Part shown: positions 1-64,000 of the stretch, one piece after another
Layout: every line of letters begins with the position of its first letter
Numbering within the stretch: position 1 is the first letter of the stretch
IMG/VR virus record: IMGVR_UViG_3300037524_002016
Span: 1-64,000 of that record
Reading direction: 5' to 3' (one strand)
Length of the DNA: 64,000 nt
Origin: a virus
The notes under the pieces: model-generated
Database searches by the model: none
Told to the model about the DNA's origin: nothing
What the model saw: the letters and a program-made list of their open reading frames with translations, nothing else
Made by a program: the position numbers and the translations under genes

Positions 1-244
1 CCCGGGATGCGACCCGGGATGCGACCCGGGCTGCGACCTGGGCTGCGACCTGGGATGCGACCGGGGCTGCGACCCGGGATGCGACCGGGGCTGCGACCCG
101 GGATGCGACCCGGGATGCGACCCGGGCTGCGACCCGGGCTGCGACCTGGGATGCTGTTCAGACTGCAGTCCTGAACACCCAACACGGAAGGCAACCGCCA
201 TGACTACTGTAAAAGATGCGACCCGGGATGCGACCGGGGCTGCA
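1..244. repeat. 12-bp tandem repeat array, unit C(C/T/G)GGG(A/C)TGCGAC
   Basis: About 12 consecutive copies from 1 to ~153 (array runs off the window start) and about 2 more at ~215-244. Confidence 0.95.
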
Positions 245-288
245 GTCGAGGATGCTCTTCGAAACGCCCAGCACACGGAGCCACCCTA

Positions 289-492
289 ATGAGCACCACC
301 TCCCAGCGTACCTGGGCCCCGCGAATCAACGCAACACAGGCGACCCGTCATGCCGCCGGCTTGTCCCTCCCATCGGGAAGCGAGGGCGCCTATGCCCGGG
401 TCGATTCCCGCACCTGGCAGGCAACCAAATCGACCATGAACACCGCCCTGTGGGCTTTGCTCGGCCCTAACCATCCCGACCACACGAGATAA
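289..492 (+). CDS. hypothetical early protein
   Basis: ATG preceded by GGAG; co-oriented with the downstream gene run. Confidence 0.5.
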   Translation: MSTTSQRTWAPRINATQATRHAAGLSLPSGSEGAYARVDSRTWQATKSTMNTALWALLGPNHPDHTR

Positions 493-497
493 CGACC

Positions 498-899
498 ATG
501 ACCATGACCAAGATTAAAACACTGACTGACCTGCTTCCTCGGCCCTTCCTGGCCAACATCCGCAAAGCTACCCCCGCCATGACCACCGCCAAGGATCAGA
601 ATGACCTCTACATCGAGGCCATCGAGGCCGAAATCGACTCCTTGGCCACCAGTCTGCCGGACCTGGCAGAAAATCTTGCCGAGCTGTTCTCGGATCCTAA
701 GACAGGCCAGGACTCGGCGCGCCGAGTCTTGGCGTTCATAGGCCTGTGCCCAGATCTGCACGATCGTTACCGGGCCCTGTTCCGCGAAGAGGCCGAGGCC
801 AGGCTCGCGGCTCGCATCTGCGAGTCTGACGACACCCTCGAGCCCCCGATCGAGCCAAACATCCACATCGGTCTGACCGGTAGCTTGATTCGTTATTAG
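498..899 (+). CDS. hypothetical protein
   Basis: 133-aa ORF, GC3-rich codons, CACACGAGA...ACC-ATG leader. Confidence 0.75.
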   Translation: MTMTKIKTLTDLLPRPFLANIRKATPAMTTAKDQNDLYIEAIEAEIDSLATSLPDLAENLAELFSDPKTGQDSARRVLAFIGLCPDLHDRYRALFREEAEARLAARICESDDTLEPPIEPNIHIGLTGSLIRY

Positions 900-924
900 A
901 CACAACCTCACACGAGACCCAACC

Positions 925-1374
925 ATGAAATTCCGTACCCTGAACCTCAAACCCTTCGACCTCAAACAGGCCCTCGCCGGGGCGCCTGTAGTCACTACCC
1001 AGGGGCATTTGGTTACCGAACTGGAATATGACCCCGCATGCGACGACACCTACCCGGTAAAGGGGTGTGTGAAAGACATCTATCGGGGATGGACGGACAC
1101 CGGACGCTGGTTAAACGCCATGCCCGATCCGTTGGATCTCCGGATGGTAGACACGGACACCGCGGATATCACGGACACCGCGGATATCACGGACACCGCG
1201 GATATCACGGACACCACCAACCTCCTGGCCGAGGCCCGAGACATCCTGGCCGAGATCGTTAACCAGGAGAACCCCAATTCCTGGGGCTACGACTGCGCGT
1301 ACATCGCGATGAATGATGACTGGCGAACCCGGGCCCGGGACCTGCTTCGCCGCCTGAAGGAGTCGCAACCATGA
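925..1374 (+). CDS. hypothetical protein with internal DTADIT repeat
   Basis: 149-aa ORF; ATGA overlap with the next gene. Confidence 0.8.
   Translation: MKFRTLNLKPFDLKQALAGAPVVTTQGHLVTELEYDPACDDTYPVKGCVKDIYRGWTDTGRWLNAMPDPLDLRMVDTDTADITDTADITDTADITDTTNLLAEARDILAEIVNQENPNSWGYDCAYIAMNDDWRTRARDLLRRLKESQP
1152..1215. repeat. 18-bp tandem repeat CACGGACACCGCGGATAT x3.5
   Basis: Exact copies at 1152, 1170 and 1188, partial at 1206. Confidence 0.95.
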
Positions 1375-1649
1375 GACTCGAAGACATCCTGCGGCAGCAG
1401 GCCCACTACTGCCAACACATCCTCGTGGAGGTCGACCGCCGGCTGCCGACGGTCCTGATTCGTGACAACGAGTCCGGCCAATCCGGAGAGCCCGCCGAAG
1501 ACAGGCTCGACGTTTTCCTGCAGGGCGACGACGCCGAGGAATTCATCGACAAGCTCGACGAGCTTTCCGAGCAGTGCCCCGACCTCGACTTCGACATCAT
1601 CGAGCGGGCCGCAGCCTATGACTACGCGGAGCATATAACATATGTATGA
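1371..1649 (+). CDS. hypothetical acidic protein
   Basis: AAGGAG RBS, ATGA coupling. Confidence 0.8.
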   Translation: MRLEDILRQQAHYCQHILVEVDRRLPTVLIRDNESGQSGEPAEDRLDVFLQGDDAEEFIDKLDELSEQCPDLDFDIIERAAAYDYAEHITYV

Positions 1650-1884
1650 CATAAGGGTCGGACAAATCTACGTCGCAGCGGACGGCAGCCGGTGCGGTCA
1701 TCTGGTGACCGACGTCACCACCTACCGCTCTTGCGAGGACGTCGTCACCACACCCTTCACGGCCAAGGGCTGGGACCCGCCGGGAAACCGGATCGATGCG
1801 CTTAAGTTGACCGTGGTCCGCTATCGGCTGGTTGATGCACTGCCTGATTGGGCACCCAAAGATGACCCACCTGAGTCAGTGTGA
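1642..1884 (+). CDS. hypothetical protein
   Basis: GGAG RBS, overlaps upstream stop. Confidence 0.7.
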   Translation: MYDIRVGQIYVAADGSRCGHLVTDVTTYRSCEDVVTTPFTAKGWDPPGNRIDALKLTVVRYRLVDALPDWAPKDDPPESV

Positions 1885-2164
1885 GCAGTGCCAGGACCCG
1901 ACTTGGCCTGCCGAAGGCCCGACTTGGCCTGCCGAAGGCCCGACTTGGCCTGCCGAAGGCCCGACTTGGCCTGCCGAAGGCCCGACTTGGCCTGCCGAAG
2001 GCAGGTCAAGTCTACCCGCCACCCTCGTCATCACCACCCGCACCGAAACCCTGCACCTCTGCACAGCCCACGCCAAGGCCTGGTTGGCCGAGCACCGGGA
2101 CTGGGGCGAGGTGCGGATTGGTTCTCTGAATCGGATTTATCCTCTGAAGGAGAAACACTCATGA
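1862..2164 (+). CDS. small CxxC...CxxH zinc-finger-like protein interrupted in-frame by a repeat
   Basis: CEQC...LCTAH motif; stop overlaps next ATG (ATGA); the repeat reads as PTWPAEG x5. Confidence 0.6.
   Translation: MTHLSQCEQCQDPTWPAEGPTWPAEGPTWPAEGPTWPAEGPTWPAEGRSSLPATLVITTRTETLHLCTAHAKAWLAEHRDWGEVRIGSLNRIYPLKEKHS
1900..2012. repeat. 21-bp tandem repeat (GACTTGGCCTGCCGAAGGCCC x4) ending in a 29-bp hairpin
   Basis: Units at 1900, 1921, 1942, 1963; the unit at 1984 completes GACTTGGCCTGCC-GAA-GGCAGGTCAAGTC. Confidence 0.95.
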
Positions 2165-2460
2165 CCACCAAAACTTACACCGTCGCCATTTACCGCGGCC
2201 ACCGTGAGGGCCCGAACCTGGTCCTCATTCCGGACCCGGATCTGATCGAGGAATCTCGTTGGGTCCCGCGTTCCTGGTCCGACGAATGGGCGGCATTCGA
2301 ATCCACATCGTTGAGCCAACTCGCGTTGAACCTGACCCTGAACAAGGGCCGGCCCCTGGCCTTTAACACCACGCCCGAGAACTACCGGCTGTTTGCCGTG
2401 GTGTCGGAGGGCGCGCCGGAGCGAATGGTGAAGCGGATTTGGCCGGACGAGGAGGCTTGA
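2161..2460 (+). CDS. hypothetical protein
   Basis: AAGGAG RBS before ATG 2161. Confidence 0.75.
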   Translation: MTTKTYTVAIYRGHREGPNLVLIPDPDLIEESRWVPRSWSDEWAAFESTSLSQLALNLTLNKGRPLAFNTTPENYRLFAVVSEGAPERMVKRIWPDEEA

Positions 2461-2463
2461 GCC

Positions 2464-2622
2464 ATGACCAAAGCCGAACAAGCCAAGTTCCTCGACGACC
2501 TCCTCACCGATCTCCGTACTTACCTGGAAAACCGGCTACCGGACGTCCCCGGCAACTGGGACGGTCACGAACTCCGGCGCTGGATCGCCGACACAGTGCT
2601 GAATTTTCTCAAGGGAGACTGA
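2464..2622 (+). CDS. small hypothetical protein (52 aa, MTKAEQAKFLDD...)
   Basis: GGAGG RBS; fills the gap between neighbours; below the ORF-track cutoff. Confidence 0.7.
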   Translation: MTKAEQAKFLDDLLTDLRTYLENRLPDVPGNWDGHELRRWIADTVLNFLKGD

Positions 2623-2623
2623 C

Positions 2624-2986
2624 ATGGACGACTTCACCCTCGCCTACATCGAATGCGCCCTCTGGACCTTGCCGGTCGAACACCCCAGTACGGTTTACAC
2701 CTGCGATGATCTGGCCCCCGAGACCCTGCAGAAAATGGAAGAGGACTGCCGCAAATTCCAGGAGGAGAACGCCACGCTCTTCCTGCAGGTCTACGACAGC
2801 CGGCCTGACTACGACGAGTCCAACGCCGGCCACGACTTCTGGCTCACCCGTAACGGGCACGGGGCCGGCTTCTGGGACCGCGGCCTGGACGATATTGGCG
2901 AGGCCCTGAGCGAGAAGGCCCGGGCTTTTGGCGAATGCGAACTTTACGTCGGCGACGATGGCAAAATCTACCACTGTGGAGGCTGA
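2624..2986 (+). CDS. conserved phage early protein (AGHDFWLTRNGHGAGFWDR motif)
   Basis: Motif recognised from phage early-region hypotheticals; GGAG RBS. Confidence 0.8.
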   Translation: MDDFTLAYIECALWTLPVEHPSTVYTCDDLAPETLQKMEEDCRKFQEENATLFLQVYDSRPDYDESNAGHDFWLTRNGHGAGFWDRGLDDIGEALSEKARAFGECELYVGDDGKIYHCGG

Positions 2987-2987
2987 C

Positions 2988-3242
2988 ATGAAGTTGCAAT
3001 TCTTCAACGACCCCGGCCACGGCTGGCTCAGGGTGCCCCGCAAGATCCTGGTTCAGCTGGGTATCCTCGACCAGATCTCCAGTTACTCCTATCAGCGGGG
3101 CGACGCTGTCTACTTGGAGGAGGACTGCGACGCCAGCAAGTTCCAGGCCGCGGCGAATGCCGCCGGCCTGGAAGTGACTTTCGCCGACCACTATTCGGGC
3201 CGGCCCAGCCGGATTCGCAGTTACGAGGGGTTCAAGCCCTGA
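2988..3242 (+). CDS. conserved phage hypothetical protein (DPGHGWL...YLEEDCD)
   Basis: GGAGG RBS; recognisable motif. Confidence 0.8.
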   Translation: MKLQFFNDPGHGWLRVPRKILVQLGILDQISSYSYQRGDAVYLEEDCDASKFQAAANAAGLEVTFADHYSGRPSRIRSYEGFKP

Positions 3243-3335
3243 CCAGCGAGGGTGAAGACAACGGGTCCTGGGTCCAGACCTGGTCCTGGGTGAGTTTTGC
3301 TGGCACCCCGCTCGACAAGGAGAAGGAGGACGAAG

Positions 3336-3716
3336 ATGGCGAATAGCAACTGCCTCGAAGGTCTCCGCTGCCCGCACTGCGGCAGCTACGAGCCGTTCAG
3401 CATTGAGGGTACCGTCAGTGCCAAGGTCTACGATGATGGTGTCGACGAGAGTAAATGTTTCGAGTGGAACGACGACAGCCAAATCGTTTGTCATGACTGC
3501 GGACGGGACGGATTGGTGCGGGAGTTCAAAGTCAAGGAGGATGACGAAGTCGACATCCCGAAGGACCGGCCAAGGCCCCGCGTCCTCATCATCGTCCTGG
3601 GCGGCGTCGTCGAATACACCGTCGACGGGGACGTGGACGTGGCCCTGGTCGACTACGACAATGGCGACGTGATGGTGGTGGAAGGCTTCGAGGACCTGGC
3701 CTCGCCAGCTACCTAG
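3336..3716 (+). CDS. zinc-ribbon protein
   Basis: CPHC...CHDC; AAGGAGG RBS. Confidence 0.75.
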   Translation: MANSNCLEGLRCPHCGSYEPFSIEGTVSAKVYDDGVDESKCFEWNDDSQIVCHDCGRDGLVREFKVKEDDEVDIPKDRPRPRVLIIVLGGVVEYTVDGDVDVALVDYDNGDVMVVEGFEDLASPAT

Positions 3717-3734
3717 CTACCTAGCCCAGTTAGC

Positions 3735-3763
3735 TTGTACTGTCACAACAACGGCAGTACACT
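3735..3763 (+). promoter_or_regulatory. sigma70-like promoter overlapped by an inverted repeat
   Basis: TTGTAC-N17-TACACT; TGTACTG/CAGTACA inverted repeat. Confidence 0.5.
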
Positions 3764-3800
3764 ATACCCCCACCGCCACTTCCCCATCTCTGGAAAAATT

Positions 3801-4061
3801 ATGGACGTATGGACTCTTGTGATTAACAACGCCGAGGGCCTTCAGTGCCACGGTAGTTACAATCCAGCCGATGTCGACGCCAAACTTCTGGACTACGTCC
3901 AGGAACGTTGGACGACCCGGTACAAAAGTCGGGCAATCCCCGACGATCCCGAGGCCGCCATCGAGGCCTACTTCAACCGGCACCAGAATGAGCAGTATGC
4001 TCGGTTCCGGCTGCCCCTGACTGACCTTTCTCTGGAAGGCCAGAGCACTTTGACCAACTAG
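3801..4061 (+). CDS. hypothetical protein
   Basis: ORF just downstream of the putative promoter. Confidence 0.7.
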   Translation: MDVWTLVINNAEGLQCHGSYNPADVDAKLLDYVQERWTTRYKSRAIPDDPEAAIEAYFNRHQNEQYARFRLPLTDLSLEGQSTLTN

Positions 4062-4070
4062 GGGTATCAC

Positions 4071-4451
4071 ATGAGAGACCTGATCAAGATCGACAAGTCC
4101 CACGGCATCATCCGCCAGGGCGACGTCCTCCTCATCCCCGTGAAGGCCATTCCCACCCAGGCCACGGCACTGCCCCCGGACGAGCCCCACCGGGTCATCC
4201 TGGCCCACGGTGAGGTGACGGGCCATGCCCATGCCGTCTACAAACCGAAAGCCGTTGTTAAGCAACGACTTGACCTGCCGCAGGCAGGTCAAGTCGATAA
4301 TCAACCTGCGGCCTTGACGTTTTTGCAGGTCCTGGAAACGGTCAACCTGGGCCACGAGGAGCACACTGCAGCACCGCTGAGCGCGCCGCAGTACTTCACC
4401 ACCATCCAGACCGAGTACACGCCGGAAGAACTTCGGAACGTGGCTGACTGA
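4071..4451 (+). CDS. conserved protein (RQGDV...HGEVTGHAH...HEEH), usual partner of DUF6745 genes
   Basis: His-rich conserved motifs; a DUF6745-like gene lies downstream. Confidence 0.8.
   Translation: MRDLIKIDKSHGIIRQGDVLLIPVKAIPTQATALPPDEPHRVILAHGEVTGHAHAVYKPKAVVKQRLDLPQAGQVDNQPAALTFLQVLETVNLGHEEHTAAPLSAPQYFTTIQTEYTPEELRNVAD
4266..4296. repeat. palindromic element copy 2 (perfect 14-bp stem, GCA loop), inside CDS
   Basis: CGACTTGACCTGCC-GCA-GGCAGGTCAAGTCG. Confidence 0.9.
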
Positions 4452-4453
4452 CC

Positions 4454-4482
4454 GACTTGGCCTGCTGAAAGCAGGTCAAGTC
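4454..4482. repeat. palindromic element copy 3 (intergenic)
   Basis: GACTTGGCCTGCT-GAA-AGCAGGTCAAGTC. Confidence 0.9.
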
Positions 4483-4544
4483 TCATCAAATCCCGACCAG
4501 GGCCAGACTCCGCTTCTGGCCCTTTAACTTGCACATGGTGGTCA

Positions 4545-4781
4545 ATGTACGCTGAAGAAGTCAAAGTACTGACCCGCATGGAAGCCCGTGGCCCCCTCAT
4601 GAGGGCACTCTGGACTTCAATCAACATCGACATCCTTGACGTTGTCAACGAAAAGCAGGTCACCCTTCTCGGGATCACCGCCCGACCCCACCGCGCCACC
4701 CAAGACGACCTCGAAGCTGTCACTCGGGTCGCCCATGTGACCGACGTTTTTTCCAACCTTTCCAACCTCACGCGAGACTGA
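4545..4781 (+). CDS. hypothetical protein
   Basis: 78-aa ORF in the operon. Confidence 0.55.
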   Translation: MYAEEVKVLTRMEARGPLMRALWTSINIDILDVVNEKQVTLLGITARPHRATQDDLEAVTRVAHVTDVFSNLSNLTRD

Positions 4782-4784
4782 CCA

Positions 4785-5903
4785 ATGACTGACATTATCC
4801 GCGAAAAAGACCGCATCGCTGGACCCCTCACCGAAGAGGAAAAGGTCCAACTGAAGGCCCACGCTGACCTCTGGATTCAGCGCATCCTCCGTACTGATCC
4901 CATAGAACCTGACAAGATCAAACACTCGATAAAGGACCTTTATCGAGTGTCAGACTTAGCTGAACCCTATGTGGCGGTCGTGACCAGTCCCGTCATGGCG
5001 GCCTTCGCCGGCGGGGCCATTGCGGCGGTAATCGAAGACGGCACGGTGACCGATGAAGAAGTCCCCGCGACTGTCGATCGGATCGTCGGTCGATTCACCG
5101 TGGTGGTCCCCGTTCCGGGGACCACCGTTGAACAGGCCTACGCCGCGCTCTGCAAGGAGATCGGTGGCTCCCAAGGCCTCAAGCTGGCTTCCCAGATCGA
5201 CACCTACATGGCCGGCGGTAACATGTGGGCGCAGTATGACTGCCTCCTGACCGCCATGCGAGACGTCCTGGGGCTGGACCTGCCCGAGCATGTGCCCTAC
5301 AAGGCCTGGGAGGAATGCGCGATCCACGGGTCCTTCCGGTGGCTCCACGAAAAGTTCTGCCTAGTGTCTGACTTCCCTGAAGCCATTCGCCAGGATGAGC
5401 AGTTCAGGCCGCACTGCGATGATGGTCCGAGTCATCGGTGGCGGGACGGCTGGGAGCTTTTTTATGTTCACGGGGTGAGAGTACCGCCCAAAGTGGTATT
5501 ATCACCCGAGACATTAACTGCCCAGGAAATCTCCGACGAGGTCAACGCCGAGGTCCGCCGAGTCATGCTGAGCCGGTTCGGCCTGGCCCGCTACGTCAAG
5601 GAGGCTGGCTTCGACGTGGTCTGCGAGTACCCAGAAGACCACCCGTTAAAGGGCCTCCGCACGGCCCAGGTGATCCGCAAGGAGCAGGAAGACGACGAGC
5701 CCATCGTCGTGCTCGACATGCTCAACAGCACACCGGAGCCGGACGGCACCACCAAACGCTACACCATCCGGGTGGATCCCAATGCCTACGATGGGTTGGC
5801 GTCCGAGGACTGCTTGGCGGCGATGGCCTCGACGTACCGGCTGCCGGACGGGAGCCTGGTGTTTGAGAAGCCGGAGGATTATCAGCCGGCGTTCGAGTCG
5901 TGA
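4785..5903 (+). CDS. DUF6745-like domain protein
   Basis: PHCDDGPSHRWRDGW..YVHGVRVP, NAEVRR and NSTPEPDGT..Y.IRV motifs. Confidence 0.75.
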   Translation: MTDIIREKDRIAGPLTEEEKVQLKAHADLWIQRILRTDPIEPDKIKHSIKDLYRVSDLAEPYVAVVTSPVMAAFAGGAIAAVIEDGTVTDEEVPATVDRIVGRFTVVVPVPGTTVEQAYAALCKEIGGSQGLKLASQIDTYMAGGNMWAQYDCLLTAMRDVLGLDLPEHVPYKAWEECAIHGSFRWLHEKFCLVSDFPEAIRQDEQFRPHCDDGPSHRWRDGWELFYVHGVRVPPKVVLSPETLTAQEISDEVNAEVRRVMLSRFGLARYVKEAGFDVVCEYPEDHPLKGLRTAQVIRKEQEDDEPIVVLDMLNSTPEPDGTTKRYTIRVDPNAYDGLASEDCLAAMASTYRLPDGSLVFEKPEDYQPAFES

Positions 5904-6094
5904 ACGTAGCCAGTGACACCTACACGGTATTTGCCAATTTCGCTAATGCGCTGACCAATGCAATCGTGAACAACGAAGGCCGCTGGCTGGGCAGCACCGG
6001 AGACTTAGCTTCCGAAGCCCTTGAAGAGGTTTACAACTCTGACCGCCTGGGAACGGCCGTCTGGCGGGCACTTCATACCATCGAACCGCCCTAA
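5900..6094 (+). CDS. hypothetical protein
   Basis: GTGA overlap with the upstream stop. Confidence 0.5.
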   Translation: MNVASDTYTVFANFANALTNAIVNNEGRWLGSTGDLASEALEEVYNSDRLGTAVWRALHTIEPP

Positions 6095-6152
6095 CGTCTC
6101 CACCTTGGAGTTATCATAGGGGCTCCCGTGAACCACACCTCGGCGAGTCCCT

Positions 6153-7958
6153 ATGAAACTCCTCTCCATTCTGGCGCTGGCGTTTATCAGCGCACTCCTT
6201 CCGTGGCAGGCCCAGGCCGAACCTCAGTTCGTGCCGGGCCGGCTGCTGGTCAAAGTTCAGAAAGCTGTAACAGATAAGCAGCGGGTCAGTTTATTTACAT
6301 CGTACGGAATAACTGAAGAGCCCGATCCTCTGCTTGCTAAGCTCTACACCTACAAGGTCAAAGTGCCATTCAACGAAGAAGACGAGTTTATTCGTCGGCT
6401 GTCAGGGCACCCGCTGATTGATTACGTGGAAAAAGATCTGGTCATACCGCCGGCTGCAGTGCCGAATGACACCAGTTACGGTTCGCAATGGTATCTACCA
6501 AAGATTAATGCACCGGGGGCTTGGGACATTACCACAGGAAGTGCCAGTGTTTATGTAGCCGTATTGGATTCTGGGTATCAACTAGACCACCCAGATATGG
6601 TAGGTAAATTTGAAACCAGTCTAGGAAAAAACACAGCTTTAAATAATACAGATCTCAGCCCGGTAGGCTTAATTCCTGATCACGGTATGAAGGTCTCCGG
6701 ATTAGTTGGAGCCGTGACTAATAACAGCACTGGAATAGCTTCAGTTGGATGGAATACAAAAATAATACCCATTCGCATTACCGACGCCAGCGGCACTATT
6801 CTTTGGTCGGCGATAGCCAGCGGGCTGGTCTGGGCAGCGGATAATGGCGCCAGGGTGGCGGTGGTCAGCGCTGAGCTTTCGGTCGCTTGCAATCCATTTT
6901 CGTTCGTTACTTGGAACACTGTAGTAGACGCAGCACGTTATTTTTTAGGTAAAAACGGTTTGACGGTTATTGCCGCTGGAAATGCGGGCTCTGACTATAA
7001 TTGTCCAAGGGCCTCTGAAATACTGTTTGTCGGCAACACTGAGAGTGATGATACTCGCAGGACCACTTCCAATTACGGTTGGTTTCTCGATGTTATGGCA
7101 CCAGGTGCAAACATTTACAGCCTGAGCACTGGCAGTGGCTATGCTTCGGCCAGTGGAACGTCGTTTTCATCTCCCATAGCGGCCGGAGTCGCGGCTTTGA
7201 TGGTTGCAGCCAACCCCACCATCTCGCCGACCCAGATCGACACCATCTTGAAGGGGACGGCCTACCGGCCACCCAGCCTCGGCAACGTGTGGCCCACGCT
7301 GTCCTACGGCTATGGCCGGGTCGACGCGGCTGCCGCAGTGGCGGGTGCTGTAGCTGCCGCCTCCGAGGTGGATCGGCAACCGCCGGAGGCCCGCATCACC
7401 ACCTACAGCCTGTGGGAAGTCGTGGCGGGTACCGACACGGTGAAGGTCGAGTTGGAGGACAACGTCGGGATTGTCGAAACCGCGCTCTTTACCAACAAGA
7501 GCAATACTCCGGTGGCCACCAACACGGTACCGCCGTTCGACGAATTTTCCTGGAACACAATTACGGCGGGCGACGGGCCTGTGGCTATCACCGTCAAGGC
7601 CAAGGACGCGGCCGGCAACTGGGGCGAATCCTCACCGCCCACCTGGCTCTGGGTCGACAACGGCGTCACCCCGGACACGACCCCGCCCACTGGCACGGTG
7701 TTATCGCCGGCGAACTACAGCATGGTGAGCGGCAAGGTCGAACTCAGCGTCCGCGGGACCGACCCCGAGGGCCTGGAAGAGACCGTACTGATGGTCGATG
7801 GCCTCGTGGTGGCCGTCAACATGGACCGGAACACTCAACAGGATGTGACCTACAGGTGGAATGCAGGCAAGGCGTCCTCGGGGATCCACTTCATCACGGT
7901 GATGACGACCAACAAGAACAAGTTGACGGGCGGGCAAACGGTGATCGTCACGAAGTGA
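6153..7958 (+). CDS. secreted subtilisin-like (S8) serine protease with propeptide and two C-terminal Ig-like domains
   Basis: Signal peptide ending AQA; triad motifs VAVLDSG, DHGMKV, SGTSFSSP; oxyanion AAGN; D..PP-initiated Ig-like modules. Confidence 0.92.
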   Translation: MKLLSILALAFISALLPWQAQAEPQFVPGRLLVKVQKAVTDKQRVSLFTSYGITEEPDPLLAKLYTYKVKVPFNEEDEFIRRLSGHPLIDYVEKDLVIPPAAVPNDTSYGSQWYLPKINAPGAWDITTGSASVYVAVLDSGYQLDHPDMVGKFETSLGKNTALNNTDLSPVGLIPDHGMKVSGLVGAVTNNSTGIASVGWNTKIIPIRITDASGTILWSAIASGLVWAADNGARVAVVSAELSVACNPFSFVTWNTVVDAARYFLGKNGLTVIAAGNAGSDYNCPRASEILFVGNTESDDTRRTTSNYGWFLDVMAPGANIYSLSTGSGYASASGTSFSSPIAAGVAALMVAANPTISPTQIDTILKGTAYRPPSLGNVWPTLSYGYGRVDAAAAVAGAVAAASEVDRQPPEARITTYSLWEVVAGTDTVKVELEDNVGIVETALFTNKSNTPVATNTVPPFDEFSWNTITAGDGPVAITVKAKDAAGNWGESSPPTWLWVDNGVTPDTTPPTGTVLSPANYSMVSGKVELSVRGTDPEGLEETVLMVDGLVVAVNMDRNTQQDVTYRWNAGKASSGIHFITVMTTNKNKLTGGQTVIVTK

Positions 7959-8009
7959 CGGGTGAGGGTGTACACTATGGTCCTACTGTACCCACAACAG
8001 AGGACCACC

Positions 8010-8495
8010 ATGGAAATTATCCCCACCGGCCAACAGGCCGGCCCGCCCCGCGGTAAGCCGCACGTCGTCAACCCGGTCAAGGCCAAACTCAACATCCCGC
8101 TTTACTACAACACCGAGCGCGGTCCGGTGCCGTGGAACCACGGCATCTACTGCTCTCATGTGTTCGCCGCCACCGTGTTGGGTCCCCTGGAGGTCCTGTT
8201 CGAGCGGAACAACTGGGGCCTCTGCCACATCGGCTTCTATAACCCCCGCTTGGCGCGGACCAAGGCCGGCAAGACCATTCAGCCGGAACGCTGGAGCAAC
8301 CACAGCCACGGCCTGGCCGTCGATTTCAAGGGCACCGTCGACGAGGACGGCAAGCTCACCACCGTCCGCCAGCTGAAGGCCAAAGGCCTGCTCGACGACA
8401 TCGTCGGGCCCGTGCAGACCGCCATCCTGAAGGCCAACCGCAAGCCCGAAATCGTCGATGAGGGCGGCTGGCTGCACATCGGCATCTGGCCCTGA
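8010..8495 (+). CDS. extensin-like / peptidase M15 family zinc peptidoglycan peptidase (endolysin candidate)
   Basis: GFYNPR...SNHSHGLAVDF (SxHxxGxAxD) and WLHIG. Confidence 0.7.
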   Translation: MEIIPTGQQAGPPRGKPHVVNPVKAKLNIPLYYNTERGPVPWNHGIYCSHVFAATVLGPLEVLFERNNWGLCHIGFYNPRLARTKAGKTIQPERWSNHSHGLAVDFKGTVDEDGKLTTVRQLKAKGLLDDIVGPVQTAILKANRKPEIVDEGGWLHIGIWP

Positions 8496-8521
8496 TTTTC
8501 AACTTGAAACGAACACCGGGG

Positions 8522-8550
8522 TTGACATCAACCCCCGGTGTACGTACGAT
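8522..8550 (+). promoter_or_regulatory. sigma70-like promoter inside a 13-bp inverted repeat
   Basis: TTGACA-N17-TACGAT; ACACCGGGGTTGA-CA-TCAACCCCCGGTGT. Confidence 0.7.
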
Positions 8551-8556
8551 ATGTTC

Positions 8557-8646
8557 CGTCACTTCTCTTCTTCTCCTCAACTAGGTTCCTACCTGGGACT
8601 GTAAGGGCTTTGAACTTACCTTCTTCGGTTCAGAGCCCGCTTTTTA
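8557..8646 (+). ncRNA. candidate ~90-nt CU-rich small RNA
   Basis: Bounded by a promoter and an intrinsic terminator; no ORF; CUCCU and UACCU in single-stranded parts. Confidence 0.5.
8605..8646 (+). terminator. intrinsic terminator
   Basis: 11-bp stem GGGCTTTGAAC/GTTCAGAGCCC followed by GC-TTTTT. Confidence 0.65.
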
Positions 8647-8812
8647 TCAGTTTCCGTTCTGCCTACCGTGGGTAGGACAAAAGAAAAGCCCGATGTGACC
8701 AACACCGGGCTCTTCAATTTTTTGGACACCCGACCAAAGGTGTCCGTACTCACACGAGAGTGCAGAGTTTGTCACGTCTCGTGTGCCTTTGCAACTCCGC
8801 GCGGAGAAATTT

Positions 8813-8983
8813 ATGAAAACCATCCCCCTGCTCTTGACCGTCCTGCTGGTGGCCCTGGTGGGCTGCAAGAACCTGCCGTTCAACGTCTCCACCGACGGCC
8901 AGTCCGTCACGGTGTGTCCGAAGCCGACCGCTCCGTTGGCGGTGGAACCGGCCACGGCCGCACCCAAGGCCGAAACGAAATGA
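8813..8983 (+). CDS. small lipoprotein (56 aa)
   Basis: MKT + hydrophobic stretch + lipobox LVGC; GGAG RBS. Confidence 0.8.
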   Translation: MKTIPLLLTVLLVALVGCKNLPFNVSTDGQSVTVCPKPTAPLAVEPATAAPKAETK

Positions 8984-9315
8984 GGGAGGTAACTCAGACC
9001 CGTCAGGACGAACTCCGTGAAGTCTCGATCGAGTGGTTGTCCGACACCTTGCCGGAAAACCGCAACATGGGGCCCGCGGAAAAGTTCCTGAAAGAGATGT
9101 TCGTCGAGGCCATCGAGGAAATCTGCCACGAAGTGAACGGCACCTACCTGATGGAAAGGTTGGCCGAGGAACTGGAAGCCAAGACCCATCCGGTCACGTT
9201 GATCCCCCTCAACCTGCTGATGCGGAGCAAGCCTGCCAGCCTCGCCGACTGGTTCCGGGCCACCCACCCGGACGCCAAGTGCGTCCAGGTCTGGAGGGCC
9301 CAACATGGCGGATGA
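8980..9315 (+). CDS. hypothetical protein
   Basis: ATGA coupling to the lipoprotein gene. Confidence 0.7.
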   Translation: MREVTQTRQDELREVSIEWLSDTLPENRNMGPAEKFLKEMFVEAIEEICHEVNGTYLMERLAEELEAKTHPVTLIPLNLLMRSKPASLADWFRATHPDAKCVQVWRAQHGG

Positions 9316-9559
9316 CATCGACAGAACCTCTGAGCGACTGGAACAGGAGGCGGCCCTGCAAGAGCAGGGCCGCCTCCGGGCCTATCAGGAGACTCAACAG
9401 CGCGCCCAACTGTTCATGGACCCCGCGACTGCACCGCAGATTTTCTGCATCGATTGCGATGTGGAGATACCGCGGGAGCGACTGATCCGGGTGCCGGACA
9501 CGGTTCGATGCTTCGAATGCCAGTCCGGATACGAAGCCGAGCTTCGTCGATATTCCTAA
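9305..9559 (+). CDS. TraR/DksA C4-type zinc finger protein
   Basis: N-terminal D3xxD6; CIDC..EIP.ERL..VP....CFEC. Confidence 0.9.
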   Translation: MADDIDRTSERLEQEAALQEQGRLRAYQETQQRAQLFMDPATAPQIFCIDCDVEIPRERLIRVPDTVRCFECQSGYEAELRRYS

Positions 9560-9575
9560 TTTCCGCAGGAAATTT

Positions 9576-10013
9576 ATGAAAATCAAAGTACTCGACCCAC
9601 GTCTGCATCGCTATCCGATCGAGCCCTCCACCCCTGACGCTGCCGGCATCGACCTCCGGGCCTGCATCGACACCGTGTTGCCGGTGCCCGAAGCCGGCAC
9701 GGTGAAGGTGCCCACCGGTCTGGCGGTGGCCATTCCCAAGGGCTGGGTGGGGCTGCTGTTCGGCCGCAGCGGCCTGGGTGTCAACCATCAGGTGCGCCCG
9801 GCCAATTGCGTTGGGGTCATCGATGCCGATTACCGCGGCGAAATCATCATCGGCCTCGAGAACAACGGCCTGTCCTACCTGCTCCAGCCAATGGAGCGTA
9901 TCGCTCAACTCGTCATCGTTCAGCACTGGCCGATGACCGAAATAGAACTTGTCAACGAACTGCCTTTGTCCGAGCGCGGTGCGCTGGGTCTGGGCTCCAC
10001 TGGGAGACTGTAA
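9576..10013 (+). CDS. dut: trimeric dUTPase
   Basis: Motifs AGIDL, GRSGL, GVIDADYRGEI, RIAQL, RGALGLGSTG. Confidence 0.97.
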   Translation: MKIKVLDPRLHRYPIEPSTPDAAGIDLRACIDTVLPVPEAGTVKVPTGLAVAIPKGWVGLLFGRSGLGVNHQVRPANCVGVIDADYRGEIIIGLENNGLSYLLQPMERIAQLVIVQHWPMTEIELVNELPLSERGALGLGSTGRL

Positions 10014-10408
10014 TGTCGAAAGGAAAATTAGAGGAAGCGCGGATGGCCGCTGAAAAGGCAGCCATTGAATCTGCGTTAGAAACGTGCGGCGGCGTCATCA
10101 GCCATGCCGCGAAAATGCTCGGCATCAGCCGGATGACGTTGTATCGGAAGGCCAGCCAGTTTGGCATTCCCATTGCCCGCGGAGATACCAACACTGCTCC
10201 AGCGGTGTTTTCGTTGCCGACCCAAGAGGAGGTCGCCAAGTTCGCGGAAGAGCAGGGCATCCCTCTCGATGCGGCCGAACATCAACTGCGGATGCGTGCC
10301 ATCAAGGGCTGCCTGCAGTCGGCCAGAAGCTACACCCAGGCCAAGGCAGCACTGCTGAACCTCTTTGGCATGGTTGACGTGGAAGAGGAGGAGGAGGAGG
10401 CCGCATGA
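10013..10408 (+). CDS. Fis-family (HTH_8) DNA-binding protein
   Basis: AEKAAIESALETCGGVISHAAKMLGISRMTLYRK. Confidence 0.85.
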   Translation: MSKGKLEEARMAAEKAAIESALETCGGVISHAAKMLGISRMTLYRKASQFGIPIARGDTNTAPAVFSLPTQEEVAKFAEEQGIPLDAAEHQLRMRAIKGCLQSARSYTQAKAALLNLFGMVDVEEEEEEAA

Positions 10409-10605
10409 ACCCCTACATCACCTTTGCGGCCTTGGTAACCCTGACCACGGTACTGGCCGTCCTGAGCAAATTGGATGTGGTCCCGGTGCCTGGGCCGATC
10501 CTGTTCATCTTGCTGGCGGGGGCCGTGGTGAAGTTCATCCACGACGCCCACGGCTTCTACCGGGAATTCTGGGAGACCTTCGATCGCATCACTCGCAAAG
10601 ACTGA
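10405..10605 (+). CDS. small membrane protein (2 TM)
   Basis: Two hydrophobic segments; GGAGG RBS. Confidence 0.7.
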   Translation: MNPYITFAALVTLTTVLAVLSKLDVVPVPGPILFILLAGAVVKFIHDAHGFYREFWETFDRITRKD

Positions 10606-10641
10606 CCTGACCTGACTGATCTGCGATCAGCCAAGCGAATC

Positions 10642-10671
10642 AGGCCGGACTGACCACCCGGCCTTTCCTTT
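10642..10671 (+). terminator. putative intrinsic terminator
   Basis: AGGCCGG/CCGGCCT stem followed by TTCCTTT. Confidence 0.45.
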
Positions 10672-10691
10672 ACTCGCACGAGATCACGACC

Positions 10692-11435
10692 ATGACCACG
10701 ACTCACGCGTCTCCGTTGGAGATCATTGGCGGCTTGTCCAAGACCACCAAAATGCCAGGGTATTCCTACTCTTTTCCGGCGGCCGAGTGCCGCAACGGTT
10801 CTAAATTGCACGCCGTGCCCGGCTCGGTGTGCGAGAAGTGTTATGCCCGCCGCGGCAATTACGCGTTCGGCAACGTCCAGTCCGTCCTTTATCGTCGCCT
10901 CGAATCGATCCAGGATCCCCGCTGGGAAGACGCCATGGTGGCCAGCCTGGAGTTCCTGGTGAATCCCCTGGATCCGGCGTTTCGCTGGTTGGATTCCGGA
11001 GACCTTCCTAACTATGAATTCCTTCGACGACTTGTTCGAGTCGTCGAAAGAACACCATGGATCCGGCACTGGCTACCGACCAAGGAATACGGCCTGATCC
11101 GCCGCTGGCTGGCCGAGCACGGGCCCTTCCCCGAGAACCTGGTGGTGCGGCCGTGCAGCCCGATGGTGGACGGGAAGCCGCTGACCCACTTTGAACACAG
11201 TTCGATCGTGGTCAGCTTCGCCTCCGGCGAGGCTGACCTTGAACAAGCCGGGGTCCATCTGTGCCCTGCGGATCAACAAGGTCACAAGTGCGGTGCCTGC
11301 CGGGCCTGCTGGGATCCCGCGGTCAAGGTGGTCGCCTACGCCTTCCGGAAGGCCGGCGGCAAGAAGGCAGTCACCAAGGAAGCCCCGGCACGGAAACGGA
11401 TCCCGATTGCAGTGGCAGCAGAGGTACCAGCATGA
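10692..11435 (+). CDS. GP88-family Cys-rich protein
   Basis: GGLSKTTKMPGYSYS..A.EC..GSKL....GSVC..CYA..GNY, FRW.DSGD, HWLPTKE, C.AC.ACW. Confidence 0.8.
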   Translation: MTTTHASPLEIIGGLSKTTKMPGYSYSFPAAECRNGSKLHAVPGSVCEKCYARRGNYAFGNVQSVLYRRLESIQDPRWEDAMVASLEFLVNPLDPAFRWLDSGDLPNYEFLRRLVRVVERTPWIRHWLPTKEYGLIRRWLAEHGPFPENLVVRPCSPMVDGKPLTHFEHSSIVVSFASGEADLEQAGVHLCPADQQGHKCGACRACWDPAVKVVAYAFRKAGGKKAVTKEAPARKRIPIAVAAEVPA

Positions 11436-11620
11436 ATACTGACTTGGTTTCGATTCGACAGGCCCGCCGTGATGCGGAAAGGGTCGCGTTGTTGCGGGCC
11501 CTCGAGGCCTTTGAGTGGAACATCTCCCGGGCCGCGCCCCAGCTCGGGGTGGACCGTTTGTCGGTCTACCGGCTGATGAGGAAGCACGGAATCAAGCGGC
11601 CGGCGAAGGTGTTGCCATGA
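11432..11620 (+). CDS. second standalone Fis-family (HTH_8) protein
   Basis: AERVALLRALEAFEWNISRAAPQLGVDRLSVYRLMRKHGI. Confidence 0.85.
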   Translation: MNTDLVSIRQARRDAERVALLRALEAFEWNISRAAPQLGVDRLSVYRLMRKHGIKRPAKVLP

Positions 11621-11928
11621 GCACGATCACCGCTTACAAACTCCTGCGCCGGCGCGCCGACGCTTCCCTCGGGCCGCTCTTCATTCACCAACGCCTCCGC
11701 ATCCCGGTGGGAGAATGGCTTACCGCGGAGGCCCACCGGACCAAAGACTATGCCTTCCGCCCCGGCTGGCACTGCTGCCGGCATCCCAAAGCCCCTCACC
11801 TATCCGAGAAAGGCCGGGTGTGGGCCAAGGTCGAGATCGAGGGCGTGACCGAGATGCACCGGCCGGAGTGCCAGGGTTGGCTCTGGTATCTGGGGCAGAG
11901 GATGCGGGTGGTGGAGGTCCTGTCATGA
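11617..11928 (+). CDS. conserved phage hypothetical protein
   Basis: AYKL.R...AFRPGWHC...PHLS motif; ATGA coupling. Confidence 0.7.
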   Translation: MSTITAYKLLRRRADASLGPLFIHQRLRIPVGEWLTAEAHRTKDYAFRPGWHCCRHPKAPHLSEKGRVWAKVEIEGVTEMHRPECQGWLWYLGQRMRVVEVLS

Positions 11929-12143
11929 GGGACTTTACGCTTAGATTTTACGAAGTACGCACCAATCTCATGGACAGCCAAGAAAAAGCGTCTTCTTCCG
12001 ACATTCGGTGGCACACCAGCGGCTGTGCTGGGGCCAGGGCCTCCCATGAAACCTCAACGACAGTGTTGTGGGGTGTCCTGGACCCGTTGAGGCAAATCAC
12101 CCAGGACCTGGGTGCTCTGGAGGCCCGCAAGGAGGGCCCATGA
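11925..12143 (+). CDS. hypothetical protein
   Basis: GGAGG RBS, ATGA coupling. Confidence 0.55.
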   Translation: MRDFTLRFYEVRTNLMDSQEKASSSDIRWHTSGCAGARASHETSTTVLWGVLDPLRQITQDLGALEARKEGP

Positions 12144-12337
12144 CCCCTATCAAGATCATCATCCATAATGCCACTGCGTTGGGGTTACTTTACTCGGAAA
12201 TCGGGGTCATGCAAAAGGACGTGTACGCTGTCGTTAACGGCCTTTGCTTTGGTGAACCTCTGAGGTTTACCACAACCAGCACATCAGTAGTCAGCCAAGC
12301 ACTGCGTGATCTTAGACCGAAAGAGGAGGACCCATGA
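12140..12337 (+). CDS. hypothetical protein
   Basis: AAGGAGG RBS, ATGA coupling. Confidence 0.55.
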   Translation: MTPIKIIIHNATALGLLYSEIGVMQKDVYAVVNGLCFGEPLRFTTTSTSVVSQALRDLRPKEEDP

Positions 12338-12693
12338 GCGCCTGTTCCTGCGACTATGATCCGCCCACCTTCTTTCGGGAATCCTTCCCGGCGGCCAAGA
12401 AGACCCACCGATGTGACGAGTGTTGGGCCTTGATTCCGCCGGGCACTCGTTACCAGCGGATCGCCGGCAAATGGGAGGGTCACCTCGAAACTTTCGCCAT
12501 CTGCCCGGCCTGCCAGGAACCGGCCAACTACGTGACCAGTAACATCCCCTGCTACTGCCGCCTCTATGGCGGCCTCCTGGAGGACGCGATCGAGACCCTG
12601 AAGTATTACGCCCACGAGTTGCCGGGCCTCCTCTTTGGCGGCTACCGGCGGCTGGTCGCGATCCGGCGGCAGCCGAAATATCGGAGGACATGA
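12334..12693 (+). CDS. Cys-rich hypothetical protein
   Basis: AKK.HRCDEC...I.PG..Y...CPAC. Confidence 0.75.
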   Translation: MSACSCDYDPPTFFRESFPAAKKTHRCDECWALIPPGTRYQRIAGKWEGHLETFAICPACQEPANYVTSNIPCYCRLYGGLLEDAIETLKYYAHELPGLLFGGYRRLVAIRRQPKYRRT

Positions 12694-12694
12694 C

Positions 12695-12865
12695 ATGCCG
12701 TACATCAAGAAAGTCACTGAAAAACGCACCAAGTCCAAATACAGGGACGTCGTGGTTACTGCTGACCTGGATGTGCCATGTAACATAGTGCTTGCGCGTG
12801 ACGCGCCTTGGAACAGCCTAATCGACGCTGTGCATTTTATGGAGAACCAAATAAATGCCAATTGA
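12695..12865 (+). CDS. small hypothetical protein
   Basis: GGAGG RBS. Confidence 0.55.
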   Translation: MPYIKKVTEKRTKSKYRDVVVTADLDVPCNIVLARDAPWNSLIDAVHFMENQINAN

Positions 12866-13694
12866 CAGCATTCCCGTCCTTGACCACGGCTTCGTCCGCC
12901 TCGTCGATCGTATGGGCGATGACCAGGCCATTGAACAGGCCGCCCGGAAATCCTACGGCGGAGGGACCCGGGCCGTGAATGACACCCGTGGCCTGTTGCG
13001 GCACCTGTTTCGGAAGGGCCACACGGGACCGTTCGAATTCTGCGAAATCGTCCTTCACATCAAGGCCCCGATCTTCGTGGCCCGGCAATGGATGCGGCAT
13101 CGAACGGCCTCCATCGATGAAGTCTCGGGCCGTTACTCCATCTTGCCCTCGGAGTTCTACCTCCCCGAGTACGAGGACATGGCCGCCCAGGCCACCTACA
13201 ACAAGCAGGGCCGGGGCCAGACCCTCCGTCTGGTGGAAGCCCGGGTCGCCCGGGAAAGGATGGCCGAGTCCGCTTACACGGCCTTCGAAACCTATCGGGG
13301 CCTGTTGCCTCCGGACGAAGACGATGACCGGGACAACTGGCCAGGCCTCGCCCGGGAATTGGCGCGCACCGTGCTACCTCTTTCGACGTACACCGAATGG
13401 TACTGGAAGATCGATTTGCATAACTTGCTTCACTTCCTGCAATTGAGGCTGGACACCCATGCCCAACTGGAGATCAGACGCTACGCCGAAGTGATCGCTG
13501 ACCTCGTAAAAGACTGGGTTCCTCTGGCTTGGGAAGCTTTCGAGGATTACCGTCTTGGTGCAGTCCTGGTGTCCGCGCAGGAACTGGCTATTTTGCGGGG
13601 CCTGCTCCAGGGTAGTGCAATGCCCTCACAAAAAGCAAGCTCACTTTCGGCGCGCGAATATCGGGAATTTATGCATCGCTTCAACCTCGGTTGA
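12855..13694 (+). CDS. thyX: flavin-dependent thymidylate synthase
   Basis: H.GPFE, PIFVARQWMRHR.AS..E.SGRY, RELARTVLP, LRL..HAQ.EIR. Confidence 0.97.
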   Translation: MPIDSIPVLDHGFVRLVDRMGDDQAIEQAARKSYGGGTRAVNDTRGLLRHLFRKGHTGPFEFCEIVLHIKAPIFVARQWMRHRTASIDEVSGRYSILPSEFYLPEYEDMAAQATYNKQGRGQTLRLVEARVARERMAESAYTAFETYRGLLPPDEDDDRDNWPGLARELARTVLPLSTYTEWYWKIDLHNLLHFLQLRLDTHAQLEIRRYAEVIADLVKDWVPLAWEAFEDYRLGAVLVSAQELAILRGLLQGSAMPSQKASSLSAREYREFMHRFNLG

Positions 13695-13920
13695 CAACGT
13701 ACGTATCAACAACGTACTACATGACTACTACGTAGACGGCCCCGCCTACCTCCATGGTTTAATGCCGGCCAAGAACGAGAACAACAAAGGTCTTGCAGGC
13801 AGATGGGCGTAGGTATATTATTCACTCCGCTGTCTCCCACTGGGAGTACAGTGAACGATCTGGTTTTGACATCTACATGGATTTACACTGACCGGTGGCC
13901 CGACCACAGGGAGGTGTGTC

Positions 13921-14877
13921 ATGGCGGTGTACAAACGGGGCAATGTGTATTGGGTCCGGATCTGGCGCGATGGTCGACAGATTCGGAAATCGGCAGGGAA
14001 GGGCGCATCCAAGGCAGACGCCAAAGCTCTGGAGGCCGAGATGTTTCGTGAATTCATGAAGCATTTACCGGGCCTTCGGAAGCACACGCTGCGGGATGCC
14101 TATGATCGCTGGCTCGCCACCGATTGCAGGGCCCTGAAGTCGGCCAAGAAAACGGGCAACCATGCGTTGCACGCTCTGGAAGGCTTCTGGGACGAACCCT
14201 TAACCCAAGCGCCAAGGGTTGCAGACGCCATCAAGGCCCGGCTGCTGGGTCTCGGCCTCAGCAATGCCACGGTCAACCGCCGCGTTGCGGTGGTGATCCG
14301 GCTCTGCAATTTGGCGTACAAGTGGGGCTGGCTCGACCAACCCATTGCCAGCAGGATTACGAAGCTGCCCGAGCACAACGAGCGGCACGTGTATCTGGAA
14401 CCGGAACAGGTGGAGGCCCTGGCCTCGGCTTGTTACCTTCCAGAAGCCGGCGACCTGATTCGGGTCGCTGCGTTCACAGGCCTTCGGCGTGGCGAGTTGC
14501 TGGCCCTGTCAGCAGGTATGCTGCAGGGTGATGTGATCCTGATGCCGGCACATAAATCACGCCGGCGGGCAGTGCCGATACCCGAACACATCTGCTCGAT
14601 CGTTCAGAGGATGCCGCTGCCTGTCACCGACGGGCAGCTGCGCCTCAACTGGGATCACGCCCGTAAAATCACTGGACTGTTGCAATATCGGTTCCATGAT
14701 TTACGTCACAGTTACGCGAGTTGGCTGGTCCAATCCGGGGCCTCGCTTCGAGCGGTGCAGGAACTGTTGGGGCATACCACTCCGACCGTCACCCAGCGCT
14801 ATGCGCACCTGGAGGTCGGCAATCTTCGGACCGTGGTGACCCAGATGGTGACCCTTCGCGGCAAGCCATCCGCTTGA
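13921..14877 (+). CDS. tyrosine recombinase / phage integrase
   Basis: TGLRRGE (R), FHDLRHSYASWL (HxxR), LLGHT (H), TQRYAH (Y); N-terminal arm-binding-like segment. Confidence 0.95.
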   Translation: MAVYKRGNVYWVRIWRDGRQIRKSAGKGASKADAKALEAEMFREFMKHLPGLRKHTLRDAYDRWLATDCRALKSAKKTGNHALHALEGFWDEPLTQAPRVADAIKARLLGLGLSNATVNRRVAVVIRLCNLAYKWGWLDQPIASRITKLPEHNERHVYLEPEQVEALASACYLPEAGDLIRVAAFTGLRRGELLALSAGMLQGDVILMPAHKSRRRAVPIPEHICSIVQRMPLPVTDGQLRLNWDHARKITGLLQYRFHDLRHSYASWLVQSGASLRAVQELLGHTTPTVTQRYAHLEVGNLRTVVTQMVTLRGKPSA

Positions 14878-14897
14878 TCCAACCGGGTCAGGTTGAT

Positions 14898-14983
14898 TGG
14901 CAGAGGACAACGGAGTCGAACCGTCAACCCGAAAGGTTGGGCGGGATTTCAAGTCCCGTTGCACACCATGTGCCCTGTCCTCT
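14898..14983 (-). tRNA. tRNA-Ser(UGA) with 8/4 acceptor/T-stem
   Basis: AGAGGACA-GG-GCACATGGTGTGC-AA-CGGGA-CTTGAAA-TCCCG-CC-CAACCTTTCGGGTTG-ACGG-TTCGACT-CCGT-TGTCCTCT-G-CCA; long variable arm, G discriminator, encoded CCA. Confidence 0.9.
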
Positions 14984-14997
14984 GAAGGAGATTTACC

Positions 14998-15303
14998 GTG
15001 TCCGAACACCCTGATGACCACATCCTCGACCATGCCGTGGGTTGGGTGCTGGGGTTACTCGTCATTGTCGCCCTCATTTCGGCGGCTTTTTTTGCGCCCG
15101 AAACCAGCACAATTCCAGCACAGTCGGAGAAAAAACCGGCGGCTGTCTGCTCTCCGGTGGCCGAGTTGCAGCGGTTTTCAAGAGCGCTGCACCTTTACCC
15201 GGTCCTGCGCTGGGGCCTCCGCCGGACCTCGGAGTCCTGCGGTCCGACCCATGACGGCACAGAAACCAGCACACTTTCCAGCACAGAGCGGAGGGCCCTA
15301 TGA
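14998..15303 (+). CDS. hypothetical membrane-anchored protein
   Basis: AAGGAG RBS, GTG start, N-terminal TM segment. Confidence 0.6.
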   Translation: MSEHPDDHILDHAVGWVLGLLVIVALISAAFFAPETSTIPAQSEKKPAAVCSPVAELQRFSRALHLYPVLRWGLRRTSESCGPTHDGTETSTLSSTERRAL

Positions 15304-15500
15304 GCCTTCGCCTCTTCATTCCCGAGCGGTATCTGATACCGCCTCTCAAAGGTATCTTCAACCCACGTTTTGACGACGTCGGGATTGAGATCCCGGCCCA
15401 GGAGTTGGGCCGGCGCATCAAGGCCAAGGAAATTGAGGCCCACATTGTCTCCGAAGGAGGCGCCGTTATTTTCGACAATGACGAGATCATCATCCAATGA
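15300..15500 (+). CDS. hypothetical protein
   Basis: GGAGG RBS, ATGA coupling. Confidence 0.65.
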   Translation: MSLRLFIPERYLIPPLKGIFNPRFDDVGIEIPAQELGRRIKAKEIEAHIVSEGGAVIFDNDEIIIQ

Positions 15501-15697
15501 GCATGGACAACAACAACAACGTAGTTGAAGTAGAACTCAACGAGGACACCCACAACGCCATTTTGGCTTTGGGGCGTGACCCCGCTGAATTCATTGTGGA
15601 GGCAATTGATTTTTATTTGGAGACCACGTCACCGGTGCCGGACGGGCCGGACGTGACGGACCTGGCAGAGATGCCGGTGGACCTGCAGGGCTGCTGA
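15497..15697 (+). CDS. possible ribbon-helix-helix protein
   Basis: VVEVEL...AILALG...AEFIVEAIDFYL pattern. Confidence 0.5.
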   Translation: MSMDNNNNVVEVELNEDTHNAILALGRDPAEFIVEAIDFYLETTSPVPDGPDVTDLAEMPVDLQGC

Positions 15698-15698
15698 C

Positions 15699-16055
15699 AT
15701 GGCGGAAGACACCTCTTTCGTAGAAAGCGATCCTACCGGCAAAGTCCTCGGCGACCCCGGGGCCAAGGTCGACGCTGGCAAGTGCCGCGCCGGCGTGCTC
15801 GATGCCTTTCCCCGGGCTCTGGCCGCAGTCGCGGCCATCGGTGAGTTCGGCTTGCAGAAAGGTTATGGCCGGGACTCCTGGCTGGAGGTCGAGAACGGAG
15901 CCCAACGTTACCGGGACGCCTTCTGGCGACACCTGTTGCAGGAGCAAACCGAAGGTCTGGATCTCCAGTCGGGGCTTCCACATCGATGGCACACGCTCTG
16001 GAACCTGATGGCGTCCCTGGAACTGGAACTCAAAGATCAGGAGGAAAAAGCATGA
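15699..16055 (+). CDS. DUF5664 (dATP/dGTP diphosphohydrolase-like) domain protein
   Basis: GAK.DAGK...FPRAL..V.....FG..K.Y....W...Y.DA..RH...D..SGL.H..H..WN. Confidence 0.85.
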   Translation: MAEDTSFVESDPTGKVLGDPGAKVDAGKCRAGVLDAFPRALAAVAAIGEFGLQKGYGRDSWLEVENGAQRYRDAFWRHLLQEQTEGLDLQSGLPHRWHTLWNLMASLELELKDQEEKA

Positions 16056-16303
16056 CAGGATGGCTCTTAGCCCTTGCCCTCTATTCCCTGGGCACCCTCC
16101 AGGCCCGGCTCTACATTCGCGCCCTCGGCATGGACGTGAGCCGACCCTGGGTGGGGGCCCTGCTCTGGCCGATTGTCTGGTTCCTGGCGCTGGTGGCTTC
16201 ACCTTTCGTCAAGTACTGGATGCCGGTGCTATCGCCCACTGAGGGGTCGACGACCACGACCCTGGACGAGAGCGAACTGGGCAAACCCAACACCCAGGCC
16301 TGA
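16052..16303 (+). CDS. small membrane protein
   Basis: Hydrophobic segments with an LLWP motif; GGAGG RBS. Confidence 0.65.
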   Translation: MTGWLLALALYSLGTLQARLYIRALGMDVSRPWVGALLWPIVWFLALVASPFVKYWMPVLSPTEGSTTTTLDESELGKPNTQA

Positions 16304-16335
16304 TATGTTGGGACCATCACACGAGACCACGACCA

Positions 16336-16665
16336 ATGTCCAACGTTATTCCCTTCAAGGGCCCAACCCAGGGCCCGGCGACCGCTACCTCCCTCTCATC
16401 CACTGCGATCAAAGTCCGGGCTGACGACCTGTTCTTCGGGCTGATGTACTTCACGTGCCTCGACCCGGACCCGGAACTGGCCCGAGCCTGCTATGACGCC
16501 TTGCGGGGTGCTCTGTCCCTCGAACCGGGCCAAACCTACCTGGACCTGTCGCAGGACCTGCACGAGATCTGGGGTGAGTTACCGCCCCTGGCGGTGCGTG
16601 TCGGTGGCTTCTCCCTGGCCGCCGAGGTCGAACGAGAAACCTACGAAGCCGACGGCTGGGCCTGA
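16336..16665 (+). CDS. hypothetical protein
   Basis: MSNVIPF start; CACACGAGA leader. Confidence 0.75.
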   Translation: MSNVIPFKGPTQGPATATSLSSTAIKVRADDLFFGLMYFTCLDPDPELARACYDALRGALSLEPGQTYLDLSQDLHEIWGELPPLAVRVGGFSLAAEVERETYEADGWA

Positions 16666-16667
16666 CC

Positions 16668-16946
16668 ATGGCCCGCCGACGCCAACTGCGCGGCATTCCG
16701 CTCATTGAGCCGCTCGATCTGATTCCGACCTACAACCGACTGGTGGTGGGCGAGGCCTTGTATGTGAAAGGCCCCGACCATCAGCCGTGGTTGCGTCGGA
16801 TGTCTCATCGGGCGGTTCGGCGTGGCCGGGACTACCTCTACGTCCCGGTCACGCACAATGAGCACGGCATGCCACTTCCACGAGATCAAGTCGGCGCGCT
16901 GATCGTCAAGATCACCGCGGCCAAGGCGTACCCAAGACTAATCTGA
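16668..16946 (+). CDS. hypothetical basic protein
   Basis: ORF in the operon immediately before the primase. Confidence 0.65.
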   Translation: MARRRQLRGIPLIEPLDLIPTYNRLVVGEALYVKGPDHQPWLRRMSHRAVRRGRDYLYVPVTHNEHGMPLPRDQVGALIVKITAAKAYPRLI

Positions 16947-16956
16947 GAACACCGCC

Positions 16957-19806
16957 ATGTATCGCTATTACCAACTCGGGGAGAAAACTGAATGGCTGCC
17001 AATCCGCGACACCGACACCGTGGAGACCACCATACGAAAGCATGGCGGCATCAAGATGAGCGTGTTGGCCGTGTCCGAGATCATCGACTCGGCCGACGTG
17101 TCCGACAACTCTCATCTCCGGTACCGGGGGCCGCTTTACTTCGACATCGACATGAAGGAGGACATCCCGGCCGCGGCAGAAGCTGCCTTGGAGTTAGCCA
17201 ACCGGCTGCTGCGGCTGGGAATAGCCAGTTCTGACCTTTCCATTTTTGCTTCCGGGTCCAAGGGTTTTCACCTCCTGGTCCCGCAAAAGTGCTTTTCGAA
17301 TGGCCGGGCCGTTCAAGGTCTGCCGAAAATCTACAAGGAAATGGCCCTGCAGCTTTATGTCGAGGGCATGGACTTGCAGGTTTATTGCGGTGGGCGGGGC
17401 AACTGCTTTCGCCTCGCCAACGTCAAGCGGGAAGGCAAGGATTTCTACCGGGTGCCGCTGCATCTGGATGAACTGGAGGGGATGACGACAGAGCGCTATC
17501 GGGAGCTTACCGCGGCGCCCAGGGAATGGGTGTCCGATCCCGTCTACCAATACGCTCCCGGTCTGGAGAGGATATTTGAGACGGCCAGGCGCACGGCAAA
17601 GCAAAAACTGGCCTTTCACGACCCGGTGCCGGATGCACAACTGCAGGAATACGCCGAAGATTGGCCACAGTGCGTTGTGAGACTGCGGGATGGGGCCGTG
17701 AAGCCGGACGCTAATTTTAACAAGTTGGGCCTTGGCCTGGCGAGTTTTATCATTCGGGCCGGGGTCAGCGAGGATCGAGTCTCCGCACTGCTGACGAAGA
17801 CCGCGGAGAGCAACCGCAGCCGGACCTACGACACCCCGCGGTCCCGCATCCAGCAGTTGCGGGGCAACGTCCATTACGTGGCCGGCAACCCCAACTGGCA
17901 GTTCTCCTGCAACTACATGCGTTCCCTGGTACAGGGCAACCCCTGCGATGGTTGTCCCATCGGCCAATTGCGGCGCACGGTCGACGGCACCAGCCTCGAC
18001 TCTCTCATCCCGGTGGTGGAGCGGGGGCACTGTTATTACCGGGCCGGCAGTGAAGACGACCTGATCTCGACGTTTGTGATCAGAGCTTTGCAGAACTATG
18101 CCGAGGTTGGCCTGATCCACGGCCAGCACGACGTTACCGGGCTCGAGTGCGAGATCGTGATGAAGGGTGGCCGCACCGTCCGCCGGGTCATCCCGGAGGT
18201 GGCCTGGACCAGCCGGTCCTCCTTCCTGGCGGTCCTGACCGGGGTCGGCGACATCCAGTTTTTCGGGTCGGACCGGGACGTCCAAGCCATAAAGTATAGG
18301 GTCTACAACAAGCCAGAGGGGGAAGACAACGAGGCAGACATGGAAACGATTTACGAAGTCACGGCCGCCGGCATCCATTTCGAAGATTACATGGGCACCC
18401 CGACCCGTATTTATGTGGAGCCGGGCTGGGCTATCAACCATTGCGGCATCTCCGGCACCCACCAACTGAACGTCCAGGTCCAGGCTCCGCCGCGGGTGGC
18501 GGCCCTGCCGGACCTTCCGAATGGTGTGAGCCCCGAGGAACTGGAGGAGATCGACCAGGTCATGGTCGACCTTATGAGTATCAACACGCCGGAGAGCATG
18601 GCGGTTCTGTTGGGTTGGTTCGCCGCGGCCCACCTCAAGGCCCACATCGCGGCCGGCCGCACGAAAGAATTCCCACTGCTCAACGTCTGGGGCAATGCCG
18701 GTTCCGGCAAATCCAAGACCACCCGCCTGTTGGCGCTGTTGAGCGGGGTCGAGACAGCCGATGCCGAGTACGCCATCGACCTTCCCGGGACCACCCGTTT
18801 CCCGGTGTTTGCTTACGTCGGATCAACCACCACGGTGCCCCGCATCCTGGAGGAGTTTAACAAGTCCAAGTTTGTCGGTCATGCCAAGGGCCACTACATG
18901 GCGCTGTTCGAAATCTTCAAAGCGGCCTGGGACATGACGCCGGTATCACGGGGCGTTGTTGGCGGCAACGGCACGAGCGGCTCCCGCAAGCGGGTGAACG
19001 CCTCGATTGTCGAGATCACGCCGATCGCACCAATCATCATCGTGTCGGAGCAGGCCCCGGACGAGCCGGCCCTGCAGCACCGGACCCTTCAGGTCTTGCT
19101 GACCGGCGCCGGCCGGGACCGCGGTACCCCGCATTTCCAGGCGATAACCCATGACGTGACGCGCAAGGAGAAGATCCGCTATGTGGCCCGGGCCCTGGTC
19201 AGCCAGGCCATGGCCTCCGACGTCAGCCAGGTCTACCAGTGGATCGACAGTTGCCCGATCCGGTTTCCGGCCTCGCTGGAGAACCGGCCGCGGTGGAGTT
19301 ACCACGTGGTCTGGGGTGGGCTCCAATTTTTGGAGGCCACCCTGCGGCGCAGCCGGTTGACCCGGTCCGTGGATCGACTGCAGGAATTGATGGCCCGGAT
19401 GCAGGAAAAATTGGAGCGGGATGGCTCCTACATCAGCCGGCGCGTAGCGCGTTCGGAGGTGGATGCCGTGGTCGACGACATGGCCATGGCGGCACGAATG
19501 GCCGTCAACGACCACACCAAGACCGACCTTCTCACCTCCGGGGTCCATTACAAAGTCGAAGGCAACGTGCTGTACCTGGATTGGCTGGTCGGCCACGCCA
19601 TCTACATGCGCTTCGTCCGGCAGCAGGGCAAGACCGTGGTCCTCGACAATCCCAGCCGGTTCCTCGAACTCATGGAGCACGAGGAATACTACATGGGGAA
19701 GACCCGGGGAGCGCTGCCGACCAACTGGGACGTGGCGATGTTGGACATTGCGAAGATGCGGGAGAAGGGGATTCGGCCTGAGTTGTTTGAGGGAGTCACC
19801 ACATGA
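16957..19806 (+). CDS. AEP-type primase fused to a P-loop helicase
   Basis: YFDID and SGSKGFH primase motifs; FSC...PCDGC cluster; Walker A GNAGSGKS, Walker B ILEEF. Confidence 0.85.
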   Translation: MYRYYQLGEKTEWLPIRDTDTVETTIRKHGGIKMSVLAVSEIIDSADVSDNSHLRYRGPLYFDIDMKEDIPAAAEAALELANRLLRLGIASSDLSIFASGSKGFHLLVPQKCFSNGRAVQGLPKIYKEMALQLYVEGMDLQVYCGGRGNCFRLANVKREGKDFYRVPLHLDELEGMTTERYRELTAAPREWVSDPVYQYAPGLERIFETARRTAKQKLAFHDPVPDAQLQEYAEDWPQCVVRLRDGAVKPDANFNKLGLGLASFIIRAGVSEDRVSALLTKTAESNRSRTYDTPRSRIQQLRGNVHYVAGNPNWQFSCNYMRSLVQGNPCDGCPIGQLRRTVDGTSLDSLIPVVERGHCYYRAGSEDDLISTFVIRALQNYAEVGLIHGQHDVTGLECEIVMKGGRTVRRVIPEVAWTSRSSFLAVLTGVGDIQFFGSDRDVQAIKYRVYNKPEGEDNEADMETIYEVTAAGIHFEDYMGTPTRIYVEPGWAINHCGISGTHQLNVQVQAPPRVAALPDLPNGVSPEELEEIDQVMVDLMSINTPESMAVLLGWFAAAHLKAHIAAGRTKEFPLLNVWGNAGSGKSKTTRLLALLSGVETADAEYAIDLPGTTRFPVFAYVGSTTTVPRILEEFNKSKFVGHAKGHYMALFEIFKAAWDMTPVSRGVVGGNGTSGSRKRVNASIVEITPIAPIIIVSEQAPDEPALQHRTLQVLLTGAGRDRGTPHFQAITHDVTRKEKIRYVARALVSQAMASDVSQVYQWIDSCPIRFPASLENRPRWSYHVVWGGLQFLEATLRRSRLTRSVDRLQELMARMQEKLERDGSYISRRVARSEVDAVVDDMAMAARMAVNDHTKTDLLTSGVHYKVEGNVLYLDWLVGHAIYMRFVRQQGKTVVLDNPSRFLELMEHEEYYMGKTRGALPTNWDVAMLDIAKMREKGIRPELFEGVTT

Positions 19807-21314
19807 CTGCAGCCACAGTTGCAAAGGAACCCAAACCCCTCACCCTGGCCGACATCCTCGACCAGATCAAGGTTCGCAACCTCAAGGCCGCCCAGAACGT
19901 TCATCTCAAGGTGGTGCCCGAGCCCCACCAGATCAGTGGGTTCAGCGCCGCGATTCGCAGCGACAACCTTCGTTACGGTCTCTACGATGACCCGGGCCTG
20001 GGCAAGTCCCTGGTCAGTTATCTGTTCCTGGCTTACTACCTGCTGCAGGGCAACCGGGCCTTGGTGTTGATGCCGCCCATTCTCCTGACCCAGTACGTCG
20101 AGGAATTCCAACGCATGTTGGAATTCCGGGACTCTAAGCCAACGATGCACATCCTGAACGAGAGCCCGGCGGCGCGGAAGGAACTCTACGCCCACTGGAA
20201 CAGCAACCTCCGGCGGAACTGGCCGAGGGTCTTGCTCATGTCGTACCAGCTTTTTCTGAAGATCCGGGGAGAACTCGCCCTGGACCTCTATGACGTGCTG
20301 ATTGCCGATGAGTCCCATGCCCTCAAGGAGCCCACCTCGGGGATCCACCAGGCCGTCGCCGAATTCCTGGGGCCGTCTTGGCTCCGCGACGGCAAGGCCT
20401 TCCTGTCCATGACCGGTACGGTGATGCCGACCGACATCGGCTGCGCCTACGGCATGATCAAACTGGTCAGCCCGAACTGCTATCACGACAAGCGCGCTTT
20501 CGAACGGGAACATGCCGTCAAGGTGCTAGATTCCTACGGCAAGGCCAAGATCGTGGCCTGGAAAAATTACCCGGAACTGACCCGTAAGTTGTACCGGAAC
20601 GGCCGCCGCAAAACCATCGACGAGGTGCTGCCGATGAACCGGCCCACTATCATCGAGACCGCGATCGATTTGCATCCAAAGCACCTGGAACTGTACCGGA
20701 AGCTCCTAACGGAACGGATGCTGGAGTTCGAAGACGGCTCGGTGCTGGACGCCACCCAGGTGCAAGCACTCCGCATGCATGCCCGGAAGATCATCGCGAA
20801 CCCGGACGAGTACAGCGATTCACCCATCAAGAACCACGTCCACCTGGCTGTCGACCAGTTGCTGGACTCCATCGGGACCCGGGAGAACAAGGTCATCATC
20901 TTCGCTTGGTTCCAGATGACCATCGAGGCATTGGCGGCCCGCTACAAAGACCTCAACCCGGCCGTGATTTATGGTGGGAGCAACACCGAAAAGAACAAAC
21001 GGAAGTTCCTGGAGGACCCCAGTTGCCGGGTGGCCCTCATCAATCCCGACTCTGGCGGCATGGGCCTCAACTTCCAGGGGGTTTGTTGTACCGAGATTTT
21101 TGCGGAGGCCCTTACCACTCCGAAGTCGTTCGAACAAGGGATTGCACGGGTGGCACGAAAGGGGCAGACTCGCCCAGTCAGGGTCTATCCTCTCCGGGTC
21201 CGGGGTACGGTGTCCACCCACATGATGAACGTCATGCTGAAGCGTGTAGAAGCTCGGCGAGATGTGCTGCTGGACAAGAAAACTGTATTCGACATGTTAC
21301 TGGGGAGAGAGTGA
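19803..21314 (+). CDS. SNF2-family SF2 helicase
   Basis: DDPGLGKS, IADESH, MTGT, GGMGLNFQ, QGIARVARKGQ. Confidence 0.92.
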   Translation: MTAATVAKEPKPLTLADILDQIKVRNLKAAQNVHLKVVPEPHQISGFSAAIRSDNLRYGLYDDPGLGKSLVSYLFLAYYLLQGNRALVLMPPILLTQYVEEFQRMLEFRDSKPTMHILNESPAARKELYAHWNSNLRRNWPRVLLMSYQLFLKIRGELALDLYDVLIADESHALKEPTSGIHQAVAEFLGPSWLRDGKAFLSMTGTVMPTDIGCAYGMIKLVSPNCYHDKRAFEREHAVKVLDSYGKAKIVAWKNYPELTRKLYRNGRRKTIDEVLPMNRPTIIETAIDLHPKHLELYRKLLTERMLEFEDGSVLDATQVQALRMHARKIIANPDEYSDSPIKNHVHLAVDQLLDSIGTRENKVIIFAWFQMTIEALAARYKDLNPAVIYGGSNTEKNKRKFLEDPSCRVALINPDSGGMGLNFQGVCCTEIFAEALTTPKSFEQGIARVARKGQTRPVRVYPLRVRGTVSTHMMNVMLKRVEARRDVLLDKKTVFDMLLGRE

Positions 21315-21321
21315 CACCCAC

Positions 21322-21350
21322 TTGACACCACATTGTGGGTATGTTAGAAT
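21322..21350 (+). promoter_or_regulatory. sigma70-like promoter with an operator-like palindrome in the spacer
   Basis: TTGACA-N17-TAGAAT; CCAC-ATT-GTGGGTA. Confidence 0.75.
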
Positions 21351-21366
21351 CACAACGGAGAAGTCG

Positions 21367-21591
21367 ATGAAGAAGATTAATACATATCTGGCGGATCGCC
21401 AGATTGACGGATTAGACGAATTGGCTACGAAGACGGGCATCAAGTCTTCGGAGCACATCAGGCGTGCAATCGACGCCTACCTCGCCGAGCAGGCTGGCCT
21501 GCTCAAAACCGAGCATTACTCGCTCGGAAACCCTAAACCTAAATCAGAAGGAAACGACAATGGCACTACAGAGAACCGCTCAAATCGATAG
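21367..21591 (+). CDS. ribbon-helix-helix transcriptional regulator
   Basis: MKKINTYL..RQI..LDELA.KTGI..SEHIRRAIDAYL; GGAG RBS. Confidence 0.85.
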   Translation: MKKINTYLADRQIDGLDELATKTGIKSSEHIRRAIDAYLAEQAGLLKTEHYSLGNPKPKSEGNDNGTTENRSNR

Positions 21592-22318
21592 CGATCCCTT
21601 CTCAAACGAAAACGACCCCTTTGAAGGTGGCGCCCCGGCGGTAACCGGAGCGCCCGCGGAAACGGAAAACCACCAGGCCCTCGCAGTTGCACCCTCTGCC
21701 TCAGTCCCCGTCGTCGCGTCCCGTGCAAAAGGCTACGACGTCTCGGAGGTCCTGTCGCCCGAGGAAATGGAAGGTCTGGAACTCGGCTTCGGCTCGTTCC
21801 CGATCGTCACTCTAGACGGCAAGGAGTTCGATTGCAAGGGCCAGAACTGGACCCTGGGTGACTCCTTCACCGGCCGCATCTTCTCCTACCGGCCCAAGTA
21901 CCTGGCCAAGGTCCGGGCCGACAAGGACGCCATCAAGGAGCTGGGCATCGACCCGGTCATCGTCTACACCTACGACGACTTCCGCAAGGATCCCGGCGCC
22001 CTGGACACCAACGGCGTTCCGATCGCCGACCGCGTGGCCTACTGGAAGGGCAAGGGCAAGGGCTACGAGTTCGACAAGTACATGGAAGTAAACTTCGAGA
22101 TGATCGACCCGGGCCAGCCCTGGGACGGCGTTCTCGTCCAGTTGTCGGTCTCTAAGGCCTCGGTGCCGAAGTTCTCCGCCTATGTGATGGCTGCCCTGGC
22201 CGGCCAACAGAAGAAGCGCTACGACGCCGTCATCACCAAGGTCCACAAGGGCGACCGCATTACGGTCGGCACCGACGTCTTCCGTCCCTGGGCGTTCTCG
22301 TACGTCAGAGATCTCTAA
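21560..22318 (+). CDS. replication-module protein (possible ssDNA-binding protein)
   Basis: Strongly biased codons; lies between helicase and polymerase; function inferred from position only. Confidence 0.6.
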   Translation: MALQRTAQIDSDPFSNENDPFEGGAPAVTGAPAETENHQALAVAPSASVPVVASRAKGYDVSEVLSPEEMEGLELGFGSFPIVTLDGKEFDCKGQNWTLGDSFTGRIFSYRPKYLAKVRADKDAIKELGIDPVIVYTYDDFRKDPGALDTNGVPIADRVAYWKGKGKGYEFDKYMEVNFEMIDPGQPWDGVLVQLSVSKASVPKFSAYVMAALAGQQKKRYDAVITKVHKGDRITVGTDVFRPWAFSYVRDL

Positions 22319-22323
22319 TTCGC

Positions 22324-22352
22324 CGGGTGGCCGACCTGCGGTCGGTCACCCG
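22324..22352. other. 13-bp intergenic hairpin
   Basis: CGGGTGGCCGACC-TGC-GGTCGGTCACCCG. Confidence 0.7.
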
Positions 22353-22414
22353 AAGGACCGGAATCTTTGACCTCGCACCCGGCTCCGGCCGGGTGCCTGC
22401 CCACGAGGAACGCC

Positions 22415-25186
22415 ATGGAACCTTTTTCCTTTCACGTGCTCCTCGACCTGAGGGGCCTGGTCCTTCGCGCCTACCATTCCGGGGTCGATCCCGACGCCTA
22501 CCCGGTGGAAGGGCGTCCCGTCAACACCGCGGCCTACGGCCTCGATGTCTTCATTGACCGGTACCTGAAGCCGGTCCTTACCTACGCCCAGCCACTCGAC
22601 ATCATTGCCGTTCACGACGCCGGCAACGAGTACCGGCGCGCCCTTTATCCGGACTACAAGCTCAAGCGCCGCGAGAAACTCGCCGGCGAGTTCGAGAAAC
22701 AGCAGGCCGACCTGTTGATGCGGCTGGTTCGGGACCTGCTGGCCCAGTTGGGCTGCCTTCAGGTCTACTGTGAAAAGACCGAAGCCGACGATGTCGTGGC
22801 CTATCTGGTCGAGAAGTTACACGGCAACAAAGCCATCTACACGGTTGACGAAGACCTCGTACAACTGGCCACCCCTGACGGGGTGACCGTTTTTCGTGGA
22901 GACGACTGCTTCACCGATGAAATCCACGGCATCCCAGCCGAGCTTCTGGTCCTCCGCAAATCCATCATTGGTGATTCTTCCGATGGCTATGGCGGTGTCG
23001 AGGGGGTCGGTCCCAAGGGCTTCGACAGCCTGCGGGACGACTTCGGTATCGATGGTCTCTACGAACTGGACAAGATCGTCCGGACCCAAGACTGGAATGA
23101 CCTTGCTGCCTGTTGCACAGGCAGCAAGGTAATACAAAAGCTCTATGATCAGCGCCAGCAGTGGCACCTCTGCTACCAACTGGCCCGGCTGCATCCCGAG
23201 ATCTGCTACCAGATCAAGGACCGGAGCCTGAGGACATTGAAATGGCTCAAGCGACTCCCGAGTCGGGACAATGTTGCCAGTTTGCTTGAGCAGACGGGCA
23301 ACACCCACCACCTGGAGGCCCTGGAGAAGTTCTTGCCGCGGTTCACCCTGGTTACCCAGGCCAACCTGATGCAGGTGCTCCCCGAGATCAAGGGCTACCT
23401 CGCGGAGAACAGCTTTGCCGCGTTCGACTACGAAACCTATGACCCCGTCCAGTGGGAGCCCTTCCAGCGGGCCAACAAGCGGGGCCAGTACCTCGACATT
23501 CTGAGTCACATGCCGACCGGTGCATCCTTTGCCGTGGGTCCCAACAACGCCCGGGCCTACTACTTCTCGACCGAGCACAAGGACACGGCCAACGTGCCAG
23601 CTGGGGTCATTGGCGGGATGATCCAGTACATCGAACTGGAGCGGAAGATTCCCCTGGCCGCCCACAACGTCGCCTTCGAAGACGCCGTCACCGGCAACAC
23701 CTTCCACTATCGATTGCAGTCCCGCTGGGACACGATGCTGATTCAGCGGCACCTGGATGAAGAGGGTTTCTCCGGTCTCAAGCACCTGTCGAAGCACTAC
23801 TTGGCCTACGACCAGACGACGTATGCGGAGTGTTTAGCTCAGGCTGGGCACACAGCAGCCATGGCTGCTGTGTGCGAAGACTCCGAGGGCGACTTGCCGC
23901 CCACGGCCGCCGTCCACATGGCCGATCTGACCGGCGAGGAAGTCCTCCACTACGCCTGTGACGACGCCCTGGTGACGGCACACCTGCTCCCGCTCATGGT
24001 CCGGCTGGGCCAGATCGAGGGCTGGTGGAACCATGTCCGGGAAACGGAGTTCACTGCGGCAGCGCCCCTGGTCGACGTCTACCTGGATGGTGTGCCGGTG
24101 GACTATGAGCGGCTGGACTACCTCGCCAGCGAGGACCGGAAGACCATCGCCGCCGGCCAGGTCAGGGTCCGTGAACTCCTGCAGGCTCACTGCACGAGCG
24201 CATCTGACGAGGCCGTGGACCGGTTGATGGAGGAACTGGAACCCTTCATCCGGGCCAAGGCCAAGGCCGACGGCAAGACCGCCACCGAGGCCACGGAGAA
24301 GGTCAAAGCCGAGCGCGCGTACTTCGAGATCGAAGGCAGTTACCGGCCGTGGATCGAGATCACGGAACGGATTCCCTTCAATCCGACGGCGACCCAACTG
24401 AACAAGGTGGGCGAAGCCCTGGGCGTGGTGACGCCGCTGGAGAAACTGACCAAGGGCACGCTGACGGCCTACATCAGTCAGGCCATGGCCGAGCATCGAC
24501 CGGATCCGGATTCCGATCTGGGGCGGTTCCTCGATCTGTTGCGGCATGCCACCGGCAAGGCCTTCAAGGAATTGAATTCGCCGGAGCGTCTGGCTCTGAT
24601 CAACTTCTGCGAGGGCATCCTGGGCCAGAACATTAAGACCACCTGGACCGGCAGCGAGTTGAACTCAGGCAGCGGCAAGCAGATGCAAGCCTTCCTCTAC
24701 GTGATGCTGGATTTGCCGATTCGCCTCCGTTCGAAAGTCGACAAGGGCTCGACGCGGGAGCAACTCGGCTTCGAGGGCGCGCCCTCGACCAACGAGAAGG
24801 CCATCAAGGTGGCGATCGCCGAGGACACCAAAGGCAAGGGTTTGCCGGACACCTGGATGCCCTGGGCCGAACTGCAGAAAGCCATCGAGGTTTCGGCGAA
24901 CGGCGACTGGAAGGCCGAGGTCCTGCTGACCTGGTTGGCTGTCGGCAAGGCCCAGACCCGGGAAGAACTGTACTGGACGCCCTACCCGCTGTGGAAGCAC
25001 CCGAAGGACGGACGCATCCACCCCTTCTTCCGGCCGTCCGGCACGGAAACACGGCGGCCGACCGGGTCGTCGCCGAACCTGTTCCAGGTTTCGAAGAAGG
25101 ACGGCGGGTATGTCCGTTCAATGTTCGTGCCGTTTGAACCGGAGCGGGCACGGGTGGTGCCAACTAATGTGGAGAAAGCAGCATGA
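22415..25186 (+). CDS. polA: family A DNA polymerase, N-terminal chain (5'-3' exonuclease, 3'-5' exonuclease, thumb, start of palm)
   Basis: YR..LYPDYK..R, EADDV, DEDL.QL, GDSSD...GV.GVGPK; FDYET, HNVAFE, YACDDA; DGRIHP...T.TRR.....PNL.Q...VRSMFVP. Confidence 0.9.
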   Translation: MEPFSFHVLLDLRGLVLRAYHSGVDPDAYPVEGRPVNTAAYGLDVFIDRYLKPVLTYAQPLDIIAVHDAGNEYRRALYPDYKLKRREKLAGEFEKQQADLLMRLVRDLLAQLGCLQVYCEKTEADDVVAYLVEKLHGNKAIYTVDEDLVQLATPDGVTVFRGDDCFTDEIHGIPAELLVLRKSIIGDSSDGYGGVEGVGPKGFDSLRDDFGIDGLYELDKIVRTQDWNDLAACCTGSKVIQKLYDQRQQWHLCYQLARLHPEICYQIKDRSLRTLKWLKRLPSRDNVASLLEQTGNTHHLEALEKFLPRFTLVTQANLMQVLPEIKGYLAENSFAAFDYETYDPVQWEPFQRANKRGQYLDILSHMPTGASFAVGPNNARAYYFSTEHKDTANVPAGVIGGMIQYIELERKIPLAAHNVAFEDAVTGNTFHYRLQSRWDTMLIQRHLDEEGFSGLKHLSKHYLAYDQTTYAECLAQAGHTAAMAAVCEDSEGDLPPTAAVHMADLTGEEVLHYACDDALVTAHLLPLMVRLGQIEGWWNHVRETEFTAAAPLVDVYLDGVPVDYERLDYLASEDRKTIAAGQVRVRELLQAHCTSASDEAVDRLMEELEPFIRAKAKADGKTATEATEKVKAERAYFEIEGSYRPWIEITERIPFNPTATQLNKVGEALGVVTPLEKLTKGTLTAYISQAMAEHRPDPDSDLGRFLDLLRHATGKAFKELNSPERLALINFCEGILGQNIKTTWTGSELNSGSGKQMQAFLYVMLDLPIRLRSKVDKGSTREQLGFEGAPSTNEKAIKVAIAEDTKGKGLPDTWMPWAELQKAIEVSANGDWKAEVLLTWLAVGKAQTREELYWTPYPLWKHPKDGRIHPFFRPSGTETRRPTGSSPNLFQVSKKDGGYVRSMFVPFEPERARVVPTNVEKAA

Positions 25187-25431
25187 AGTTTTGTAAGGAC
25201 TGTGTGCACGTTGAAGTACTGGGAAAAGCAACGTCTTGTTACTGGTGCAATCGGGCCCTCACTTTTTATCAGGACCCGGTCACCGGGGATAGAATAGAGA
25301 CAGGCAGCCGACAGTGCATGGACGAACGCTCGAACGAAGGCCTCTACCATTGCGGACCCGAGGGCCAGTACTTCATCAAGCGTCGGCCCTGGTGGGCCAA
25401 GTGGGTGGACCTGTGGTTCGGAGGTCACTGA
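25183..25431 (+). CDS. small Cys-rich protein between the polymerase halves
   Basis: CKDC...C...C...CGPEG; ATGA and TGATG coupling on the two sides. Confidence 0.75.
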   Translation: MKFCKDCVHVEVLGKATSCYWCNRALTFYQDPVTGDRIETGSRQCMDERSNEGLYHCGPEGQYFIKRRPWWAKWVDLWFGGH

Positions 25432-26327
25432 TGGCACACGTCATCATTTCGGCCGACTTCAACCAGCAGGAACTGCGTTTGTTGGCCTCGGAATCCGAGG
25501 ACGCCACCCTGATGGACGCCTACCTCGGGGAAACGCAGAAGGACCTCCACACTATCACGGCCTGTGCCATTGCCCCCGGCGAGATCTTGCGCAGCGGGGG
25601 CCGGTTCATTCTTCGTGACGTCGAATTGGACTCGGCCACGGGCCGAGTCCGATATGACTTCTATGAACAGGCCCGGAAACAGAAGGACGACCTCGGCCAG
25701 TTCCTGGACAACATCCGCGGCAAGGGCGCCAAGCCGGCCAACTTCCTGATCGTGTTCGGGGGCGGGGCCGGGACCTTGGCAGCGAACCTGATGATCAAGC
25801 GGCAGATCGCCCAGGAATACGTCGAGGGCTGGCTGGACACCTATCCCGGGGTGCCGAAGTGGTGGGCCAAGGTCGACGAATTCGCTCGCCGCAACGGTTA
25901 TGTTCAGACCGTCTATGGAACCAGGAGACATTGCTGGCCGAATATCGTGTCGCAAGATAGCAACCAACGTTCAGCTATGGAGAGACAGTGTCGCAATTTT
26001 CTTATACAGGGAAGTGCATCAGAAATTCTCAAAATTGTCTTAGCTGGTACAGCTAAGACCCGGCTCTTCAAGGAGACCGGTGCCAAACTCATCGCCCCGG
26101 TCTACGACGAAATCACGGCTTCAGTGCCCGTCGAGGCCGTGGTCGAGTACTGCGGTCGGCTGTCGGCTTTGATGGCCATCACCCCACCTGGACACAAGGT
26201 CCCCATGGTCCCCGAGATCTCCATCGGCCGAGAGAACTGGGGCAACAAAGTTGAACTGGGCGCATTCCCATCAGCGGAGGCCATTGAGGCCGCGGTGCGG
26301 GGTGAGCCTATGGAGAATGCGGCTTGA
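25431..26327 (+). CDS. polA: family A DNA polymerase, C-terminal catalytic chain (motifs A, B, C)
   Basis: SADFNQQELR (A), DLH, R...AKPANF.IVFG (B), NFLIQGSA, PVYDEI (C); own GGAGG RBS. Confidence 0.92.
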   Translation: MAHVIISADFNQQELRLLASESEDATLMDAYLGETQKDLHTITACAIAPGEILRSGGRFILRDVELDSATGRVRYDFYEQARKQKDDLGQFLDNIRGKGAKPANFLIVFGGGAGTLAANLMIKRQIAQEYVEGWLDTYPGVPKWWAKVDEFARRNGYVQTVYGTRRHCWPNIVSQDSNQRSAMERQCRNFLIQGSASEILKIVLAGTAKTRLFKETGAKLIAPVYDEITASVPVEAVVEYCGRLSALMAITPPGHKVPMVPEISIGRENWGNKVELGAFPSAEAIEAAVRGEPMENAA

Positions 26328-26515
26328 ATAAGATTCAGACTTCCAAAACCGTCCTCAAGTGCTCGGACTGTGGCCGGGCCATTCCCGTTCGGCAGCCTCA
26401 TTACAAGAACATCGAGACGGGAGAAGTGACTCACCCGAACTGCGATCTCTATCGCAGCCAGCCCCTCTTTGAACCACGGAACTCCCATGCTCGAATCGCT
26501 CGTCATCGTCGTTGA
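26324..26515 (+). CDS. small zinc-finger-like protein
   Basis: CSDC...HPNC; GGAG RBS, TTGA overlap. Confidence 0.55.
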   Translation: MNKIQTSKTVLKCSDCGRAIPVRQPHYKNIETGEVTHPNCDLYRSQPLFEPRNSHARIARHRR

Positions 26516-27197
26516 CCTCGAAACCACCGGCGTCGACCCTAAGACCTGCGGCATCGTCCAGATCGGGGCCGTCACCTATCATCCCGAGCGCGAGCACTAT
26601 GCGGTCGCGCTTAACCAACTGGTAGACCCCGGTATGCCGATCCCGGCCGGGGCCTCGGCAGTTCACGGGATCACCGACGAGCACGTCCGGTATGCGCCGG
26701 CCCAGAAAACTGCGATCCGGCTCTTGGAAAATTCGATCTTCATGATCGCCAGGGTCGCGGAGCGGGTGCCGGTCATTGCCGGTTTCAACTGTGCCAGTTA
26801 TGACTTCAAGGTCTTGGAGGCCAACGGCATGGAACTGGTCCGGGAGCGGACTCTGGACGTCCGCTGGCTGACGGACCGCTACTACCCGCACAACGGCGGC
26901 ACCCTCAGTGCCACCTATCAGGCAGCTACCGGCAAGCCGCCGCTCGATGCCCACGATGCGGTGGCCGACTGCATCATGACCACCGAGATTCTGCACACCC
27001 ACCTGCAGGCTACCGGCAAGACTATCGACGCTCTCCTGGAGGAGTTCAAGACCCCGCAAGTCTTGGAGATTTGCGCGCTCAAGGCACATGCCGGGAAACC
27101 CTGGAACGAGGTCCCGAAACACTATGTCCGCTGGTGCCGGGACAACTTCACGAACCTCTCGCCGGACCTGGCACTGACGCTGAGGACCTATGCCTGA
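26487..27197 (+). CDS. DEDDh 3'-5' exonuclease (DnaQ/ExoX-like)
   Basis: DLETTG, VHGIT, GFN...YD, AHDAVADC; C-terminal GK.W.EVP..YVRW. Confidence 0.92.
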   Translation: MLESLVIVVDLETTGVDPKTCGIVQIGAVTYHPEREHYAVALNQLVDPGMPIPAGASAVHGITDEHVRYAPAQKTAIRLLENSIFMIARVAERVPVIAGFNCASYDFKVLEANGMELVRERTLDVRWLTDRYYPHNGGTLSATYQAATGKPPLDAHDAVADCIMTTEILHTHLQATGKTIDALLEEFKTPQVLEICALKAHAGKPWNEVPKHYVRWCRDNFTNLSPDLALTLRTYA

Positions 27198-27387
27198 GTG
27201 GCCGGAGTTCCGGCTACCTCCCATCAACTTGTGGGTGATGCCGCCCTGGCGTGGGCGGACACCCGAAAAGCGGTGCGTCAAGCAGTGCCGACTGAATCGG
27301 CGCACCCAAACCTGCGATGGCTGTGGACGTACCATGGCTGAGATTAAACAAGCGTACGAGAGAATAACATGTCCCAAGACCCGTTGA
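27190..27387 (+). CDS. DUF1289-like small Cys protein
   Basis: CVKQCRL.....CDGCGRT..EI. Confidence 0.65.
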   Translation: MPEWPEFRLPPINLWVMPPWRGRTPEKRCVKQCRLNRRTQTCDGCGRTMAEIKQAYERITCPKTR

Positions 27388-30300
27388 AAACTCCCTACCA
27401 ACAATTCATCCACCGGTCGAAGTATGCCCGCTGGCTGCCGGAGAAAGGCCGCCGCGAGACCTGGGAAGAAACCGTTTGGCGCTACGTCGACTACTGGTGG
27501 AACCGCGGGGTGATCACCCCATCTGAGCGGCTCGCCTTGTTCACGGCCATCTACAACCTGGAGGTGATGCCGTCGATGCGGGCGCTGATGACTGCTGGCG
27601 CAGCATTGGATCGTGATGTAACAGCAGGGTACAATTGTAGCTTCATAGCGGTAGGCGGTAGCGGCAAAGACATCACAATTGAACACCCCGACCTGGACCA
27701 ACCCTACATCTTGCATGTGGGGTCGCCGATCGACTTCGACGAGATCCTTTATGTGCTGATGTGCGGTACTGGGGTGGGATACTCCGTCGAACGTCAGTAC
27801 ATCAACCGTCTGCCGGTGGTCGGCGACTCGTTGAACCGCAGCATCTACGCGCCAACCGAGGAAAATTTCCCGGGCGTGCCGGCTGATGAACTGTCGGTTT
27901 TCCTGTCCGCAGAGAACCGGATTGTGGTGGCTGACAGCAAATGCGGGTGGGCTTCCGCGCTACGCATCCTGCTGGTTGAGCTTTATAACGGCAACTTCGA
28001 CGTCACCTGGGACGTCAGCCAAGTCAGGCCGGCCGGGGCCAGGCTGAAGACGTTCGGGGGCCGGGCTTCCGGACCGGAACCGCTGCTGCGGCTGTTCGAC
28101 TACTGCGTGCAGTTGTTCAGGGCCGCGGAGGGCCGAAGGCTGAATTCCATCGAGTGTCACGGCCTGGTCTGCAAGATTGCTGACATCGTGGTGGTGGGCG
28201 GTGTGCGCCGGTCGGCTTTGCTCTCGTTGAGCAACCTGTCGGACAACCGCATGCGGCATGCCAAGACCGGCAGCTGGTGGATCGAGAACCCGCACTTTTC
28301 TCTGGCCAACAACAGCGTGGCTTTCACGGAGAAGCCCACAGCCGGGGCCTTCATGGCGGAGTGGCTGTCGCTCTACGACAGCAAGAGCGGTGAGCGAGGC
28401 ATCTTCAACCGGCAGGCAGCCACCAAGTTGCAGCCGGCGAGAAGGGCGGCCTTAGGGTATAACGAGTGGGGTACAAATCCTTGCTCAGAAATTGTACTAA
28501 GGTCACGCCAAAAATGCAATCTCAGCGAGGTAGTGGTACGACCCAGTGACACCCAAGAGACCCTGTTCTACAAGATCGAAATCGCCGCGATCCTCGGCAC
28601 CCTGCAGGCCACGCTGACCGACTTCCGCTACCTCTCTCCGAAGTGGAAGGAGAACTGCGAAGAAGAACGCCTCCTCGGGGTCAGCTTGACCGGCATCATG
28701 GATCACCCGCTGCTGAGCACGGTCAGCGAAGAGTCCGGGCGCTTGCTCCGAGGACTCCGCGACCATGCGGTGACGATCAACCAACTGTGGGCCGACGCTC
28801 TGGAGATCAATCCTGCTACGGCCGTGACCTGCGTGAAGCCGTCCGGCACGGTTTCGCAACTGGTTGACGCCGCCAGCGGTATCCATCCTCGCTACGCGCC
28901 GCACTACATCCGGACCGTGCGGGCCGACAAGAAGGATCCCCTGGCCCAACTGATGCGGGACCAGGGCGTGCCCTGCGAGGACGACGTCATGCGGCCTGAC
29001 TCCACCTGGGTGTTCTCTTTCCCGGTGGAGGCCCCGGCCGGGTCGGTGTTCCGAGATGATCGCTCAGCTTTGGAGCAGTTGGAGTTGTGGAAGCACTATC
29101 AACTCAACTTCTGCGAGCACAAACCATCTTGCTTTTCGGCAAAGACACGTTTCATTACGGACCAAGGTTTGGTGTCGTTTGAGGAGGTATTGGCAGGCAG
29201 AGAAACAGCCGAAGTTAAAGTCCTCAACAAAGTCGGTGAATTCGTGCCGGCCACGGTAAATAGGTTTGGCAGGCAAGAAATATGGGAAATCACGTTAACT
29301 TCAGGTAAGAAGTCATTTACCTTGGAGACAACGGCCGATCACTTGTGGCCTGTTACTTACCACCATCAGAGGTGGGCAGGCTGGGATGAGAAGCTTTACC
29401 AGACTAAAAGTCTGCCGATAGGAAAGCAGTTTGTCTCGGTATATCAGAAAACCGACTACAACTCCTTTGCTTTAGAGGGGTTTCTACATGGTGTGGTTTT
29501 TGGTGACGGCACCGAATACAACAAACACCGCGCCAACTCACATTGCAGAGTAGACCTATGTGGAGACAAAGGCCCTGACTTAGTTCCGTTCTTTGAAAAG
29601 TTTGGGTTAAGTGCCACGACCAACAAAGCCGGTAACATGCAGAGCGTTTACAGGTTACCGAATCACTGGAAAACGTTGCCAGATATCTTGGAGGAATCCT
29701 CTGAATATTTGAGGGGCTTTATCATGGGCTGGTTCGCGACAGACGGGTATGTCGATAGAAAGGGCGCTGCCTTTTCTATTTCCAGTTCCAGGCGAGAATA
29801 CCTGGAGTGGTTACAGGCGGCTGCTCCAAAGGCTGGAATAGGTGTGTCTGTTAACCTTCAACAAGGTGTTTCAGGGGCCACCGCGTATGCAAACGTTAGG
29901 AACCCAGAAATAGACCGCACCTTTTACTGGGTGTGTTTCCTGAAAGAGTCATTATCCAAGGATTTCTTTGTAAGAGCAAAGCACAAAGACAGGTTTACAG
30001 TGACAGAGCAGTCTTCCAAGCGTTGGAAGATTAGTCAGGTACGGAACACAGGTAGGCTCGAGGAAGTTTTCTGTGTAACTGAACCGGTTGGCCATCACTT
30101 TGTGTTGGAAGGAAACATCCTCACACACAACTGCACGGTTTACGTGAAGGAACATGAATGGCCCGCAGTCGGCGCCTGGGTCTACGACAACTTCGACATC
30201 GTCAGCGGCATCAGCTTCTTGCCGCACTCCGACCACAGTTACCAGCAGGCGCCCTACCAGGAGGTCGACGAACTGACCTACAAGACAGCCCTGGCCGTGT

Positions 30301-30398
30301 TCCCCGAGATCGACTGGGATCAACTGCGTGAAGAGGACGACCAGACCACAGGGTCACAGGAGTATGCGTGCGTGGGCGGGGCCTGTGAACTCACGTAG
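27369..30398 (+). CDS. nrdJ: class II (adenosylcobalamin-dependent) ribonucleotide reductase containing an intein
   Basis: PSMRA, YNCS, GGRASGPEPL, VVVGGVRRSA, GTNPCSEI, CNLSEV, VKPSGTVSQL, C-terminal CVGGAC. Confidence 0.95.
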   Translation: MSQDPLKTPYQQFIHRSKYARWLPEKGRRETWEETVWRYVDYWWNRGVITPSERLALFTAIYNLEVMPSMRALMTAGAALDRDVTAGYNCSFIAVGGSGKDITIEHPDLDQPYILHVGSPIDFDEILYVLMCGTGVGYSVERQYINRLPVVGDSLNRSIYAPTEENFPGVPADELSVFLSAENRIVVADSKCGWASALRILLVELYNGNFDVTWDVSQVRPAGARLKTFGGRASGPEPLLRLFDYCVQLFRAAEGRRLNSIECHGLVCKIADIVVVGGVRRSALLSLSNLSDNRMRHAKTGSWWIENPHFSLANNSVAFTEKPTAGAFMAEWLSLYDSKSGERGIFNRQAATKLQPARRAALGYNEWGTNPCSEIVLRSRQKCNLSEVVVRPSDTQETLFYKIEIAAILGTLQATLTDFRYLSPKWKENCEEERLLGVSLTGIMDHPLLSTVSEESGRLLRGLRDHAVTINQLWADALEINPATAVTCVKPSGTVSQLVDAASGIHPRYAPHYIRTVRADKKDPLAQLMRDQGVPCEDDVMRPDSTWVFSFPVEAPAGSVFRDDRSALEQLELWKHYQLNFCEHKPSCFSAKTRFITDQGLVSFEEVLAGRETAEVKVLNKVGEFVPATVNRFGRQEIWEITLTSGKKSFTLETTADHLWPVTYHHQRWAGWDEKLYQTKSLPIGKQFVSVYQKTDYNSFALEGFLHGVVFGDGTEYNKHRANSHCRVDLCGDKGPDLVPFFEKFGLSATTNKAGNMQSVYRLPNHWKTLPDILEESSEYLRGFIMGWFATDGYVDRKGAAFSISSSRREYLEWLQAAAPKAGIGVSVNLQQGVSGATAYANVRNPEIDRTFYWVCFLKESLSKDFFVRAKHKDRFTVTEQSSKRWKISQVRNTGRLEEVFCVTEPVGHHFVLEGNILTHNCTVYVKEHEWPAVGAWVYDNFDIVSGISFLPHSDHSYQQAPYQEVDELTYKTALAVFPEIDWDQLREEDDQTTGSQEYACVGGACELT
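29130..30131 (+). mobile_element. intein (334 aa) with LAGLIDADG homing endonuclease
   Basis: EHKPS|CFSAKT...TADHLW...GNILTHN|CTVYV; FLHGVVFGDG and FIMGWFATDG; visibly lower GC. Confidence 0.95.
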
Positions 30399-30882
30399 AT
30401 CCGGCGCCCAAGCCAACACCGGCGAAGCGCTCCAGGTCAAGATCCAGGACGCCGGGAAACTCCTCACCGAGGACCATCCCGGCTTCATGGACCGCATCTA
30501 CGACAGCAAGTCGGCCCGGGGTTTCATCCCGGAACGCCCGGGCGACTTCTACCTGCTGCTCTACGGCCGGTCTTTTCTGATCGAGGCCAAATCCAGTCTG
30601 GTTCACGCCAGCCTGGCGAAGGCCTCGCTCAAGAGTCTGATCAAGCCTCATCAGATTACCTCCTCCCGACTCTGGACCCGGGCCGGAGGCATCTCCGTGT
30701 TCGTCTTTCATCACCTGACGGCCAAGGAGGTGGAAATCTGGGCCGGGCCCCAGGTCGTGCAGGCGTACCTCCAGAAGAAGGTGAAACTGACCGAGCCCTG
30801 GCACCGCTGCCCCTACACCGCCGCCGGCATCGCCGGCGGATTCCTGCATCTCATTCAACACGAGAACGACCATGTCCGATAA
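30385..30882 (+). CDS. PD-(D/E)XK nuclease, RecU-like Holliday junction resolvase
   Basis: N.GE..Q...PGDF.....SFLIEAKS...HQI; start codon uncertain. Confidence 0.7.
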   Translation: MNSRRSGAQANTGEALQVKIQDAGKLLTEDHPGFMDRIYDSKSARGFIPERPGDFYLLLYGRSFLIEAKSSLVHASLAKASLKSLIKPHQITSSRLWTRAGGISVFVFHHLTAKEVEIWAGPQVVQAYLQKKVKLTEPWHRCPYTAAGIAGGFLHLIQHENDHVR

Positions 30883-31189
30883 CACCGAAATCCGTGTCCT
30901 CTACCCCCCCGATCACACCAGCGGCAACGCCGCCCGTTTCAATGCAGACCTGACCCAGGAGGCGGCCATCGTCGTCGGCACCCAGGGCAGCGGGGCCCTG
31001 GCCAATGCCAAGAAACTGGGCCGCCTCCTGGGCTACCGGGTGGTGTTCAACTTCTGGTGCTCGAGCAGCGAAATCCCCCGCGGGGTCCTGGCCGTGTGCG
31101 AACCCAACTTCGACTGGGCGGCACGGAGCCGGGACGTCAAAGTCATCGATTTCGCGGAACTTAAAGACCAACTGGCGGAGGCAGCATGA
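30872..31189 (+). CDS. hypothetical protein
   Basis: ACACGAGA..GACC-ATG leader. Confidence 0.7.
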   Translation: MSDNTEIRVLYPPDHTSGNAARFNADLTQEAAIVVGTQGSGALANAKKLGRLLGYRVVFNFWCSSSEIPRGVLAVCEPNFDWAARSRDVKVIDFAELKDQLAEAA

Positions 31190-31605
31190 ACGAAGAAACC
31201 ACGATCTACTTCCTGCAGAAAGAAGGCGTCTACAGTCACGGCATTTTTTGGATTGGGTTCGACCTGGAGGAAGGCAAACACCAAGCCGACCGAGCGGCGG
31301 CCCGAGATGAGGATGACCACCATGGCTGGGTCTTGTATCGCTATGTGGCCCCAGGTCAGGACGCCGAGTACTGGGAATACCCAGGCAGTGTCGCGGACTC
31401 CCACGAACGGGTTTACTCGGCAAGTAAACATGCAGCTCCATACCCTTGTCTTTTGATCAGCAAAGACGAAGAAAAAACAATCGAGTACAAGGTGCCGTAC
31501 AAACTTTACGACACATTGAATCCAAATGATGCAGGTACGTATTACGAACGCTCCCATTTTCTGGAAGATAAGGGGGTATGGGTTTACAAGGAGATACCAG
31601 AATGA
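31186..31605 (+). CDS. hypothetical protein
   Basis: GGAGG RBS; ATGA coupling on both sides. Confidence 0.7.
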   Translation: MNEETTIYFLQKEGVYSHGIFWIGFDLEEGKHQADRAAARDEDDHHGWVLYRYVAPGQDAEYWEYPGSVADSHERVYSASKHAAPYPCLLISKDEEKTIEYKVPYKLYDTLNPNDAGTYYERSHFLEDKGVWVYKEIPE

Positions 31606-32690
31606 GTGCAGACCTGACCATCATCGGCGACATCCACCTCGGGGTGGAGCGCGTTTCCCACACGACGCCGGTGGGCCGGGAGCGTCTTCGTCAAAAAATC
31701 TTCGACCGGGCCGCAGACATTGTTCGCCGAGCCGACGGCTACGTGGTTCAGGCTGGCGATTTATTTGACAAGACCCGCAACGATGACAAGACTTTGTTCC
31801 AAGGCTACTCGATCGTCAGCCAAGTGCCGGTCGTGCTGGCAGGCAACCACGACGTGGCGAACCGGGCTAATGGTCTTTCCAGTCTGCAGATGGTCGACGC
31901 AATGCTGCCGGATGGGCCTGTTGATCTACCTGACTACAACGACCCGTCGCCGATCTTTCACGACTCCTATCCTGCAACCGCCCTTTTCACCTGCCCTTAT
32001 CAGCCCACCCAAGAGGCTTTCGTGCGAGCTTTAGACTCGGCGCTGGTCTCTGGTCGGGAAAGCCGCAGTGCGGATCGGTTCGACGGGATAGAAAGTGTTT
32101 TCGTTCTTGTTCTTCACTGCAACTACGACCTCACCTTCGCCAAGGACGACCCCCTCACCAACAACCTGTCGCCGGAGAAAGCCGAGGAACTCCTGGAGGT
32201 CTTCGACTACATCTTCTGCGGCCACGAGCACAACCCCCGGGTTCTCCACAACGGCCGGCTGATCATGACGGGCTCTATCATGCCGCTGAGCTTTGCCGAG
32301 ATGACGGACAAGTTCATTTGGCGTGTCGAGAACGGCAAAGTCACCTACGAACTCATCTGGTCCGTCGACCGACACTACCGGTGCCTCGACGCAGTCGAGG
32401 CACCGGACGTTTTGGCTGCCGAACTGGAGTTCATCAAGGTCACCGGCACCGTCTCGGCCTCCGAGTACGCCGATCTCCTCCGCAAGGTCCAGACCTGGTG
32501 GCAGGAGAGCCCCAACCTTCTGGCCGTCAACATCAGCGAAGTCGAAGTTGAAGGCCTCGTCACCTCCGGAGGAGGTGACGAAATCTTTAAACCCATGGCG
32601 GTCCGGCCCCTGGCAGAGAGCATGGAAGCCTTGCTGCAAGACTCGGGACTCCTGGAACTGTGGCGACAGATTTATGCGGAGATGACCTGA
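31602..32690 (+). CDS. SbcD/Mre11-like metallophosphoesterase nuclease
   Basis: GDIHLG, AGDLFD, AGNHD, LH, GHEH, TGS. Confidence 0.9.
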   Translation: MSADLTIIGDIHLGVERVSHTTPVGRERLRQKIFDRAADIVRRADGYVVQAGDLFDKTRNDDKTLFQGYSIVSQVPVVLAGNHDVANRANGLSSLQMVDAMLPDGPVDLPDYNDPSPIFHDSYPATALFTCPYQPTQEAFVRALDSALVSGRESRSADRFDGIESVFVLVLHCNYDLTFAKDDPLTNNLSPEKAEELLEVFDYIFCGHEHNPRVLHNGRLIMTGSIMPLSFAEMTDKFIWRVENGKVTYELIWSVDRHYRCLDAVEAPDVLAAELEFIKVTGTVSASEYADLLRKVQTWWQESPNLLAVNISEVEVEGLVTSGGGDEIFKPMAVRPLAESMEALLQDSGLLELWRQIYAEMT

Positions 32691-34822
32691 TGCTTTACCT
32701 TGACAGACTGAGTCTGAAGGACTTTAGAAAGCACAGCGACCTGTCCGTGGACTTCACGGCCGGCCTCAACGTCATCGCCGGCCCCAACTGGGTCGGCAAG
32801 ACCACCCTTAAGTACGCCATCCTGTTCGCCCTCTACGGGGCCAAGGAGGTGCCCGGCGGCAAGGCCGGTATCGTGCCCCGGCAGAAGCCTGAAGCGAAGC
32901 CCAAGGTCACCCTGGGCTTTGGGCCGTACCGGCTGGAGCGGACCCTCTCATCGGCAACGCTCTATCGGGACGGCGAGCCCATTGCCAGGGGCGCATCCGA
33001 GGTCACGGCCCTGGTCGACGAACTTCTGGAACTGCCCAAGGCCACCTTCCTCGACATGCGGGTGAGCTACCAGGGCGAGGCGGCGGCGCTTCTTTCGATG
33101 ACGGGGACCGAACTCAAGCAACTAGTCGAGCGCCTGGCCGGCGTCGACACCATCGACCGCGCGCTGCAGCGGATTGCCGATCGGACCAAGATTGTGCGGG
33201 GCCGTCTTGACGTGCTTCGGCCTCAAGTGGAACAAGGCCAGCGGGAGGTCGCCGAAGCGACCTCCCGTAAGACTGAGCTTGCCGGCGAACTGGCGGCCTT
33301 GACCGAACAGACCGGCGTCCTCGCCTGCGAGATCGAGCAGCAGGAGGCCGAGCAGAAAAGGCTGGCGGCCGAGGTGAATACGGCGGAACGACGGCACCGG
33401 GAATTCGTGCGGGCTGAGGCCAAGCGCGAGACTTTGTCTGCCCAGTGCGAATCCATTGAAAATCGCCTGGTGATCGAGGAGGACCAACTCCAAAATTTCT
33501 GTAACGAAATAGGAGGTGGTCTGAGTTGGTGTGATGAGCGGATCGCTGAGCTTGAGGCCATTCTGGACGCGAGTGCACGGGTGTCCATGAAAAGGGAGCG
33601 TCTGCGGGGCCAACTGGAGAGCACCCAGCGGGCTTTGGACACTGCCAACACAGAGTTGCAAGCCCTAGTGGTGCCAGAGGACCCATCCGAGGTGTTGAAG
33701 GCGGCCCAGGACCGGCACCTGTTGGCAGGTAGTCTGGCCAGCAACTGCGCCGACCGTCGAAAACAACTGCTAACCAGTCTGGAGCAGGCCGTGTGCCGCA
33801 CCTGCCTGCGGCCTTTCGATGTCGGCGAGACCGAGAAAGTGAAAGCTGAACTGGCGGGTGTTGAGGTCCAACTCAAAGGCTACGACGAGACTTACTCTGC
33901 TGCCTCAGAGGACCTGGACCAAGCTCGAAGGGCCCAAGAGTCTTATCAGCTAGCCGTGTACCGCCGCCTTCAACTGCGGAACCGGATCGAGGACCTGCAG
34001 CGGGATGTGAGCACCTACCAGGGGTCGCTTGCCGAAATGGGCCCGGCCCTCGACCCGTCAGTGATTGAACAACATCGGGCCAACCTCACCGAATTGCGTC
34101 GCGTCAAGGGCGAAGCCGAGCGCCTGACTCGCTCCTGCCGGCAACTGACCCAGGATCTCGCCGGGCTCCGAAAGGAACTGGAGGCCCTGGAAGGGATCAC
34201 GGACGTTGATCCGGAGCCTCTCAAGCTTCGACTGAACACGATGACTGCGGAGCTTGGCGAAGCCAAGCTCCGCTTACAGCGGGCTCAGACTGACCTGGAG
34301 AACCGACGTGCCGAGTGGAACCGCCTCACCAAGCTGATCCTGGACCAGGCCGAGAAGAAGGCCCAACTGGACCGGGAGATCAACCTGGAGGCCGATCTGG
34401 GGCGCCTGTCCAAACTGGTCAAGCAGAACCGGGACAAGTTCCTGGGCGACGTCTGGGAAGGTTTGCTCGGCACGGCCTCGCAGTTCGTGACCACCTGCAC
34501 GGCTGGCGGGATCGAGCGGATAGGCAAAGGGGAAAACTTCGACCTCTACTTCGTCGAGGAAGGCTACGCCATGCCCCTGGTCAGCGCCTCCGGGGCCCAA
34601 CGCAGCATCATTGGACTGGGATTGCGGGTGGCCGTGGGCCGTCTGCAACCCTGTCAAGCTGGATTCATCCTATTGGATGAAGTCACCGCCGACATGTCAC
34701 CCGCCGTGTCGGCCCTGACGGAGGCGGCCTTGAGGGCAGCCTACCCGCAGGTGGTATCCATCACCCACCGGGAGATGGACCAAGTGTTGGCGGACAACCT
34801 GATCGTGTTGGGCGCGACCTAG
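32690..34822 (+). CDS. SbcC/Rad50-like SMC ATPase
   Basis: GPNWVGKT, long coiled coil with CRTC hook, ASGAQR signature, LLDE, ITH. Confidence 0.92.
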   Translation: MLYLDRLSLKDFRKHSDLSVDFTAGLNVIAGPNWVGKTTLKYAILFALYGAKEVPGGKAGIVPRQKPEAKPKVTLGFGPYRLERTLSSATLYRDGEPIARGASEVTALVDELLELPKATFLDMRVSYQGEAAALLSMTGTELKQLVERLAGVDTIDRALQRIADRTKIVRGRLDVLRPQVEQGQREVAEATSRKTELAGELAALTEQTGVLACEIEQQEAEQKRLAAEVNTAERRHREFVRAEAKRETLSAQCESIENRLVIEEDQLQNFCNEIGGGLSWCDERIAELEAILDASARVSMKRERLRGQLESTQRALDTANTELQALVVPEDPSEVLKAAQDRHLLAGSLASNCADRRKQLLTSLEQAVCRTCLRPFDVGETEKVKAELAGVEVQLKGYDETYSAASEDLDQARRAQESYQLAVYRRLQLRNRIEDLQRDVSTYQGSLAEMGPALDPSVIEQHRANLTELRRVKGEAERLTRSCRQLTQDLAGLRKELEALEGITDVDPEPLKLRLNTMTAELGEAKLRLQRAQTDLENRRAEWNRLTKLILDQAEKKAQLDREINLEADLGRLSKLVKQNRDKFLGDVWEGLLGTASQFVTTCTAGGIERIGKGENFDLYFVEEGYAMPLVSASGAQRSIIGLGLRVAVGRLQPCQAGFILLDEVTADMSPAVSALTEAALRAAYPQVVSITHREMDQVLADNLIVLGAT

Positions 34823-35436
34823 TCGAGGCTATCCCCACCTGGCCACCCGCTCGTGATGTCGACGGCCTCGGGATTGTCCGAGGCCTCGATGAGCGCAGCC
34901 AGTTCCTCCTCCCGATCGAAGCAGGCCTGGACGTGGTCAACTACCGCGGCCAGGGCCTGTCGGACCTTGGCCTTGTTCAGGGTGACCCAGCCGTCCTGGG
35001 CTTTCCAACGGAACTCTTTGTTGGCGGCGACATCGGCGGCGTTGAACAGGGACTGCAGGTTTGACCTGGAGGTTCTGTCCGTTTGAAAACGAACACCTTC
35101 GCGGTTGATGCCTTTGGTCTCGTGCGAGAAGCGCCTGGAGGCCAGTTCCTTCAGGCGTTTTTCTTTGCGTTCGGCCAGAGTCGGAGGGGCAGGTGGAGTG
35201 TCCGTTCCAACCAGGAAAGCAGGCGGCACCGGCAGCAGAGGCTGTCCCGACTTGGACCAGTCCCGCAGTTGCTGGCGATATTCCAGCAGCCGAGCGTACT
35301 CGGTGCCGGACAAGGTGGTCGGTGTGCCGGTCTCCAATTGGTCCCGATGTCGGGTGACCCACCAGTCCGTGGCCGTCAGCCGTTGGCGGGCGCTTTCCTG
35401 TAGACGGGCAGGGGTGGCCAGCAAATCAATGCGCAT
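34819..35436 (-). CDS. tail fiber assembly chaperone-like protein with DUF4376-like domain
   Basis: L.ATDW...YRQQLRD..; TDR.S...WKAQDG.V.L...HVQACFDRE...GW. Confidence 0.75.
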   Translation of the reverse strand: MRIDLLATPARLQESARQRLTATDWWVTRHRDQLETGTPTTLSGTEYARLLEYRQQLRDWSKSGQPLLPVPPAFLVGTDTPPAPPTLAERKEKRLKELASRRFSHETKGINREGVRFQTDRTSRSNLQSLFNAADVAANKEFRWKAQDGWVTLNKAKVRQALAAVVDHVQACFDREEELAALIEASDNPEAVDITSGWPGGDSLD

Positions 35437-35830
35437 GGAACTGGTGCTCCCAGGTACGGTACGGCCAAAGATCGACTCGAATCCGGTAAAGACCCTCGGC
35501 TCCGGCAGTCAATTCCAGGGGACCCCCATCGGTCGTGAATTCGGCCGGTGCAGGCCCCCAGATGGTGACCTTGGCGCCCGCAGGGACACCGGTTATCGTC
35601 AGAACGTCGGCGCCATCTGCGGTAAGTGAAGTCTTGTCGGCCGATATCGATAAGGTGGGTCGAGGGACGGCTGTCAAGGACTCCAGATCGATTTGATATT
35701 CCCGACCATCGTAGAGGCCGTCAATTCTTTTGTAGTTGGGATAGACGGTATCCAAGGCATCCAGGGCGCCTGTTGTATGCCAACCAATAATGAGGCCGGT
35801 GGCTGGATCATAGTAAGTGACATTGTTCAT
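35426..35830 (-). CDS. tail-associated hypothetical protein
   Basis: Coupled to the fiber gene; ADGAD..TITG.P motif. Confidence 0.7.
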   Translation of the reverse strand: MNNVTYYDPATGLIIGWHTTGALDALDTVYPNYKRIDGLYDGREYQIDLESLTAVPRPTLSISADKTSLTADGADVLTITGVPAGAKVTIWGPAPAEFTTDGGPLELTAGAEGLYRIRVDLWPYRTWEHQFHAH

Positions 35831-38800
35831 CGTTTGCCTGTAAATACGTGAATACGTAAATCACTGATATATGGGTTTGCATTCCAGTTTGCATTTATCG
35901 AACCGAACGGCAAATTAACTGCACCAATAGACGTTGTTTCAAACCTTAACCTGAGCCAGGGTTGATAGTTAGGTGAAATAGAGAAGCTTTCAGTAAAAGT
36001 AAAGCTTGCTGAACTACCGTTCCAAGGCGCAGAGTAAAGCGGGACAGCATTACCATGTGAGCTATACCAGTTACCATTGGTATGTTGATGTTGGACAAAC
36101 ACCTTCAATTCACCGGGAGTTCCGTCAGTTAAGTTTATAGTAAAAGAAACAAATATAATACGCCTAGTGTCAATATCAGTGATGGCCACGGGCATGGCAT
36201 CTGTATAAGTGTACTGCGTGTTCCAAGTAGCGGGGGTGACGGCCAAATAACGATACTCAGTTAACGAACTACCGGCTCCACCCCAATACCACCAAACTGA
36301 TTCAGGCACTGTAACCGCATTGTTCTCGATTTTGAGTGTACTAACGGCCGCATCCTTAATGAATGCACGGGTGATAGCCGCCGACTCCATATAGACGCCG
36401 ATGTTGGTTTCGGTCATCTTATCTAACCAGGCAAACTGCTCAAACTTAGGTTGACCAGCATGCAACAATACTTTGCCTGCTCGGTTAAATATAACGAACT
36501 CGCCGCCTGCAATAGTAAAGTAACCGTCTTTGTCTATGGACCAGGTAGGAAGGCTGGGGTGGCCCCATTCACTGCCGCCAGGTGGAAACGTGTGTGTCCG
36601 ATTCGATTGAATGACATTGCCGATATAGGCATTATCAATACAACCAGCTGCAATATAGGTTCCGATGTTGCTGTCGTTAATTTTGTCAATATGGGCAAAA
36701 TCACCTAATGGCGGGGTACCTGAACTCAATACAAGCTGTCCGGCTGCATTGAACAATTCAAACAGACCACCATAAATACGTAGTTGTCCGGCTTTATTTA
36801 AAGACCAAGCCGGTAAACCAGCATCAAACGGTGACGTTGCCGTTGCCTTAATTTCATCTCCGATCAGAAGATTATTAACAGCTCCGTTGGCGATATAGGT
36901 GCCGATATTATTGGCTTGCAGTTGACCGGCCGTTGCAAAAATACCTAGACCCTGAATACGGTTAACATTCAGATTCTGACCGGAACTGAAAATGATGTTG
37001 CCGTTGGCATCGCGGATATCTAGATTCCTAGTGTCGATGTGATCCGCGGTGATGGACTTCGGCAGCATCTGCACGTTCTGCAGGGCCCCGCTGCCTACTT
37101 GAACGTTGTTGATGTAGACGCCCGGCTGCACGGTAGTGCCGTTGACCGTGGTCGGCGACGTGATCACCATCAGAGGATAGGCCGGGGCCACGGCAGCATT
37201 GCCGGGACTGATCACGGCAAACTTGTCGGCCCGGACAATGAACTCGGACGTGGGTGTGCCGTTGACTGAAGTACTGGCTAGGCCATAGCCCGTGACGTAG
37301 CCGTTGTTGTCGATCTTGACGGTGTACTGGGCTGAAAGACCACCAACAATGTTGTTGGTGGTTTGAATTGACGTGGTATGGCCGTTGACCGTCTGACTGA
37401 GAGTGGATACGGTATTGGCGGTATTGGCAGCCAAGTCCGCAGTGGTTTGAAAGGTATTTAACGTGACCCGATTTTGCAATTCATTGCCAAGGTAAAGGAA
37501 ATCACCGGTCACGCTTTGTTTGTAGTTGACATAGTCCGGCGATAACTGCAGGGTTTGGTCAAACGCTGCCTTGGTAACGGCATTGGTGGTTAGATTGCCA
37601 ACTTGGCTATTGAGCGTGCTGATGGACCCGTTAACCGAGCTTTTGAAGTTGACATAGTCAGAAGAAACCGTCAGCTTTTGATCAAAGGCGGCCTGGGTAA
37701 TTCCAATGTTGGCGACATCAGCAATATCCTGGTCAATCCGTGCGATCTCTCCGGCAACACTGGTTTTGTAGTTGACATACTCGGGCGACAACAGCAGGGT
37801 TTGATCGAAGGCGGCTTTCGTGACAGCATTAGTGTTCAGATTGCCAACCTGCGTATTCAACGTGCTGATGGAGCCATTGACTGAGGCCTTGTAGTTGACA
37901 TAGTCCGCGGCAACGACAAGCTTTTCGTCGAAGGCGGCCTGAGTAATGCCGACATTGGCAAGGTCCGCAATATCACCGTCAATCCGTTGGATTTCCCCAG
38001 AAACACTGGTCTTGTAGTTAATGTATTCTGGTGATACTTGTAAAGTTTGATCGAACGAAGCCCGGGTAATGCTGTTATTAGCCAAGTCTTGCACATCGTC
38101 AGTCAACCCTTGAATGTTGTTATTCAAGGACGTAATAGACCCATTGACCGAGGTCTTGTAGTTAACATAGTCCGAAGCAACAGACAGCCGTTGATCGAAC
38201 ACGGCCTGGGTAATGCCTGCCGCAGCGACACTTTGAATATCTCCTTCAAGCCTTGTAATCTCACCGGAGACACTGGTTTTGTAGCCTATATAGTCTGGCG
38301 ACGAGATTAGACTTTGCTCAAACTCGCTCTTGCTGAGCTTGGTGGTCTTGATGTTGTTGACATCAACGTCCACGGACTGACGCCACGACGTCAACCCAGT
38401 CAGGTACGTGTCGTGGTCTGCCGTCAGGTCCACGACCTGTTGGAACTCACTTCGAGTAACCTGTCCGGTCTTTAACCCGGTGATGTCCTGGTCGATGTCC
38501 TGGCGCCAGAACCCCAGGCTCGTGATGTACTGGGTGTGTTCGTCTGTCTTGTCGACGACCTGTTGGAACTCGTTGCGGGTCACCTGCCCGGCCGTCAAGT
38601 CTTCAAAGGTCGTGTCGATCTCACTGAATTTGGCCCAGGCCTCGTTCAGTTGATTCTGAGCATCGATCGCCAGGATCTGGGCCAAGCCCGTGATTGGCGG
38701 CACTTCCAGGTCCTGCACCCGCAGATCAAGATCGGGAATGACATCGATCTTGGCGCCCAGGTCCTGGGCCAGTTGGCTCTCCGTGATCGCCCCTTCCAGC

Positions 38801-41800
38801 AGTTCCAGGTATTTCTGGGGGTCCGGCGGGATCGTGGTCGCGACTCCGGTGGTCGGAGACGGCACGAGATCGGACAGCATCTCCTCGTAGTCGGCGTTTC
38901 GGATCCAGTAGTAATAGGTCTCGCCGGTATCCAGCCGGAGGTCGAGGACAGGCGACGACCGGTACAGGCCGATTCGGGTGGCCGTGGCGAAATCATTGGT
39001 CTGGCTCCGCCACACCTCGGTGCCGATCAAGTCCCAAGGCGCCGGGGTCGGCTGCTCCCATTTGAGTTCAGCCTGCCAAGTGTCCGGCGTCACCGTGAAG
39101 TTGAGCGGCGCCGGTGGCGGCAAGCCATCGCCGATCAGGACCCGACCCGAGAGGCCGTTCAGAAGATCGTTTGGCACCCAGGCCGAGAAGTTGCCCGAGG
39201 TGTCGACTGCGCGAATCCAGAACCAGCGGGTGCCTTGGTCGGTCACCGCCAGAAAATAAGTCGTGCCTTGGGGCCTTGCGATGAGCGTCGCCGACGCGTG
39301 GTTGTTGACCGGGGCCATCCAGATTTCGATGTGGCTCAGGTCCCGGTCCACCGGATTGTCCCAAGTCAACGTGAGACCGTTGATGGCGCGCTCGATCTGG
39401 AAGTTGGAGGGCGGCTGCGGCGGAGCGTCCTTGGCCTCGACCGTGATCGTTTGGGTGACCCAGGCCGAGACCCCGGCCCGGTTGACGGTGCGGACCCGGA
39501 CGTCGTAGGTCTTGGTCGGCAGGGCCCCGCCAATTACATACTTGAGGGTGGCTTTGCCGACGGCGACGCCGAACCAGGATGCGATTAGGTTCTCTTTCCA
39601 CTCCAGTTCGTAGTGGTCGACATTGCCGATGCCGGCCACGGCCCAGGTGGCGTGGATGTAGTAATCGACCTCACCGGTGGGTCGGACCTCGTAGAGGGCG
39701 GCAAGGCTCAGTTCGGTCGGCGCCGGGCTGGCGCCCTGGCTGTAAAGCTGGGCGACATCGTATTCCTTGTAGGCTGACCAGGAACTCCAACGGTTGTAGC
39801 GGGACAACGCCCGGGCACTGATGTAGAGGCGAGTGGCCATCGGCTGGACATTGCCGTCCACCGTCTCCAATGGCATCGGAATATTGCCGATGCGGGTCGC
39901 CAACACGTCGCCGTCCACGCTGACCGTTTGTTCGGCCAGCAACAGCAATAGGTTGTCAGGATCCGTCGTGTCGCTGACGTAGTAGCGGAGTTCCACCCGG
40001 GCAATCGGTACCCCGGAGTTGGTGTAGCTTCCGGCTAGGTCGTAGTCACGGACGCTGGAGGTGGACAGCAACCAGGCCACCCAAACTTCGGTCAATGGCA
40101 TGCCGGAGGCCGAGAACGCCACGGTCGTGCCATCGCCCCAGATGCGGGTGATCACCGGCGGCTGCGGGTTCAACATCTCCGGCGGGACGCTGATGACCGC
40201 GTCGAAAGAGGCGTAATCAGCCGAGTCAGTAGCCAAAGCCTCGGCGGCCGGTACTAGGCTGAGGGTGGCCGAGAGATCGGCCCTGTAATCGATCTGGGCG
40301 ACCTTAGCAAGCAGGGTATCCTTGGTGGACTGGCCGAAGGTCAGCAGGTCACCGACATTGATCCCGGTCACCGGCGGGCTGAAGGTCAGGGTCCGGGAAG
40401 TCTTCTCCGGCTCGCCGGCGGAGGCGATATTGACCACGTTGGCGAGGCGCAAGGTCACGTTGTCGCGGCCGGCTGCATCCGGCGTCCGGATGCGGGCGAC
40501 GTAGGGCACCGGAGTTGGTGCGCCAGGGGCGGAGTAGGTGAACGTGATCTCTTCGTCGACCACAGCGCTGGTCGCTTCGCCGTTGACGTTGAAGGTCAAC
40601 CCCACAATACGGGTGTTGTGGAGACCGATAAGCATCGCGTCGTTGGCGATGCGGACGCAACTGCCGCGATGGACGGCCAAGCATTCGAAGTCCACGTCCA
40701 GGGTGTAGGTCTCCGGGCGCAACCGCATGGTGTTCAGGAAGTATTTGCCGTGCCGCTTGGCCAAGGCCATGTCGGTCACGCCCTGGGTTTCCAACAGTTC
40801 CCAGGTGCGTGCGGTGGCCTCGGTCTTTTCGAAGGCATAGACCACGATCTCGGTGTCGGTCCACACGTTCTTGTCGATGTAGCGGACCCGGAGAGCCTCG
40901 GGCTGCTTCGCAAAGCGCTTCTCCATCCGAAAGTTGCGGCTGTTGCGCGGCGTGAACTGTTGGACCGGAACGAAGTTGTCGAGATAGGGCGCCTGGGGGC
41001 CTTTGAACTCGCGAATGACGCTGAACTGGCCGTTGGCGTTCAAGTGCCAGCCGGCAAAGCCGGTCTTACAGATCGCGGCGGCCCGCTCCAGTTCGGTCTC
41101 CTCGGTGGTGTGGTACCAGTTGTAGGTGACCTTTTCACGGGCACACCAATCCGCCCAGTCCGCCAACTCGGACAGGTCCAGTTGAGCATCGGTGATCGGG
41201 TACTGCAGTTGCGGGCCCTTAAGCGAGTCCGCATAGATCCAGGCCGGGTTGCAGGTGGCCTGAGTCACCCAGGTGCCGGAACCCGGCTGATAGACCGGCA
41301 GACAGGAGGTGCCGACGACAGCCACCTCGTCGACCTGTCCATTCAACTGCCGCGTGTCCTTGATGGCAATCATCATCAGGACGGCGTTGTCACCCCCGTT
41401 GTAGTTGGTGATGCGCCAGGGCTCGTTGTCAGGACTGAGAGCCTTGTAGTTCCGCATGGCCACCAAGGTGGTATTGGAAACGATCGCAGCATTGCCGGCA
41501 ATGAACGTCGACAGGCGGGTAATTTCAACGTCCCACTTACCGGCCGACGGAAAGACAATACGGGGGTTAAAGTGGCGTGGATTGTGAAACTTGCCAGTCA
41601 CCTCATAGTAGTTGGCATTACCAAACTGAACTACCTGGTAAGCAGAGAACGGCTGCCCGTCCTGTTTGATGCGAAAACGGAAACGAACCCCTGACTGGTC
41701 TTCCTTGCCGTCGCCGTCAACGCAGTAGAGCGCCGAGATCACGAGGTCGAAGCGGGCTTCGACCGTGTCTGGTATCGTCGAGATTTGCTGTGATTCTTGC

Positions 41801-42768
41801 GGGCTGTCATTGAGCCAGCCCTGAAAAGGAGTGGGTTTGTCGGCGCCTTGGCGGGGGAAATCCCGAGACAGGTTGTCCTGGTAAGTGTCTCGCAGCAGTT
41901 TTTGCAGCAGCGGTTGGCGTGTTTGCCGCAACTGGCTCCAGTGGCCTATCTCCCAGCGGACCCCGGAAAACTCGGAAAGGTCTGTGTTGCCCATGGTGAG
42001 GTGACCAGACCGAAGGGCCGTCGGACTGATGGCAATATCGCCCGGCCCCAGAATGTTGTTGGAGTAACTGGGTCGCTTGAACACCAATTTCGGATGCAGG
42101 GTCCCGGTCAACGGATCCTTGCCGACCGTGTAGCCTCCGGTGACCGTGCCATCGTCATTGACCGTGCCGTTGATGTTGAGGGGGCCGTAGCCGAGGCAGA
42201 CAATGAAAAGCAGCCACTGGCTTTCCTCGTCGCTTTCCGTAATGTAGTTGCAGGCCAGCGGCGGGATCATCCGATAGTTGCCATACAGTTTCGGCATCGG
42301 CTCGTAGCGGGCCGGTTGGTTGGCACCGCTGTTGAGAGCCGAATAGCGGCCACTCTGCGTGAATCCGCCGCTGTTGCCGACTGTCGGATTTTGCGGACGG
42401 ATCAGTGCCGGCAGCATCATCAATGCCGTCAGGCCAACGGTCATCACCACGTTGGTCACGGCCGTGGCGGCAAGGATCGCCATGGACGAAGCACCGATGG
42501 CGACCATGGCAGAATCAACCGCTGCCACGGCAACGGCAACGATGGCCGCCTTGGCCGGTCCCCGCGGCAGGTTCACCGCCGTCACTAGGTCGCCATCGAT
42601 CGGATAGGTGTCAGCCCAGTGCTCATGCGGCAGCGGGTCGCCGTTGATGGCGACTTCGACGGTCGGGTAGACAGTGCCGAGGATCTCGGCCACGGACAAG
42701 CCGGGCTCAACTTCCGCGGTGTAGGCCTCGCGTTCGAGGACGTTGAAGACGGCGACGACGTTAATCAT
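35827..42768 (-). CDS. central tail fiber / host-specificity protein (lambda J-like) with FnIII, coiled-coil repeats and DUF1983-like domain
   Basis: P.LYG...LGYGP, T.NPAW...D, FnIII modules, AQYTVKID.NGYVTGYGL...F.VRADKFAV. Confidence 0.88.
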   Translation of the reverse strand: MINVVAVFNVLEREAYTAEVEPGLSVAEILGTVYPTVEVAINGDPLPHEHWADTYPIDGDLVTAVNLPRGPAKAAIVAVAVAAVDSAMVAIGASSMAILAATAVTNVVMTVGLTALMMLPALIRPQNPTVGNSGGFTQSGRYSALNSGANQPARYEPMPKLYGNYRMIPPLACNYITESDEESQWLLFIVCLGYGPLNINGTVNDDGTVTGGYTVGKDPLTGTLHPKLVFKRPSYSNNILGPGDIAISPTALRSGHLTMGNTDLSEFSGVRWEIGHWSQLRQTRQPLLQKLLRDTYQDNLSRDFPRQGADKPTPFQGWLNDSPQESQQISTIPDTVEARFDLVISALYCVDGDGKEDQSGVRFRFRIKQDGQPFSAYQVVQFGNANYYEVTGKFHNPRHFNPRIVFPSAGKWDVEITRLSTFIAGNAAIVSNTTLVAMRNYKALSPDNEPWRITNYNGGDNAVLMMIAIKDTRQLNGQVDEVAVVGTSCLPVYQPGSGTWVTQATCNPAWIYADSLKGPQLQYPITDAQLDLSELADWADWCAREKVTYNWYHTTEETELERAAAICKTGFAGWHLNANGQFSVIREFKGPQAPYLDNFVPVQQFTPRNSRNFRMEKRFAKQPEALRVRYIDKNVWTDTEIVVYAFEKTEATARTWELLETQGVTDMALAKRHGKYFLNTMRLRPETYTLDVDFECLAVHRGSCVRIANDAMLIGLHNTRIVGLTFNVNGEATSAVVDEEITFTYSAPGAPTPVPYVARIRTPDAAGRDNVTLRLANVVNIASAGEPEKTSRTLTFSPPVTGINVGDLLTFGQSTKDTLLAKVAQIDYRADLSATLSLVPAAEALATDSADYASFDAVISVPPEMLNPQPPVITRIWGDGTTVAFSASGMPLTEVWVAWLLSTSSVRDYDLAGSYTNSGVPIARVELRYYVSDTTDPDNLLLLLAEQTVSVDGDVLATRIGNIPMPLETVDGNVQPMATRLYISARALSRYNRWSSWSAYKEYDVAQLYSQGASPAPTELSLAALYEVRPTGEVDYYIHATWAVAGIGNVDHYELEWKENLIASWFGVAVGKATLKYVIGGALPTKTYDVRVRTVNRAGVSAWVTQTITVEAKDAPPQPPSNFQIERAINGLTLTWDNPVDRDLSHIEIWMAPVNNHASATLIARPQGTTYFLAVTDQGTRWFWIRAVDTSGNFSAWVPNDLLNGLSGRVLIGDGLPPPAPLNFTVTPDTWQAELKWEQPTPAPWDLIGTEVWRSQTNDFATATRIGLYRSSPVLDLRLDTGETYYYWIRNADYEEMLSDLVPSPTTGVATTIPPDPQKYLELLEGAITESQLAQDLGAKIDVIPDLDLRVQDLEVPPITGLAQILAIDAQNQLNEAWAKFSEIDTTFEDLTAGQVTRNEFQQVVDKTDEHTQYITSLGFWRQDIDQDITGLKTGQVTRSEFQQVVDLTADHDTYLTGLTSWRQSVDVDVNNIKTTKLSKSEFEQSLISSPDYIGYKTSVSGEITRLEGDIQSVAAAGITQAVFDQRLSVASDYVNYKTSVNGSITSLNNNIQGLTDDVQDLANNSITRASFDQTLQVSPEYINYKTSVSGEIQRIDGDIADLANVGITQAAFDEKLVVAADYVNYKASVNGSISTLNTQVGNLNTNAVTKAAFDQTLLLSPEYVNYKTSVAGEIARIDQDIADVANIGITQAAFDQKLTVSSDYVNFKSSVNGSISTLNSQVGNLTTNAVTKAAFDQTLQLSPDYVNYKQSVTGDFLYLGNELQNRVTLNTFQTTADLAANTANTVSTLSQTVNGHTTSIQTTNNIVGGLSAQYTVKIDNNGYVTGYGLASTSVNGTPTSEFIVRADKFAVISPGNAAVAPAYPLMVITSPTTVNGTTVQPGVYINNVQVGSGALQNVQMLPKSITADHIDTRNLDIRDANGNIIFSSGQNLNVNRIQGLGIFATAGQLQANNIGTYIANGAVNNLLIGDEIKATATSPFDAGLPAWSLNKAGQLRIYGGLFELFNAAGQLVLSSGTPPLGDFAHIDKINDSNIGTYIAAGCIDNAYIGNVIQSNRTHTFPPGGSEWGHPSLPTWSIDKDGYFTIAGGEFVIFNRAGKVLLHAGQPKFEQFAWLDKMTETNIGVYMESAAITRAFIKDAAVSTLKIENNAVTVPESVWWYWGGAGSSLTEYRYLAVTPATWNTQYTYTDAMPVAITDIDTRRIIFVSFTINLTDGTPGELKVFVQHQHTNGNWYSSHGNAVPLYSAPWNGSSASFTFTESFSISPNYQPWLRLRFETTSIGAVNLPFGSINANWNANPYISDLRIHVFTGKR
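37480..38600 (-). repeat. about nine ~41-aa coding repeats in the central fiber
   Basis: Recurring T.A.FDQ.L....DYVNYK.SV.G.I..L units in the translation. Confidence 0.85.
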
Positions 42769-43163
42769 TTGGGCCAGTAAAATCCGTCAGGTTTTTTTCG
42801 AAAGGCGTCCACCGCTTCTTTCACGGCGGCCTTGCCGCGCTCCACATGCAGCATCTGGCGGTCATCGACCATGACCCCACAATGCAGGCAACCGTAGGGG
42901 AAGCTAAACAGCACGACAGCGAACGGTCGGGGCTCTTCGATGCGGGTCCAGAGCGGTTCGAAGGTCGTCCAGGCGGCCGAGACCCCGGCGCCGACCTCGG
43001 CCGACTCATAGTGCTCGGTGTAGCTGGGCATCCAGATGCCGAGTTGCTCGCCCAGGACCAAGCGGGCCAAGCCATAACAATCGCAACCATCCCAGGTTCG
43101 GCCCTTGTCGACGAACGGGATGCCGATGTAAGGTGCCCACCAGAGGCGGTCCGGCTCAGGCAT
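42765..43163 (-). CDS. NlpC/P60 tail tip protein
   Basis: YIGIPF...GR...GCDCYGL...HCGV......MLH. Confidence 0.88.
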   Translation of the reverse strand: MPEPDRLWWAPYIGIPFVDKGRTWDGCDCYGLARLVLGEQLGIWMPSYTEHYESAEVGAGVSAAWTTFEPLWTRIEEPRPFAVVLFSFPYGCLHCGVMVDDRQMLHVERGKAAVKEAVDAFRKKPDGFYWPK

Positions 43164-43644
43164 AAAGCCCCGGCGCCAGATTGGGCGTGAACTTGTGGAT
43201 GACCGCTGGCTCGTTGAGGAAGTCCACCCGGTAGCCGAGCGTGCCCTCGATGACGAAGGCGTCGGCCGAGACCGACAACAGGGAGTAGACCGTGGGCCCA
43301 AATTCACGGACCACGCCGGTGCCGATGCGAAAGATCTCGACCGTAATCACCGGGGCATCGTTGACGTTGGCGGCTCTGATGGCGGCGATCAGGTCGCGGC
43401 TGACGTTGTCGGCCCGGATTTGAGCTTTAGGTACAGTGTCTTCGTTGTCCTGGGCCAGGGTGAAATCAAACGGCGCCGCCCGGTAAATTTGACCGCCGTA
43501 GACCACGTCCTCGGTGTTGGCGATCATCCGAAAGGTTTCGCCGGACGCGCCTTCTGGCGGAGCAAAGGTAATGCCGACCGTCCAGACGTCGGCCGTCTGC
43601 TCGGCAAACATGGAACGAATGCCGTCAATGGAAACTGCAGGCAT
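43156..43644 (-). CDS. DUF1833-like tail tip protein
   Basis: Y.AAPFDF.L......P...I..DNVSR...LNEP.....FTP...PGL. Confidence 0.8.
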   Translation of the reverse strand: MPAVSIDGIRSMFAEQTADVWTVGITFAPPEGASGETFRMIANTEDVVYGGQIYRAAPFDFTLAQDNEDTVPKAQIRADNVSRDLIAAIRAANVNDAPVITVEIFRIGTGVVREFGPTVYSLLSVSADAFVIEGTLGYRVDFLNEPAVIHKFTPNLAPGLYA

Positions 43645-44009
43645 TACTGGGTGACTCCAAGGAGGAAACGGGGGAACGACACCCGCCAGCGGTCGTCCTT
43701 TTCCGGGTCCGGTTCTTGAATCCAGGGCTCCGGGATTCGAGCCAACACCGTGGTACCGCGCCAGGGGTGGGTGAAATCGAACGCCAGTGCCCCGCCTTTG
43801 AGGTCGTTGCGCCAAAAGGTGTCGAAGGCGACGAATTGGGTTGACGACATCAGGATCGTGAAACTGGCTTCCTCCGGCACCGCGGTGGAGCGGCGCCGGT
43901 ATTTGGGTGGGCCGGCGTCGACCTCGGACACGATCACGTTGTTGCCGGGCTGGCAGCGCCAGCTATTGCGAACCGGCATGCGGGGAACCGTGTTGGGCCA
44001 GGCTGGCAT
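43644..44009 (-). CDS. distal tail / minor tail protein
   Basis: WP..P...S..DAGPPK.RRRST...F..FW...L..G...F....P; immediately follows the tape measure. Confidence 0.8.
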   Translation of the reverse strand: MPAWPNTVPRMPVRNSWRCQPGNNVIVSEVDAGPPKYRRRSTAVPEEASFTILMSSTQFVAFDTFWRNDLKGGALAFDFTHPWRGTTVLARIPEPWIQEPDPEKDDRWRVSFPRFLLGVTQ

Positions 44010-44012
44010 GTG

Positions 44013-47000
44013 TTATCTCCTGATCGGGGGTCGACGGGTGCCCATGTTGACGGCGTGGGTCCGGTCCATAGAACCGCTGGAAAACTCGGACTTCATGGCC
44101 TCGCGCACAAAGACGCGGAGTTCTTCCTTGCCGCCGGGCTGTTTCCGGCGTTGCACCTCCATGTCAGGTGCGGAAGCGGATCGCTGGTCAATGATTTGGA
44201 CGTCCACCGGGCTGCCATTATAACCCGACTGTGAAGATGTGGACGGCGCACCCGAGAGCATTCCACCGCGCGCGAACTTGCCTTGGAGCGCTCCCCGGTT
44301 GACCCGGTTGATGAAGTCCGGGCCCAGCATCTTGGTGGCCTTGGCGTTGAGGATGGCTTCCTCGGTCGAGACCGCGATGTAGCCCTTGACGGTGCGGCCC
44401 TGGGTGAGCAGAGCCGGGATCGAGTCCGACGTCGGGGTGCCCTTGCCCTTAATGATGCCGCCGACTCCGCGGGTGAGGCCGCCGCCTGCGAACTTGGCGA
44501 GCACCGGCTCCGCGGCGACCTGGACTTCGTCCAGGACTTTGCCAGTGGCGAACTTGCCGAGCGGTTTACCGGCCGGAAGCTCGTTGAGGACCGCGCCGTC
44601 CCGGGCAAATAGCCCGACAATGGAACTGAAGATGCCGGCCCCACTGCTGCCGCCACCGCCGCTGAACAGCCCGCCGACCGCATTGACGATGCCGCCACCG
44701 CCGCTGAACAGCCCGCCGACCGCATTGACGATGCCGCCGAGGCCGCCGATCAGGACGCTGGCGAGGGTCGAAAAGAAGCCGTTGTTGCCGTTGAGGAAGC
44801 CGGTGACGCTCTTCTCAACGGCACCGAAGCCATTCTTGAAGGTGTCAGCGATGCCCGTGAAGGCCTGTTCCGAGGCTTCCTTGACGCCGGGCTCACCACC
44901 CTGGCCCTTGGCCCCGCCCTTGCCCGTGAAGCCGCCCAGGATCGATTCCGCGAGGCTTCCGAAGATGCCCTTGTAGATCTGGCTGGAGATTCCGGAAAGG
45001 AGATCCCGGCCGATCTGCTCGAAGGTTCCGGCCGTGCCTTCAGCGTTGGGCGAGGACGAACTGGTGGTGGTCTGCCGGGTGCGGCGCAGTTTGAAGCGGG
45101 AGGTGTCGCCCTTGGTATAGATGTCGCCACGTGCCGGTCCTACGGTGCCCACCGTATTGGGTTCGACGGACCACTCCTCGGTGGAATCCGACCGTTCCGA
45201 GACCGTCTTCTGCTTGGTCTGGAACATGGCCGCACCCAGCGCATCGGCCACCCGACGAGTCGCGGCACCGAACTCGTCGGCGATGTTGGCCGCCATGTCG
45301 AACATCGTGCCGAGGTTGCGGCGGAGCGCATCCCGCAGGCGGTCCGCGGAGAAGCCTTCCGCGAGCGCCTGGGTGAAAGACATGTTGAGCCGGTCGGACT
45401 CGGCTGAGAGTTCGGCAAAGCGCTGACCGAGTTCCCGCAACCGGTTGTTGAGGTTGATGACAGCCGTGCTGTCAGCGCCTTGGGTGCGGATGGCCTCATC
45501 GCGCAGCCGGATCTTTTCCTGGATCGAGCGCTCGGTCAGCAGTTGTTCGCTGACGATCTGCTCCCGCCGCCGTTCTGGCGTGATTTCCAACCCCATGCCG
45601 GTGCGGTAGATGTCCTCCGGTTGGGTGATGGTACTGATGCCCTGCTGGTAGCGGCGCTCCTCCCGGTCGATTCGATTCGCCAAAAAGACACGACGCTCGT
45701 TTTCCACCAACTGCTTGCGGGCCTGCCACTCCTTCTGGGCCAGTTCGCGGTTGTTGTTGTCGAGCAGGTCCTTTTCGTACTGCGCATCGGCCTGGCGCTC
45801 CAGGAGACGAATGTAGGTCTCCTGGTGTTTCTCGACCTCGGCCGTGTTGTAGAGGCCCTGGGCGGCAAACTCGTACGAGCGCTTGGCGGCTTCCACCTCC
45901 TTGGCCAGGGTCTCCAGGTTGGTAGCAACCAACTCACGCCGACGCTTGTCCTCGATCTCCAGCCGTTGTTCCGCAAGTTTGCGGATGGCCGATTCCCGGG
46001 CAGAGATAGTCTGGACGACATCGTTCTTACGCTGGGCTTCGGTCGCCGGGTTGGCCTGGGACGGAACCGCCTTGACGGTGTTTTCATACTCGGTCAGCCG
46101 GGCCTGGGCCTTTTGCACATTGGCGTCGGCAATGGCCAATTGTTCACGGGCAATCTGACCCAACAAACCCTTGGCCTGCAGCAACTGCTTGACGACCTCG
46201 TCAAGCCCGAGTTGGGTGTCGAGCGGCTGCGGGGTCGGACCCAGGAGGGCGGTGTAGTCTTTTTTCTTTTCCGCCTCGGCAATCTGAGATCGCACCTCGG
46301 CGCCGACAAACGGCTTGGGGTAGAGCCGGAGCGCCTGGGGACCGCGCTCACGCACGAAGCGATCGTAGGCGGCCTCCTGGCTCAGACGTTGATCAGCCAG
46401 ACGCCGAGTGGTCTTCTCCAGTTCGATCTCGGCCTTGACGACGTTCTCCGCCAGAGTCCGGCGCTCTTCGTCGCTGACGGGCAGGTTCTCGCTGCGCTTC
46501 TGGGTGCGCTTGGCGTAGTCGACCCGTTCCTGGGCCAACCTCAGTTCGACCTTGGCGAGGTCGGCCAGGGCACTCTGCGGGGCCACCAACTGGGCGCGAA
46601 CGTCGTCCAGGTTGGTGTCTGGATTGAGGTAGGATGAGCCCTGTCCAAAGAGCCCCACCCAGTCGCGCTTGGCAACCGCCGACTGCACTCTGATGTCGGC
46701 CAGTTCCCGTTGCCGCATCGTCTCGACCGGCTCGACGAACGGCCGACGCAACTGGTCGATGTCAGCCTGGCGTTGGTTGGCCGCCAGGACACTGGCCTCG
46801 GTGACAGTCTTCTTGAGGGTAGTCAGGAACGAGCTTTCCGCGAGGCGTTCACGGGCCGCGGGCGCTTGCTGAGCACCTTGCTGGGTCGCCAGCAGGTATG
46901 CGTTCTGGGCATACATCTGACGCTTTTGGGTCTGCGGGTCGCCAGCCCGCTCCACATACTTGGCGAAGATGACTGCCTTGTCCTCAACGCTTTGGGCGCG

Positions 47001-50000
47001 CTGCATCAGTTTGTAGGCGACCTCAGATTGACGGTCACGAACTTCGCTGCGTCCCGTCATCTCGTTGACGATGTGAGTCAACTGAGATTCCAAGGTCCGG
47101 CCAAGGCCCTTCTGCCGGGCCCCCATGTGTTGGAAGAGGCCGACTGACTTGCCGTTATCTGGCGTCAGGTTCGGATCAAACTTGGCGTTCTCCTGAACCA
47201 CGTTGCCGGCCACTGCGGCGGCATCTGCCAAAGACAGGCCCAGGTTCTGCAGGACCTTGATGGACTGAACGATCTTTTCGGGGTCGGCGCCGTTGAAGTT
47301 CAGCTTGGCGGTGTCGATCTTCGGAGCCGCACCAGCGCGCACAGCCGGTATTGCCGCACCGAGAGTATCCCGGTACACCTGCCGAGTGGCCGGCCGGTCA
47401 GACCGCTCGATGTGCCACCCTTCGTGGTCCATGCGGAAGTTGAGACCGAACTGCTTGGCGTTCTCGTGGAACCACTTCTGCGTCTCGGCTGACTTGAACC
47501 GCATGTCCGCCGCTTCGCCCAGGTTGTGCTGGGAAAGCCCCGGAGGCGCCGCCCACTTCCGGGCCTCGGCACCGCGCTTGGCCTGGACCTGCTGGAAGAT
47601 GCGAACCTGCTCGTCATAGTCCCGAAAACCCGAATAGATCTCGGCTTTACCGGGTGCTGCCTGGATCATCTTGGCCAGGCGCTCAGCAAATTCCGGACTG
47701 AATTTATCGGCCCGATCCTTCTTGCTGGTGACCAATGCGCCGCGAATCACCTGCAGGCTTTCCGGGCTGGCCTGGGTTGCGCCACGCGTCGCCTGGTAGG
47801 CTTCCTGCCACTGAGCCTTGGACGGCAGGAAGTCCCGGCCCACAGGCGGTGCTTGGGTCCTGCTGCCTCCTGGCAACACCTGGCTCGGAGCCTGACCACC
47901 CATCACTTCCAGCAATTCGTCGACCGTCGGCAACTTGTTGACGTCGAAGGTCTTGCCGTAGCGCTCGAAGATCACCTTCATCGACTTGGCGAGTTCGCCG
48001 CTGGTGTCTTCCTTGAGCGCGACGGACAGTTGCTCCAGCCACCGTTGGGTGTCGGCGCGCAGGCGCTCGTTGGTCTGGTCGATCTCAAAATTCAGCCGAT
48101 CGGCCGTGCCGCTGAGAACGGAACGGGACTGCTCCAGTGCCGTCCGCTGCTCAGGCGGCAGGTAGTTGGGGTTGGCGACGCGGGCACCCCGGCCACCGGT
48201 GTAGGTGGCGGCCTGGTCCGCGGAGGCCTGCAGCCGGGTGTCGATCTCCTGGATCAACCGGGTGATCCGCTCAATCTCATCAACGCCGGTCAACTGCAGT
48301 TCGCTCAGGGCCTTGATCAGTTCGTCGCCCTTAAGCTTCATCAGCCGCTCGACTTCGCGGCCTGCTGCCTCGGCTCGTAGGCGCTTCTCGGCTTCCCGCA
48401 GATTCTCGACGGCTTCACCGGAACTGCGCTCGAAGACCCGGCGGTACACCTGGAGGATGGCGTTCGAAACCACCTGCAGGTCCGGCGAGTTGAAGTCCGG
48501 GTTGGTGATGATGGCGTCGGCCTCGGCGGCCAGTGCCTTGTTGTACTCGTCGATGGGGTGCTCGACGGCAAACCGGAGTTGCTTCAGGAGGTCGTCACGC
48601 GCGCCGATCACGGCCCGGGAGGAATCCCGGAACTGTGCCGCCATCTTGGAAAGCGTTTCATCTTGGCCGCGGTCGAATTCCTTGAAGGAGGTCAGCTTGG
48701 CCAGCCGGCTCATCAAGGTCTTGTGGGTCTGACCGAAAGCGTCAGTACCCTGCTCCGCCAGTTGCACGAGCAGCGTCCGGGCCTCGCCAATCTGGTCTTC
48801 ACGGACCTTGAACGATTTCCGCAGGGTGTTGTCGACGGCTTCCAGATTCGATTGGGCCGTCTGCACCAAGGCCGTCTGGCCCTTCTCATTGCCGGGGTCA
48901 ACCTGGGCAAACTGGTCCTTGATGCTGGCCAGTTGAGCCTTCTTCTTTTCCGCCTCGCCTTCGAGTGAATTCACCCGGTCAGCCAGGGTGTCGGCGTCCT
49001 CTTCCTTGAACAGGTCGATGAGGCTCAGGATGCTGGTGACAATGCCGATGATGAGGCCGATCAAGCCGGTGAAGCCGGCCAGACGGGGGCCCAGCAGCTT
49101 GGCGGCACCCCACATCCGCGACAGCCGCCCGGCGCCAGCAGCGACCGGGGCCAAGGATTCGCCAGCGCCACCCAACATCGTCGCAGCGGTACCGGCAGTG
49201 GCAGCGGCCGAAGCAGCCGGCTGCGCCGATTTGAACCACCGCGAGAAGATACCGCCCGATGCAGTAGACGTCGGTTTGTTCGTCTGCGTGGACGTGCTGG
49301 TCGGCGTGGTCTCGGTGGTCGTTTCCGGCACAATCCGAGTGGTTCTGAGATTCCGGGCCAGGACATTGAGGGACGCGTAGATGCTGGCCACGGCTCCAGC
49401 CAGACTCAGGGCCCGGCCAGTGCTTTCCTCGGGGGCCGCGGCTGTCGCAGCCGTACCAGCTCCGGCCGCAACCGCTGTGGTACCAAGGAACACCGCGGCC
49501 TTCTTGGCGAACGAGCCCTTGTACCCGGCCGTGACCGCGAGGCCGGTACCGACTGCGGCCTGCAGCACGGGCATGAAGCCGGCCGGACCACCCAGAGCCT
49601 TGGCCCGGGTGATGACATCGTCCAGCTTGGTGATCAGCTTGGTCAGGCCGTCCGTCCACCGCTCTAGGGTCTCGACCATCGGCCCGCCCAGGTTGGAGGT
49701 GACAGCAACGATGACAGCCTTCAGGTTGTTAAAACTCTTGGTGAGCGACTCCATTTGAGTCGTCGCGCCACGCGCCGCTGCGCCGCCAGAGGACAGGGCC
49801 GCCAGCTTTTCTTCGAGTTCGCCGAGGTTCGAGACCAGCGCGGCGATGGCGTTCTCACCTTCGACGTTGGCGAATGCGCCCTTGAAGTCGAAGGCGCCGG
49901 AACCACCCAGTCCCAGCCGCTGGTACTCGCGCAAGACCTCCAGGGGATTGCCGCCCTGGGCGTAGGCCAGGAACCGGGCCTTGATCTGCGGTGCGGTGAA

Positions 50001-52622
50001 CTGCTGACCCAGCGCGCGGTAGCGCTTCTGAAGAACCGCCGTCAGTTTCTCGTCCGGCGACAACAGGTCGATGACGGCCTGCCGGAAGTTGGTGGCGATG
50101 GTGGATTCTTTGAGGCCGGCGTTCCGGAGCACTGCGGCGGCGGCCAGGAACTGTTCGGCGGTGAAGCCGTATTCGCGGGCGGTTTGCGCACCTCGGCTGA
50201 CGATGGTGGTGAGACCTTCACCGGTCAGCTTGGAGATGTTGATCGCCTTGGTCAGGAGGTCAGCTGTCCGGGCGTCGCCCATCTTGCCGAACACGTCCTG
50301 CATCGTGGTGATGGTATCGGCTGCCGTCTCCAGTGTCGTCTCGGTCGCAGTGGCGTACTGGGCCACGCTCTTGAGCGAGGCGGCAATCTTCTCGGGCGCC
50401 ACACCGGCCTGCGACAGCACCTGGGCTGCCTTGGCCAACTCATCCGTGGAGAACGGCGTCTCCATGCTAGTGATGAGCCCGCGGACCGCCGCCGAGATGT
50501 TGTTGATCTGGCGGGTGGTAGCTTCGGAAACCGCCTGGACCGATTTCAGCTTGTCCTGGAAGCTGACAACGCTTTTGCCGAGCGCCGTGATGGCGTTCAG
50601 CATCGCATAGAGCGATCCATACTCCAGGGCGTAGCGCACGAACAGGCGGAAGGCCAGGCCCATCTGATGCAGGGCGCCGCGAAGACCCTCAGTTCGGGCT
50701 CGGGTATCGGAAAGGGCCTGCTGATGGTCGATAAGCGACCGGGAAGTTTCCCGGAATTGCGTGGTGTTCTGTTTGCCTTGACGAGAGAGTTGTTCCATTT
50801 CCTGGGACAACTCGCGCACCCGCGTCTTCAGGTACACATTGGCGGCTGGAAGCTCATCCGGACCCAGGTGACGGGTGCCTCCGAGACCGGTTCGCTGAAC
50901 CGCCTGTTGGCCGGCATCATAAACGGCAGGACGCTTGGTCTGTTCCCGGTTGAGTCGCTGCTGAATCTGCTCGGCTTCCCGCAGGCGCTTGGTATAGGAT
51001 GCGATCTTCTTATCGGCCGCGTCCCGGGCCTGGACATCCTCTTTCGACAAGGTGAGGTGAGCCTGCCGGAGCCGGCGCTGCTCAGATAGCGCGGTCTTCA
51101 GGGACTCGGTGTAGGTCAGCAGTTTCTGCTGGTCGACGATCTCCAATTTGCTGAGGTTGCCGATCTCGCGACGCCGGCGCAGAACATCACGCGTAGCTGT
51201 GAGCGAGGACTCTTCCAGCTTCGCGATCTGCTTCTGCCGGCGTTCAATGTCCACGCCGGAGCGTTGCCGATCCAAGGTCCGGACCTGGGTCTCGACGTCC
51301 TTGATGAGGGTCTGAGTTTGAACAAGGGCTTCGCGCGCCTGCGAGAGCGCCACCTGGTCGCCCGCCTTGCGTGCTTCCTGCAGGCGTTGCCGGAGAACGC
51401 TCTCCTCGTCCTTCAATTGCTGCTGGACCTGACGAGGGTCCTGCAACTGCTTGACGCCGCCGACCTGGGCAATGGTTCGGCGAGCTTCCAGCCCGGACTC
51501 GGTCCCGGTGCGAAGGTAGTTCGCCATCTCCTGCTCGCGCCGGAGACTCTTGCTGCTGACCCGCTGCAGCGTTTCCTCGACCTTTCGCAGTTCCTGGATA
51601 TAGATCGCGGCCTTGTTGATGGCCTTCTGCAGGGACTCCTCGACCACCGTGGTCGTGTTGCGGTGGGTCTTGGCCAGGCTGTTCTGTTCCTGGATCGCTT
51701 GCTGGATCGACGTCCGATAGGCCTGCAGGGTGGTCTTGTCCTGTGGGCCGGCTGTCGCCAGATCGCCCAGGCCAGCCCGACGCTGCAGCATCTCCAGGCG
51801 GGCGGCGCGGGCCGATTTTTCGGCCTGTTCGATCTTTTCCCTTTCCTTGGTCTGGGCCGTGCCAGCGCGTTCGTCCACGTCGGCCTTGGCCGCCTGCCGG
51901 AATGCCCGTTCGCCTGGGGCCACCACGTTCCGTTCCATGGTGGCGATGAAGGCGTCGAACTGCGGGGAGATGATCTTCTGGCCATCGATCAGGCCTTTGG
52001 CCAACTGGTCGCTGGCGGTCTTAAAGGCCTGTAGCCGGCGCCGGATCAGCGCCTGCATGCGGGCGATGATCTCCCGCTCGGAAGCCTCGAACTTCTTCAG
52101 GTCAAAGCCGCTGGCGGTCCACCGGCTGTAGAGGTCCATGGCCCTGGCCCGGGCCTTCTCATCGCCAAATTCCCCGAGATCCTTAACGTTGGCACCGAAG
52201 GCCTTCAGATCATCCAGGTTGGTGTTGCCGCTCAGGGCGACCAGTAGTGCTTGGGCGTCTTTGGCGGCCTGTTGGCGCTCAGGTGTAATGGCGTTGTCCA
52301 GGCCCTTCTGCGCATAAGTCTTCTTGCGCTTGGTGGCCGTGTCATCGGCCAGGGTCTTGCGCCACTGCTCGATCTTGGCGGCCGGCGTAGGTGCGGCTTC
52401 GATGATGCCAGACAGCCTTTGCAGTTCCGTCGCGATGTCGGTCTTGAACTGGTCCAAATTGAACCCGGGCTCAATGTCGATCGGCAGGACCTGAGGCGGC
52501 AACTTCATGCCCTTCATGGTCGCCGCGACCATCTTGTTGACCTGGTTGTCAAATGCTTTGCTGTCGACCTTGTTCAGGCCAAGCAACACATCGACAAGAA
52601 GTTTGACGTCAATTTGAGCCAT
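44013..52622 (-). CDS. tape measure protein with M15 peptidase and tail-lysozyme domains
   Basis: 2869 aa, helical; TP901-like core; SGFR...Q...APPG.SQH..G.AAD...HEGWH; AA..GN..QE...GLFQ; C-terminal FA.GG...G.GT.TSDSIPA.L. Confidence 0.92.
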   Translation of the reverse strand: MAQIDVKLLVDVLLGLNKVDSKAFDNQVNKMVAATMKGMKLPPQVLPIDIEPGFNLDQFKTDIATELQRLSGIIEAAPTPAAKIEQWRKTLADDTATKRKKTYAQKGLDNAITPERQQAAKDAQALLVALSGNTNLDDLKAFGANVKDLGEFGDEKARARAMDLYSRWTASGFDLKKFEASEREIIARMQALIRRRLQAFKTASDQLAKGLIDGQKIISPQFDAFIATMERNVVAPGERAFRQAAKADVDERAGTAQTKEREKIEQAEKSARAARLEMLQRRAGLGDLATAGPQDKTTLQAYRTSIQQAIQEQNSLAKTHRNTTTVVEESLQKAINKAAIYIQELRKVEETLQRVSSKSLRREQEMANYLRTGTESGLEARRTIAQVGGVKQLQDPRQVQQQLKDEESVLRQRLQEARKAGDQVALSQAREALVQTQTLIKDVETQVRTLDRQRSGVDIERRQKQIAKLEESSLTATRDVLRRRREIGNLSKLEIVDQQKLLTYTESLKTALSEQRRLRQAHLTLSKEDVQARDAADKKIASYTKRLREAEQIQQRLNREQTKRPAVYDAGQQAVQRTGLGGTRHLGPDELPAANVYLKTRVRELSQEMEQLSRQGKQNTTQFRETSRSLIDHQQALSDTRARTEGLRGALHQMGLAFRLFVRYALEYGSLYAMLNAITALGKSVVSFQDKLKSVQAVSEATTRQINNISAAVRGLITSMETPFSTDELAKAAQVLSQAGVAPEKIAASLKSVAQYATATETTLETAADTITTMQDVFGKMGDARTADLLTKAINISKLTGEGLTTIVSRGAQTAREYGFTAEQFLAAAAVLRNAGLKESTIATNFRQAVIDLLSPDEKLTAVLQKRYRALGQQFTAPQIKARFLAYAQGGNPLEVLREYQRLGLGGSGAFDFKGAFANVEGENAIAALVSNLGELEEKLAALSSGGAAARGATTQMESLTKSFNNLKAVIVAVTSNLGGPMVETLERWTDGLTKLITKLDDVITRAKALGGPAGFMPVLQAAVGTGLAVTAGYKGSFAKKAAVFLGTTAVAAGAGTAATAAAPEESTGRALSLAGAVASIYASLNVLARNLRTTRIVPETTTETTPTSTSTQTNKPTSTASGGIFSRWFKSAQPAASAAATAGTAATMLGGAGESLAPVAAGAGRLSRMWGAAKLLGPRLAGFTGLIGLIIGIVTSILSLIDLFKEEDADTLADRVNSLEGEAEKKKAQLASIKDQFAQVDPGNEKGQTALVQTAQSNLEAVDNTLRKSFKVREDQIGEARTLLVQLAEQGTDAFGQTHKTLMSRLAKLTSFKEFDRGQDETLSKMAAQFRDSSRAVIGARDDLLKQLRFAVEHPIDEYNKALAAEADAIITNPDFNSPDLQVVSNAILQVYRRVFERSSGEAVENLREAEKRLRAEAAGREVERLMKLKGDELIKALSELQLTGVDEIERITRLIQEIDTRLQASADQAATYTGGRGARVANPNYLPPEQRTALEQSRSVLSGTADRLNFEIDQTNERLRADTQRWLEQLSVALKEDTSGELAKSMKVIFERYGKTFDVNKLPTVDELLEVMGGQAPSQVLPGGSRTQAPPVGRDFLPSKAQWQEAYQATRGATQASPESLQVIRGALVTSKKDRADKFSPEFAERLAKMIQAAPGKAEIYSGFRDYDEQVRIFQQVQAKRGAEARKWAAPPGLSQHNLGEAADMRFKSAETQKWFHENAKQFGLNFRMDHEGWHIERSDRPATRQVYRDTLGAAIPAVRAGAAPKIDTAKLNFNGADPEKIVQSIKVLQNLGLSLADAAAVAGNVVQENAKFDPNLTPDNGKSVGLFQHMGARQKGLGRTLESQLTHIVNEMTGRSEVRDRQSEVAYKLMQRAQSVEDKAVIFAKYVERAGDPQTQKRQMYAQNAYLLATQQGAQQAPAARERLAESSFLTTLKKTVTEASVLAANQRQADIDQLRRPFVEPVETMRQRELADIRVQSAVAKRDWVGLFGQGSSYLNPDTNLDDVRAQLVAPQSALADLAKVELRLAQERVDYAKRTQKRSENLPVSDEERRTLAENVVKAEIELEKTTRRLADQRLSQEAAYDRFVRERGPQALRLYPKPFVGAEVRSQIAEAEKKKDYTALLGPTPQPLDTQLGLDEVVKQLLQAKGLLGQIAREQLAIADANVQKAQARLTEYENTVKAVPSQANPATEAQRKNDVVQTISARESAIRKLAEQRLEIEDKRRRELVATNLETLAKEVEAAKRSYEFAAQGLYNTAEVEKHQETYIRLLERQADAQYEKDLLDNNNRELAQKEWQARKQLVENERRVFLANRIDREERRYQQGISTITQPEDIYRTGMGLEITPERRREQIVSEQLLTERSIQEKIRLRDEAIRTQGADSTAVINLNNRLRELGQRFAELSAESDRLNMSFTQALAEGFSADRLRDALRRNLGTMFDMAANIADEFGAATRRVADALGAAMFQTKQKTVSERSDSTEEWSVEPNTVGTVGPARGDIYTKGDTSRFKLRRTRQTTTSSSSPNAEGTAGTFEQIGRDLLSGISSQIYKGIFGSLAESILGGFTGKGGAKGQGGEPGVKEASEQAFTGIADTFKNGFGAVEKSVTGFLNGNNGFFSTLASVLIGGLGGIVNAVGGLFSGGGGIVNAVGGLFSGGGGSSGAGIFSSIVGLFARDGAVLNELPAGKPLGKFATGKVLDEVQVAAEPVLAKFAGGGLTRGVGGIIKGKGTPTSDSIPALLTQGRTVKGYIAVSTEEAILNAKATKMLGPDFINRVNRGALQGKFARGGMLSGAPSTSSQSGYNGSPVDVQIIDQRSASAPDMEVQRRKQPGGKEELRVFVREAMKSEFSSGSMDRTHAVNMGTRRPPIRR
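44648..44738. repeat. exact 42-bp tandem duplication in the tape measure (GGIVNAVGGLFSGG x2)
   Basis: Identical units at 44648 and 44690. Confidence 0.9.
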
Positions 52623-52626
52623 GGTC

Positions 52627-53211
52627 TTATCCGTTCATCATCTTGAAGAAGTCGGCGGGGTTATCCACCGTCGTGGTATTGGCGTCGTCCGCCGGCTTGT
52701 CGTCTTCAGCGTAGTGGCCGCCCATTCCGTAGAGGACGGCCTCGAACTGATAGGTGTGCTCCTCGATCACACGGAGGAGGTAGCTGTTCACCATCTCCAG
52801 CACGTCGTCGCGGTCGACCTGGGCGTAATAGAACTCGGCCCGGGCATAGTCGTAGCGGCACATCTGCAGCAGCAGATCCGTGATTGGAATTTTTTCGAGG
52901 ATGGCAGCCTGGAACGAGGTGCCCAGACTCTTTTTCGGGGGCGGCTTGTCCGGGTCCGAAGGCGCTTTGTCGTCCTTCAGCGCGGCTTGCAGCTTTTCAT
53001 CGAACTGCCGGATGTCGTCCGGCGTCGGATTCGGCACGCCACAGCACTCCCGCAGCACCGTGACCAGAGCACCAGCCACGGCATCGTGCAGGGCGTCCGG
53101 CTCCAGCTCTGCCTCGGTGATGTCCTTGAACAGTGCGAACGCCCGTTCGTAGGCCAGCAGCGGCAAGACGAGATGGCGACCGTAGCGGCGCTGATAAAAC
53201 AGAGAGGCCAT
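52627..53211 (-). CDS. tail assembly chaperone
   Basis: Position between tail tube and tape measure. Confidence 0.65.
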   Translation of the reverse strand: MASLFYQRRYGRHLVLPLLAYERAFALFKDITEAELEPDALHDAVAGALVTVLRECCGVPNPTPDDIRQFDEKLQAALKDDKAPSDPDKPPPKKSLGTSFQAAILEKIPITDLLLQMCRYDYARAEFYYAQVDRDDVLEMVNSYLLRVIEEHTYQFEAVLYGMGGHYAEDDKPADDANTTTVDNPADFFKMMNG

Positions 53212-53225
53212 GCCGTTTTCTCAAC

Positions 53226-53249
53226 AAAAAGGCGGCCCGAAGGCCGCCT
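53226..53249 (-). terminator. intrinsic terminator after the tail tube gene
   Basis: Minus strand AGGCGGCC-TTCG-GGCCGCC-TTTTT. Confidence 0.85.
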
Positions 53250-53277
53250 CGTATCCGTCTCGGGAGCGGAGTGGGGA

Positions 53278-54099
53278 TCAGACTGCGCCGCCGGCGAACA
53301 TTCCCGTGGGGTGGCTGGGGATGATGTCCCGCAGGTGGTAGAGCGGATCGTTGCTGGTGGCGTACTCGGAGTCGGTCGGACGGTTGATTTTCAGTTCCAG
53401 CGCGGTGGAGGCAAAGTCCCGGGGGTTGTTGCCGAGCGACATACCGGTGCCGATGGAGGCCTTCCAGAAGTGGAAGACCTGCGGTACGCCGGACGCCTGG
53501 TCCACCATGACGATGGAGACCGAGAAGTATTGGGTCTGGGTGATACCGCCGATCGAAACCGGGTGGGCCTTGACGCACTTGACGGTGCTGGCCGTGCCAT
53601 TCAATGCCGTGGTCAGGCCGAGGGTCAGGGTCAGGTCGTTGCCGTTCTTGGAAGCGACGCGGTCGATCGTCACGGACTCGGGATCGCCTTCCTTGTAGAG
53701 CGCGACAATGTCGTTGGCGGCGAAAGCCGTGCCGGAGGCCACCGTGACCACGGTTGCACCGAGAATGCTGTTGGAGGTGACGGTCGTCGAAGCAGCCGTC
53801 GGCTCGCTGGCCAGATCACCCACGCCCATGCCGAGCAGCATCTTGATGTTACGGCGAGAGTACTCGCGGAGGTTGCCCTTGACGGTAGCGGTCTGGGAAA
53901 TAACGGCGGTGGCGACCGGGGTCGGCGGATAGCCGCCCATCAGGTCGACGGACTCCTGGGCCACTTCGGTCGACACGTCATCGACGAGACCGATGGAGTG
54001 GGCACTGGAGTGCTTCATGGCGAGGGTCATCGGCGCTACCCGAACTTCCGCGGTGCCGATGGGGAACTTGGTGGTTTTGGCTGAGCCGAGATTCGACAT
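53278..54099 (-). CDS. major tail (tube) protein
   Basis: Synteny, beta-rich composition, strong codon bias, own promoter and terminator. Confidence 0.75.
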   Translation of the reverse strand: MSNLGSAKTTKFPIGTAEVRVAPMTLAMKHSSAHSIGLVDDVSTEVAQESVDLMGGYPPTPVATAVISQTATVKGNLREYSRRNIKMLLGMGVGDLASEPTAASTTVTSNSILGATVVTVASGTAFAANDIVALYKEGDPESVTIDRVASKNGNDLTLTLGLTTALNGTASTVKCVKAHPVSIGGITQTQYFSVSIVMVDQASGVPQVFHFWKASIGTGMSLGNNPRDFASTALELKINRPTDSEYATSNDPLYHLRDIIPSHPTGMFAGGAV

Positions 54100-54134
54100 C
54101 TGCGTAGTCTCATAGGTAGGTTGAGGATACGCAG

Positions 54135-54162
54135 ATTATACCCACGACGTGGGTAGACGCAA
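54135..54162 (-). promoter_or_regulatory. sigma70-like promoter with a perfect palindrome in the spacer
   Basis: TTGCGT-N16-TATAAT; TACCCAC-N3-GTGGGTA (54139-54155). Confidence 0.7.
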
Positions 54163-54173
54163 CACCTATTGTG

Positions 54174-54968
54174 CTAGGTCGTGGCTTTTAAATGACGCTC
54201 CAAGTCGCGTCCCCAGGCTGCGGCCAGTTCAGGCAATAGCGGACGATACAGTTGGGGTCTTTTTTCGCCTGGAACCTCACCGAACATGAGACGCTCTAGC
54301 GGTTCCTGAGCTTTCCATTCGCGCCCGGCCAAGCCCGGCCGCGAGGGGGTGCCGGTCACATAGGATTGCCGAACCAGGCCATCCAGAGGCAATGGCAGCT
54401 TGACCAGGTCGAAGCCCATTTCGACTAAGACGTCGACGGTACCTGGCTGTGGGCGCGCTGCCAACGGCAGTCCGTAGCGTTTGTACTCCTTGGTCACGCT
54501 GACAGGCTTCACCCGGCTACCGGATTCTACATACCCGCGGCGCGCGATCTTGGGGTCGCCAATGGGTTTGGCCGCGCCTTTGGTGGCCAGCGCCACGGCA
54601 ACGGCCCGGGCCATGGCACCGGTGCGCTGCTTGTGGCGGTGAGAGTAACCCTGTTTAACCTTGCGATACAGGTAATACTGGTTCAGTTCTTCCCAGGGGG
54701 TGGAAAATTCCACTGTCGGATTGGCCGGTGGCCCAAACTTCTTGGAACCCACCGCGGCTGCGGCCCCACCTGGGGCATTCTCAAGAGCGGCAGTCAGCGC
54801 TCGCAGCGAACTCTCGTAGTGCTCGCGGATGTGCTTCAGGTACACCGGCCGTTGTTCCTTGGCGGCCTTGGTCGCCAAGTGCGACGCCATCATGCCGTCA
54901 TTCTGGACGGCCTCCAGCACGGTCACCGACAGTTTGCCGCGAGCCTTGAGCCCTCTGAAATTAGCCAT
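54174..54968 (-). CDS. basic neck / tail-completion protein
   Basis: Synteny; W..L...Y...K...RTG.M...RP motif typical of virion morphogenesis proteins. Confidence 0.6.
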   Translation of the reverse strand: MANFRGLKARGKLSVTVLEAVQNDGMMASHLATKAAKEQRPVYLKHIREHYESSLRALTAALENAPGGAAAAVGSKKFGPPANPTVEFSTPWEELNQYYLYRKVKQGYSHRHKQRTGAMARAVAVALATKGAAKPIGDPKIARRGYVESGSRVKPVSVTKEYKRYGLPLAARPQPGTVDVLVEMGFDLVKLPLPLDGLVRQSYVTGTPSRPGLAGREWKAQEPLERLMFGEVPGEKRPQLYRPLLPELAAAWGRDLERHLKATT

Positions 54969-55416
54969 AAGACACTGCCTTGCCGGCCACCGAGGCCATG
55001 CGGAAACTGGAGGTGCGATCCATCAACTGCGGGTCCACCCGGGCGTCCTGCATCAGCAGGTAGCCGCACACGGGACCCGGATCGGCGCCGGAATAGTCCC
55101 GGATGTCGAGGCGCGGCGAGGTCTCGATGGCCGTCTTGAGTTTGCCGGCCAGGGCCAGAATGTTGTAACTGCTGGGGTCGGACATGCCCACGGCACCCAC
55201 CGAGAACACCACGGTGTTCATGGAGCCGAACCGGTCTTCGGATTCGAGCCGCAGGAATTCCCAGGCAATGGCCGGTTCCTCGGTCGCCATAATGGCTTCC
55301 AACTGGGTGGGATCATCGAGATCGAACACAGGCGGCGGCGGGGTGGCGATCGTGGCGGCCATGTCATAGAGAAAGCGGTCGAGGGTGGACTTCACGGCCA
55401 GGAGAAAGTTGCTCAT
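54961..55416 (-). CDS. tail terminator-like protein
   Basis: Acidic 151-aa protein; synteny. Confidence 0.55.
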   Translation of the reverse strand: MSNFLLAVKSTLDRFLYDMAATIATPPPPVFDLDDPTQLEAIMATEEPAIAWEFLRLESEDRFGSMNTVVFSVGAVGMSDPSSYNILALAGKLKTAIETSPRLDIRDYSGADPGPVCGYLLMQDARVDPQLMDRTSSFRMASVAGKAVSYG

Positions 55417-55958
55417 CGCTTCACAGCCTCAACCACAAACAGGTGGTTTTCCTTCAGCACATTGCGGATATCGAAGGTCATGCCGGCAACCTTGACCAGG
55501 TGGTCGACCCCCAGCGTGGTGTCTCCCGGAAAATAGAAAACCACCTGATTGAACTCGCCGGTTGGCAGGGTGGAGTTCACCGAATCCGTCCGCTCATAAT
55601 CGCAAGGCACGGTCGTCGCCAGGGTCTCCACCGGCGCCCGGCGCGCGCCGGAAGCCGCAGTCGTGGTGGCGAGCGTGTAAATCTCCGCCGTGTAGGGCGC
55701 CGGCCGCAGGTGGTGTACAAATCCATGGGAGGTGTAATCCGGTTCGATGTTGTACAAGAGATAGAGACGACCATCCGGACCGCGCAGACGGTGGACGATC
55801 GGGTCCAGGGCAGTCGGGGCAATCAGTTGTCGGTAGGGTTGGGAGCGCTCCAGGGACGCGCGGAGACTGCCGACCAGAATGTCAGGTTGCCACCGGCTGG
55901 ATGCAAAGCCTTCGAAGCGATCGGTGCTGAGCTTTTGGATGACCCGGTTCAGGTTCAT
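55413..55958 (-). CDS. head-closure / stopper-like protein
   Basis: Synteny; C-terminal D.LV.V.G..F.I..V pattern. Confidence 0.55.
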   Translation of the reverse strand: MNLNRVIQKLSTDRFEGFASSRWQPDILVGSLRASLERSQPYRQLIAPTALDPIVHRLRGPDGRLYLLYNIEPDYTSHGFVHHLRPAPYTAEIYTLATTTAASGARRAPVETLATTVPCDYERTDSVNSTLPTGEFNQVVFYFPGDTTLGVDHLVKVAGMTFDIRNVLKENHLFVVEAVKR

Positions 55959-57328
55959 GCGGCCTCCGTGGTGGCAATAGCTCGCTGACCAATCGAGATG
56001 CCGCCGATGCCGCCCACACCGGTGCCACTACCGGCGAACTCTGCCCAGGCGCTGCTCTCCGCTGTTGCCGCACCCCCGAGCTTGATGGCCGTCGACAAAT
56101 CACCCGATGCAGTGGCACGGGCCTGGGCCTGCTGGACGTCGAGAGCCGGTGTCGTCAGGTTGCCGGTGGTGGTGGCTTGACCCAGGGCGTTACCTGTCAA
56201 CCGGATACCCGTGGTCAGGCTGCCGGAGCCTGTTGCGCCGGCGCGAGCCAATGCGGCTATACCGCCCACCGGGCCCAAAGATTCTGTGGCCCTGGAACCG
56301 CCAATGGAACTGGCCCCGATACTCTGAATGCCGACGGCACTGCCCGGCGTGCTGGACGCCGGCTGTGACGTGCCGAAGGTCGTCAGATCGCCGGTGGCCT
56401 CGGCACGTCCCTGGGCATTGCCCGTCAATCGGATGCCTGTGGTCAGGTTGCCAGAGGCCATTGCTTGGCCCAGGGCGGCACCTTCGAAACGAGCCACAGC
56501 ACCTGGTGCGGTCAGGGTGCCGGAAGCCAAAGCTTGACCCAAGGCGGAACCCGTCAACCGGATGCCTGTGGTCAGGTTGCCGGTCGCCGAGGCGCGTCCG
56601 ATTGCCGAGCCCGACATCGAGGCCGGTTCGCCCGGTGCGGTCAGCATGGCCGAAGCACTGGCCTCAGCAACCGCCGTACCTGTCAACTTGACACCTGTGG
56701 TCAAGACGCCGGAAGCGGTTGCCCGGACTTGGGCAGCGCCGGAGAATTGGGTGCCGATGACGGTTAGGTCACCCGAGGCGAGGGCCTGGGCAGCAGCGTT
56801 GCCGCTCAAACGAATCGCCGTAGAGAGGTTGCCCGAAGAAGTGACCTGGCTGACGGCATTGCCGCCCAACAGTGCGGAGCCGCCGCCCGTGGTGAGATCT
56901 CCAGTCGCGGTCGCCCGGCCCTCAGCAGCGCCGGTGATCTTGGCGCCCGAGGTCGTCAGGCTGGCTCCAGCGGTGGCTTCTGCCACGGCACGCGCCCGGA
57001 TCTCGGCGCCGACCACGGTCATCTCGTAGACCGACGCCACGATCACCAGCGCGCTATTGGTGCTGGCTACGGCTGACAGCGCGTCGCCTGACCCCAGATT
57101 CAGAGTACCCGGCCACGCCGAAACGGCGCGCCGGGCGCGAACCGAAAAACCCTGAGCCAGGGTCTGTGCAGATCCCCCTACCGGGGTGTAATAGAGGTCG
57201 TAGGTGACCGAAGCGTCGCTGTTGTTGGATACAACCAGGTCATGAACGGAAGCTTCCCTGCCCGTCGGGCAGGTGTAGACCGTCTGATTGTTCGTGCTCA
57301 GGGCTTTGGGGGCGGTCTTGAGACCCAT
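55955..57328 (-). CDS. Ala/Gly/Thr-rich 20-aa repeat virion protein
   Basis: N-terminal TVYTCP...N...L..GD.L domain; repeats LTTGIRLTG.A.G.A.A.G. Confidence 0.75.
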   Translation of the reverse strand: MGLKTAPKALSTNNQTVYTCPTGREASVHDLVVSNNSDASVTYDLYYTPVGGSAQTLAQGFSVRARRAVSAWPGTLNLGSGDALSAVASTNSALVIVASVYEMTVVGAEIRARAVAEATAGASLTTSGAKITGAAEGRATATGDLTTGGGSALLGGNAVSQVTSSGNLSTAIRLSGNAAAQALASGDLTVIGTQFSGAAQVRATASGVLTTGVKLTGTAVAEASASAMLTAPGEPASMSGSAIGRASATGNLTTGIRLTGSALGQALASGTLTAPGAVARFEGAALGQAMASGNLTTGIRLTGNAQGRAEATGDLTTFGTSQPASSTPGSAVGIQSIGASSIGGSRATESLGPVGGIAALARAGATGSGSLTTGIRLTGNALGQATTTGNLTTPALDVQQAQARATASGDLSTAIKLGGAATAESSAWAEFAGSGTGVGGIGGISIGQRAIATTEAA

Positions 57329-57346
57329 GGTTAACCCACTTCATGA

Positions 57347-59419
57347 TCAACCAACACCAGAGCCTTTGGCGAGCAGAAGCCAGTTGGTGCCGTTGAATAC
57401 GACCTCGACCCACTCTCCAGTAGCCAGCGCCGCTAAGGTACCGGCACCTGGCCCGCCATTGACAATGGACAAAGCAGACGCACCGGTGCTGTCTGCCGTT
57501 CTGCGTATGGTGCGCCGCTGCCCGGTCGGGACCGGAATGACGGAATAGGGGAGGGAATTGGAATCCGCGATGACAGCGGCCAGGGTAACGGTCCTGCCGG
57601 TGGTCAGCGGAGCCGTGCAGAGGGTGTCCCTTGCCCAGTCCGAATACATTGTAATGTTTGCGTCACCGAGAACCTGCGTGCTGTCGTTGAACTCCGGCAG
57701 CGGCAGGAATTCGCCGAACCGCTTGAGTATCCGAGAGCGCCACGAGTTTGCGGTTGCGAAATCCAGGCTGGTGCTGGTCGATTCACAAAGCGTAATTTGG
57801 GCGGGTTCGGTCGCGGTCACGCCGGCCGGGTCGTAGCTATCGATGGCGCACGACGCATTGCGGGTACTCGTGGCGTCCGCGCGAACGACGGCAACCGGTG
57901 TGGCATCGAACAGTGTTCGGTGAATTCCCACTGCATGTCGCAGTCGGCCCACCCGGACCCGGCTTGAGGTGCCCACCGAGAACAGGCCACGCGGAGTTGC
58001 GTTGGTGGTTGTGGTGCCGCAGTTCTGAATAGTAATGGCCTGAGCTTCAAGGGTAGAACCCGAGAACACTTTGAACATGCCGGTGCAAGAGGTCCCCATC
58101 GCGCACCCCTCAACGTGGATACTCGATGCCGCAACGCCACGCGCGGTATCTAAAATGAAAGGTGCGGACCCCGAGCCGGTGAACTCCGACCACTCGATGT
58201 TGAGTTGGTTAATTGTGGTCTCCTCGACCGCCGCACCGCCAGATGAGTTGCCCAAACGGAACGCACAGAAAGCTGATCCGGCGTTTACCGTGCCCGCACT
58301 CGCTCCGGCATCGCCATTACTGATGTGGATGTTGCTCCAGATGTTTCCGGTGCCCTTGACGTTCTGGTAAATACCGTAATTGTAATAATTACGGATGCGT
58401 ATGTTCTCGAATTTGCACGAAAATAGAAACGGCAACGTGGCACCGGAAAACAGAATTCCATTGCGGATGTACTTGGGGTTATCCGACGGGTTGCTGTAGA
58501 CATCTCCAATATCAATGTTCCGGAACTCGCTCATCCAGGCTCGCACACCTTGAAGGCCTGCGCCGGCCGACTGCCCAACTTGACTGGCCCCATAGCGAAG
58601 CCAAACACCGTCCACACTCACCCGGTTGACGCTCGCCGAACTGGCGGGGTTGCCGATAGTCATTACCGGGACGCCGTTCGTGAACTGCGTGATCCTGGCC
58701 TTGGTCGTGCCAAGCCAGCGACACAAGTCAGGCACTACGATTCCATTGGTACCTTCGATTTCGATCTCGCCGGCAGGGAAAAAAGCGATGTTGCCGGCGG
58801 CGGCGGCCGTCACCAGGGCAGCATTCACCGCGGTGCAGTTGTCTTGACGCTGCTGCGAGGTGACCCCTGCTCCCGTGACAACACCGGGGAGAGAGGCCAA
58901 TTGCACCAGACCAACCAGACCCATCGCCGCCGGCACCCATGCGGTACCGGACCACTGCGGCACCTGCCCCGTGGTGGCGCCGGACTGCGTGAGGGTGTCC
59001 AACGCCTGGGTACCTGTGTGGGTGGAACGGTCCCTCAATTCCGCATTGGTAGCAAGGCCGGCCAACTTGGTCTGCATGGCCGCAGTCATAACGCCCGCAT
59101 TAGTCCCGTCAGCAGCCGGTAAAACCGCGTCGGTTCCTGATGCAGATAAGACGGTGACCGTGGTCGCGTCACGTGACGTGGTAAGGTTCGTGGAGGCGCT
59201 GCCGCCACTTAAGACCCGAGTTATGAAACTCGAAACCCCATCCCATTCCCTGATGGTGCCGGGAGGATCTGTCGCAACAATCACCCATTCTCCATCGGCA
59301 AGAACAGGCGTGCCGTTACTGACGTTAACTGTTTCCGCGGCCCTCCACGCTTCAAGGGTAGTCTCGTCTGGACAGTGGTGAGGGGACCCACTAGAACGTG
59401 AAAAGCGTAAGTTTGACAC
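57347..59419 (-). CDS. spike-like protein with a pectate-lyase-like beta-helix
   Basis: THTGTQ and GA..GQV..W.G.AWVP linkers; DN..A.NAA.......FFPAG entry into an Asn/Ile-rich beta-helix; start codon uncertain. Confidence 0.7.
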   Translation of the reverse strand: MSNLRFSRSSGSPHHCPDETTLEAWRAAETVNVSNGTPVLADGEWVIVATDPPGTIREWDGVSSFITRVLSGGSASTNLTTSRDATTVTVLSASGTDAVLPAADGTNAGVMTAAMQTKLAGLATNAELRDRSTHTGTQALDTLTQSGATTGQVPQWSGTAWVPAAMGLVGLVQLASLPGVVTGAGVTSQQRQDNCTAVNAALVTAAAAGNIAFFPAGEIEIEGTNGIVVPDLCRWLGTTKARITQFTNGVPVMTIGNPASSASVNRVSVDGVWLRYGASQVGQSAGAGLQGVRAWMSEFRNIDIGDVYSNPSDNPKYIRNGILFSGATLPFLFSCKFENIRIRNYYNYGIYQNVKGTGNIWSNIHISNGDAGASAGTVNAGSAFCAFRLGNSSGGAAVEETTINQLNIEWSEFTGSGSAPFILDTARGVAASSIHVEGCAMGTSCTGMFKVFSGSTLEAQAITIQNCGTTTTNATPRGLFSVGTSSRVRVGRLRHAVGIHRTLFDATPVAVVRADATSTRNASCAIDSYDPAGVTATEPAQITLCESTSTSLDFATANSWRSRILKRFGEFLPLPEFNDSTQVLGDANITMYSDWARDTLCTAPLTTGRTVTLAAVIADSNSLPYSVIPVPTGQRRTIRRTADSTGASALSIVNGGPGAGTLAALATGEWVEVVFNGTNWLLLAKGSGVG

Positions 59420-59424
59420 TGCCT

Positions 59425-59877
59425 TTAACCTGCACCGGTAACTGGATCATAACTTGGCGTTGAAACACCGAGAATCGAAGAGGATGTGGGGGCCGTGACC
59501 GGCGTGTTCTTCAACAGCGCCCGGTAACTCTCAACTTTTTGAGAGGCCTGCGCGGCCACAGCCTTCATGTCGACATTGAAGCGGACCGCTTCGACCTTAC
59601 CATCGGTATACCGCTGCAGCATGGCCAGCGGCATCTGGGCCAGTTGCAGCGCTCCGAACCAGGCGCAGTACCGTTGCAGGTGCCGGGTCGCGGCATCCTG
59701 GCCGGCAAACACCGTGGCGTGGGTTGGCAGCCAGGTTTCGAGATCGATGAGCAAATCCTCCCCGAACCCGGCCGCCTCGATGAGGCTGTCGGGAATGTCG
59801 GTCTCATCCAGGCCAATGCAGGCGCGTATGGCGGCTGCCGTGGTGTACGGATGGTCGTCGTCGGGGAGATTGAGCAC
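59425..59877 (-). CDS. head-tail adaptor-like protein
   Basis: YTT...IRA.IG....D.PD..I; synteny. Confidence 0.6.
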   Translation of the reverse strand: MLNLPDDDHPYTTAAAIRACIGLDETDIPDSLIEAAGFGEDLLIDLETWLPTHATVFAGQDAATRHLQRYCAWFGALQLAQMPLAMLQRYTDGKVEAVRFNVDMKAVAAQASQKVESYRALLKNTPVTAPTSSSILGVSTPSYDPVTGAG

Positions 59878-59887
59878 CGCTCAAGCC

Positions 59888-60175
59888 TTACTCTTCCGGC
59901 AGGGGCGGGAACTCGTCGGCCGGCGAGCCGGGGACGATGTCGGCCAGCGCCTGGGCTTTTTCCTTGAGCAGTTCCAGGGTGGCTTCGGCGTCGGCCGGCA
60001 GTTCGATGTTCAGTAACTGGTCTTCGAGGTCGGTAATCTTGTCGAGGATTTCGGCGTGACCTTCATTGAGCTTGTTGAGGATGTCGGTCTGCTGGGCAGC
60101 CAGTTCATCGAGACGAGTCATGATGCTCTCCAGGGGCTCACCGCCCACGTAATTGTTGATAATGGTGGTACTCAT
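59888..60175 (-). CDS. acidic coiled-coil protein
   Basis: Heptad pattern; coupled to the holin-like gene. Confidence 0.7.
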   Translation of the reverse strand: MSTTIINNYVGGEPLESIMTRLDELAAQQTDILNKLNEGHAEILDKITDLEDQLLNIELPADAEATLELLKEKAQALADIVPGSPADEFPPLPEE

Positions 60176-60492
60176 CGGTTCATCGCCCGATGGTGAAGGT
60201 TCAACTCTGTGATGGACTCGGCCAGGACCTTTAATGCCTCGGCTGTTTTCATCTGGGCTTCGGTAGAGTGGCGGTACGCAGTCAAGAATTCGGCGTTCAA
60301 GCGACTGTGTTCAAGTGCCAAGTTTTTATACTGCTCCACCTGTGCCGCCTGCAGGGCGACCAGTTGGGTGTTCTGGTTGGCTTGCATCCTGAACCACATC
60401 CAGGCAAACAAGAGCAGTACGCTACCCGCAATGCCGTAGTGTTCTAGGGATTCCGGGCCCCACGAGATAGCATCCATGATCGCGATGTTCAT
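60172..60492 (-). CDS. holin-like protein (1 TM + coiled coil)
   Basis: YGIAGSVLLLFAWMWF followed by a coiled coil. Confidence 0.55.
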   Translation of the reverse strand: MNIAIMDAISWGPESLEHYGIAGSVLLLFAWMWFRMQANQNTQLVALQAAQVEQYKNLALEHSRLNAEFLTAYRHSTEAQMKTAEALKVLAESITELNLHHRAMNR

Positions 60493-60495
60493 TGG

Positions 60496-60792
60496 TCATA
60501 ACACCCTGCTCTTCAAGACTTCCTGAGACCCTTCGTCAACACCCGCATGCGGCGCCGTCGCTTCCCATCGCCAGCGCCAGAGGCCTGGAGATGTGAAGAT
60601 AATGTACGCATGATAACGCCCAACGGTATCTTTTACCAGTTCGGCTGCAGTGCCAAAGACGTACGTGGTCTTGGTTCCAGAGGGGGCCCTGACAATGAGT
60701 TGGAGGCCGCCGGGGTCGGCCAGAGTGCCGCCATCGTTGTAGGTGTCTAGATCGATGCGAGCGGCCTGACCTTGATACCAAACTTCAACCAT
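60496..60792 (-). CDS. small Ig-like virion protein
   Basis: G.LADP......V..PSG...GRY......PG.W..RW. Confidence 0.65.
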   Translation of the reverse strand: MVEVWYQGQAARIDLDTYNDGGTLADPGGLQLIVRAPSGTKTTYVFGTAAELVKDTVGRYHAYIIFTSPGLWRWRWEATAPHAGVDEGSQEVLKSRVL

Positions 60793-62407
60793 GACTGACC
60801 CTCGTAACGAGTCGTCCCCGTTTGCTGATTCGTGAAGTCAAATACCGGGCTCGACCGGTGCGGGACCACAGACGGAGCGGAATACCTGCGGCGGAGGGCG
60901 TTGTCAGGGCCGCCAGTGCCGTGGCTCTGACTGCGGCGTGGCCAGCCAGAAGAATGGATACCGAAAGGGTGCCAGTGGCATCGGCCTGGGCCAGGGCAGC
61001 AGCCGACAACGGAATTTGGGTAGTTAAGGTGGCAGAGGCCGCGCTTTCGGCAATAGCGTTGCCTTGGAATTGACTGGCACCGACCAGGAGAGAGCCCGAC
61101 GCCTGGGCCGCAGCCAGAGCGTCGCCAGACAGCAGGATTTGAACTGTCAAAACAGCCGTTGACATGGTTTCGGCCAGGGCAGAGCCGGCGACCAGAATGG
61201 CAGTTGAGAGATCACCGGTGGCCGAGGCTTCGCCGGCGGCAGAGCCGGCGAGGCCGTCAGTCGGTACAGTCAGACTGCCGGTGGCCGCTGCTTCACCGGT
61301 TGCAGTTCCGGCCAAACGAATGTCAGTGGTCAGGTTGCCGGTGGCGGAAGCCTCGCCGATGGCGGTTCCGGCCAAGGGTATGCCAGTGGTCACATCACCG
61401 GTGGCCGCTGCTTCACCGGTTGCAGTTCCGGCCAAACGAATGTCAGTGGCCAACACCGCAGCAGCCACAGCCTGTGCCATCGCCGTCGCCGACAAGGTAA
61501 TGGTTGCGGTCAGGTCGCCAGTCGCCACGGAGCCGGCCACCGCAGCGCCTTCCATGGGAATTGACGTCGTCAGCGTACCGGTGGCGGTGGTCAACGAAAG
61601 GGCCACACCATCGAGGGTTACAGATGTAGCTATACTGCCAGAGGCACTAGCCTGAGCCAGGGCAGTGCCCGACAACTGAGCCTGGGCAGGCGAATCGGCA
61701 GATCCCAGCAAAAAGATGACCTTGTTTTGTCGGTCGAACATCGCCCACGGGTTAGTCCCAAGTTCTTCCAATAACTCTGGGGACAATTTTGGAAATTCCG
61801 CTAAAAGATAAACCCTAATTGGCGCAGTAAAACCAAGGCCAGAATTGGTTTTCTTTGCCAGGATATCCCAAGAAGAGCCCGCCAAGGCATTAAACGTTAT
61901 AGCTATACGTCTAATGCCTGCCCAGTTATTGCTGGAGCCTATTGTGGTGGATGGTATTCCATCGAACCACGTAGGAGTTTGAATAGCAGCAGAGCCAGCA
62001 CGTTCAACACGGGTACGGTTTTTATCTCCGGCAGCAGCGTAGGAGTTTCCTAGCTGCACAGACACGTAATTACTATCATTATCGTGCCGGCTGTTTAAAA
62101 GGAAAGGAATAGCAGACGCGGTTTCGCAGTTTATTCTGGATTCAGCAACGGCAATGATAGAGGCTGAACTCGGCGGAGAGTTACTCAGAGCAATACATCT
62201 GTCAGTGCCGACAACACCTCCAAAAATATTTGTTTCAACGCCAAAAGCTACGCCTTCTTGGCCTCGGTAGACACCGACATTCGTCCCAATACTGCTGATT
62301 AGCCTGTTATCCTGCCAAGCCGGGACAATAAGTCTATTAGGTCGGCCGAATTTTTCCAGCACCCTTTGCGGGTACGGTGGCTGGGTACGCCATGTCCGGT
62401 TGATCAC
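60785..62407 (-). CDS. virion protein: AT-rich N-terminal globular domain plus 20-aa Ala/Gly/Thr repeats
   Basis: W..QP N-terminus, L..NPW..F domain end, repeats LTTDIRLAGTATGEAAATG. Confidence 0.75.
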   Translation of the reverse strand: MINRTWRTQPPYPQRVLEKFGRPNRLIVPAWQDNRLISSIGTNVGVYRGQEGVAFGVETNIFGGVVGTDRCIALSNSPPSSASIIAVAESRINCETASAIPFLLNSRHDNDSNYVSVQLGNSYAAAGDKNRTRVERAGSAAIQTPTWFDGIPSTTIGSSNNWAGIRRIAITFNALAGSSWDILAKKTNSGLGFTAPIRVYLLAEFPKLSPELLEELGTNPWAMFDRQNKVIFLLGSADSPAQAQLSGTALAQASASGSIATSVTLDGVALSLTTATGTLTTSIPMEGAAVAGSVATGDLTATITLSATAMAQAVAAAVLATDIRLAGTATGEAAATGDVTTGIPLAGTAIGEASATGNLTTDIRLAGTATGEAAATGSLTVPTDGLAGSAAGEASATGDLSTAILVAGSALAETMSTAVLTVQILLSGDALAAAQASGSLLVGASQFQGNAIAESAASATLTTQIPLSAAALAQADATGTLSVSILLAGHAAVRATALAALTTPSAAGIPLRLWSRTGRARYLTSRISKRGRLVTRVSHG

Positions 62408-62410
62408 AGG

Positions 62411-62863
62411 TTACGCCCAGGAGTAGGTGAACGGAGTAACTTTTACGAAAATATTACTACCGGTTCCGGTTATAGCTACTCCAGCTTTATTTTCTATGTA
62501 GAAAAAAGCCTTCTCAATACCTTCCAAGGAAATTATAGTACTCACCCTTTGCTCTTCATCTGTATCGTAAATAACGAAGGCTCCCATAAACCTGGCAGAC
62601 TCAATGTCGGTTCCTGTGGGAGCCGACGTTTCATCTTGGGTCCCATCGACATCCTGCAGTACTGCATATAGGTTTACTACAGAATTATTAGTTGGGATGC
62701 CCCCGAAAGTAGCAGGAGCATGCAGTACAGCGCGCGCAAAAGGATACAACAACGTGCTGTTATCGAATAACGTAGTTCCACCTGCAACTGCGTTATTAGC
62801 CAGATCGGCGGTCAAATCAATGACAGTGACCGGCGAATCAAACTTCATCTTAAGGTCAGGCAC
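62411..62863 (-). CDS. hypothetical virion protein
   Basis: AGGTGA RBS before GTG 62863; beta-rich. Confidence 0.7.
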   Translation of the reverse strand: MPDLKMKFDSPVTVIDLTADLANNAVAGGTTLFDNSTLLYPFARAVLHAPATFGGIPTNNSVVNLYAVLQDVDGTQDETSAPTGTDIESARFMGAFVIYDTDEEQRVSTIISLEGIEKAFFYIENKAGVAITGTGSNIFVKVTPFTYSWA

Positions 62864-62871
62864 TGTGTCAC

Positions 62872-63372
62872 CTAAATTTGGTTGGCCTGGAATGCAGTTG
62901 ACACATCGTCGTAGGTAACCGTATCGACAAAACCAAGGCGTAATCCTGTTACAGTAAGGGTTGTTACCGTTGTGCCACCCAGAATTAACTGCACATTTGT
63001 TGCTTTCCGCAGGCACGATTGTAGCAACGGCACAGCGTCAGTGGACCCCCAAACATCTGTAATAGCCTTGCGATATTTGCTTTTACGCATATCCAAAGGG
63101 CTGAAAGCCAACATCAACCGCCAAGCATCTCGCTTACCGGCAGACAGAGTGTCAAACTTTGTGATATCTGTGGCCTCAAACAAAGAGGTCGAAGCCATGG
63201 CGTAATCCCAAACATACTCAGTAGTCAGACTGTTCAGCCAATCAGCCATACGGATGTTGTCACAATCGTTGCCGTTCGAATAAATAAGACTTTGAACATA
63301 GGGATCGGCAGAGGCCCTAAGCGCTGTAACCAAAGTAGTCTGCTGACTCGGAGTGAGAACCGTATAAACCAC
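62872..63372 (-). CDS. hypothetical virion-module protein
   Basis: AAGGAG RBS before GTG. Confidence 0.75.
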   Translation of the reverse strand: MVYTVLTPSQQTTLVTALRASADPYVQSLIYSNGNDCDNIRMADWLNSLTTEYVWDYAMASTSLFEATDITKFDTLSAGKRDAWRLMLAFSPLDMRKSKYRKAITDVWGSTDAVPLLQSCLRKATNVQLILGGTTVTTLTVTGLRLGFVDTVTYDDVSTAFQANQI

Positions 63373-63423
63373 GTTGATCTCCTTAATATGTTGTTGTTGT
63401 ATAAGTGTATCCGGACGTAATAC

Positions 63424-63540
63424 TTAAATCACCGTGTCGCCATCAATGACTGCCACATGGGACCGCTTCGAAAAACCGGTCAGCATCCGGATCAGGATAG
63501 AGCCCGGCGCAGTGCTACGAGATAAAATCAGGCGAAGCAT
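63424..63540 (-). pseudogene. truncated permuted NlpC/P60 (YiiX-like) gene, 38 aa
   Basis: GAGGT RBS; MLRLILSRSTAPGSILIRMLTGFSKRSHVAVIDGDTVI then stop. Confidence 0.5.
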
Positions 63541-63541
63541 G

Positions 63542-64000
63542 TCAGACCTCGTACTCGAAGCCGGCATTCAGCACGGTAATGTAGTTCGTGGCGGTGGCGG
63601 CTTCGGCATAAATATTCCCATATGGTTCTACAGGTAAAGCCGAAATCCCGCTGTACATGGTGGTATTTGCCGCCGGAGTATATAAGCTCACCAACGCATT
63701 AAACACAGAATTAGTGTCTACTACCGATTGGTTACTTACAGCGCCTTTGGCGACCCCTGCCGATGTGGTGTCCCCTACTCCGATATTTAAAAAGGCTCGA
63801 GTCGTTGAATAGGGAAAGTGCGCAAACGTATAGACGTTGCCGGCAGTTGACCCAGTAACAGTCAGCATGGTGTACGGTTCTCTATACATAAACCGCCGCG
63901 TATTTGACTTGTTTTCTGAGATACAGTACCCCAACATTAGTGCTGTGCTGGCAGCCGCAGTGCGAACACAACCAATAAAACGATAAGCATTACCTAAGTC
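63542..64000 (-). CDS. C-terminal part of an AT-rich fiber-like protein (continues beyond the window)
   Basis: Open frame to the window edge; beta-rich C-terminus ending GFEYEV. Confidence 0.6.
   Translation of the reverse strand, partial: DLGNAYRFIGCVRTAAASTALMLGYCISENKSNTRRFMYREPYTMLTVTGSTAGNVYTFAHFPYSTTRAFLNIGVGDTTSAGVAKGAVSNQSVVDTNSVFNALVSLYTPAANTTMYSGISALPVEPYGNIYAEAATATNYITVLNAGFEYEV

Follow-up and report, generated by a model that had tools for sequence, protein, structure and literature searches.

Several described systems resemble, in one respect or another, the palindromes reported here. REP and BIME sequences, intragenic REPs included, and the Rickettsia elements RPE-4 and RPE-6 have been described as palindromic units of 20-40 bp that belong to several families, with stems mostly of 6-9 bp in which G.T pairs are tolerated; units follow the preceding ORF within about 20 bp or, in some cases, lie wholly within translated ORFs, often those of DNA synthesis and repair genes, and one REP super-family appears in that account without a known transposase (Di Nocera et al. 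2013, PMC3733652). Template-switch (quasipalindrome) mutations (Abraham and Hazkani-Covo 2021, PMC8604942) and the coding palindromes of Nematomorpha mitochondria (PMC6649704) are perfect inverted repeats inside functional genes, with no element-encoded enzyme, where only one of the two arms is conserved, the other being overwritten, and neighbouring residues are replaced in runs. Among tailed phages, the Cluster O mycobacteriophages carry dozens of 17-bp dyads, inter- and intragenic, whose invariant 7-bp arms and A/T-rich centre fit a protein site, and whose 3-bp centre is described as having no clear orientation to transcription and no assigned function (Cresawn et al. 2015, PMC4351075). Lastly, the early promoters of phage N4, which lie ahead of its early genes, extrude from supercoiled DNA as hairpins that follow a simple rule, namely a 3-nt loop with G at its 5' and A at its 3' end, closed by a G:C pair (PMC4496689).

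The locus we consider lies in an 82,529-bp siphovirus record, of which the window analysed here, 64,000 nucleotides, is the first 64 kb; coordinates above 64,000 refer to the full record. Its palindromes share with N4 promoters the GNA loop closed by C-G, but their stems are about twice as long, they occur in genes and genome-wide, and the phage has no virion polymerase gene. They recall REPs in size (29 bp), in families and in position, copy 3 below starting 2 nt past a stop codon, but they lack the unpaired GTAG/CGTC tag, combine 13-bp stems with a 3-nt GNA loop, number only 2-6 per family, reside in a tailed phage instead of a cellular chromosome and have in many cases replaced sequence in place. 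Compared with quasipalindromes and the mitochondrial palindromes, their density is far higher for the size of the genome, the centre (C-GNA-G) and the modal arm length (13 bp) are defined, individual palindromes recur at several loci, and short insertions are found besides replacements. In contrast to the Cluster O dyads, the arms are 13 bp long and vary with compensation around a GNA centre.

The first-pass annotation had reported three copies of GACTTGRCCTGCY-GNA-RGCAGGTCAAGTC. We find exact matches at 1984-2012, 4267-4295 and 4454-4482 and, scanning the full record, at these three sites only, with no match in 100 dinucleotide shuffles. As reported, the loop stays GNA (GAA, GCA and GAA in copies 1, 2 and 3) while the closing pair goes from C-G in the first two copies to T-A in the third, and two copies are read within ORFs in different frames, copy 1 from codon position 3 and copy 2 from position 2. 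Copy 1 (1984-2012) has 13-bp arms with a G.T pair at stem position 7 on the plus strand, and its predicted DNA fold has an energy of -12.2 kcal/mol on the plus and -10.4 on the minus strand. Copy 2 (4267-4295), translated as ...LDLPQAGQV..., has perfect 13-bp arms (16 bp with the flanks) and a predicted -14.4 kcal/mol on both strands. Copy 3 (4454-4482) is intergenic, starting 2 nt past the stop of ORF 4071-4451 and ending 62 nt ahead of the next start, with no T-tract on its 3' side. A search of positions 1-9000 against Rfam 15 (E up to 1) returned two weak matches at chance level, neither at the palindromes; contigs from three public RNA runs are sparse (depth 2-15), and none of them spans 4267-4482.

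Copy 1 sits in frame in ORF 1862-2164 (plus strand), an ORFan whose stop and the following start overlap in ATGA at 2161. The 21-bp units described for this site are present in the record: 5.0 of them at 100% identity, each made of left arm, loop and GGCCC, run from 1897 to 2002 and read as PTWPAEG repeats in the ORF frame, and removing 1900-2016 (117 nt) does preserve the frame and fuse ...CQDP to ATLV... of the putative zinc finger. Logan DNA contigs from run X1 break off at 1926 and restart at 1973, that is, within the array. The C-terminal part of the ORF (2012-2161) uses codons as a gene would in the ORF frame alone, with a codon log-likelihood ratio of 0.41 and a GC3 of 0.78 there and negative ratios in the other two frames; the array itself scores negatively in the ORF frame, as would be expected of recent non-native sequence. 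Searches for homologs of this ORF yielded none, only one spurious match to the repeat and two spurious matches to the C-terminal 50 aa.

ORF 4071-4451 (plus strand), which holds copy 2, belongs to family phrog_27831. The segment around copy 2 adds 12 aa relative to homologs that are 53-54% identical (103-104 aa long); in P0002, an 89% identical homolog, length is unchanged. The five residues that differ in P0002 would still allow 12 of the 13 pairs, as 3.8% of random substitutions there would. Such compatibility at the protein level hints that the palindrome may have been maintained over the long term, which counts against the template-switch reading favoured below. Other relatives are more remote: those in metagenome contigs are only 36% identical, and a protein search of IMG/VR found no close ones.

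The gene content is that of a tailed phage in that ORFs of 2869 and 2313 aa are the tape measure and tail tip protein (Pfam/PHROGs), and no RNA polymerase family was matched by the seven largest ORFs (Pfam) or by 98 ORF translations (PHROGs); on these grounds we reject an N4-like identity. The phage encodes an SbcCD-like nuclease, a junction resolvase, a primase-polymerase and a helicase, as well as an integrase and a divergently transcribed two-HTH protein (78377-78958). PHROG and Pfam scans of the predicted proteins revealed no transposase, RAYT or HUH gene, the PHROG "transposase" match at 78377-78958 covering only an HTH domain. A tRNA-Ser(TGA) at 14898-14983 appears to be phage-borne. The terminase has relatives at 30-41% identity in IMG/VR and one 33% match in a MAG labelled Nitrosomonas.

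The three 29-bp copies are one small family within a population of about 46 long hairpin-forming palindromes. Our scan of the record recovered 46 with at least 11 paired bases, 36 of them inside genes, falling in part into several families of 2-6 members. Twenty-one have a 3-base centre, and this centre reads G-N-A on one strand or the other in 17 (9 on the plus, 8 on the minus strand; expected 16%, p 1e-10); 15 of the 21 are closed by C..G, and arm length is exactly 13 in 11, among unrelated sequences. With a threshold of 12 pairs, 18 triloop palindromes are counted, versus none in five third-order Markov simulations. That GNA shows no strand preference fits an origin at the DNA level; relative to gene direction, just 11 of the 21 triloops have it on the sense strand. 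Single transition mismatches are G.T on the plus strand in 22 cases against 7, irrespective of gene direction; in the minus-strand gene block 8 of 11 are A.C on the sense strand. Density per 10 kb ranges from 0.4 in the tail block to 12.0 in the head block; codon usage is alike in both (r 0.96), which gives no support to the idea that the tail block, poor in palindromes, is of foreign origin. Seven intergenic palindromes (4454, 22324, 71056, 73444, 73745, 75124 and 81519) lie 1-11 nt past stop codons. When we inspected the flanks of 14 hairpins for T-tracts, a short T-run was present 3' of 81545 only, and the canonical terminators of the same genome, TTCG-type tetraloops followed by T-tracts, are of a different design.

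Some of these palindromes are related to the three copies by a shared core. The palindrome at 22324-22352 (13-3-13), 5 nt past the stop of gene 21560-22318, shares the core TGGCC...GGTCA with them, while the outer and inner parts of its stem differ from theirs with compensation, and the core recurs at 16820-16854, around a 9-nt centre, within ORF 16668-16946. Partial family relatives at 71056-71086, 81111-81139 and 81545-81571, all with TGRCC-N11-GGYCA, contradict the earlier suggestion that copies are confined to the early region. Across the record this core occurs 16 times against 1.7 expected, with an excess at spacing 11 only. When nine members are aligned, stem positions 5-9, which form the core, never vary, while compensated double changes affect 8 of the 13 pairs and 99.1% of alignment cells remain paired; in eight of the nine, a transition mismatch sits at position 7. 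At 81111 the polarity of the core disagrees with that of the loop, GCA being on the plus strand while the mismatch favours the minus strand. Family members show no similarity in their flanks and no target duplications, nor did we find an unpaired GTAG/CGTC tag: arms pair to the terminal base without a conserved flank, and where 81111 and 81545 begin with CGTC, the CGTC is itself paired. Approximately 35 of the 46 palindromes have no core and are of unrelated sequence. The 13-3-13 palindrome at 25625-25653, in a C-terminal DNA polymerase I fragment, shares the arm GGACTCGGC with that at 706-733.

How genic palindromes came to be where they are can be read, in part, from protein alignments. At four of them the alignments show an in-frame insertion specific to this lineage. 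The terminase has 23 aa around 72110 that neither the 56% identical P0126 nor any of eight IMG/VR relatives nor Pseudomonas phage UAntarctica possesses; compared with the last of these, the polymerase too has an extra 23 aa, which include 25625; 81111 coincides with 10 extra aa relative to a phage nuclease in a pairwise alignment; and copy 2 with the 12 aa in ORF 4071. These four thus display the trait of RPEs, a peptide missing from homologs with the frame kept. RPEs exceed 100 bp, and the phage insertions, at about 30-70 nt, are smaller. At seven other alignable genic palindromes (19314, 20102, 23097, 32378, 69998, 70552 and 71600) length is unchanged. Some replacements in place kept only one arm. 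In the terminase, the left arm of 71780 still reads STVL, its right arm having fully diverged; at 23097-23133, a 17-3-17 palindrome in the 5'-3' exonuclease region of the polymerase, it is the left arm that has diverged, the right arm coding for the conserved TGSKV. The pattern is clear at these two and ambiguous at 19314, 32378 and 71600, the outgroup proteins being only 26-56% identical. Both clear cases resemble the signature published for template switching between the arms of inverted repeats, in which up to five neighbouring residues are replaced (PMC8604942). The earlier view of a small mobile palindrome lodged in frame inside genes therefore survives in part: related palindromes do occur at non-homologous sites and four are in-frame insertions, but other genic ones replaced sequence in place, and no transposase or HUH gene is found.

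The population is specific to this lineage as far as the relatives surveyed can tell. UAntarctica, a cultured relative (81 kb, 58% GC), has the same replication genes and 18 palindromes of 11 or more pairs, only one of which is a triloop, and eight IMG/VR relatives contain 0 to 3.5 palindromes per 10 kb. Exact family copies are absent from IMG/VR, from 185,579 GTDB species genomes and from JGI metagenome contigs, collections in which the phage's own record may be masked. A looser search for the core in IMG/VR returned 97 stretches, seven of them fully palindromic; since each of the seven is on a separate contig, this search did not lead to a related phage. One provirus had six core matches and a single perfect palindrome.

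Because they are spread genome-wide, several as in-frame extras inside essential genes, the palindromes look like self-copying DNA rather than a promoter signal. We infer, with a probability of roughly 0.4, that hairpin-nucleated template switching makes and copies them without a transposase and with no dedicated function, yielding REP- and RPE-like behaviour. On this proposal, it is the replicating DNA itself that would create the palindromes, maintain their symmetry and now and then copy them, in a lineage-specific manner. A nascent strand would fold back at an unusually stable C-GNA-G mini-hairpin, a loop motif that favours hairpin nucleation (PMC4496689, PMC3201870), and copy its own upstream bases, so that the next ~13 nt are overwritten or a short insertion is added and a perfect 13-3-13 palindrome is left. 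Switching between nearby hairpins could then move a copy of the whole palindrome, for instance from 4267 to 4454, 187 nt away, and to 1984, and slippage at the hairpin might produce the 21-bp array. Survivors would be events that happened to be in frame in tolerant protein loops or to fall just behind stop codons. The palindrome excess, the GNA centres, a design unlike that of terminators, the insertions and the one-arm replacements all fit template switching, as do the dissimilar flanks, the missing transposase, RAYT or HUH gene and the lineage-specific class.

Other observations sit less comfortably with template switching. A conserved core amid compensated stems suggests that something reads the core; homogenisation of arms should erase the mismatch at position 7, yet it is kept in eight of nine members; a mutational process has no obvious ruler that would set arm length so sharply at 13; density is very uneven despite similar codon usage; and the seven stop-proximal members could reflect function beyond mere tolerance. 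A structure-read signal is possible. In its general form, supercoiling or replication would extrude C-GNA-G palindromes, in which TGRCC, always equally far from the loop, would be recognised by a protein of the phage or its host. The invariant core with its compensated flanks and retained mismatch, the restriction of the core excess to spacing 11, the 13-bp arm mode, the G.T bias towards the plus strand regardless of gene direction and the block-wise density are consistent with such functional hairpins, and the premise that C-GNA-G forms hairpins is upheld in that the motif is the one required in N4 for supercoil-driven extrusion (PMC4496689). We nevertheless consider them somewhat unlikely, given that about 35 of 46 palindromes are coreless, that core and loop polarity conflict at 81111, that members behave as disposable insertions in protein loops and that UAntarctica shares the replication genes without the class. 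The candidate readers encoded by the phage (primase-polymerase, helicase, SbcCD-like nuclease, junction resolvase), with roles in priming, recombination-initiating cleavage or control of topology, are a suggestion of similarly limited likelihood. Distinctly unlikely, in our estimation, is a more specific version, a polar signal composed of an extrudable loop, 13-bp ruler, TGRCC core and G.T at position 7, written through terminase, polymerase and nuclease coding sequence and read by the replication or recombination machinery (primase-polymerase, helicase, SbcCD-like nuclease), for example to start strand-specific priming or break-induced replication. As for the version confined to the early region and modelled on N4, it is not supported. 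N4-type promoters read by a virion RNA polymerase would explain the loop motif, GNA closed by C-G, and nothing else, and are contradicted already by gene content; with no polymerase match, giant ORFs that are tail proteins, stems of 13 bp where the N4 promoter structure has 7 (PMC4496689), two of three copies within ORFs and a class that extends genome-wide, we give them virtually no credence.

Might the palindromes instead be moved in trans, as REP- or MITE-like elements, by an unrecognised phage or host enzyme, such as a host RAYT-type transposase, that recognises TGRCC? Families of 2-6 members without similar flanks, in-frame insertions, locations that, as in REPs, are under 20 bp from the end of the preceding ORF or fall in genes for replication and repair, and two members that start with CGTC, a class of REPs likewise described without a known transposase (PMC3733652), would all be accommodated. 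Mobilisation is unlikely all the same, as the arms are paired to the last base with no unpaired tag, target duplications are absent, the phage proteins scanned include no transposase or HUH gene, the species genomes, IMG/VR and JGI contigs searched contain no exact copy, and replacement in place with one arm conserved is not the outcome of cut-and-paste. Elements acting at the RNA level, with intergenic members such as copy 3 serving as terminators or attenuators without a U-tract, RNase processing sites or 3' stabilisers and genic members arising as by-products, would account for the seven palindromes 1-11 nt past stops and for strong predicted RNA folds at gene ends. This is very unlikely considering that T-tracts do not follow them while true T-tract/TTCG terminators exist in the same genome, that 36 of 46 palindromes are intragenic, that only 11 of 21 triloops have GNA in the sense strand and that 8 of 11 minus-strand block mismatches are A.C on that strand. 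That the palindromes are bound as duplex by a dimeric regulator, as double-stranded operators comparable to Cluster A stoperators or to the 7-3-7 palindromes present in more than 30 inter- and intragenic copies in Cluster O phages (PMC4351075), we regard as highly improbable. Inverted TGACC half-sites at fixed spacing, an integrase and a candidate regulator, the divergently transcribed two-HTH protein at 78377-78958, speak for operators, but the half-site centres are 16 bp apart and complementarity outside the half-sites stays perfect even as sequence changes, something a duplex-binding dimer does not need.

If template switching is indeed responsible, this tailed phage would possess its own transposase-free, self-copying palindromes, which add or rewrite 4-23 residues in its core proteins terminase, DNA polymerase and nuclease. 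The phenomenon of REPs, RPEs and mitochondrial "selfish palindromes" would then extend to Caudoviricetes, and the phage would offer a natural setting for watching template switching generate variation in proteins. Palindromes of this sort are what Lamassu DdmABC, a defence system, detects in phage DNA (PMC11707656); a genome so rich in them that also encodes an SbcCD-like nuclease is therefore a good subject for studying how phages cope with hairpins. Should the conserved core instead be read by a protein, it would represent a new kind of phage DNA signal.

Three 29-bp palindromes, each with 13-bp arms around a G-N-A centre, had been described in the first-pass annotation, and all three (copy 1 at 1984-2012, copy 2 at 4267-4295 and copy 3 at 4454-4482) fit that pattern with 0 mismatches; 0 of 100 shuffles matched it, and the 29-bp pattern recurs nowhere else in the whole 82,529-bp record. 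Folded as single-stranded DNA, the plus strand reaches -12.2, -14.4 and -11.7 kcal/mol for copies 1, 2 and 3, respectively (z -6 to -7), and the minus strand of copies 1 and 3 folds more weakly by about 2 kcal/mol because G.T there turns into A.C. The reported expansion at copy 1 is equally real: the 21-bp unit, made up of the left arm, the loop and GGCCC, is present in 5.0 copies at 100% identity. Together with perfect repeats of 12 and 18 bp it makes up the three coding minisatellites of the early region, the 18-bp unit being repeated 3.6 times at 1152-1215 within ORF 925-1374, where it encodes DTADIT repeats.

Copy 1 lies in an ORF (1862-2164) that, judging from its sequence, is probably a genuine gene. 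An LLR of 0.41 per codon and a GC3 of 0.78 over the final 50 codons resemble those of adjacent genes, the other two frames score negatively, and the stop codon overlaps the start of the next gene; the repeat part has a codon score of -0.11, and homology searches returned no homologs. ORF 4071-4451, which carries copy 2, is a member of phrog_27831, with about 2000 homologs. In an Atlas structure search the fold of this protein matched part of a 366-aa DUF6745-family protein (TM 0.67), and the second gene downstream (4785-5903) is itself a DUF6745 gene.

When we scanned the whole record for non-overlapping inverted repeats with at least 11 paired bases and at most one mismatch, we recovered 46 palindromes, named below by their start position in the record. 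Twenty-one have a 3-base centre, which reads G-N-A on one strand in 17 cases (9 on the plus and 8 on the minus strand; expected 16%, p 1e-10), and the closing pair of these triloops is C..G in 15 and T..A in 4. In 11 of the 21 the arms measure exactly 13 bp, and there are 18 triloops with 12 or more pairs, compared to 0 in five third-order Markov simulations. The class is thus genome-wide, with relatives of the three copies at 71 and 81 kb, and the earlier suggestion that it is confined to the early region does not hold. According to a codon-based gene map, genes on the plus strand occupy 0.3-34.8 kb and 74.7-82.1 kb, and the tail, head and packaging genes span 34.8-74.4 kb on the minus strand. 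Palindromes per 10 kb amount to 11.2, 6.7 and 5.4 in three plus-strand blocks, 12.0 in the head block and, across the 26 kb of the tail block, 0.4; the tail module (37.4-61.2 kb) is nearly free of long palindromes and has codon usage like that of the head block (r 0.96).

Predicted genes contain 36 of the 46 palindromes, the genome being 90.5% coding, and some of these genes could be compared with homologs. At four of the palindromes the gene has an in-frame segment missing from homologs. In the terminase, 72110 falls in residues 257-279, the single 23-aa gap in the closest relative (P0126, 56% identity) and a segment also absent from 8 of 8 IMG/VR relatives and from the cultured Pseudomonas phage UAntarctica. 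In the polymerase, 25625 sits in a 23-aa insertion relative to UAntarctica and one of roughly 36 aa relative to Bacillus Pol I. Copy 2 lies within a segment of its ORF that is 12 aa longer than in 53-54% identical homologs, and 81111 encodes TSDLPQAGQT, read in the frame of copy 2 and sharing its peptide core, at the place where the nuclease exceeds that of Staphylococcus phage PALS_1 by 10 aa (BLAST gaps of 8 and 2 aa). A fifth palindrome, 23848, adjoins a 16-aa insertion, and 71780, in the terminase, adjoins a 3-aa difference from UAntarctica; seven alignable genic palindromes (19314, 20102, 23097, 32378, 69998, 70552 and 71600) show no change in length. In two of these eight (the seven and 71780), one arm encodes residues that the outgroup shares, and along the other arm the residues have been replaced one after another: at 71780 STVL is retained and the following five to six residues are all unlike P0126, and at 23097, in the polymerase, TGSKV is retained and the left arm has diverged. 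The palindrome at 69998 in the portal gene encodes the conserved QSLSNTETL motif (11 of 12 pairs, 5-nt loop) and may be one of roughly 2 expected by chance.

Arms are shared in part between sites. The element at 71056-71086 has the outer 10 bp of each arm in common with the three copies and an inner 4 bp that differ yet remain fully complementary; conversely, 81111 and 81545 match the copies in the inner 9 bp and have a different, complementary outer 4 bp. Another family comprises 22324, 68469 and 73444, two further pairs have arms in common (706 with 25625, 69532 with 72110), and no similarity was found between the flanks of family members. The three copies, 71056, 81111 and 81545 all carry TGRCC...GGYCA at stem positions 5-9, and TGRCC-N11-GGYCA occurs 16 times against 1.7 expected, with the excess at spacing 11 specifically. 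Nine aligned core-bearing 29-mers have 99.1% of cells paired and both-side changes in 8 of 13 pairs, but since they were picked as palindromes this pairing is by construction; the informative points are that the five core pairs are invariant and that pair 7 is G.T in 8 of the 9.

The record (IMG/VR class linear, 98% complete), of which the window is the first 64,000 bases, has the same 12-bp tandem array at both ends (12.8 units at 1-154, 36.8 units at 82088-82528), open in several frames. This makes it probable that the contig is a circle or concatemer opened within an array of at least 50 units, with the plus-strand block continuing from 74.7 kb across the end into the window. PHROG and Pfam scans identified genes for a primase-polymerase, a helicase, a split DNA polymerase I, a class II ribonucleotide reductase with a LAGLIDADG domain, SbcC-like and SbcD-like proteins, a junction resolvase, an integrase, terminase, portal, protease and major head protein, and found neither an RNA polymerase nor a transposase. 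The break between the two polymerase ORFs (22436-25186 and 25431-26327) comes shortly ahead of the motif-A region and accommodates an 82-aa ORF (25183-25431), where UAntarctica has one 3657-nt gene; in the reductase (27369-30398) the LAGLIDADG domain occupies residues 779-825, as expected of an intein. A 2869-aa ORF is the tape measure protein, with VanY and lysozyme domains, and a 2313-aa ORF the gpJ-like tail tip protein, whose gene includes a 246-bp tandem repeat (2.0 copies, 77% matches, 37519-38019). The phage is a siphovirus and not N4-like. Directly after a tyrosine integrase comes a tRNA-Ser(TGA) on the minus strand, whose acceptor end is A1-U72 and whose CCA is encoded (13921-14983); this arrangement, along with a divergent two-HTH gene (78377-78958), hints at a temperate lifestyle.

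By polymerase and SbcD, the nearest cultured relatives are the 78-88 kb Pseudomonas phages UAntarctica, PMBT3 and Lana, and also Vibrio phages. UAntarctica (58% GC), whose annotated gene table lists a comparable replication, repair and structural set, contains 18 palindromes of 11 or more pairs, a single one of them a triloop, and eight IMG/VR terminase relatives have 0-3.5 palindromes per 10 kb compared to 5.6 here. Closer by is P0002, a protein 89% identical to that of ORF 4071-4451 and of equal length, in which 5 of the 11 palindrome-encoded residues differ. Computed from the protein, codons exist for its peptide that would preserve the register and 12 of 13 pairs; the same is true of just 1.8% of the 11-residue windows across the phage proteome, and of 3.8% of peptides in which those five positions were substituted at random. 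This suggests that the palindrome persisted in that lineage with both arms changing together.

What produced this class? Its C-GNA-G centre on either strand, arms that are complementary whatever their sequence, the insertions and one-arm replacements, the lack of shared flanks and of a transposase, and its absence from UAntarctica despite a comparable replication gene list all point to a process acting on DNA. Template switching at inverted repeats is described as homogenising arms, inverting spacers and replacing up to 5 neighbouring residues in coding DNA (PMC8604942), and C-G-closed GNA loops as a motif that enables small hairpins to form (PMC4496689, PMC3201870). We therefore tentatively read the palindromes, with a probability of about 0.4, as hairpin-nucleated template-switch products, some of which were copied to further sites. 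They behave like REPs, which are likewise found in replication and repair genes and at distances under 20 bp behind ORFs (PMC3733652), though they lack both the RAYT and the unpaired tag by which REPs are defined.

The main rival, that something reads the hairpin or cruciform, strikes us as unlikely, though it would accommodate the invariant core, the mismatch retained at one stem position, the sharp 13-bp mode of arm length and the block-wise density. It would also suit an absolute strand asymmetry: among palindromes of at least 10 pairs with one internal mismatch, the plus strand shows 22 G.T/T.G, 7 A.C/C.A and 12 other mismatches, and the excess of G.T over A.C appears in all three gene-orientation blocks and in both orientations. 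We give rather less credence to mobilisation by an enzyme. The 17-bp repeats of Cluster O offer a precedent for dispersed palindromes in tailed phages (PMC4351075), and dispersed palindromes have been reported in a vibriophage (PMC11707656); a literature search with most subscription journals outside its coverage did not turn up any account of coding palindromes with GNA centres in a tailed phage.

Roles at the RNA level are improbable and plausible only for the 10 intergenic members, seven of which begin 1-11 nt past a stop codon with no T-tract after them. The same genome also has intrinsic terminators of the canonical kind, which combine TTCG-type tetraloops and T-tracts (53220-53270 in the window; 65150-65175, 76140-76185 and 76830-76880 in the record), so the triloop palindromes are of a different design, and the host polymerase evidently uses ordinary terminators. 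That the palindromes are dimer operators is highly improbable, as this would leave the compensated non-core positions unexplained. N4-type promoters are, to all intents and purposes, ruled out by gene content: the scans yielded no RNA polymerase, and the giant ORFs encode tape measure and tail tip.

If template switching is indeed responsible, a hairpin would nucleate the switch that yields a palindrome, and palindromes would then be copied onward, which would account for the three copies inside a 2.5-kb stretch and for their relatives farther along, at 71 and 81 kb. Slippage would have expanded one of them into the 21-bp array, and selection would leave those at in-frame, tolerant positions and in the space right after stop codons.

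Follow-up and report, generated by a model that had tools for sequence, protein, structure and literature searches.

The only DNA polymerase of an uncultured phage with a genome of 82 kb, a family A enzyme (PolA), is encoded in two pieces that flank a small Cys-rich gene. We consider it likely that a cassette bearing this small gene was inserted into a length-tolerant loop of the polymerase and that the result is a working two-chain enzyme, with the small protein as a passenger. The window analyzed here comprises 64,000 nucleotides of the phage genome, the record of which is linear and rated 98% complete.

All three genes lie on the plus strand. The N-terminal part of the polymerase (22,415–25,186; 923 aa, ATG start) covers the 5′-3′ exonuclease, the 3′-5′ exonuclease, the thumb, and the palm as far as the conserved Arg-x-x-Phe strand; the longest open reading frame (ORF) would begin at an alternative TTG start, at 22,367. 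The conserved VRSMFVP is followed by a non-homologous tail of 17 residues (907–923; 25,133–25,183), whose final codons include a Shine-Dalgarno sequence and overlap the beginning of the small gene: the junction reads TGGAGAANGCNGCNTGA (25,170–25,186), with GGAG at 25,171–25,174. The inserted gene (25,183–25,431), defined by its ORF call and by family matches, encodes 82 aa with six Cys residues. The C-terminal part (25,431–26,327; 298 aa) reads MAHVIISADFNQQELR at its N-terminus, comprises the motif A strand, the fingers with motif B, and motif C, and is preceded by a GGAGG ribosome binding site (25,420–25,424) located within the 3′ end of the small gene. Stop and start codons overlap at both junctions: the TGA of the N-terminal part (25,184–25,186) with the ATG of the small gene (25,183–25,185) as ATGA, and the TGA of the small gene (25,429–25,431) with the ATG of the C-terminal part (25,431–25,433) as TGATG. 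A sequence-only reading of the window had described two PolA ORFs around an 82-aa Cys-rich ORF with these two overlaps, which proved exact when the ORFs were re-read; the same residues were found for the VRSMFVP terminus with its 17-aa tail, and the GGAGG that it had assigned to the second ORF, together with the start MAHVIISADFNQQELR, was located. As read from the sequence, the insert is bounded by a 5-bp direct repeat, GGCAC (25,147–25,151 and 25,433–25,437), whose copies are 286 nt apart, a spacing that equals the +1 frame offset between both polymerase ORFs. A repeat of 5 bp could be a chance occurrence.

The two genes represent adjoining pieces of one polymerase, since their coverage of the PolA profile abuts: at the DNA level, PF00476 matches with positions 79–149 up to base 25,138 and with positions 152–380 from base 25,437, and one stop and 248 nt lie in between. 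At the protein level, Pfam detects both 5′-3′ exonuclease domains, a weak 3′-5′ exonuclease match and PolA profile positions 88–149 in the N-terminal part, and a PolA match (E 8e-44) in the C-terminal part. Thumb, palm and fingers are thus distributed over two ORFs and do not occur in a single polypeptide; together, the chains amount to 1221 aa, the same as the unsplit polymerase of Pseudomonas phage Lana. Alignment to the known structures of Bacillus and Taq Pol I places motif A (Asp…Glu-Leu), motif B (Arg…Lys…Phe…Tyr-Gly), and motif C (Asp-Glu) in this order in the C-terminal part, where motif B has Phe in place of the Tyr of most relatives (IVFGG). The invariant acidic residues of the exonuclease are retained in the N-terminal part, and neither half contains frameshifts or internal stops. 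Both halves therefore look functional by sequence, and the decay of either one, which had been named as an observation that would speak against a two-chain enzyme, is not seen. The predicted model of the N-terminal part has a mean pLDDT of 86.5, dropping below 50 in residues 910–923 of the tail. No PolB or DnaE match was found in the genome (98% complete), and the polymerase is surrounded by a replication module with primase, helicase, exonuclease, RNR, and ThyX-type synthase. The RNR gene itself carries a normal LAGLIDADG intein, a local example of how an intein appears in this genome.

In the closest named phages, PolA is one continuous gene: Lana (gp42, 1221 aa) and the Vibrio phages SHOU24 and K450 (1322 and 1326 aa) share the domain order and a similar replication module with the split phage, at 32–35% identity to its N-terminal part (alignment A1) and 34–36% to its C-terminal part (tblastn), but not the interruption. 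Among the other matches of the N-terminal part, 50 of 55 are 1053–1292 aa long. Scans of viral contigs with the C-terminal part alone or with the narrow alignment A2 gave no match, whereas the broader alignment A4 was successful. Of 167 PolA loci surveyed, 113 have an uninterrupted frame that extends over more than 100 codons ahead of the match to the C-terminal part, 17 reach a contig edge, in 34 the alignment stops short of the start, and three are flagged, namely the split phage and two intron cases at another site. The comparison indicates that the unsplit gene is the ancestral state.

The split itself is shared with relatives. A protein of 297 aa (P0001), 94% identical to the C-terminal part, has the same start, and in a more distant lineage (P0002; 320 aa, 66% identical), for which 33 contigs, the longest of 78 kb, carry eight sequence variants, the C-terminal part starts five residues ahead of the same strand. 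In a separate clade (P0042, encoded on a contig of 8.8 kb), the N-terminal part ends at the same spot. Among proteins of 507–1616 aa, no N-terminal partner for the 66% lineage turned up, and scans of viral and genome contigs for the contigs of P0002 and P0042 returned only distant relatives or none. Whether relatives keep the split point, which had been proposed as a check, can thus be answered positively for the 94% variant and the 66% lineage; for the insert, the outcome is mixed, because it is intact in the 94% variant while MEP401, a phage discussed below, has an unrelated ORF there. Across 43 unsplit relatives, the spacing from the Arg to the motif A Asp ranges from 15 to 31 residues, and the loop ahead of motif A is, by this measure, tolerant to changes in length. 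Pseudomonas phage YuA was considered as another case of a split PolA and rejected, as its gp21 is one gene.

The 82-aa protein belongs, by a full-length match, to a family of free-standing small phage proteins with the consensus MKxCKDCxH…C.R…DPVTG…C..ER…CGPEG, which comprises 64 representatives at E ≤ 1e-3, mostly of 63–96 aa. All five invariant positions of the family (Cys4, Cys7, Cys22, Gly35, and Cys57; alignment A3) are kept in the 82-aa protein, which is probably metal-binding. It matches no Pfam family, the family has neither a Pfam nor a PHROG entry, and its longer members contain no additional Pfam domain. The family profile matches genes of phages phiA014S and BcepF1 (E 1e-15 and 1e-12), and tblastn of the member P0103 against phages gave no match. 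The predicted model is confident (pLDDT 90); Foldseek against the PDB found nothing at E ≤ 0.001, and a wide fold search led to HiPIP-like iron-sulfur proteins with Z of about 3, which serves as a lead only. No nuclease family was recognized by Pfam or PHROGs and none among the fold matches; a novel small nuclease may have escaped these searches. Two further candidates for relatedness were dismissed: a 63-aa CxxC ORF that follows the C-terminal part is not a paralogue (hhalign probability 1.4%), and the small ORFs after the polymerase genes of Lana and SHOU24 are unrelated by eye.

How the two pieces give rise to a polymerase can be explained in several ways. The arrangement could conceal a one-chain enzyme of about 1.2 kaa, if an unrecognized self-splicing RNA, ribosomal bypass or other recoding removed roughly 286 nt. 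Excision of 286 nt between the GGCAC repeats would, arithmetically, restore the frame exactly, an intron was raised as a possibility for MEP401 by its authors (PMC10580990), and group I introns do occur in phage PolA genes. Yet no match to RF00028 or any other intron was obtained at E ≤ 10 over 24,500–26,000, whereas the same kind of scan detected both control introns in other phage PolA genes, one without an ORF (L094, 96 bits) and one bearing an ORF (L116, 38 bits, E 8e-8), so that the group I intron match that would have argued against two chains is missing. The stability of the RNA fold of the gap is ordinary (z-score −0.39), every piece has its own ribosome binding site and start, and a conserved coding gene occupies nearly all of the gap, leaving no room for a ribozyme core. 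Ribosomal bypass in T4 gene 60 spans 50 nt, a length far exceeded by 286 nt. Short contigs from four metatranscriptome runs contain no spliced joints, with 24,300–25,388, including the 5′ junction, lying outside their coverage; a single short RNA-library contig (25,389–25,562), from libraries that may contain DNA, runs colinear over the 3′ junction. One X5 contig has a loose end at 26,328 with no match anywhere in the genome. Protein splicing is not indicated either: there is no Hint domain, no Cys or Ser at the start of the insert and no His-Asn at its end, and the sequence foreign to the polymerase amounts to 17 aa on the N-terminal part and 2 aa on the C-terminal part, of which the former, being short and predicted to be disordered, cannot be an intein half. 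The absence of intein termini and of an intron-encoded endonuclease, already remarked upon from the sequence, is borne out by Pfam and PHROGs, which reveal neither an intein nor a nuclease domain. A single spliced or recoded chain is accordingly regarded as highly improbable. It is also very doubtful that the insertion simply inactivated the polymerase and that the phage relies on host enzymes or on a polymerase encoded in the part of its genome missing from the record. The record is indeed linear and not 100% complete, and the phage encodes an integrase, which makes a prophage phase possible; but every catalytic motif is kept in both halves, reading frames free of frameshifts and internal stops are embedded in a complete set of phage replication genes, searches for other polymerase families gave no match, and the split persists over 34% protein divergence and on the 33 contigs of the P0002 cluster.

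The role of the small protein allows for more latitude. It might be indispensable, either as a subunit or as an assembly factor, and clamp the two pieces together at the broken loop, making the polymerase a three-chain enzyme. Its gene overlaps both halves, and the predicted translational coupling would suit equimolar synthesis; its fold is predicted with confidence and weakly resembles (Z about 3) accessory iron-sulfur subunits of glycyl-radical enzymes. Moreover, the 94% variant retains the gene intact and with all Cys residues (P0014), despite its faster evolution (80% identity compared to 94% for the polymerase), an observation that fits a useful passenger and a subunit equally. On the other hand, family members elsewhere stand alone, such as BcepF1 gene 049 and an ORF that follows the exonuclease gene in Aeromonas phage phiA014S, no member was present at the other PolA loci fetched when this was checked, and the same site in MEP401 is occupied by an unrelated acidic ORF. 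In a further, weak test, the longest contigs recorded for the 66% lineage agreed in length with none of the ten family clusters nearest to the 82-aa protein. An obligatory subunit is therefore rather unlikely, and the 82-aa protein is probably a passenger and not a part of the enzyme, with the evidence leaning this way but short of settling the matter. A broader proposal, for which we see only a small chance, is that the loop ahead of motif A in phage family A polymerases repeatedly receives small, self-contained gene cassettes, which would have struck three unrelated lineages independently (the clade of the split phage, the P0042 clade, and the MEP401 type). Each cassette would consist of a ribosome binding site and an ORF together with stop/start overlaps through which translation of the downstream half is re-initiated, the short repeat would be a target duplication, and the Cys-rich protein might be the agent, or a bridging subunit, of a class of mobile elements with no nuclease or an unrecognized one.

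We thus favor a natural two-chain PolA that is not spliced, as suggested by the sequence-only reading and supported by the lack of an intron or intein signature, the intact halves, and the conserved split point. The sole polymerase gene would have been cut by a cassette of roughly 286 nt bearing the complete small gene, at a surface loop that leads from the Arg-x-x-Phe strand to the strand of the motif A aspartate. The cassette would end the upstream piece with a stop, bring its own ribosome binding site and ORF, and then provide a ribosome binding site and an ATG for the downstream piece; with these signals supplied, one transcript could direct the synthesis of three translationally coupled proteins, and no terminator-like site was found on the plus strand between the halves. 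The chains of 923 and 298 aa may then associate non-covalently and rebuild the palm, while the small protein would be co-expressed with the replication genes as a passenger. Co-transcription, coupled translation, non-covalent assembly with activity, and passenger status are what we infer from this arrangement.

The locus adds a well-documented essential replicase that presumably works as two chains and relies on neither RNA nor protein splicing. Considered alongside MEP401 and the P0042 clade, it indicates that breaks can arise in nature repeatedly at a single loop of the PolA palm, which is useful for the engineering of split polymerases. Annotation pipelines would otherwise label such genes as broken. 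In addition, the locus provides a first genomic handle on a widespread family of small Cys-rich phage proteins that lacks entries in Pfam and PHROGs.

A split PolA with its break at this spot is already known from marine phages of the Methylophilales OM43 clade: in MEP401 and MEP402, the polymerase is encoded by ORF13 and ORF15, with the small ORF14 of unknown function in between, and the authors raise an intron as a possibility and leave the choice between intron and split undecided (PMC10580990). In MEP401 (OP830906), as in the split phage, a family A polymerase is divided over two genes with a small ORF lying flush between them, the N-terminal part stops a few residues past the conserved strand after SPNLQN, the C-terminal part opens at the motif A strand, and the gap has no Rfam intron match. 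The MEP401 polymerase is very distant, however, and lacks a 5′-3′ exonuclease domain; the phage is a podovirus of the Zobellviridae with a 43-kb genome, and its inserted ORF encodes an acidic protein of 77 aa that has no Cys and is unrelated to the Cys-rich family. Because the inserted ORFs are unrelated and the polymerases very distant, the same type of break occurs here without common descent of the split or the insert.

Introns interrupt PolA in a different manner. In L094 and L116, the frame is likewise broken near the beginning of the palm or fingers and the gap may hold an ORF, but the gaps match RF00028 and fall within the SSxNP|NLQ motif, some 25 residues further upstream; the gap of L116 contains a LAGLIDADG ORF, while that of the split phage is free of intron matches. 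In fractured genes (Dassa et al., 2009; PMC2677866), an unrelated gene likewise separates the two pieces of a replication gene, yet these genes combine split inteins with a free-standing endonuclease, and the split PolA has no intein halves. A comparable case is provided by the "genes in pieces" of Aeromonas phage Aeh1, nrdA-a/mobE/nrdA-b (PMC3045599). In Aeh1, an inserted gene divides an essential, replication-related enzyme into two genes that are translated separately, its relatives are unsplit, and the insertion creates new tail sequences on the pieces. In PolA, such tails are very short, with 17 aa on one piece and 2 aa on the other, and disorder is predicted for the longer one. The insert of Aeh1 is a homing endonuclease, in contrast to the 82-aa gene, which has no detectable nuclease domain. 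Non-covalent assembly that restores function is shown for Aeh1, and by the same route the two chains of the split PolA might rebuild a polymerase.

The three-ORF, plus-strand layout proposed in the sequence-only reading agrees exactly with the ORF coordinates and overlaps. The N-part (22415-25186, +; 923 aa counted from ATG) is followed by a small, Cys-rich ORF (25183-25431, +; 82 aa; cysteines at 4, 7, 19, 22, 45, and 57) and the C-part (25431-26327, +; 298 aa), joined by stop/start overlaps of ATGA (25183-86) and TGATG (25429-33), respectively. The longest start of the N-part ORF is a TTG at 22367, and the N-termini of relatives line up with the ATG at 22415. GGAG lies 8 nt before the ATG of the small ORF (25171-74) and GGAGG 6 nt before that of the C-part (25420-24). 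In Pfam, the N-part matches the two 5'-3' exonuclease domains, gives a weak 3'-5' exonuclease match, and covers positions 88-149 of the PolA profile; the C-part matches PolA (E 8e-44). In a six-frame genome search with PF00476, the match to positions 79-149 of the profile runs to base 25138 and that to positions 152-380 starts at base 25437, which argues that the two parts are abutting pieces of one polymerase. Judged from its sequence, the locus is a genuine and maintained family A polymerase encoded by two genes. The gene preceding the polymerase has a near-consensus sigma-70-like promoter ahead of it (21322-21350, +; 11 of 12, extended -10 TG), which may drive the whole block.

The nearest named phages, all with a single polymerase gene, are Pseudomonas phage Lana (1221 aa) and the Vibrio phages SHOU24 (1322 aa) and K450 (1326 aa), whose enzymes are 34-36% identical to the C-part; N-part and C-part together (923 + 298 aa) equal the length of the Lana polymerase. 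A protein search using the polymerase segment of the N-part returned 56 matches, one being the window's own, and 50 of the 55 others measure 1053-1292 aa; for 43 relatives, a regular expression shows the chain to be unbroken between the conserved Arg and motif A. A survey of metagenome, IMG/VR, MAG, and phage records gave 167 loci with a C-part match, with more than 100 codons open upstream of the match in 113, the contig edge reached in 17, and an alignment falling short of the C-part start in 34. Three were flagged as split: the window and two IMG/VR phage loci, L094 and L116. Most relatives of the window polymerase are, as far as these comparisons go, unsplit.

The two other flagged loci, which belong to distant, AT-rich phages, are interrupted by introns. 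Both break ~25 residues farther upstream than the window, within an SSxNP/NLQ motif, where L094 has, exactly in its gap, a complete group I intron in PolA (4422-4902; Rfam, 96 bits). In the gap of L116, a narrow permissive Rfam scan matches an intron's 5' part (38 bits, E 8e-8), and the gap also contains a LAGLIDADG ORF; group I introns lie at 4629-5585, 9919-10149, and 10910-11195 of this locus, one in PolA and two more within 11 kb. A comparable permissive Rfam scan of 24500-26000 in the window matched no intron, its sole match being a chance-level flavivirus element. Folding of the 331-nt gap region is no more stable than that of its shuffles (z -0.39), and 249 of the ~286 inserted bases are taken up by a coding gene whose family is conserved. 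Parts of the stretch are present in four wetland metatranscriptome runs. RNA-library contigs over 24300-26400 cover 25389-26347 only, with no joints reported there, and one of 174 nt is colinear over the junction of small gene and C-part; they lean weakly towards the absence of splicing, because DNA may be present in libraries of this kind and the coverage begins downstream of the 5' junction. One contig from RNA-library run X5 (record 5) has a loose end at 26328: it tracks the genome through the final base of the polymerase stop and continues for 41 AT-rich letters matching nowhere in the genome, which could reflect a variant, a chimera, or end processing. The claimed lack of intein termini stands, since the extra residues at the split number 17 on the N-part and 2 on the C-part, leaving no room for intein halves; residues 910-923 of the N-part model have pLDDT below 50. 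The class II (B12-type) RNR gene 1 kb downstream of the polymerase (27369-30398, +) carries a ~340-aa in-frame insert, which begins with Cys, finishes with His-Asn before a Cys, and contains a LAGLIDADG domain (Pfam, residues 779-825), and so has the make-up of a canonical intein that carries a homing endonuclease.

Decay of either half is contradicted by the retained catalytic residues: motifs A, B, and C of the C-part align with solved Bacillus and Taq Pol I, and a 23-sequence alignment shows the acidic residues of both N-part exonuclease domains to be invariant. The source IMG/VR record (82,529 bp, completeness rating 98%) encodes no PolB or DnaE. Around the gene lies a full replication module (primase, SNF2-type helicase, DnaQ-like exonuclease, RNR, thymidylate synthase, resolvase, SbcCD), which argues against a decaying gene. 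The split point itself recurs among proteins of ~300 aa matching the C-part. P0001 (297 aa, 94% identical) has the same first residues, and P0002 (320 aa, 66% identical; a cluster of 8 sequence variants recorded from 33 contigs of up to 78,204 bp) starts five residues ahead of the same strand. P0003 (44% identical) starts mid-motif, has unsplit proteins as closest kin, and is probably an edge fragment. Motif B carries Phe (IVFGG) in the window, P0001, and P0002, a residue common to the split clade, and Tyr (xYG) in Lana, SHOU24, K450, and solved Pol I. Directly after the polymerase, whose own 3'-5' exonuclease domain keeps its acidic residues, follows a separate DnaQ/RNase T-type exonuclease gene (26469-27197, +; PHROG 'DNA polymerase exonuclease subunit'). 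The phage combines a siphovirus-like 2869-aa tape measure protein with a Lana/SHOU24-like replication module; a temperate lifestyle is possible, given a tyrosine integrase (13921-14877, +).

The inserted gene had been proposed to be either a passenger or a third subunit. A word-indexed search with the small ORF found itself and one weak match only, and no Pfam or PHROG family matches. An exhaustive HMMER search gave 64 representatives at E<=1e-3, mostly full-length matches in proteins of 63-96 aa; Cys4, Cys7, Cys22, Gly35, and Cys57 are invariant in a 49-sequence alignment (signature DPVTG...ER...CGPEG). P0014, an 82-aa variant in its 90% cluster, retains all cysteines at 80% identity, against 94% for the flanking C-part, so that the small gene appears to evolve faster yet stays intact. 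Its AlphaFold model is confident (pLDDT 90) and without a PDB match in Foldseek; ESM Atlas and BFVD matches are small uncharacterised phage proteins. A likeness to HiPIP-like iron-sulfur proteins of only Z about 3 makes metal binding a lead, no more. The gene is single-copy in this genome. Free-standing genes matched by the family profile occur in Burkholderia phage BcepF1 and, immediately behind the exonuclease gene, in Aeromonas phage phiA014S; the profile matches none of the other PolA loci retrieved. The small gene is therefore read as a putative passenger, a role as a bridging subunit being less likely.

On this reading, the polymerase gene was divided when the small gene inserted at a permissive loop that directly precedes motif A. 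In 43 unsplit relatives 15 to 31 residues (median 18) separate the conserved Arg from the motif A Asp, which indicates that intact enzymes tolerate up to ~15 inserted residues in this loop. The 5-bp word GGCAC occurs as a direct repeat at 25147-51 and 25433-37 (+); its copies are offset by 286 nt, which equals the +1 shift in frame from one polymerase ORF to the other, and arithmetically, deleting one copy with the intervening DNA restores a single frame with an Arg-to-Asp distance of 18, but the repeat by itself could be chance. The N-part tail begins Ala-Arg-Val-Val, resembling the C-part start, Ala-His-Val-Ile; Arg-Val is retained before the tail of the relative N-part P0042 and Asp-His-Val at the head of P0002, which hints at a short target duplication. 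GC3 is 0.66 in the small gene and 0.73-0.81 in the polymerase pieces. The last 17 nt of N-part and C-part share the word TGGAGAANGCNGCNTGA, with two exact matches in 64 kb, each combining a Shine-Dalgarno sequence with a start overlapping a stop; the shared word explains their similar Glu-x-Ala-Ala ends. At 26311-26515 (+), the C-part end with TGGAGAANGCNGCNTGA overlaps (TTGA) a 63-aa ORF with CxxC...C, which has no detectable kinship with the 82-aa family (hhalign probability 1.4%).

Other lineages are broken at the same site. P0042, a 903-aa N-part, ends within two codons of the window's break and shares its Glu-x-Ala-Ala C-terminus. In a quick ML tree it groups with unsplit P0029, P0033, and P0034 (SH-aLRT 100), not with the window, whose long branch is unplaced, and BLASTP identities are 41-44% to these three vs. 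34% to the window; tree position and unsplit kin suggest an independent event. The OM43 phage MEP401 (OP830906; described in PMC10580990) has an N-part ending a few residues past the equivalent conserved strand, as in the window, and a C-part starting at the motif A strand, the window's structural site. Its intervening ORF14 (77 aa) is acidic, Cys-free, and unrelated to the window's small ORF, and Rfam found no intron at the split. Layout and site in the window are the same as those already reported for MEP401-type phages. A split polymerase has also been published for a lineage of marine cyanophages (10.1101/325100). The modest new points are that three unrelated lineages are broken at one site, and the family to which the insert belongs. 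By analogy, the split polymerase most likely works like the 'genes in pieces' NrdA of Aeromonas phage Aeh1, as presented in PMC3045599, with the difference that the window's insert has no recognisable endonuclease.
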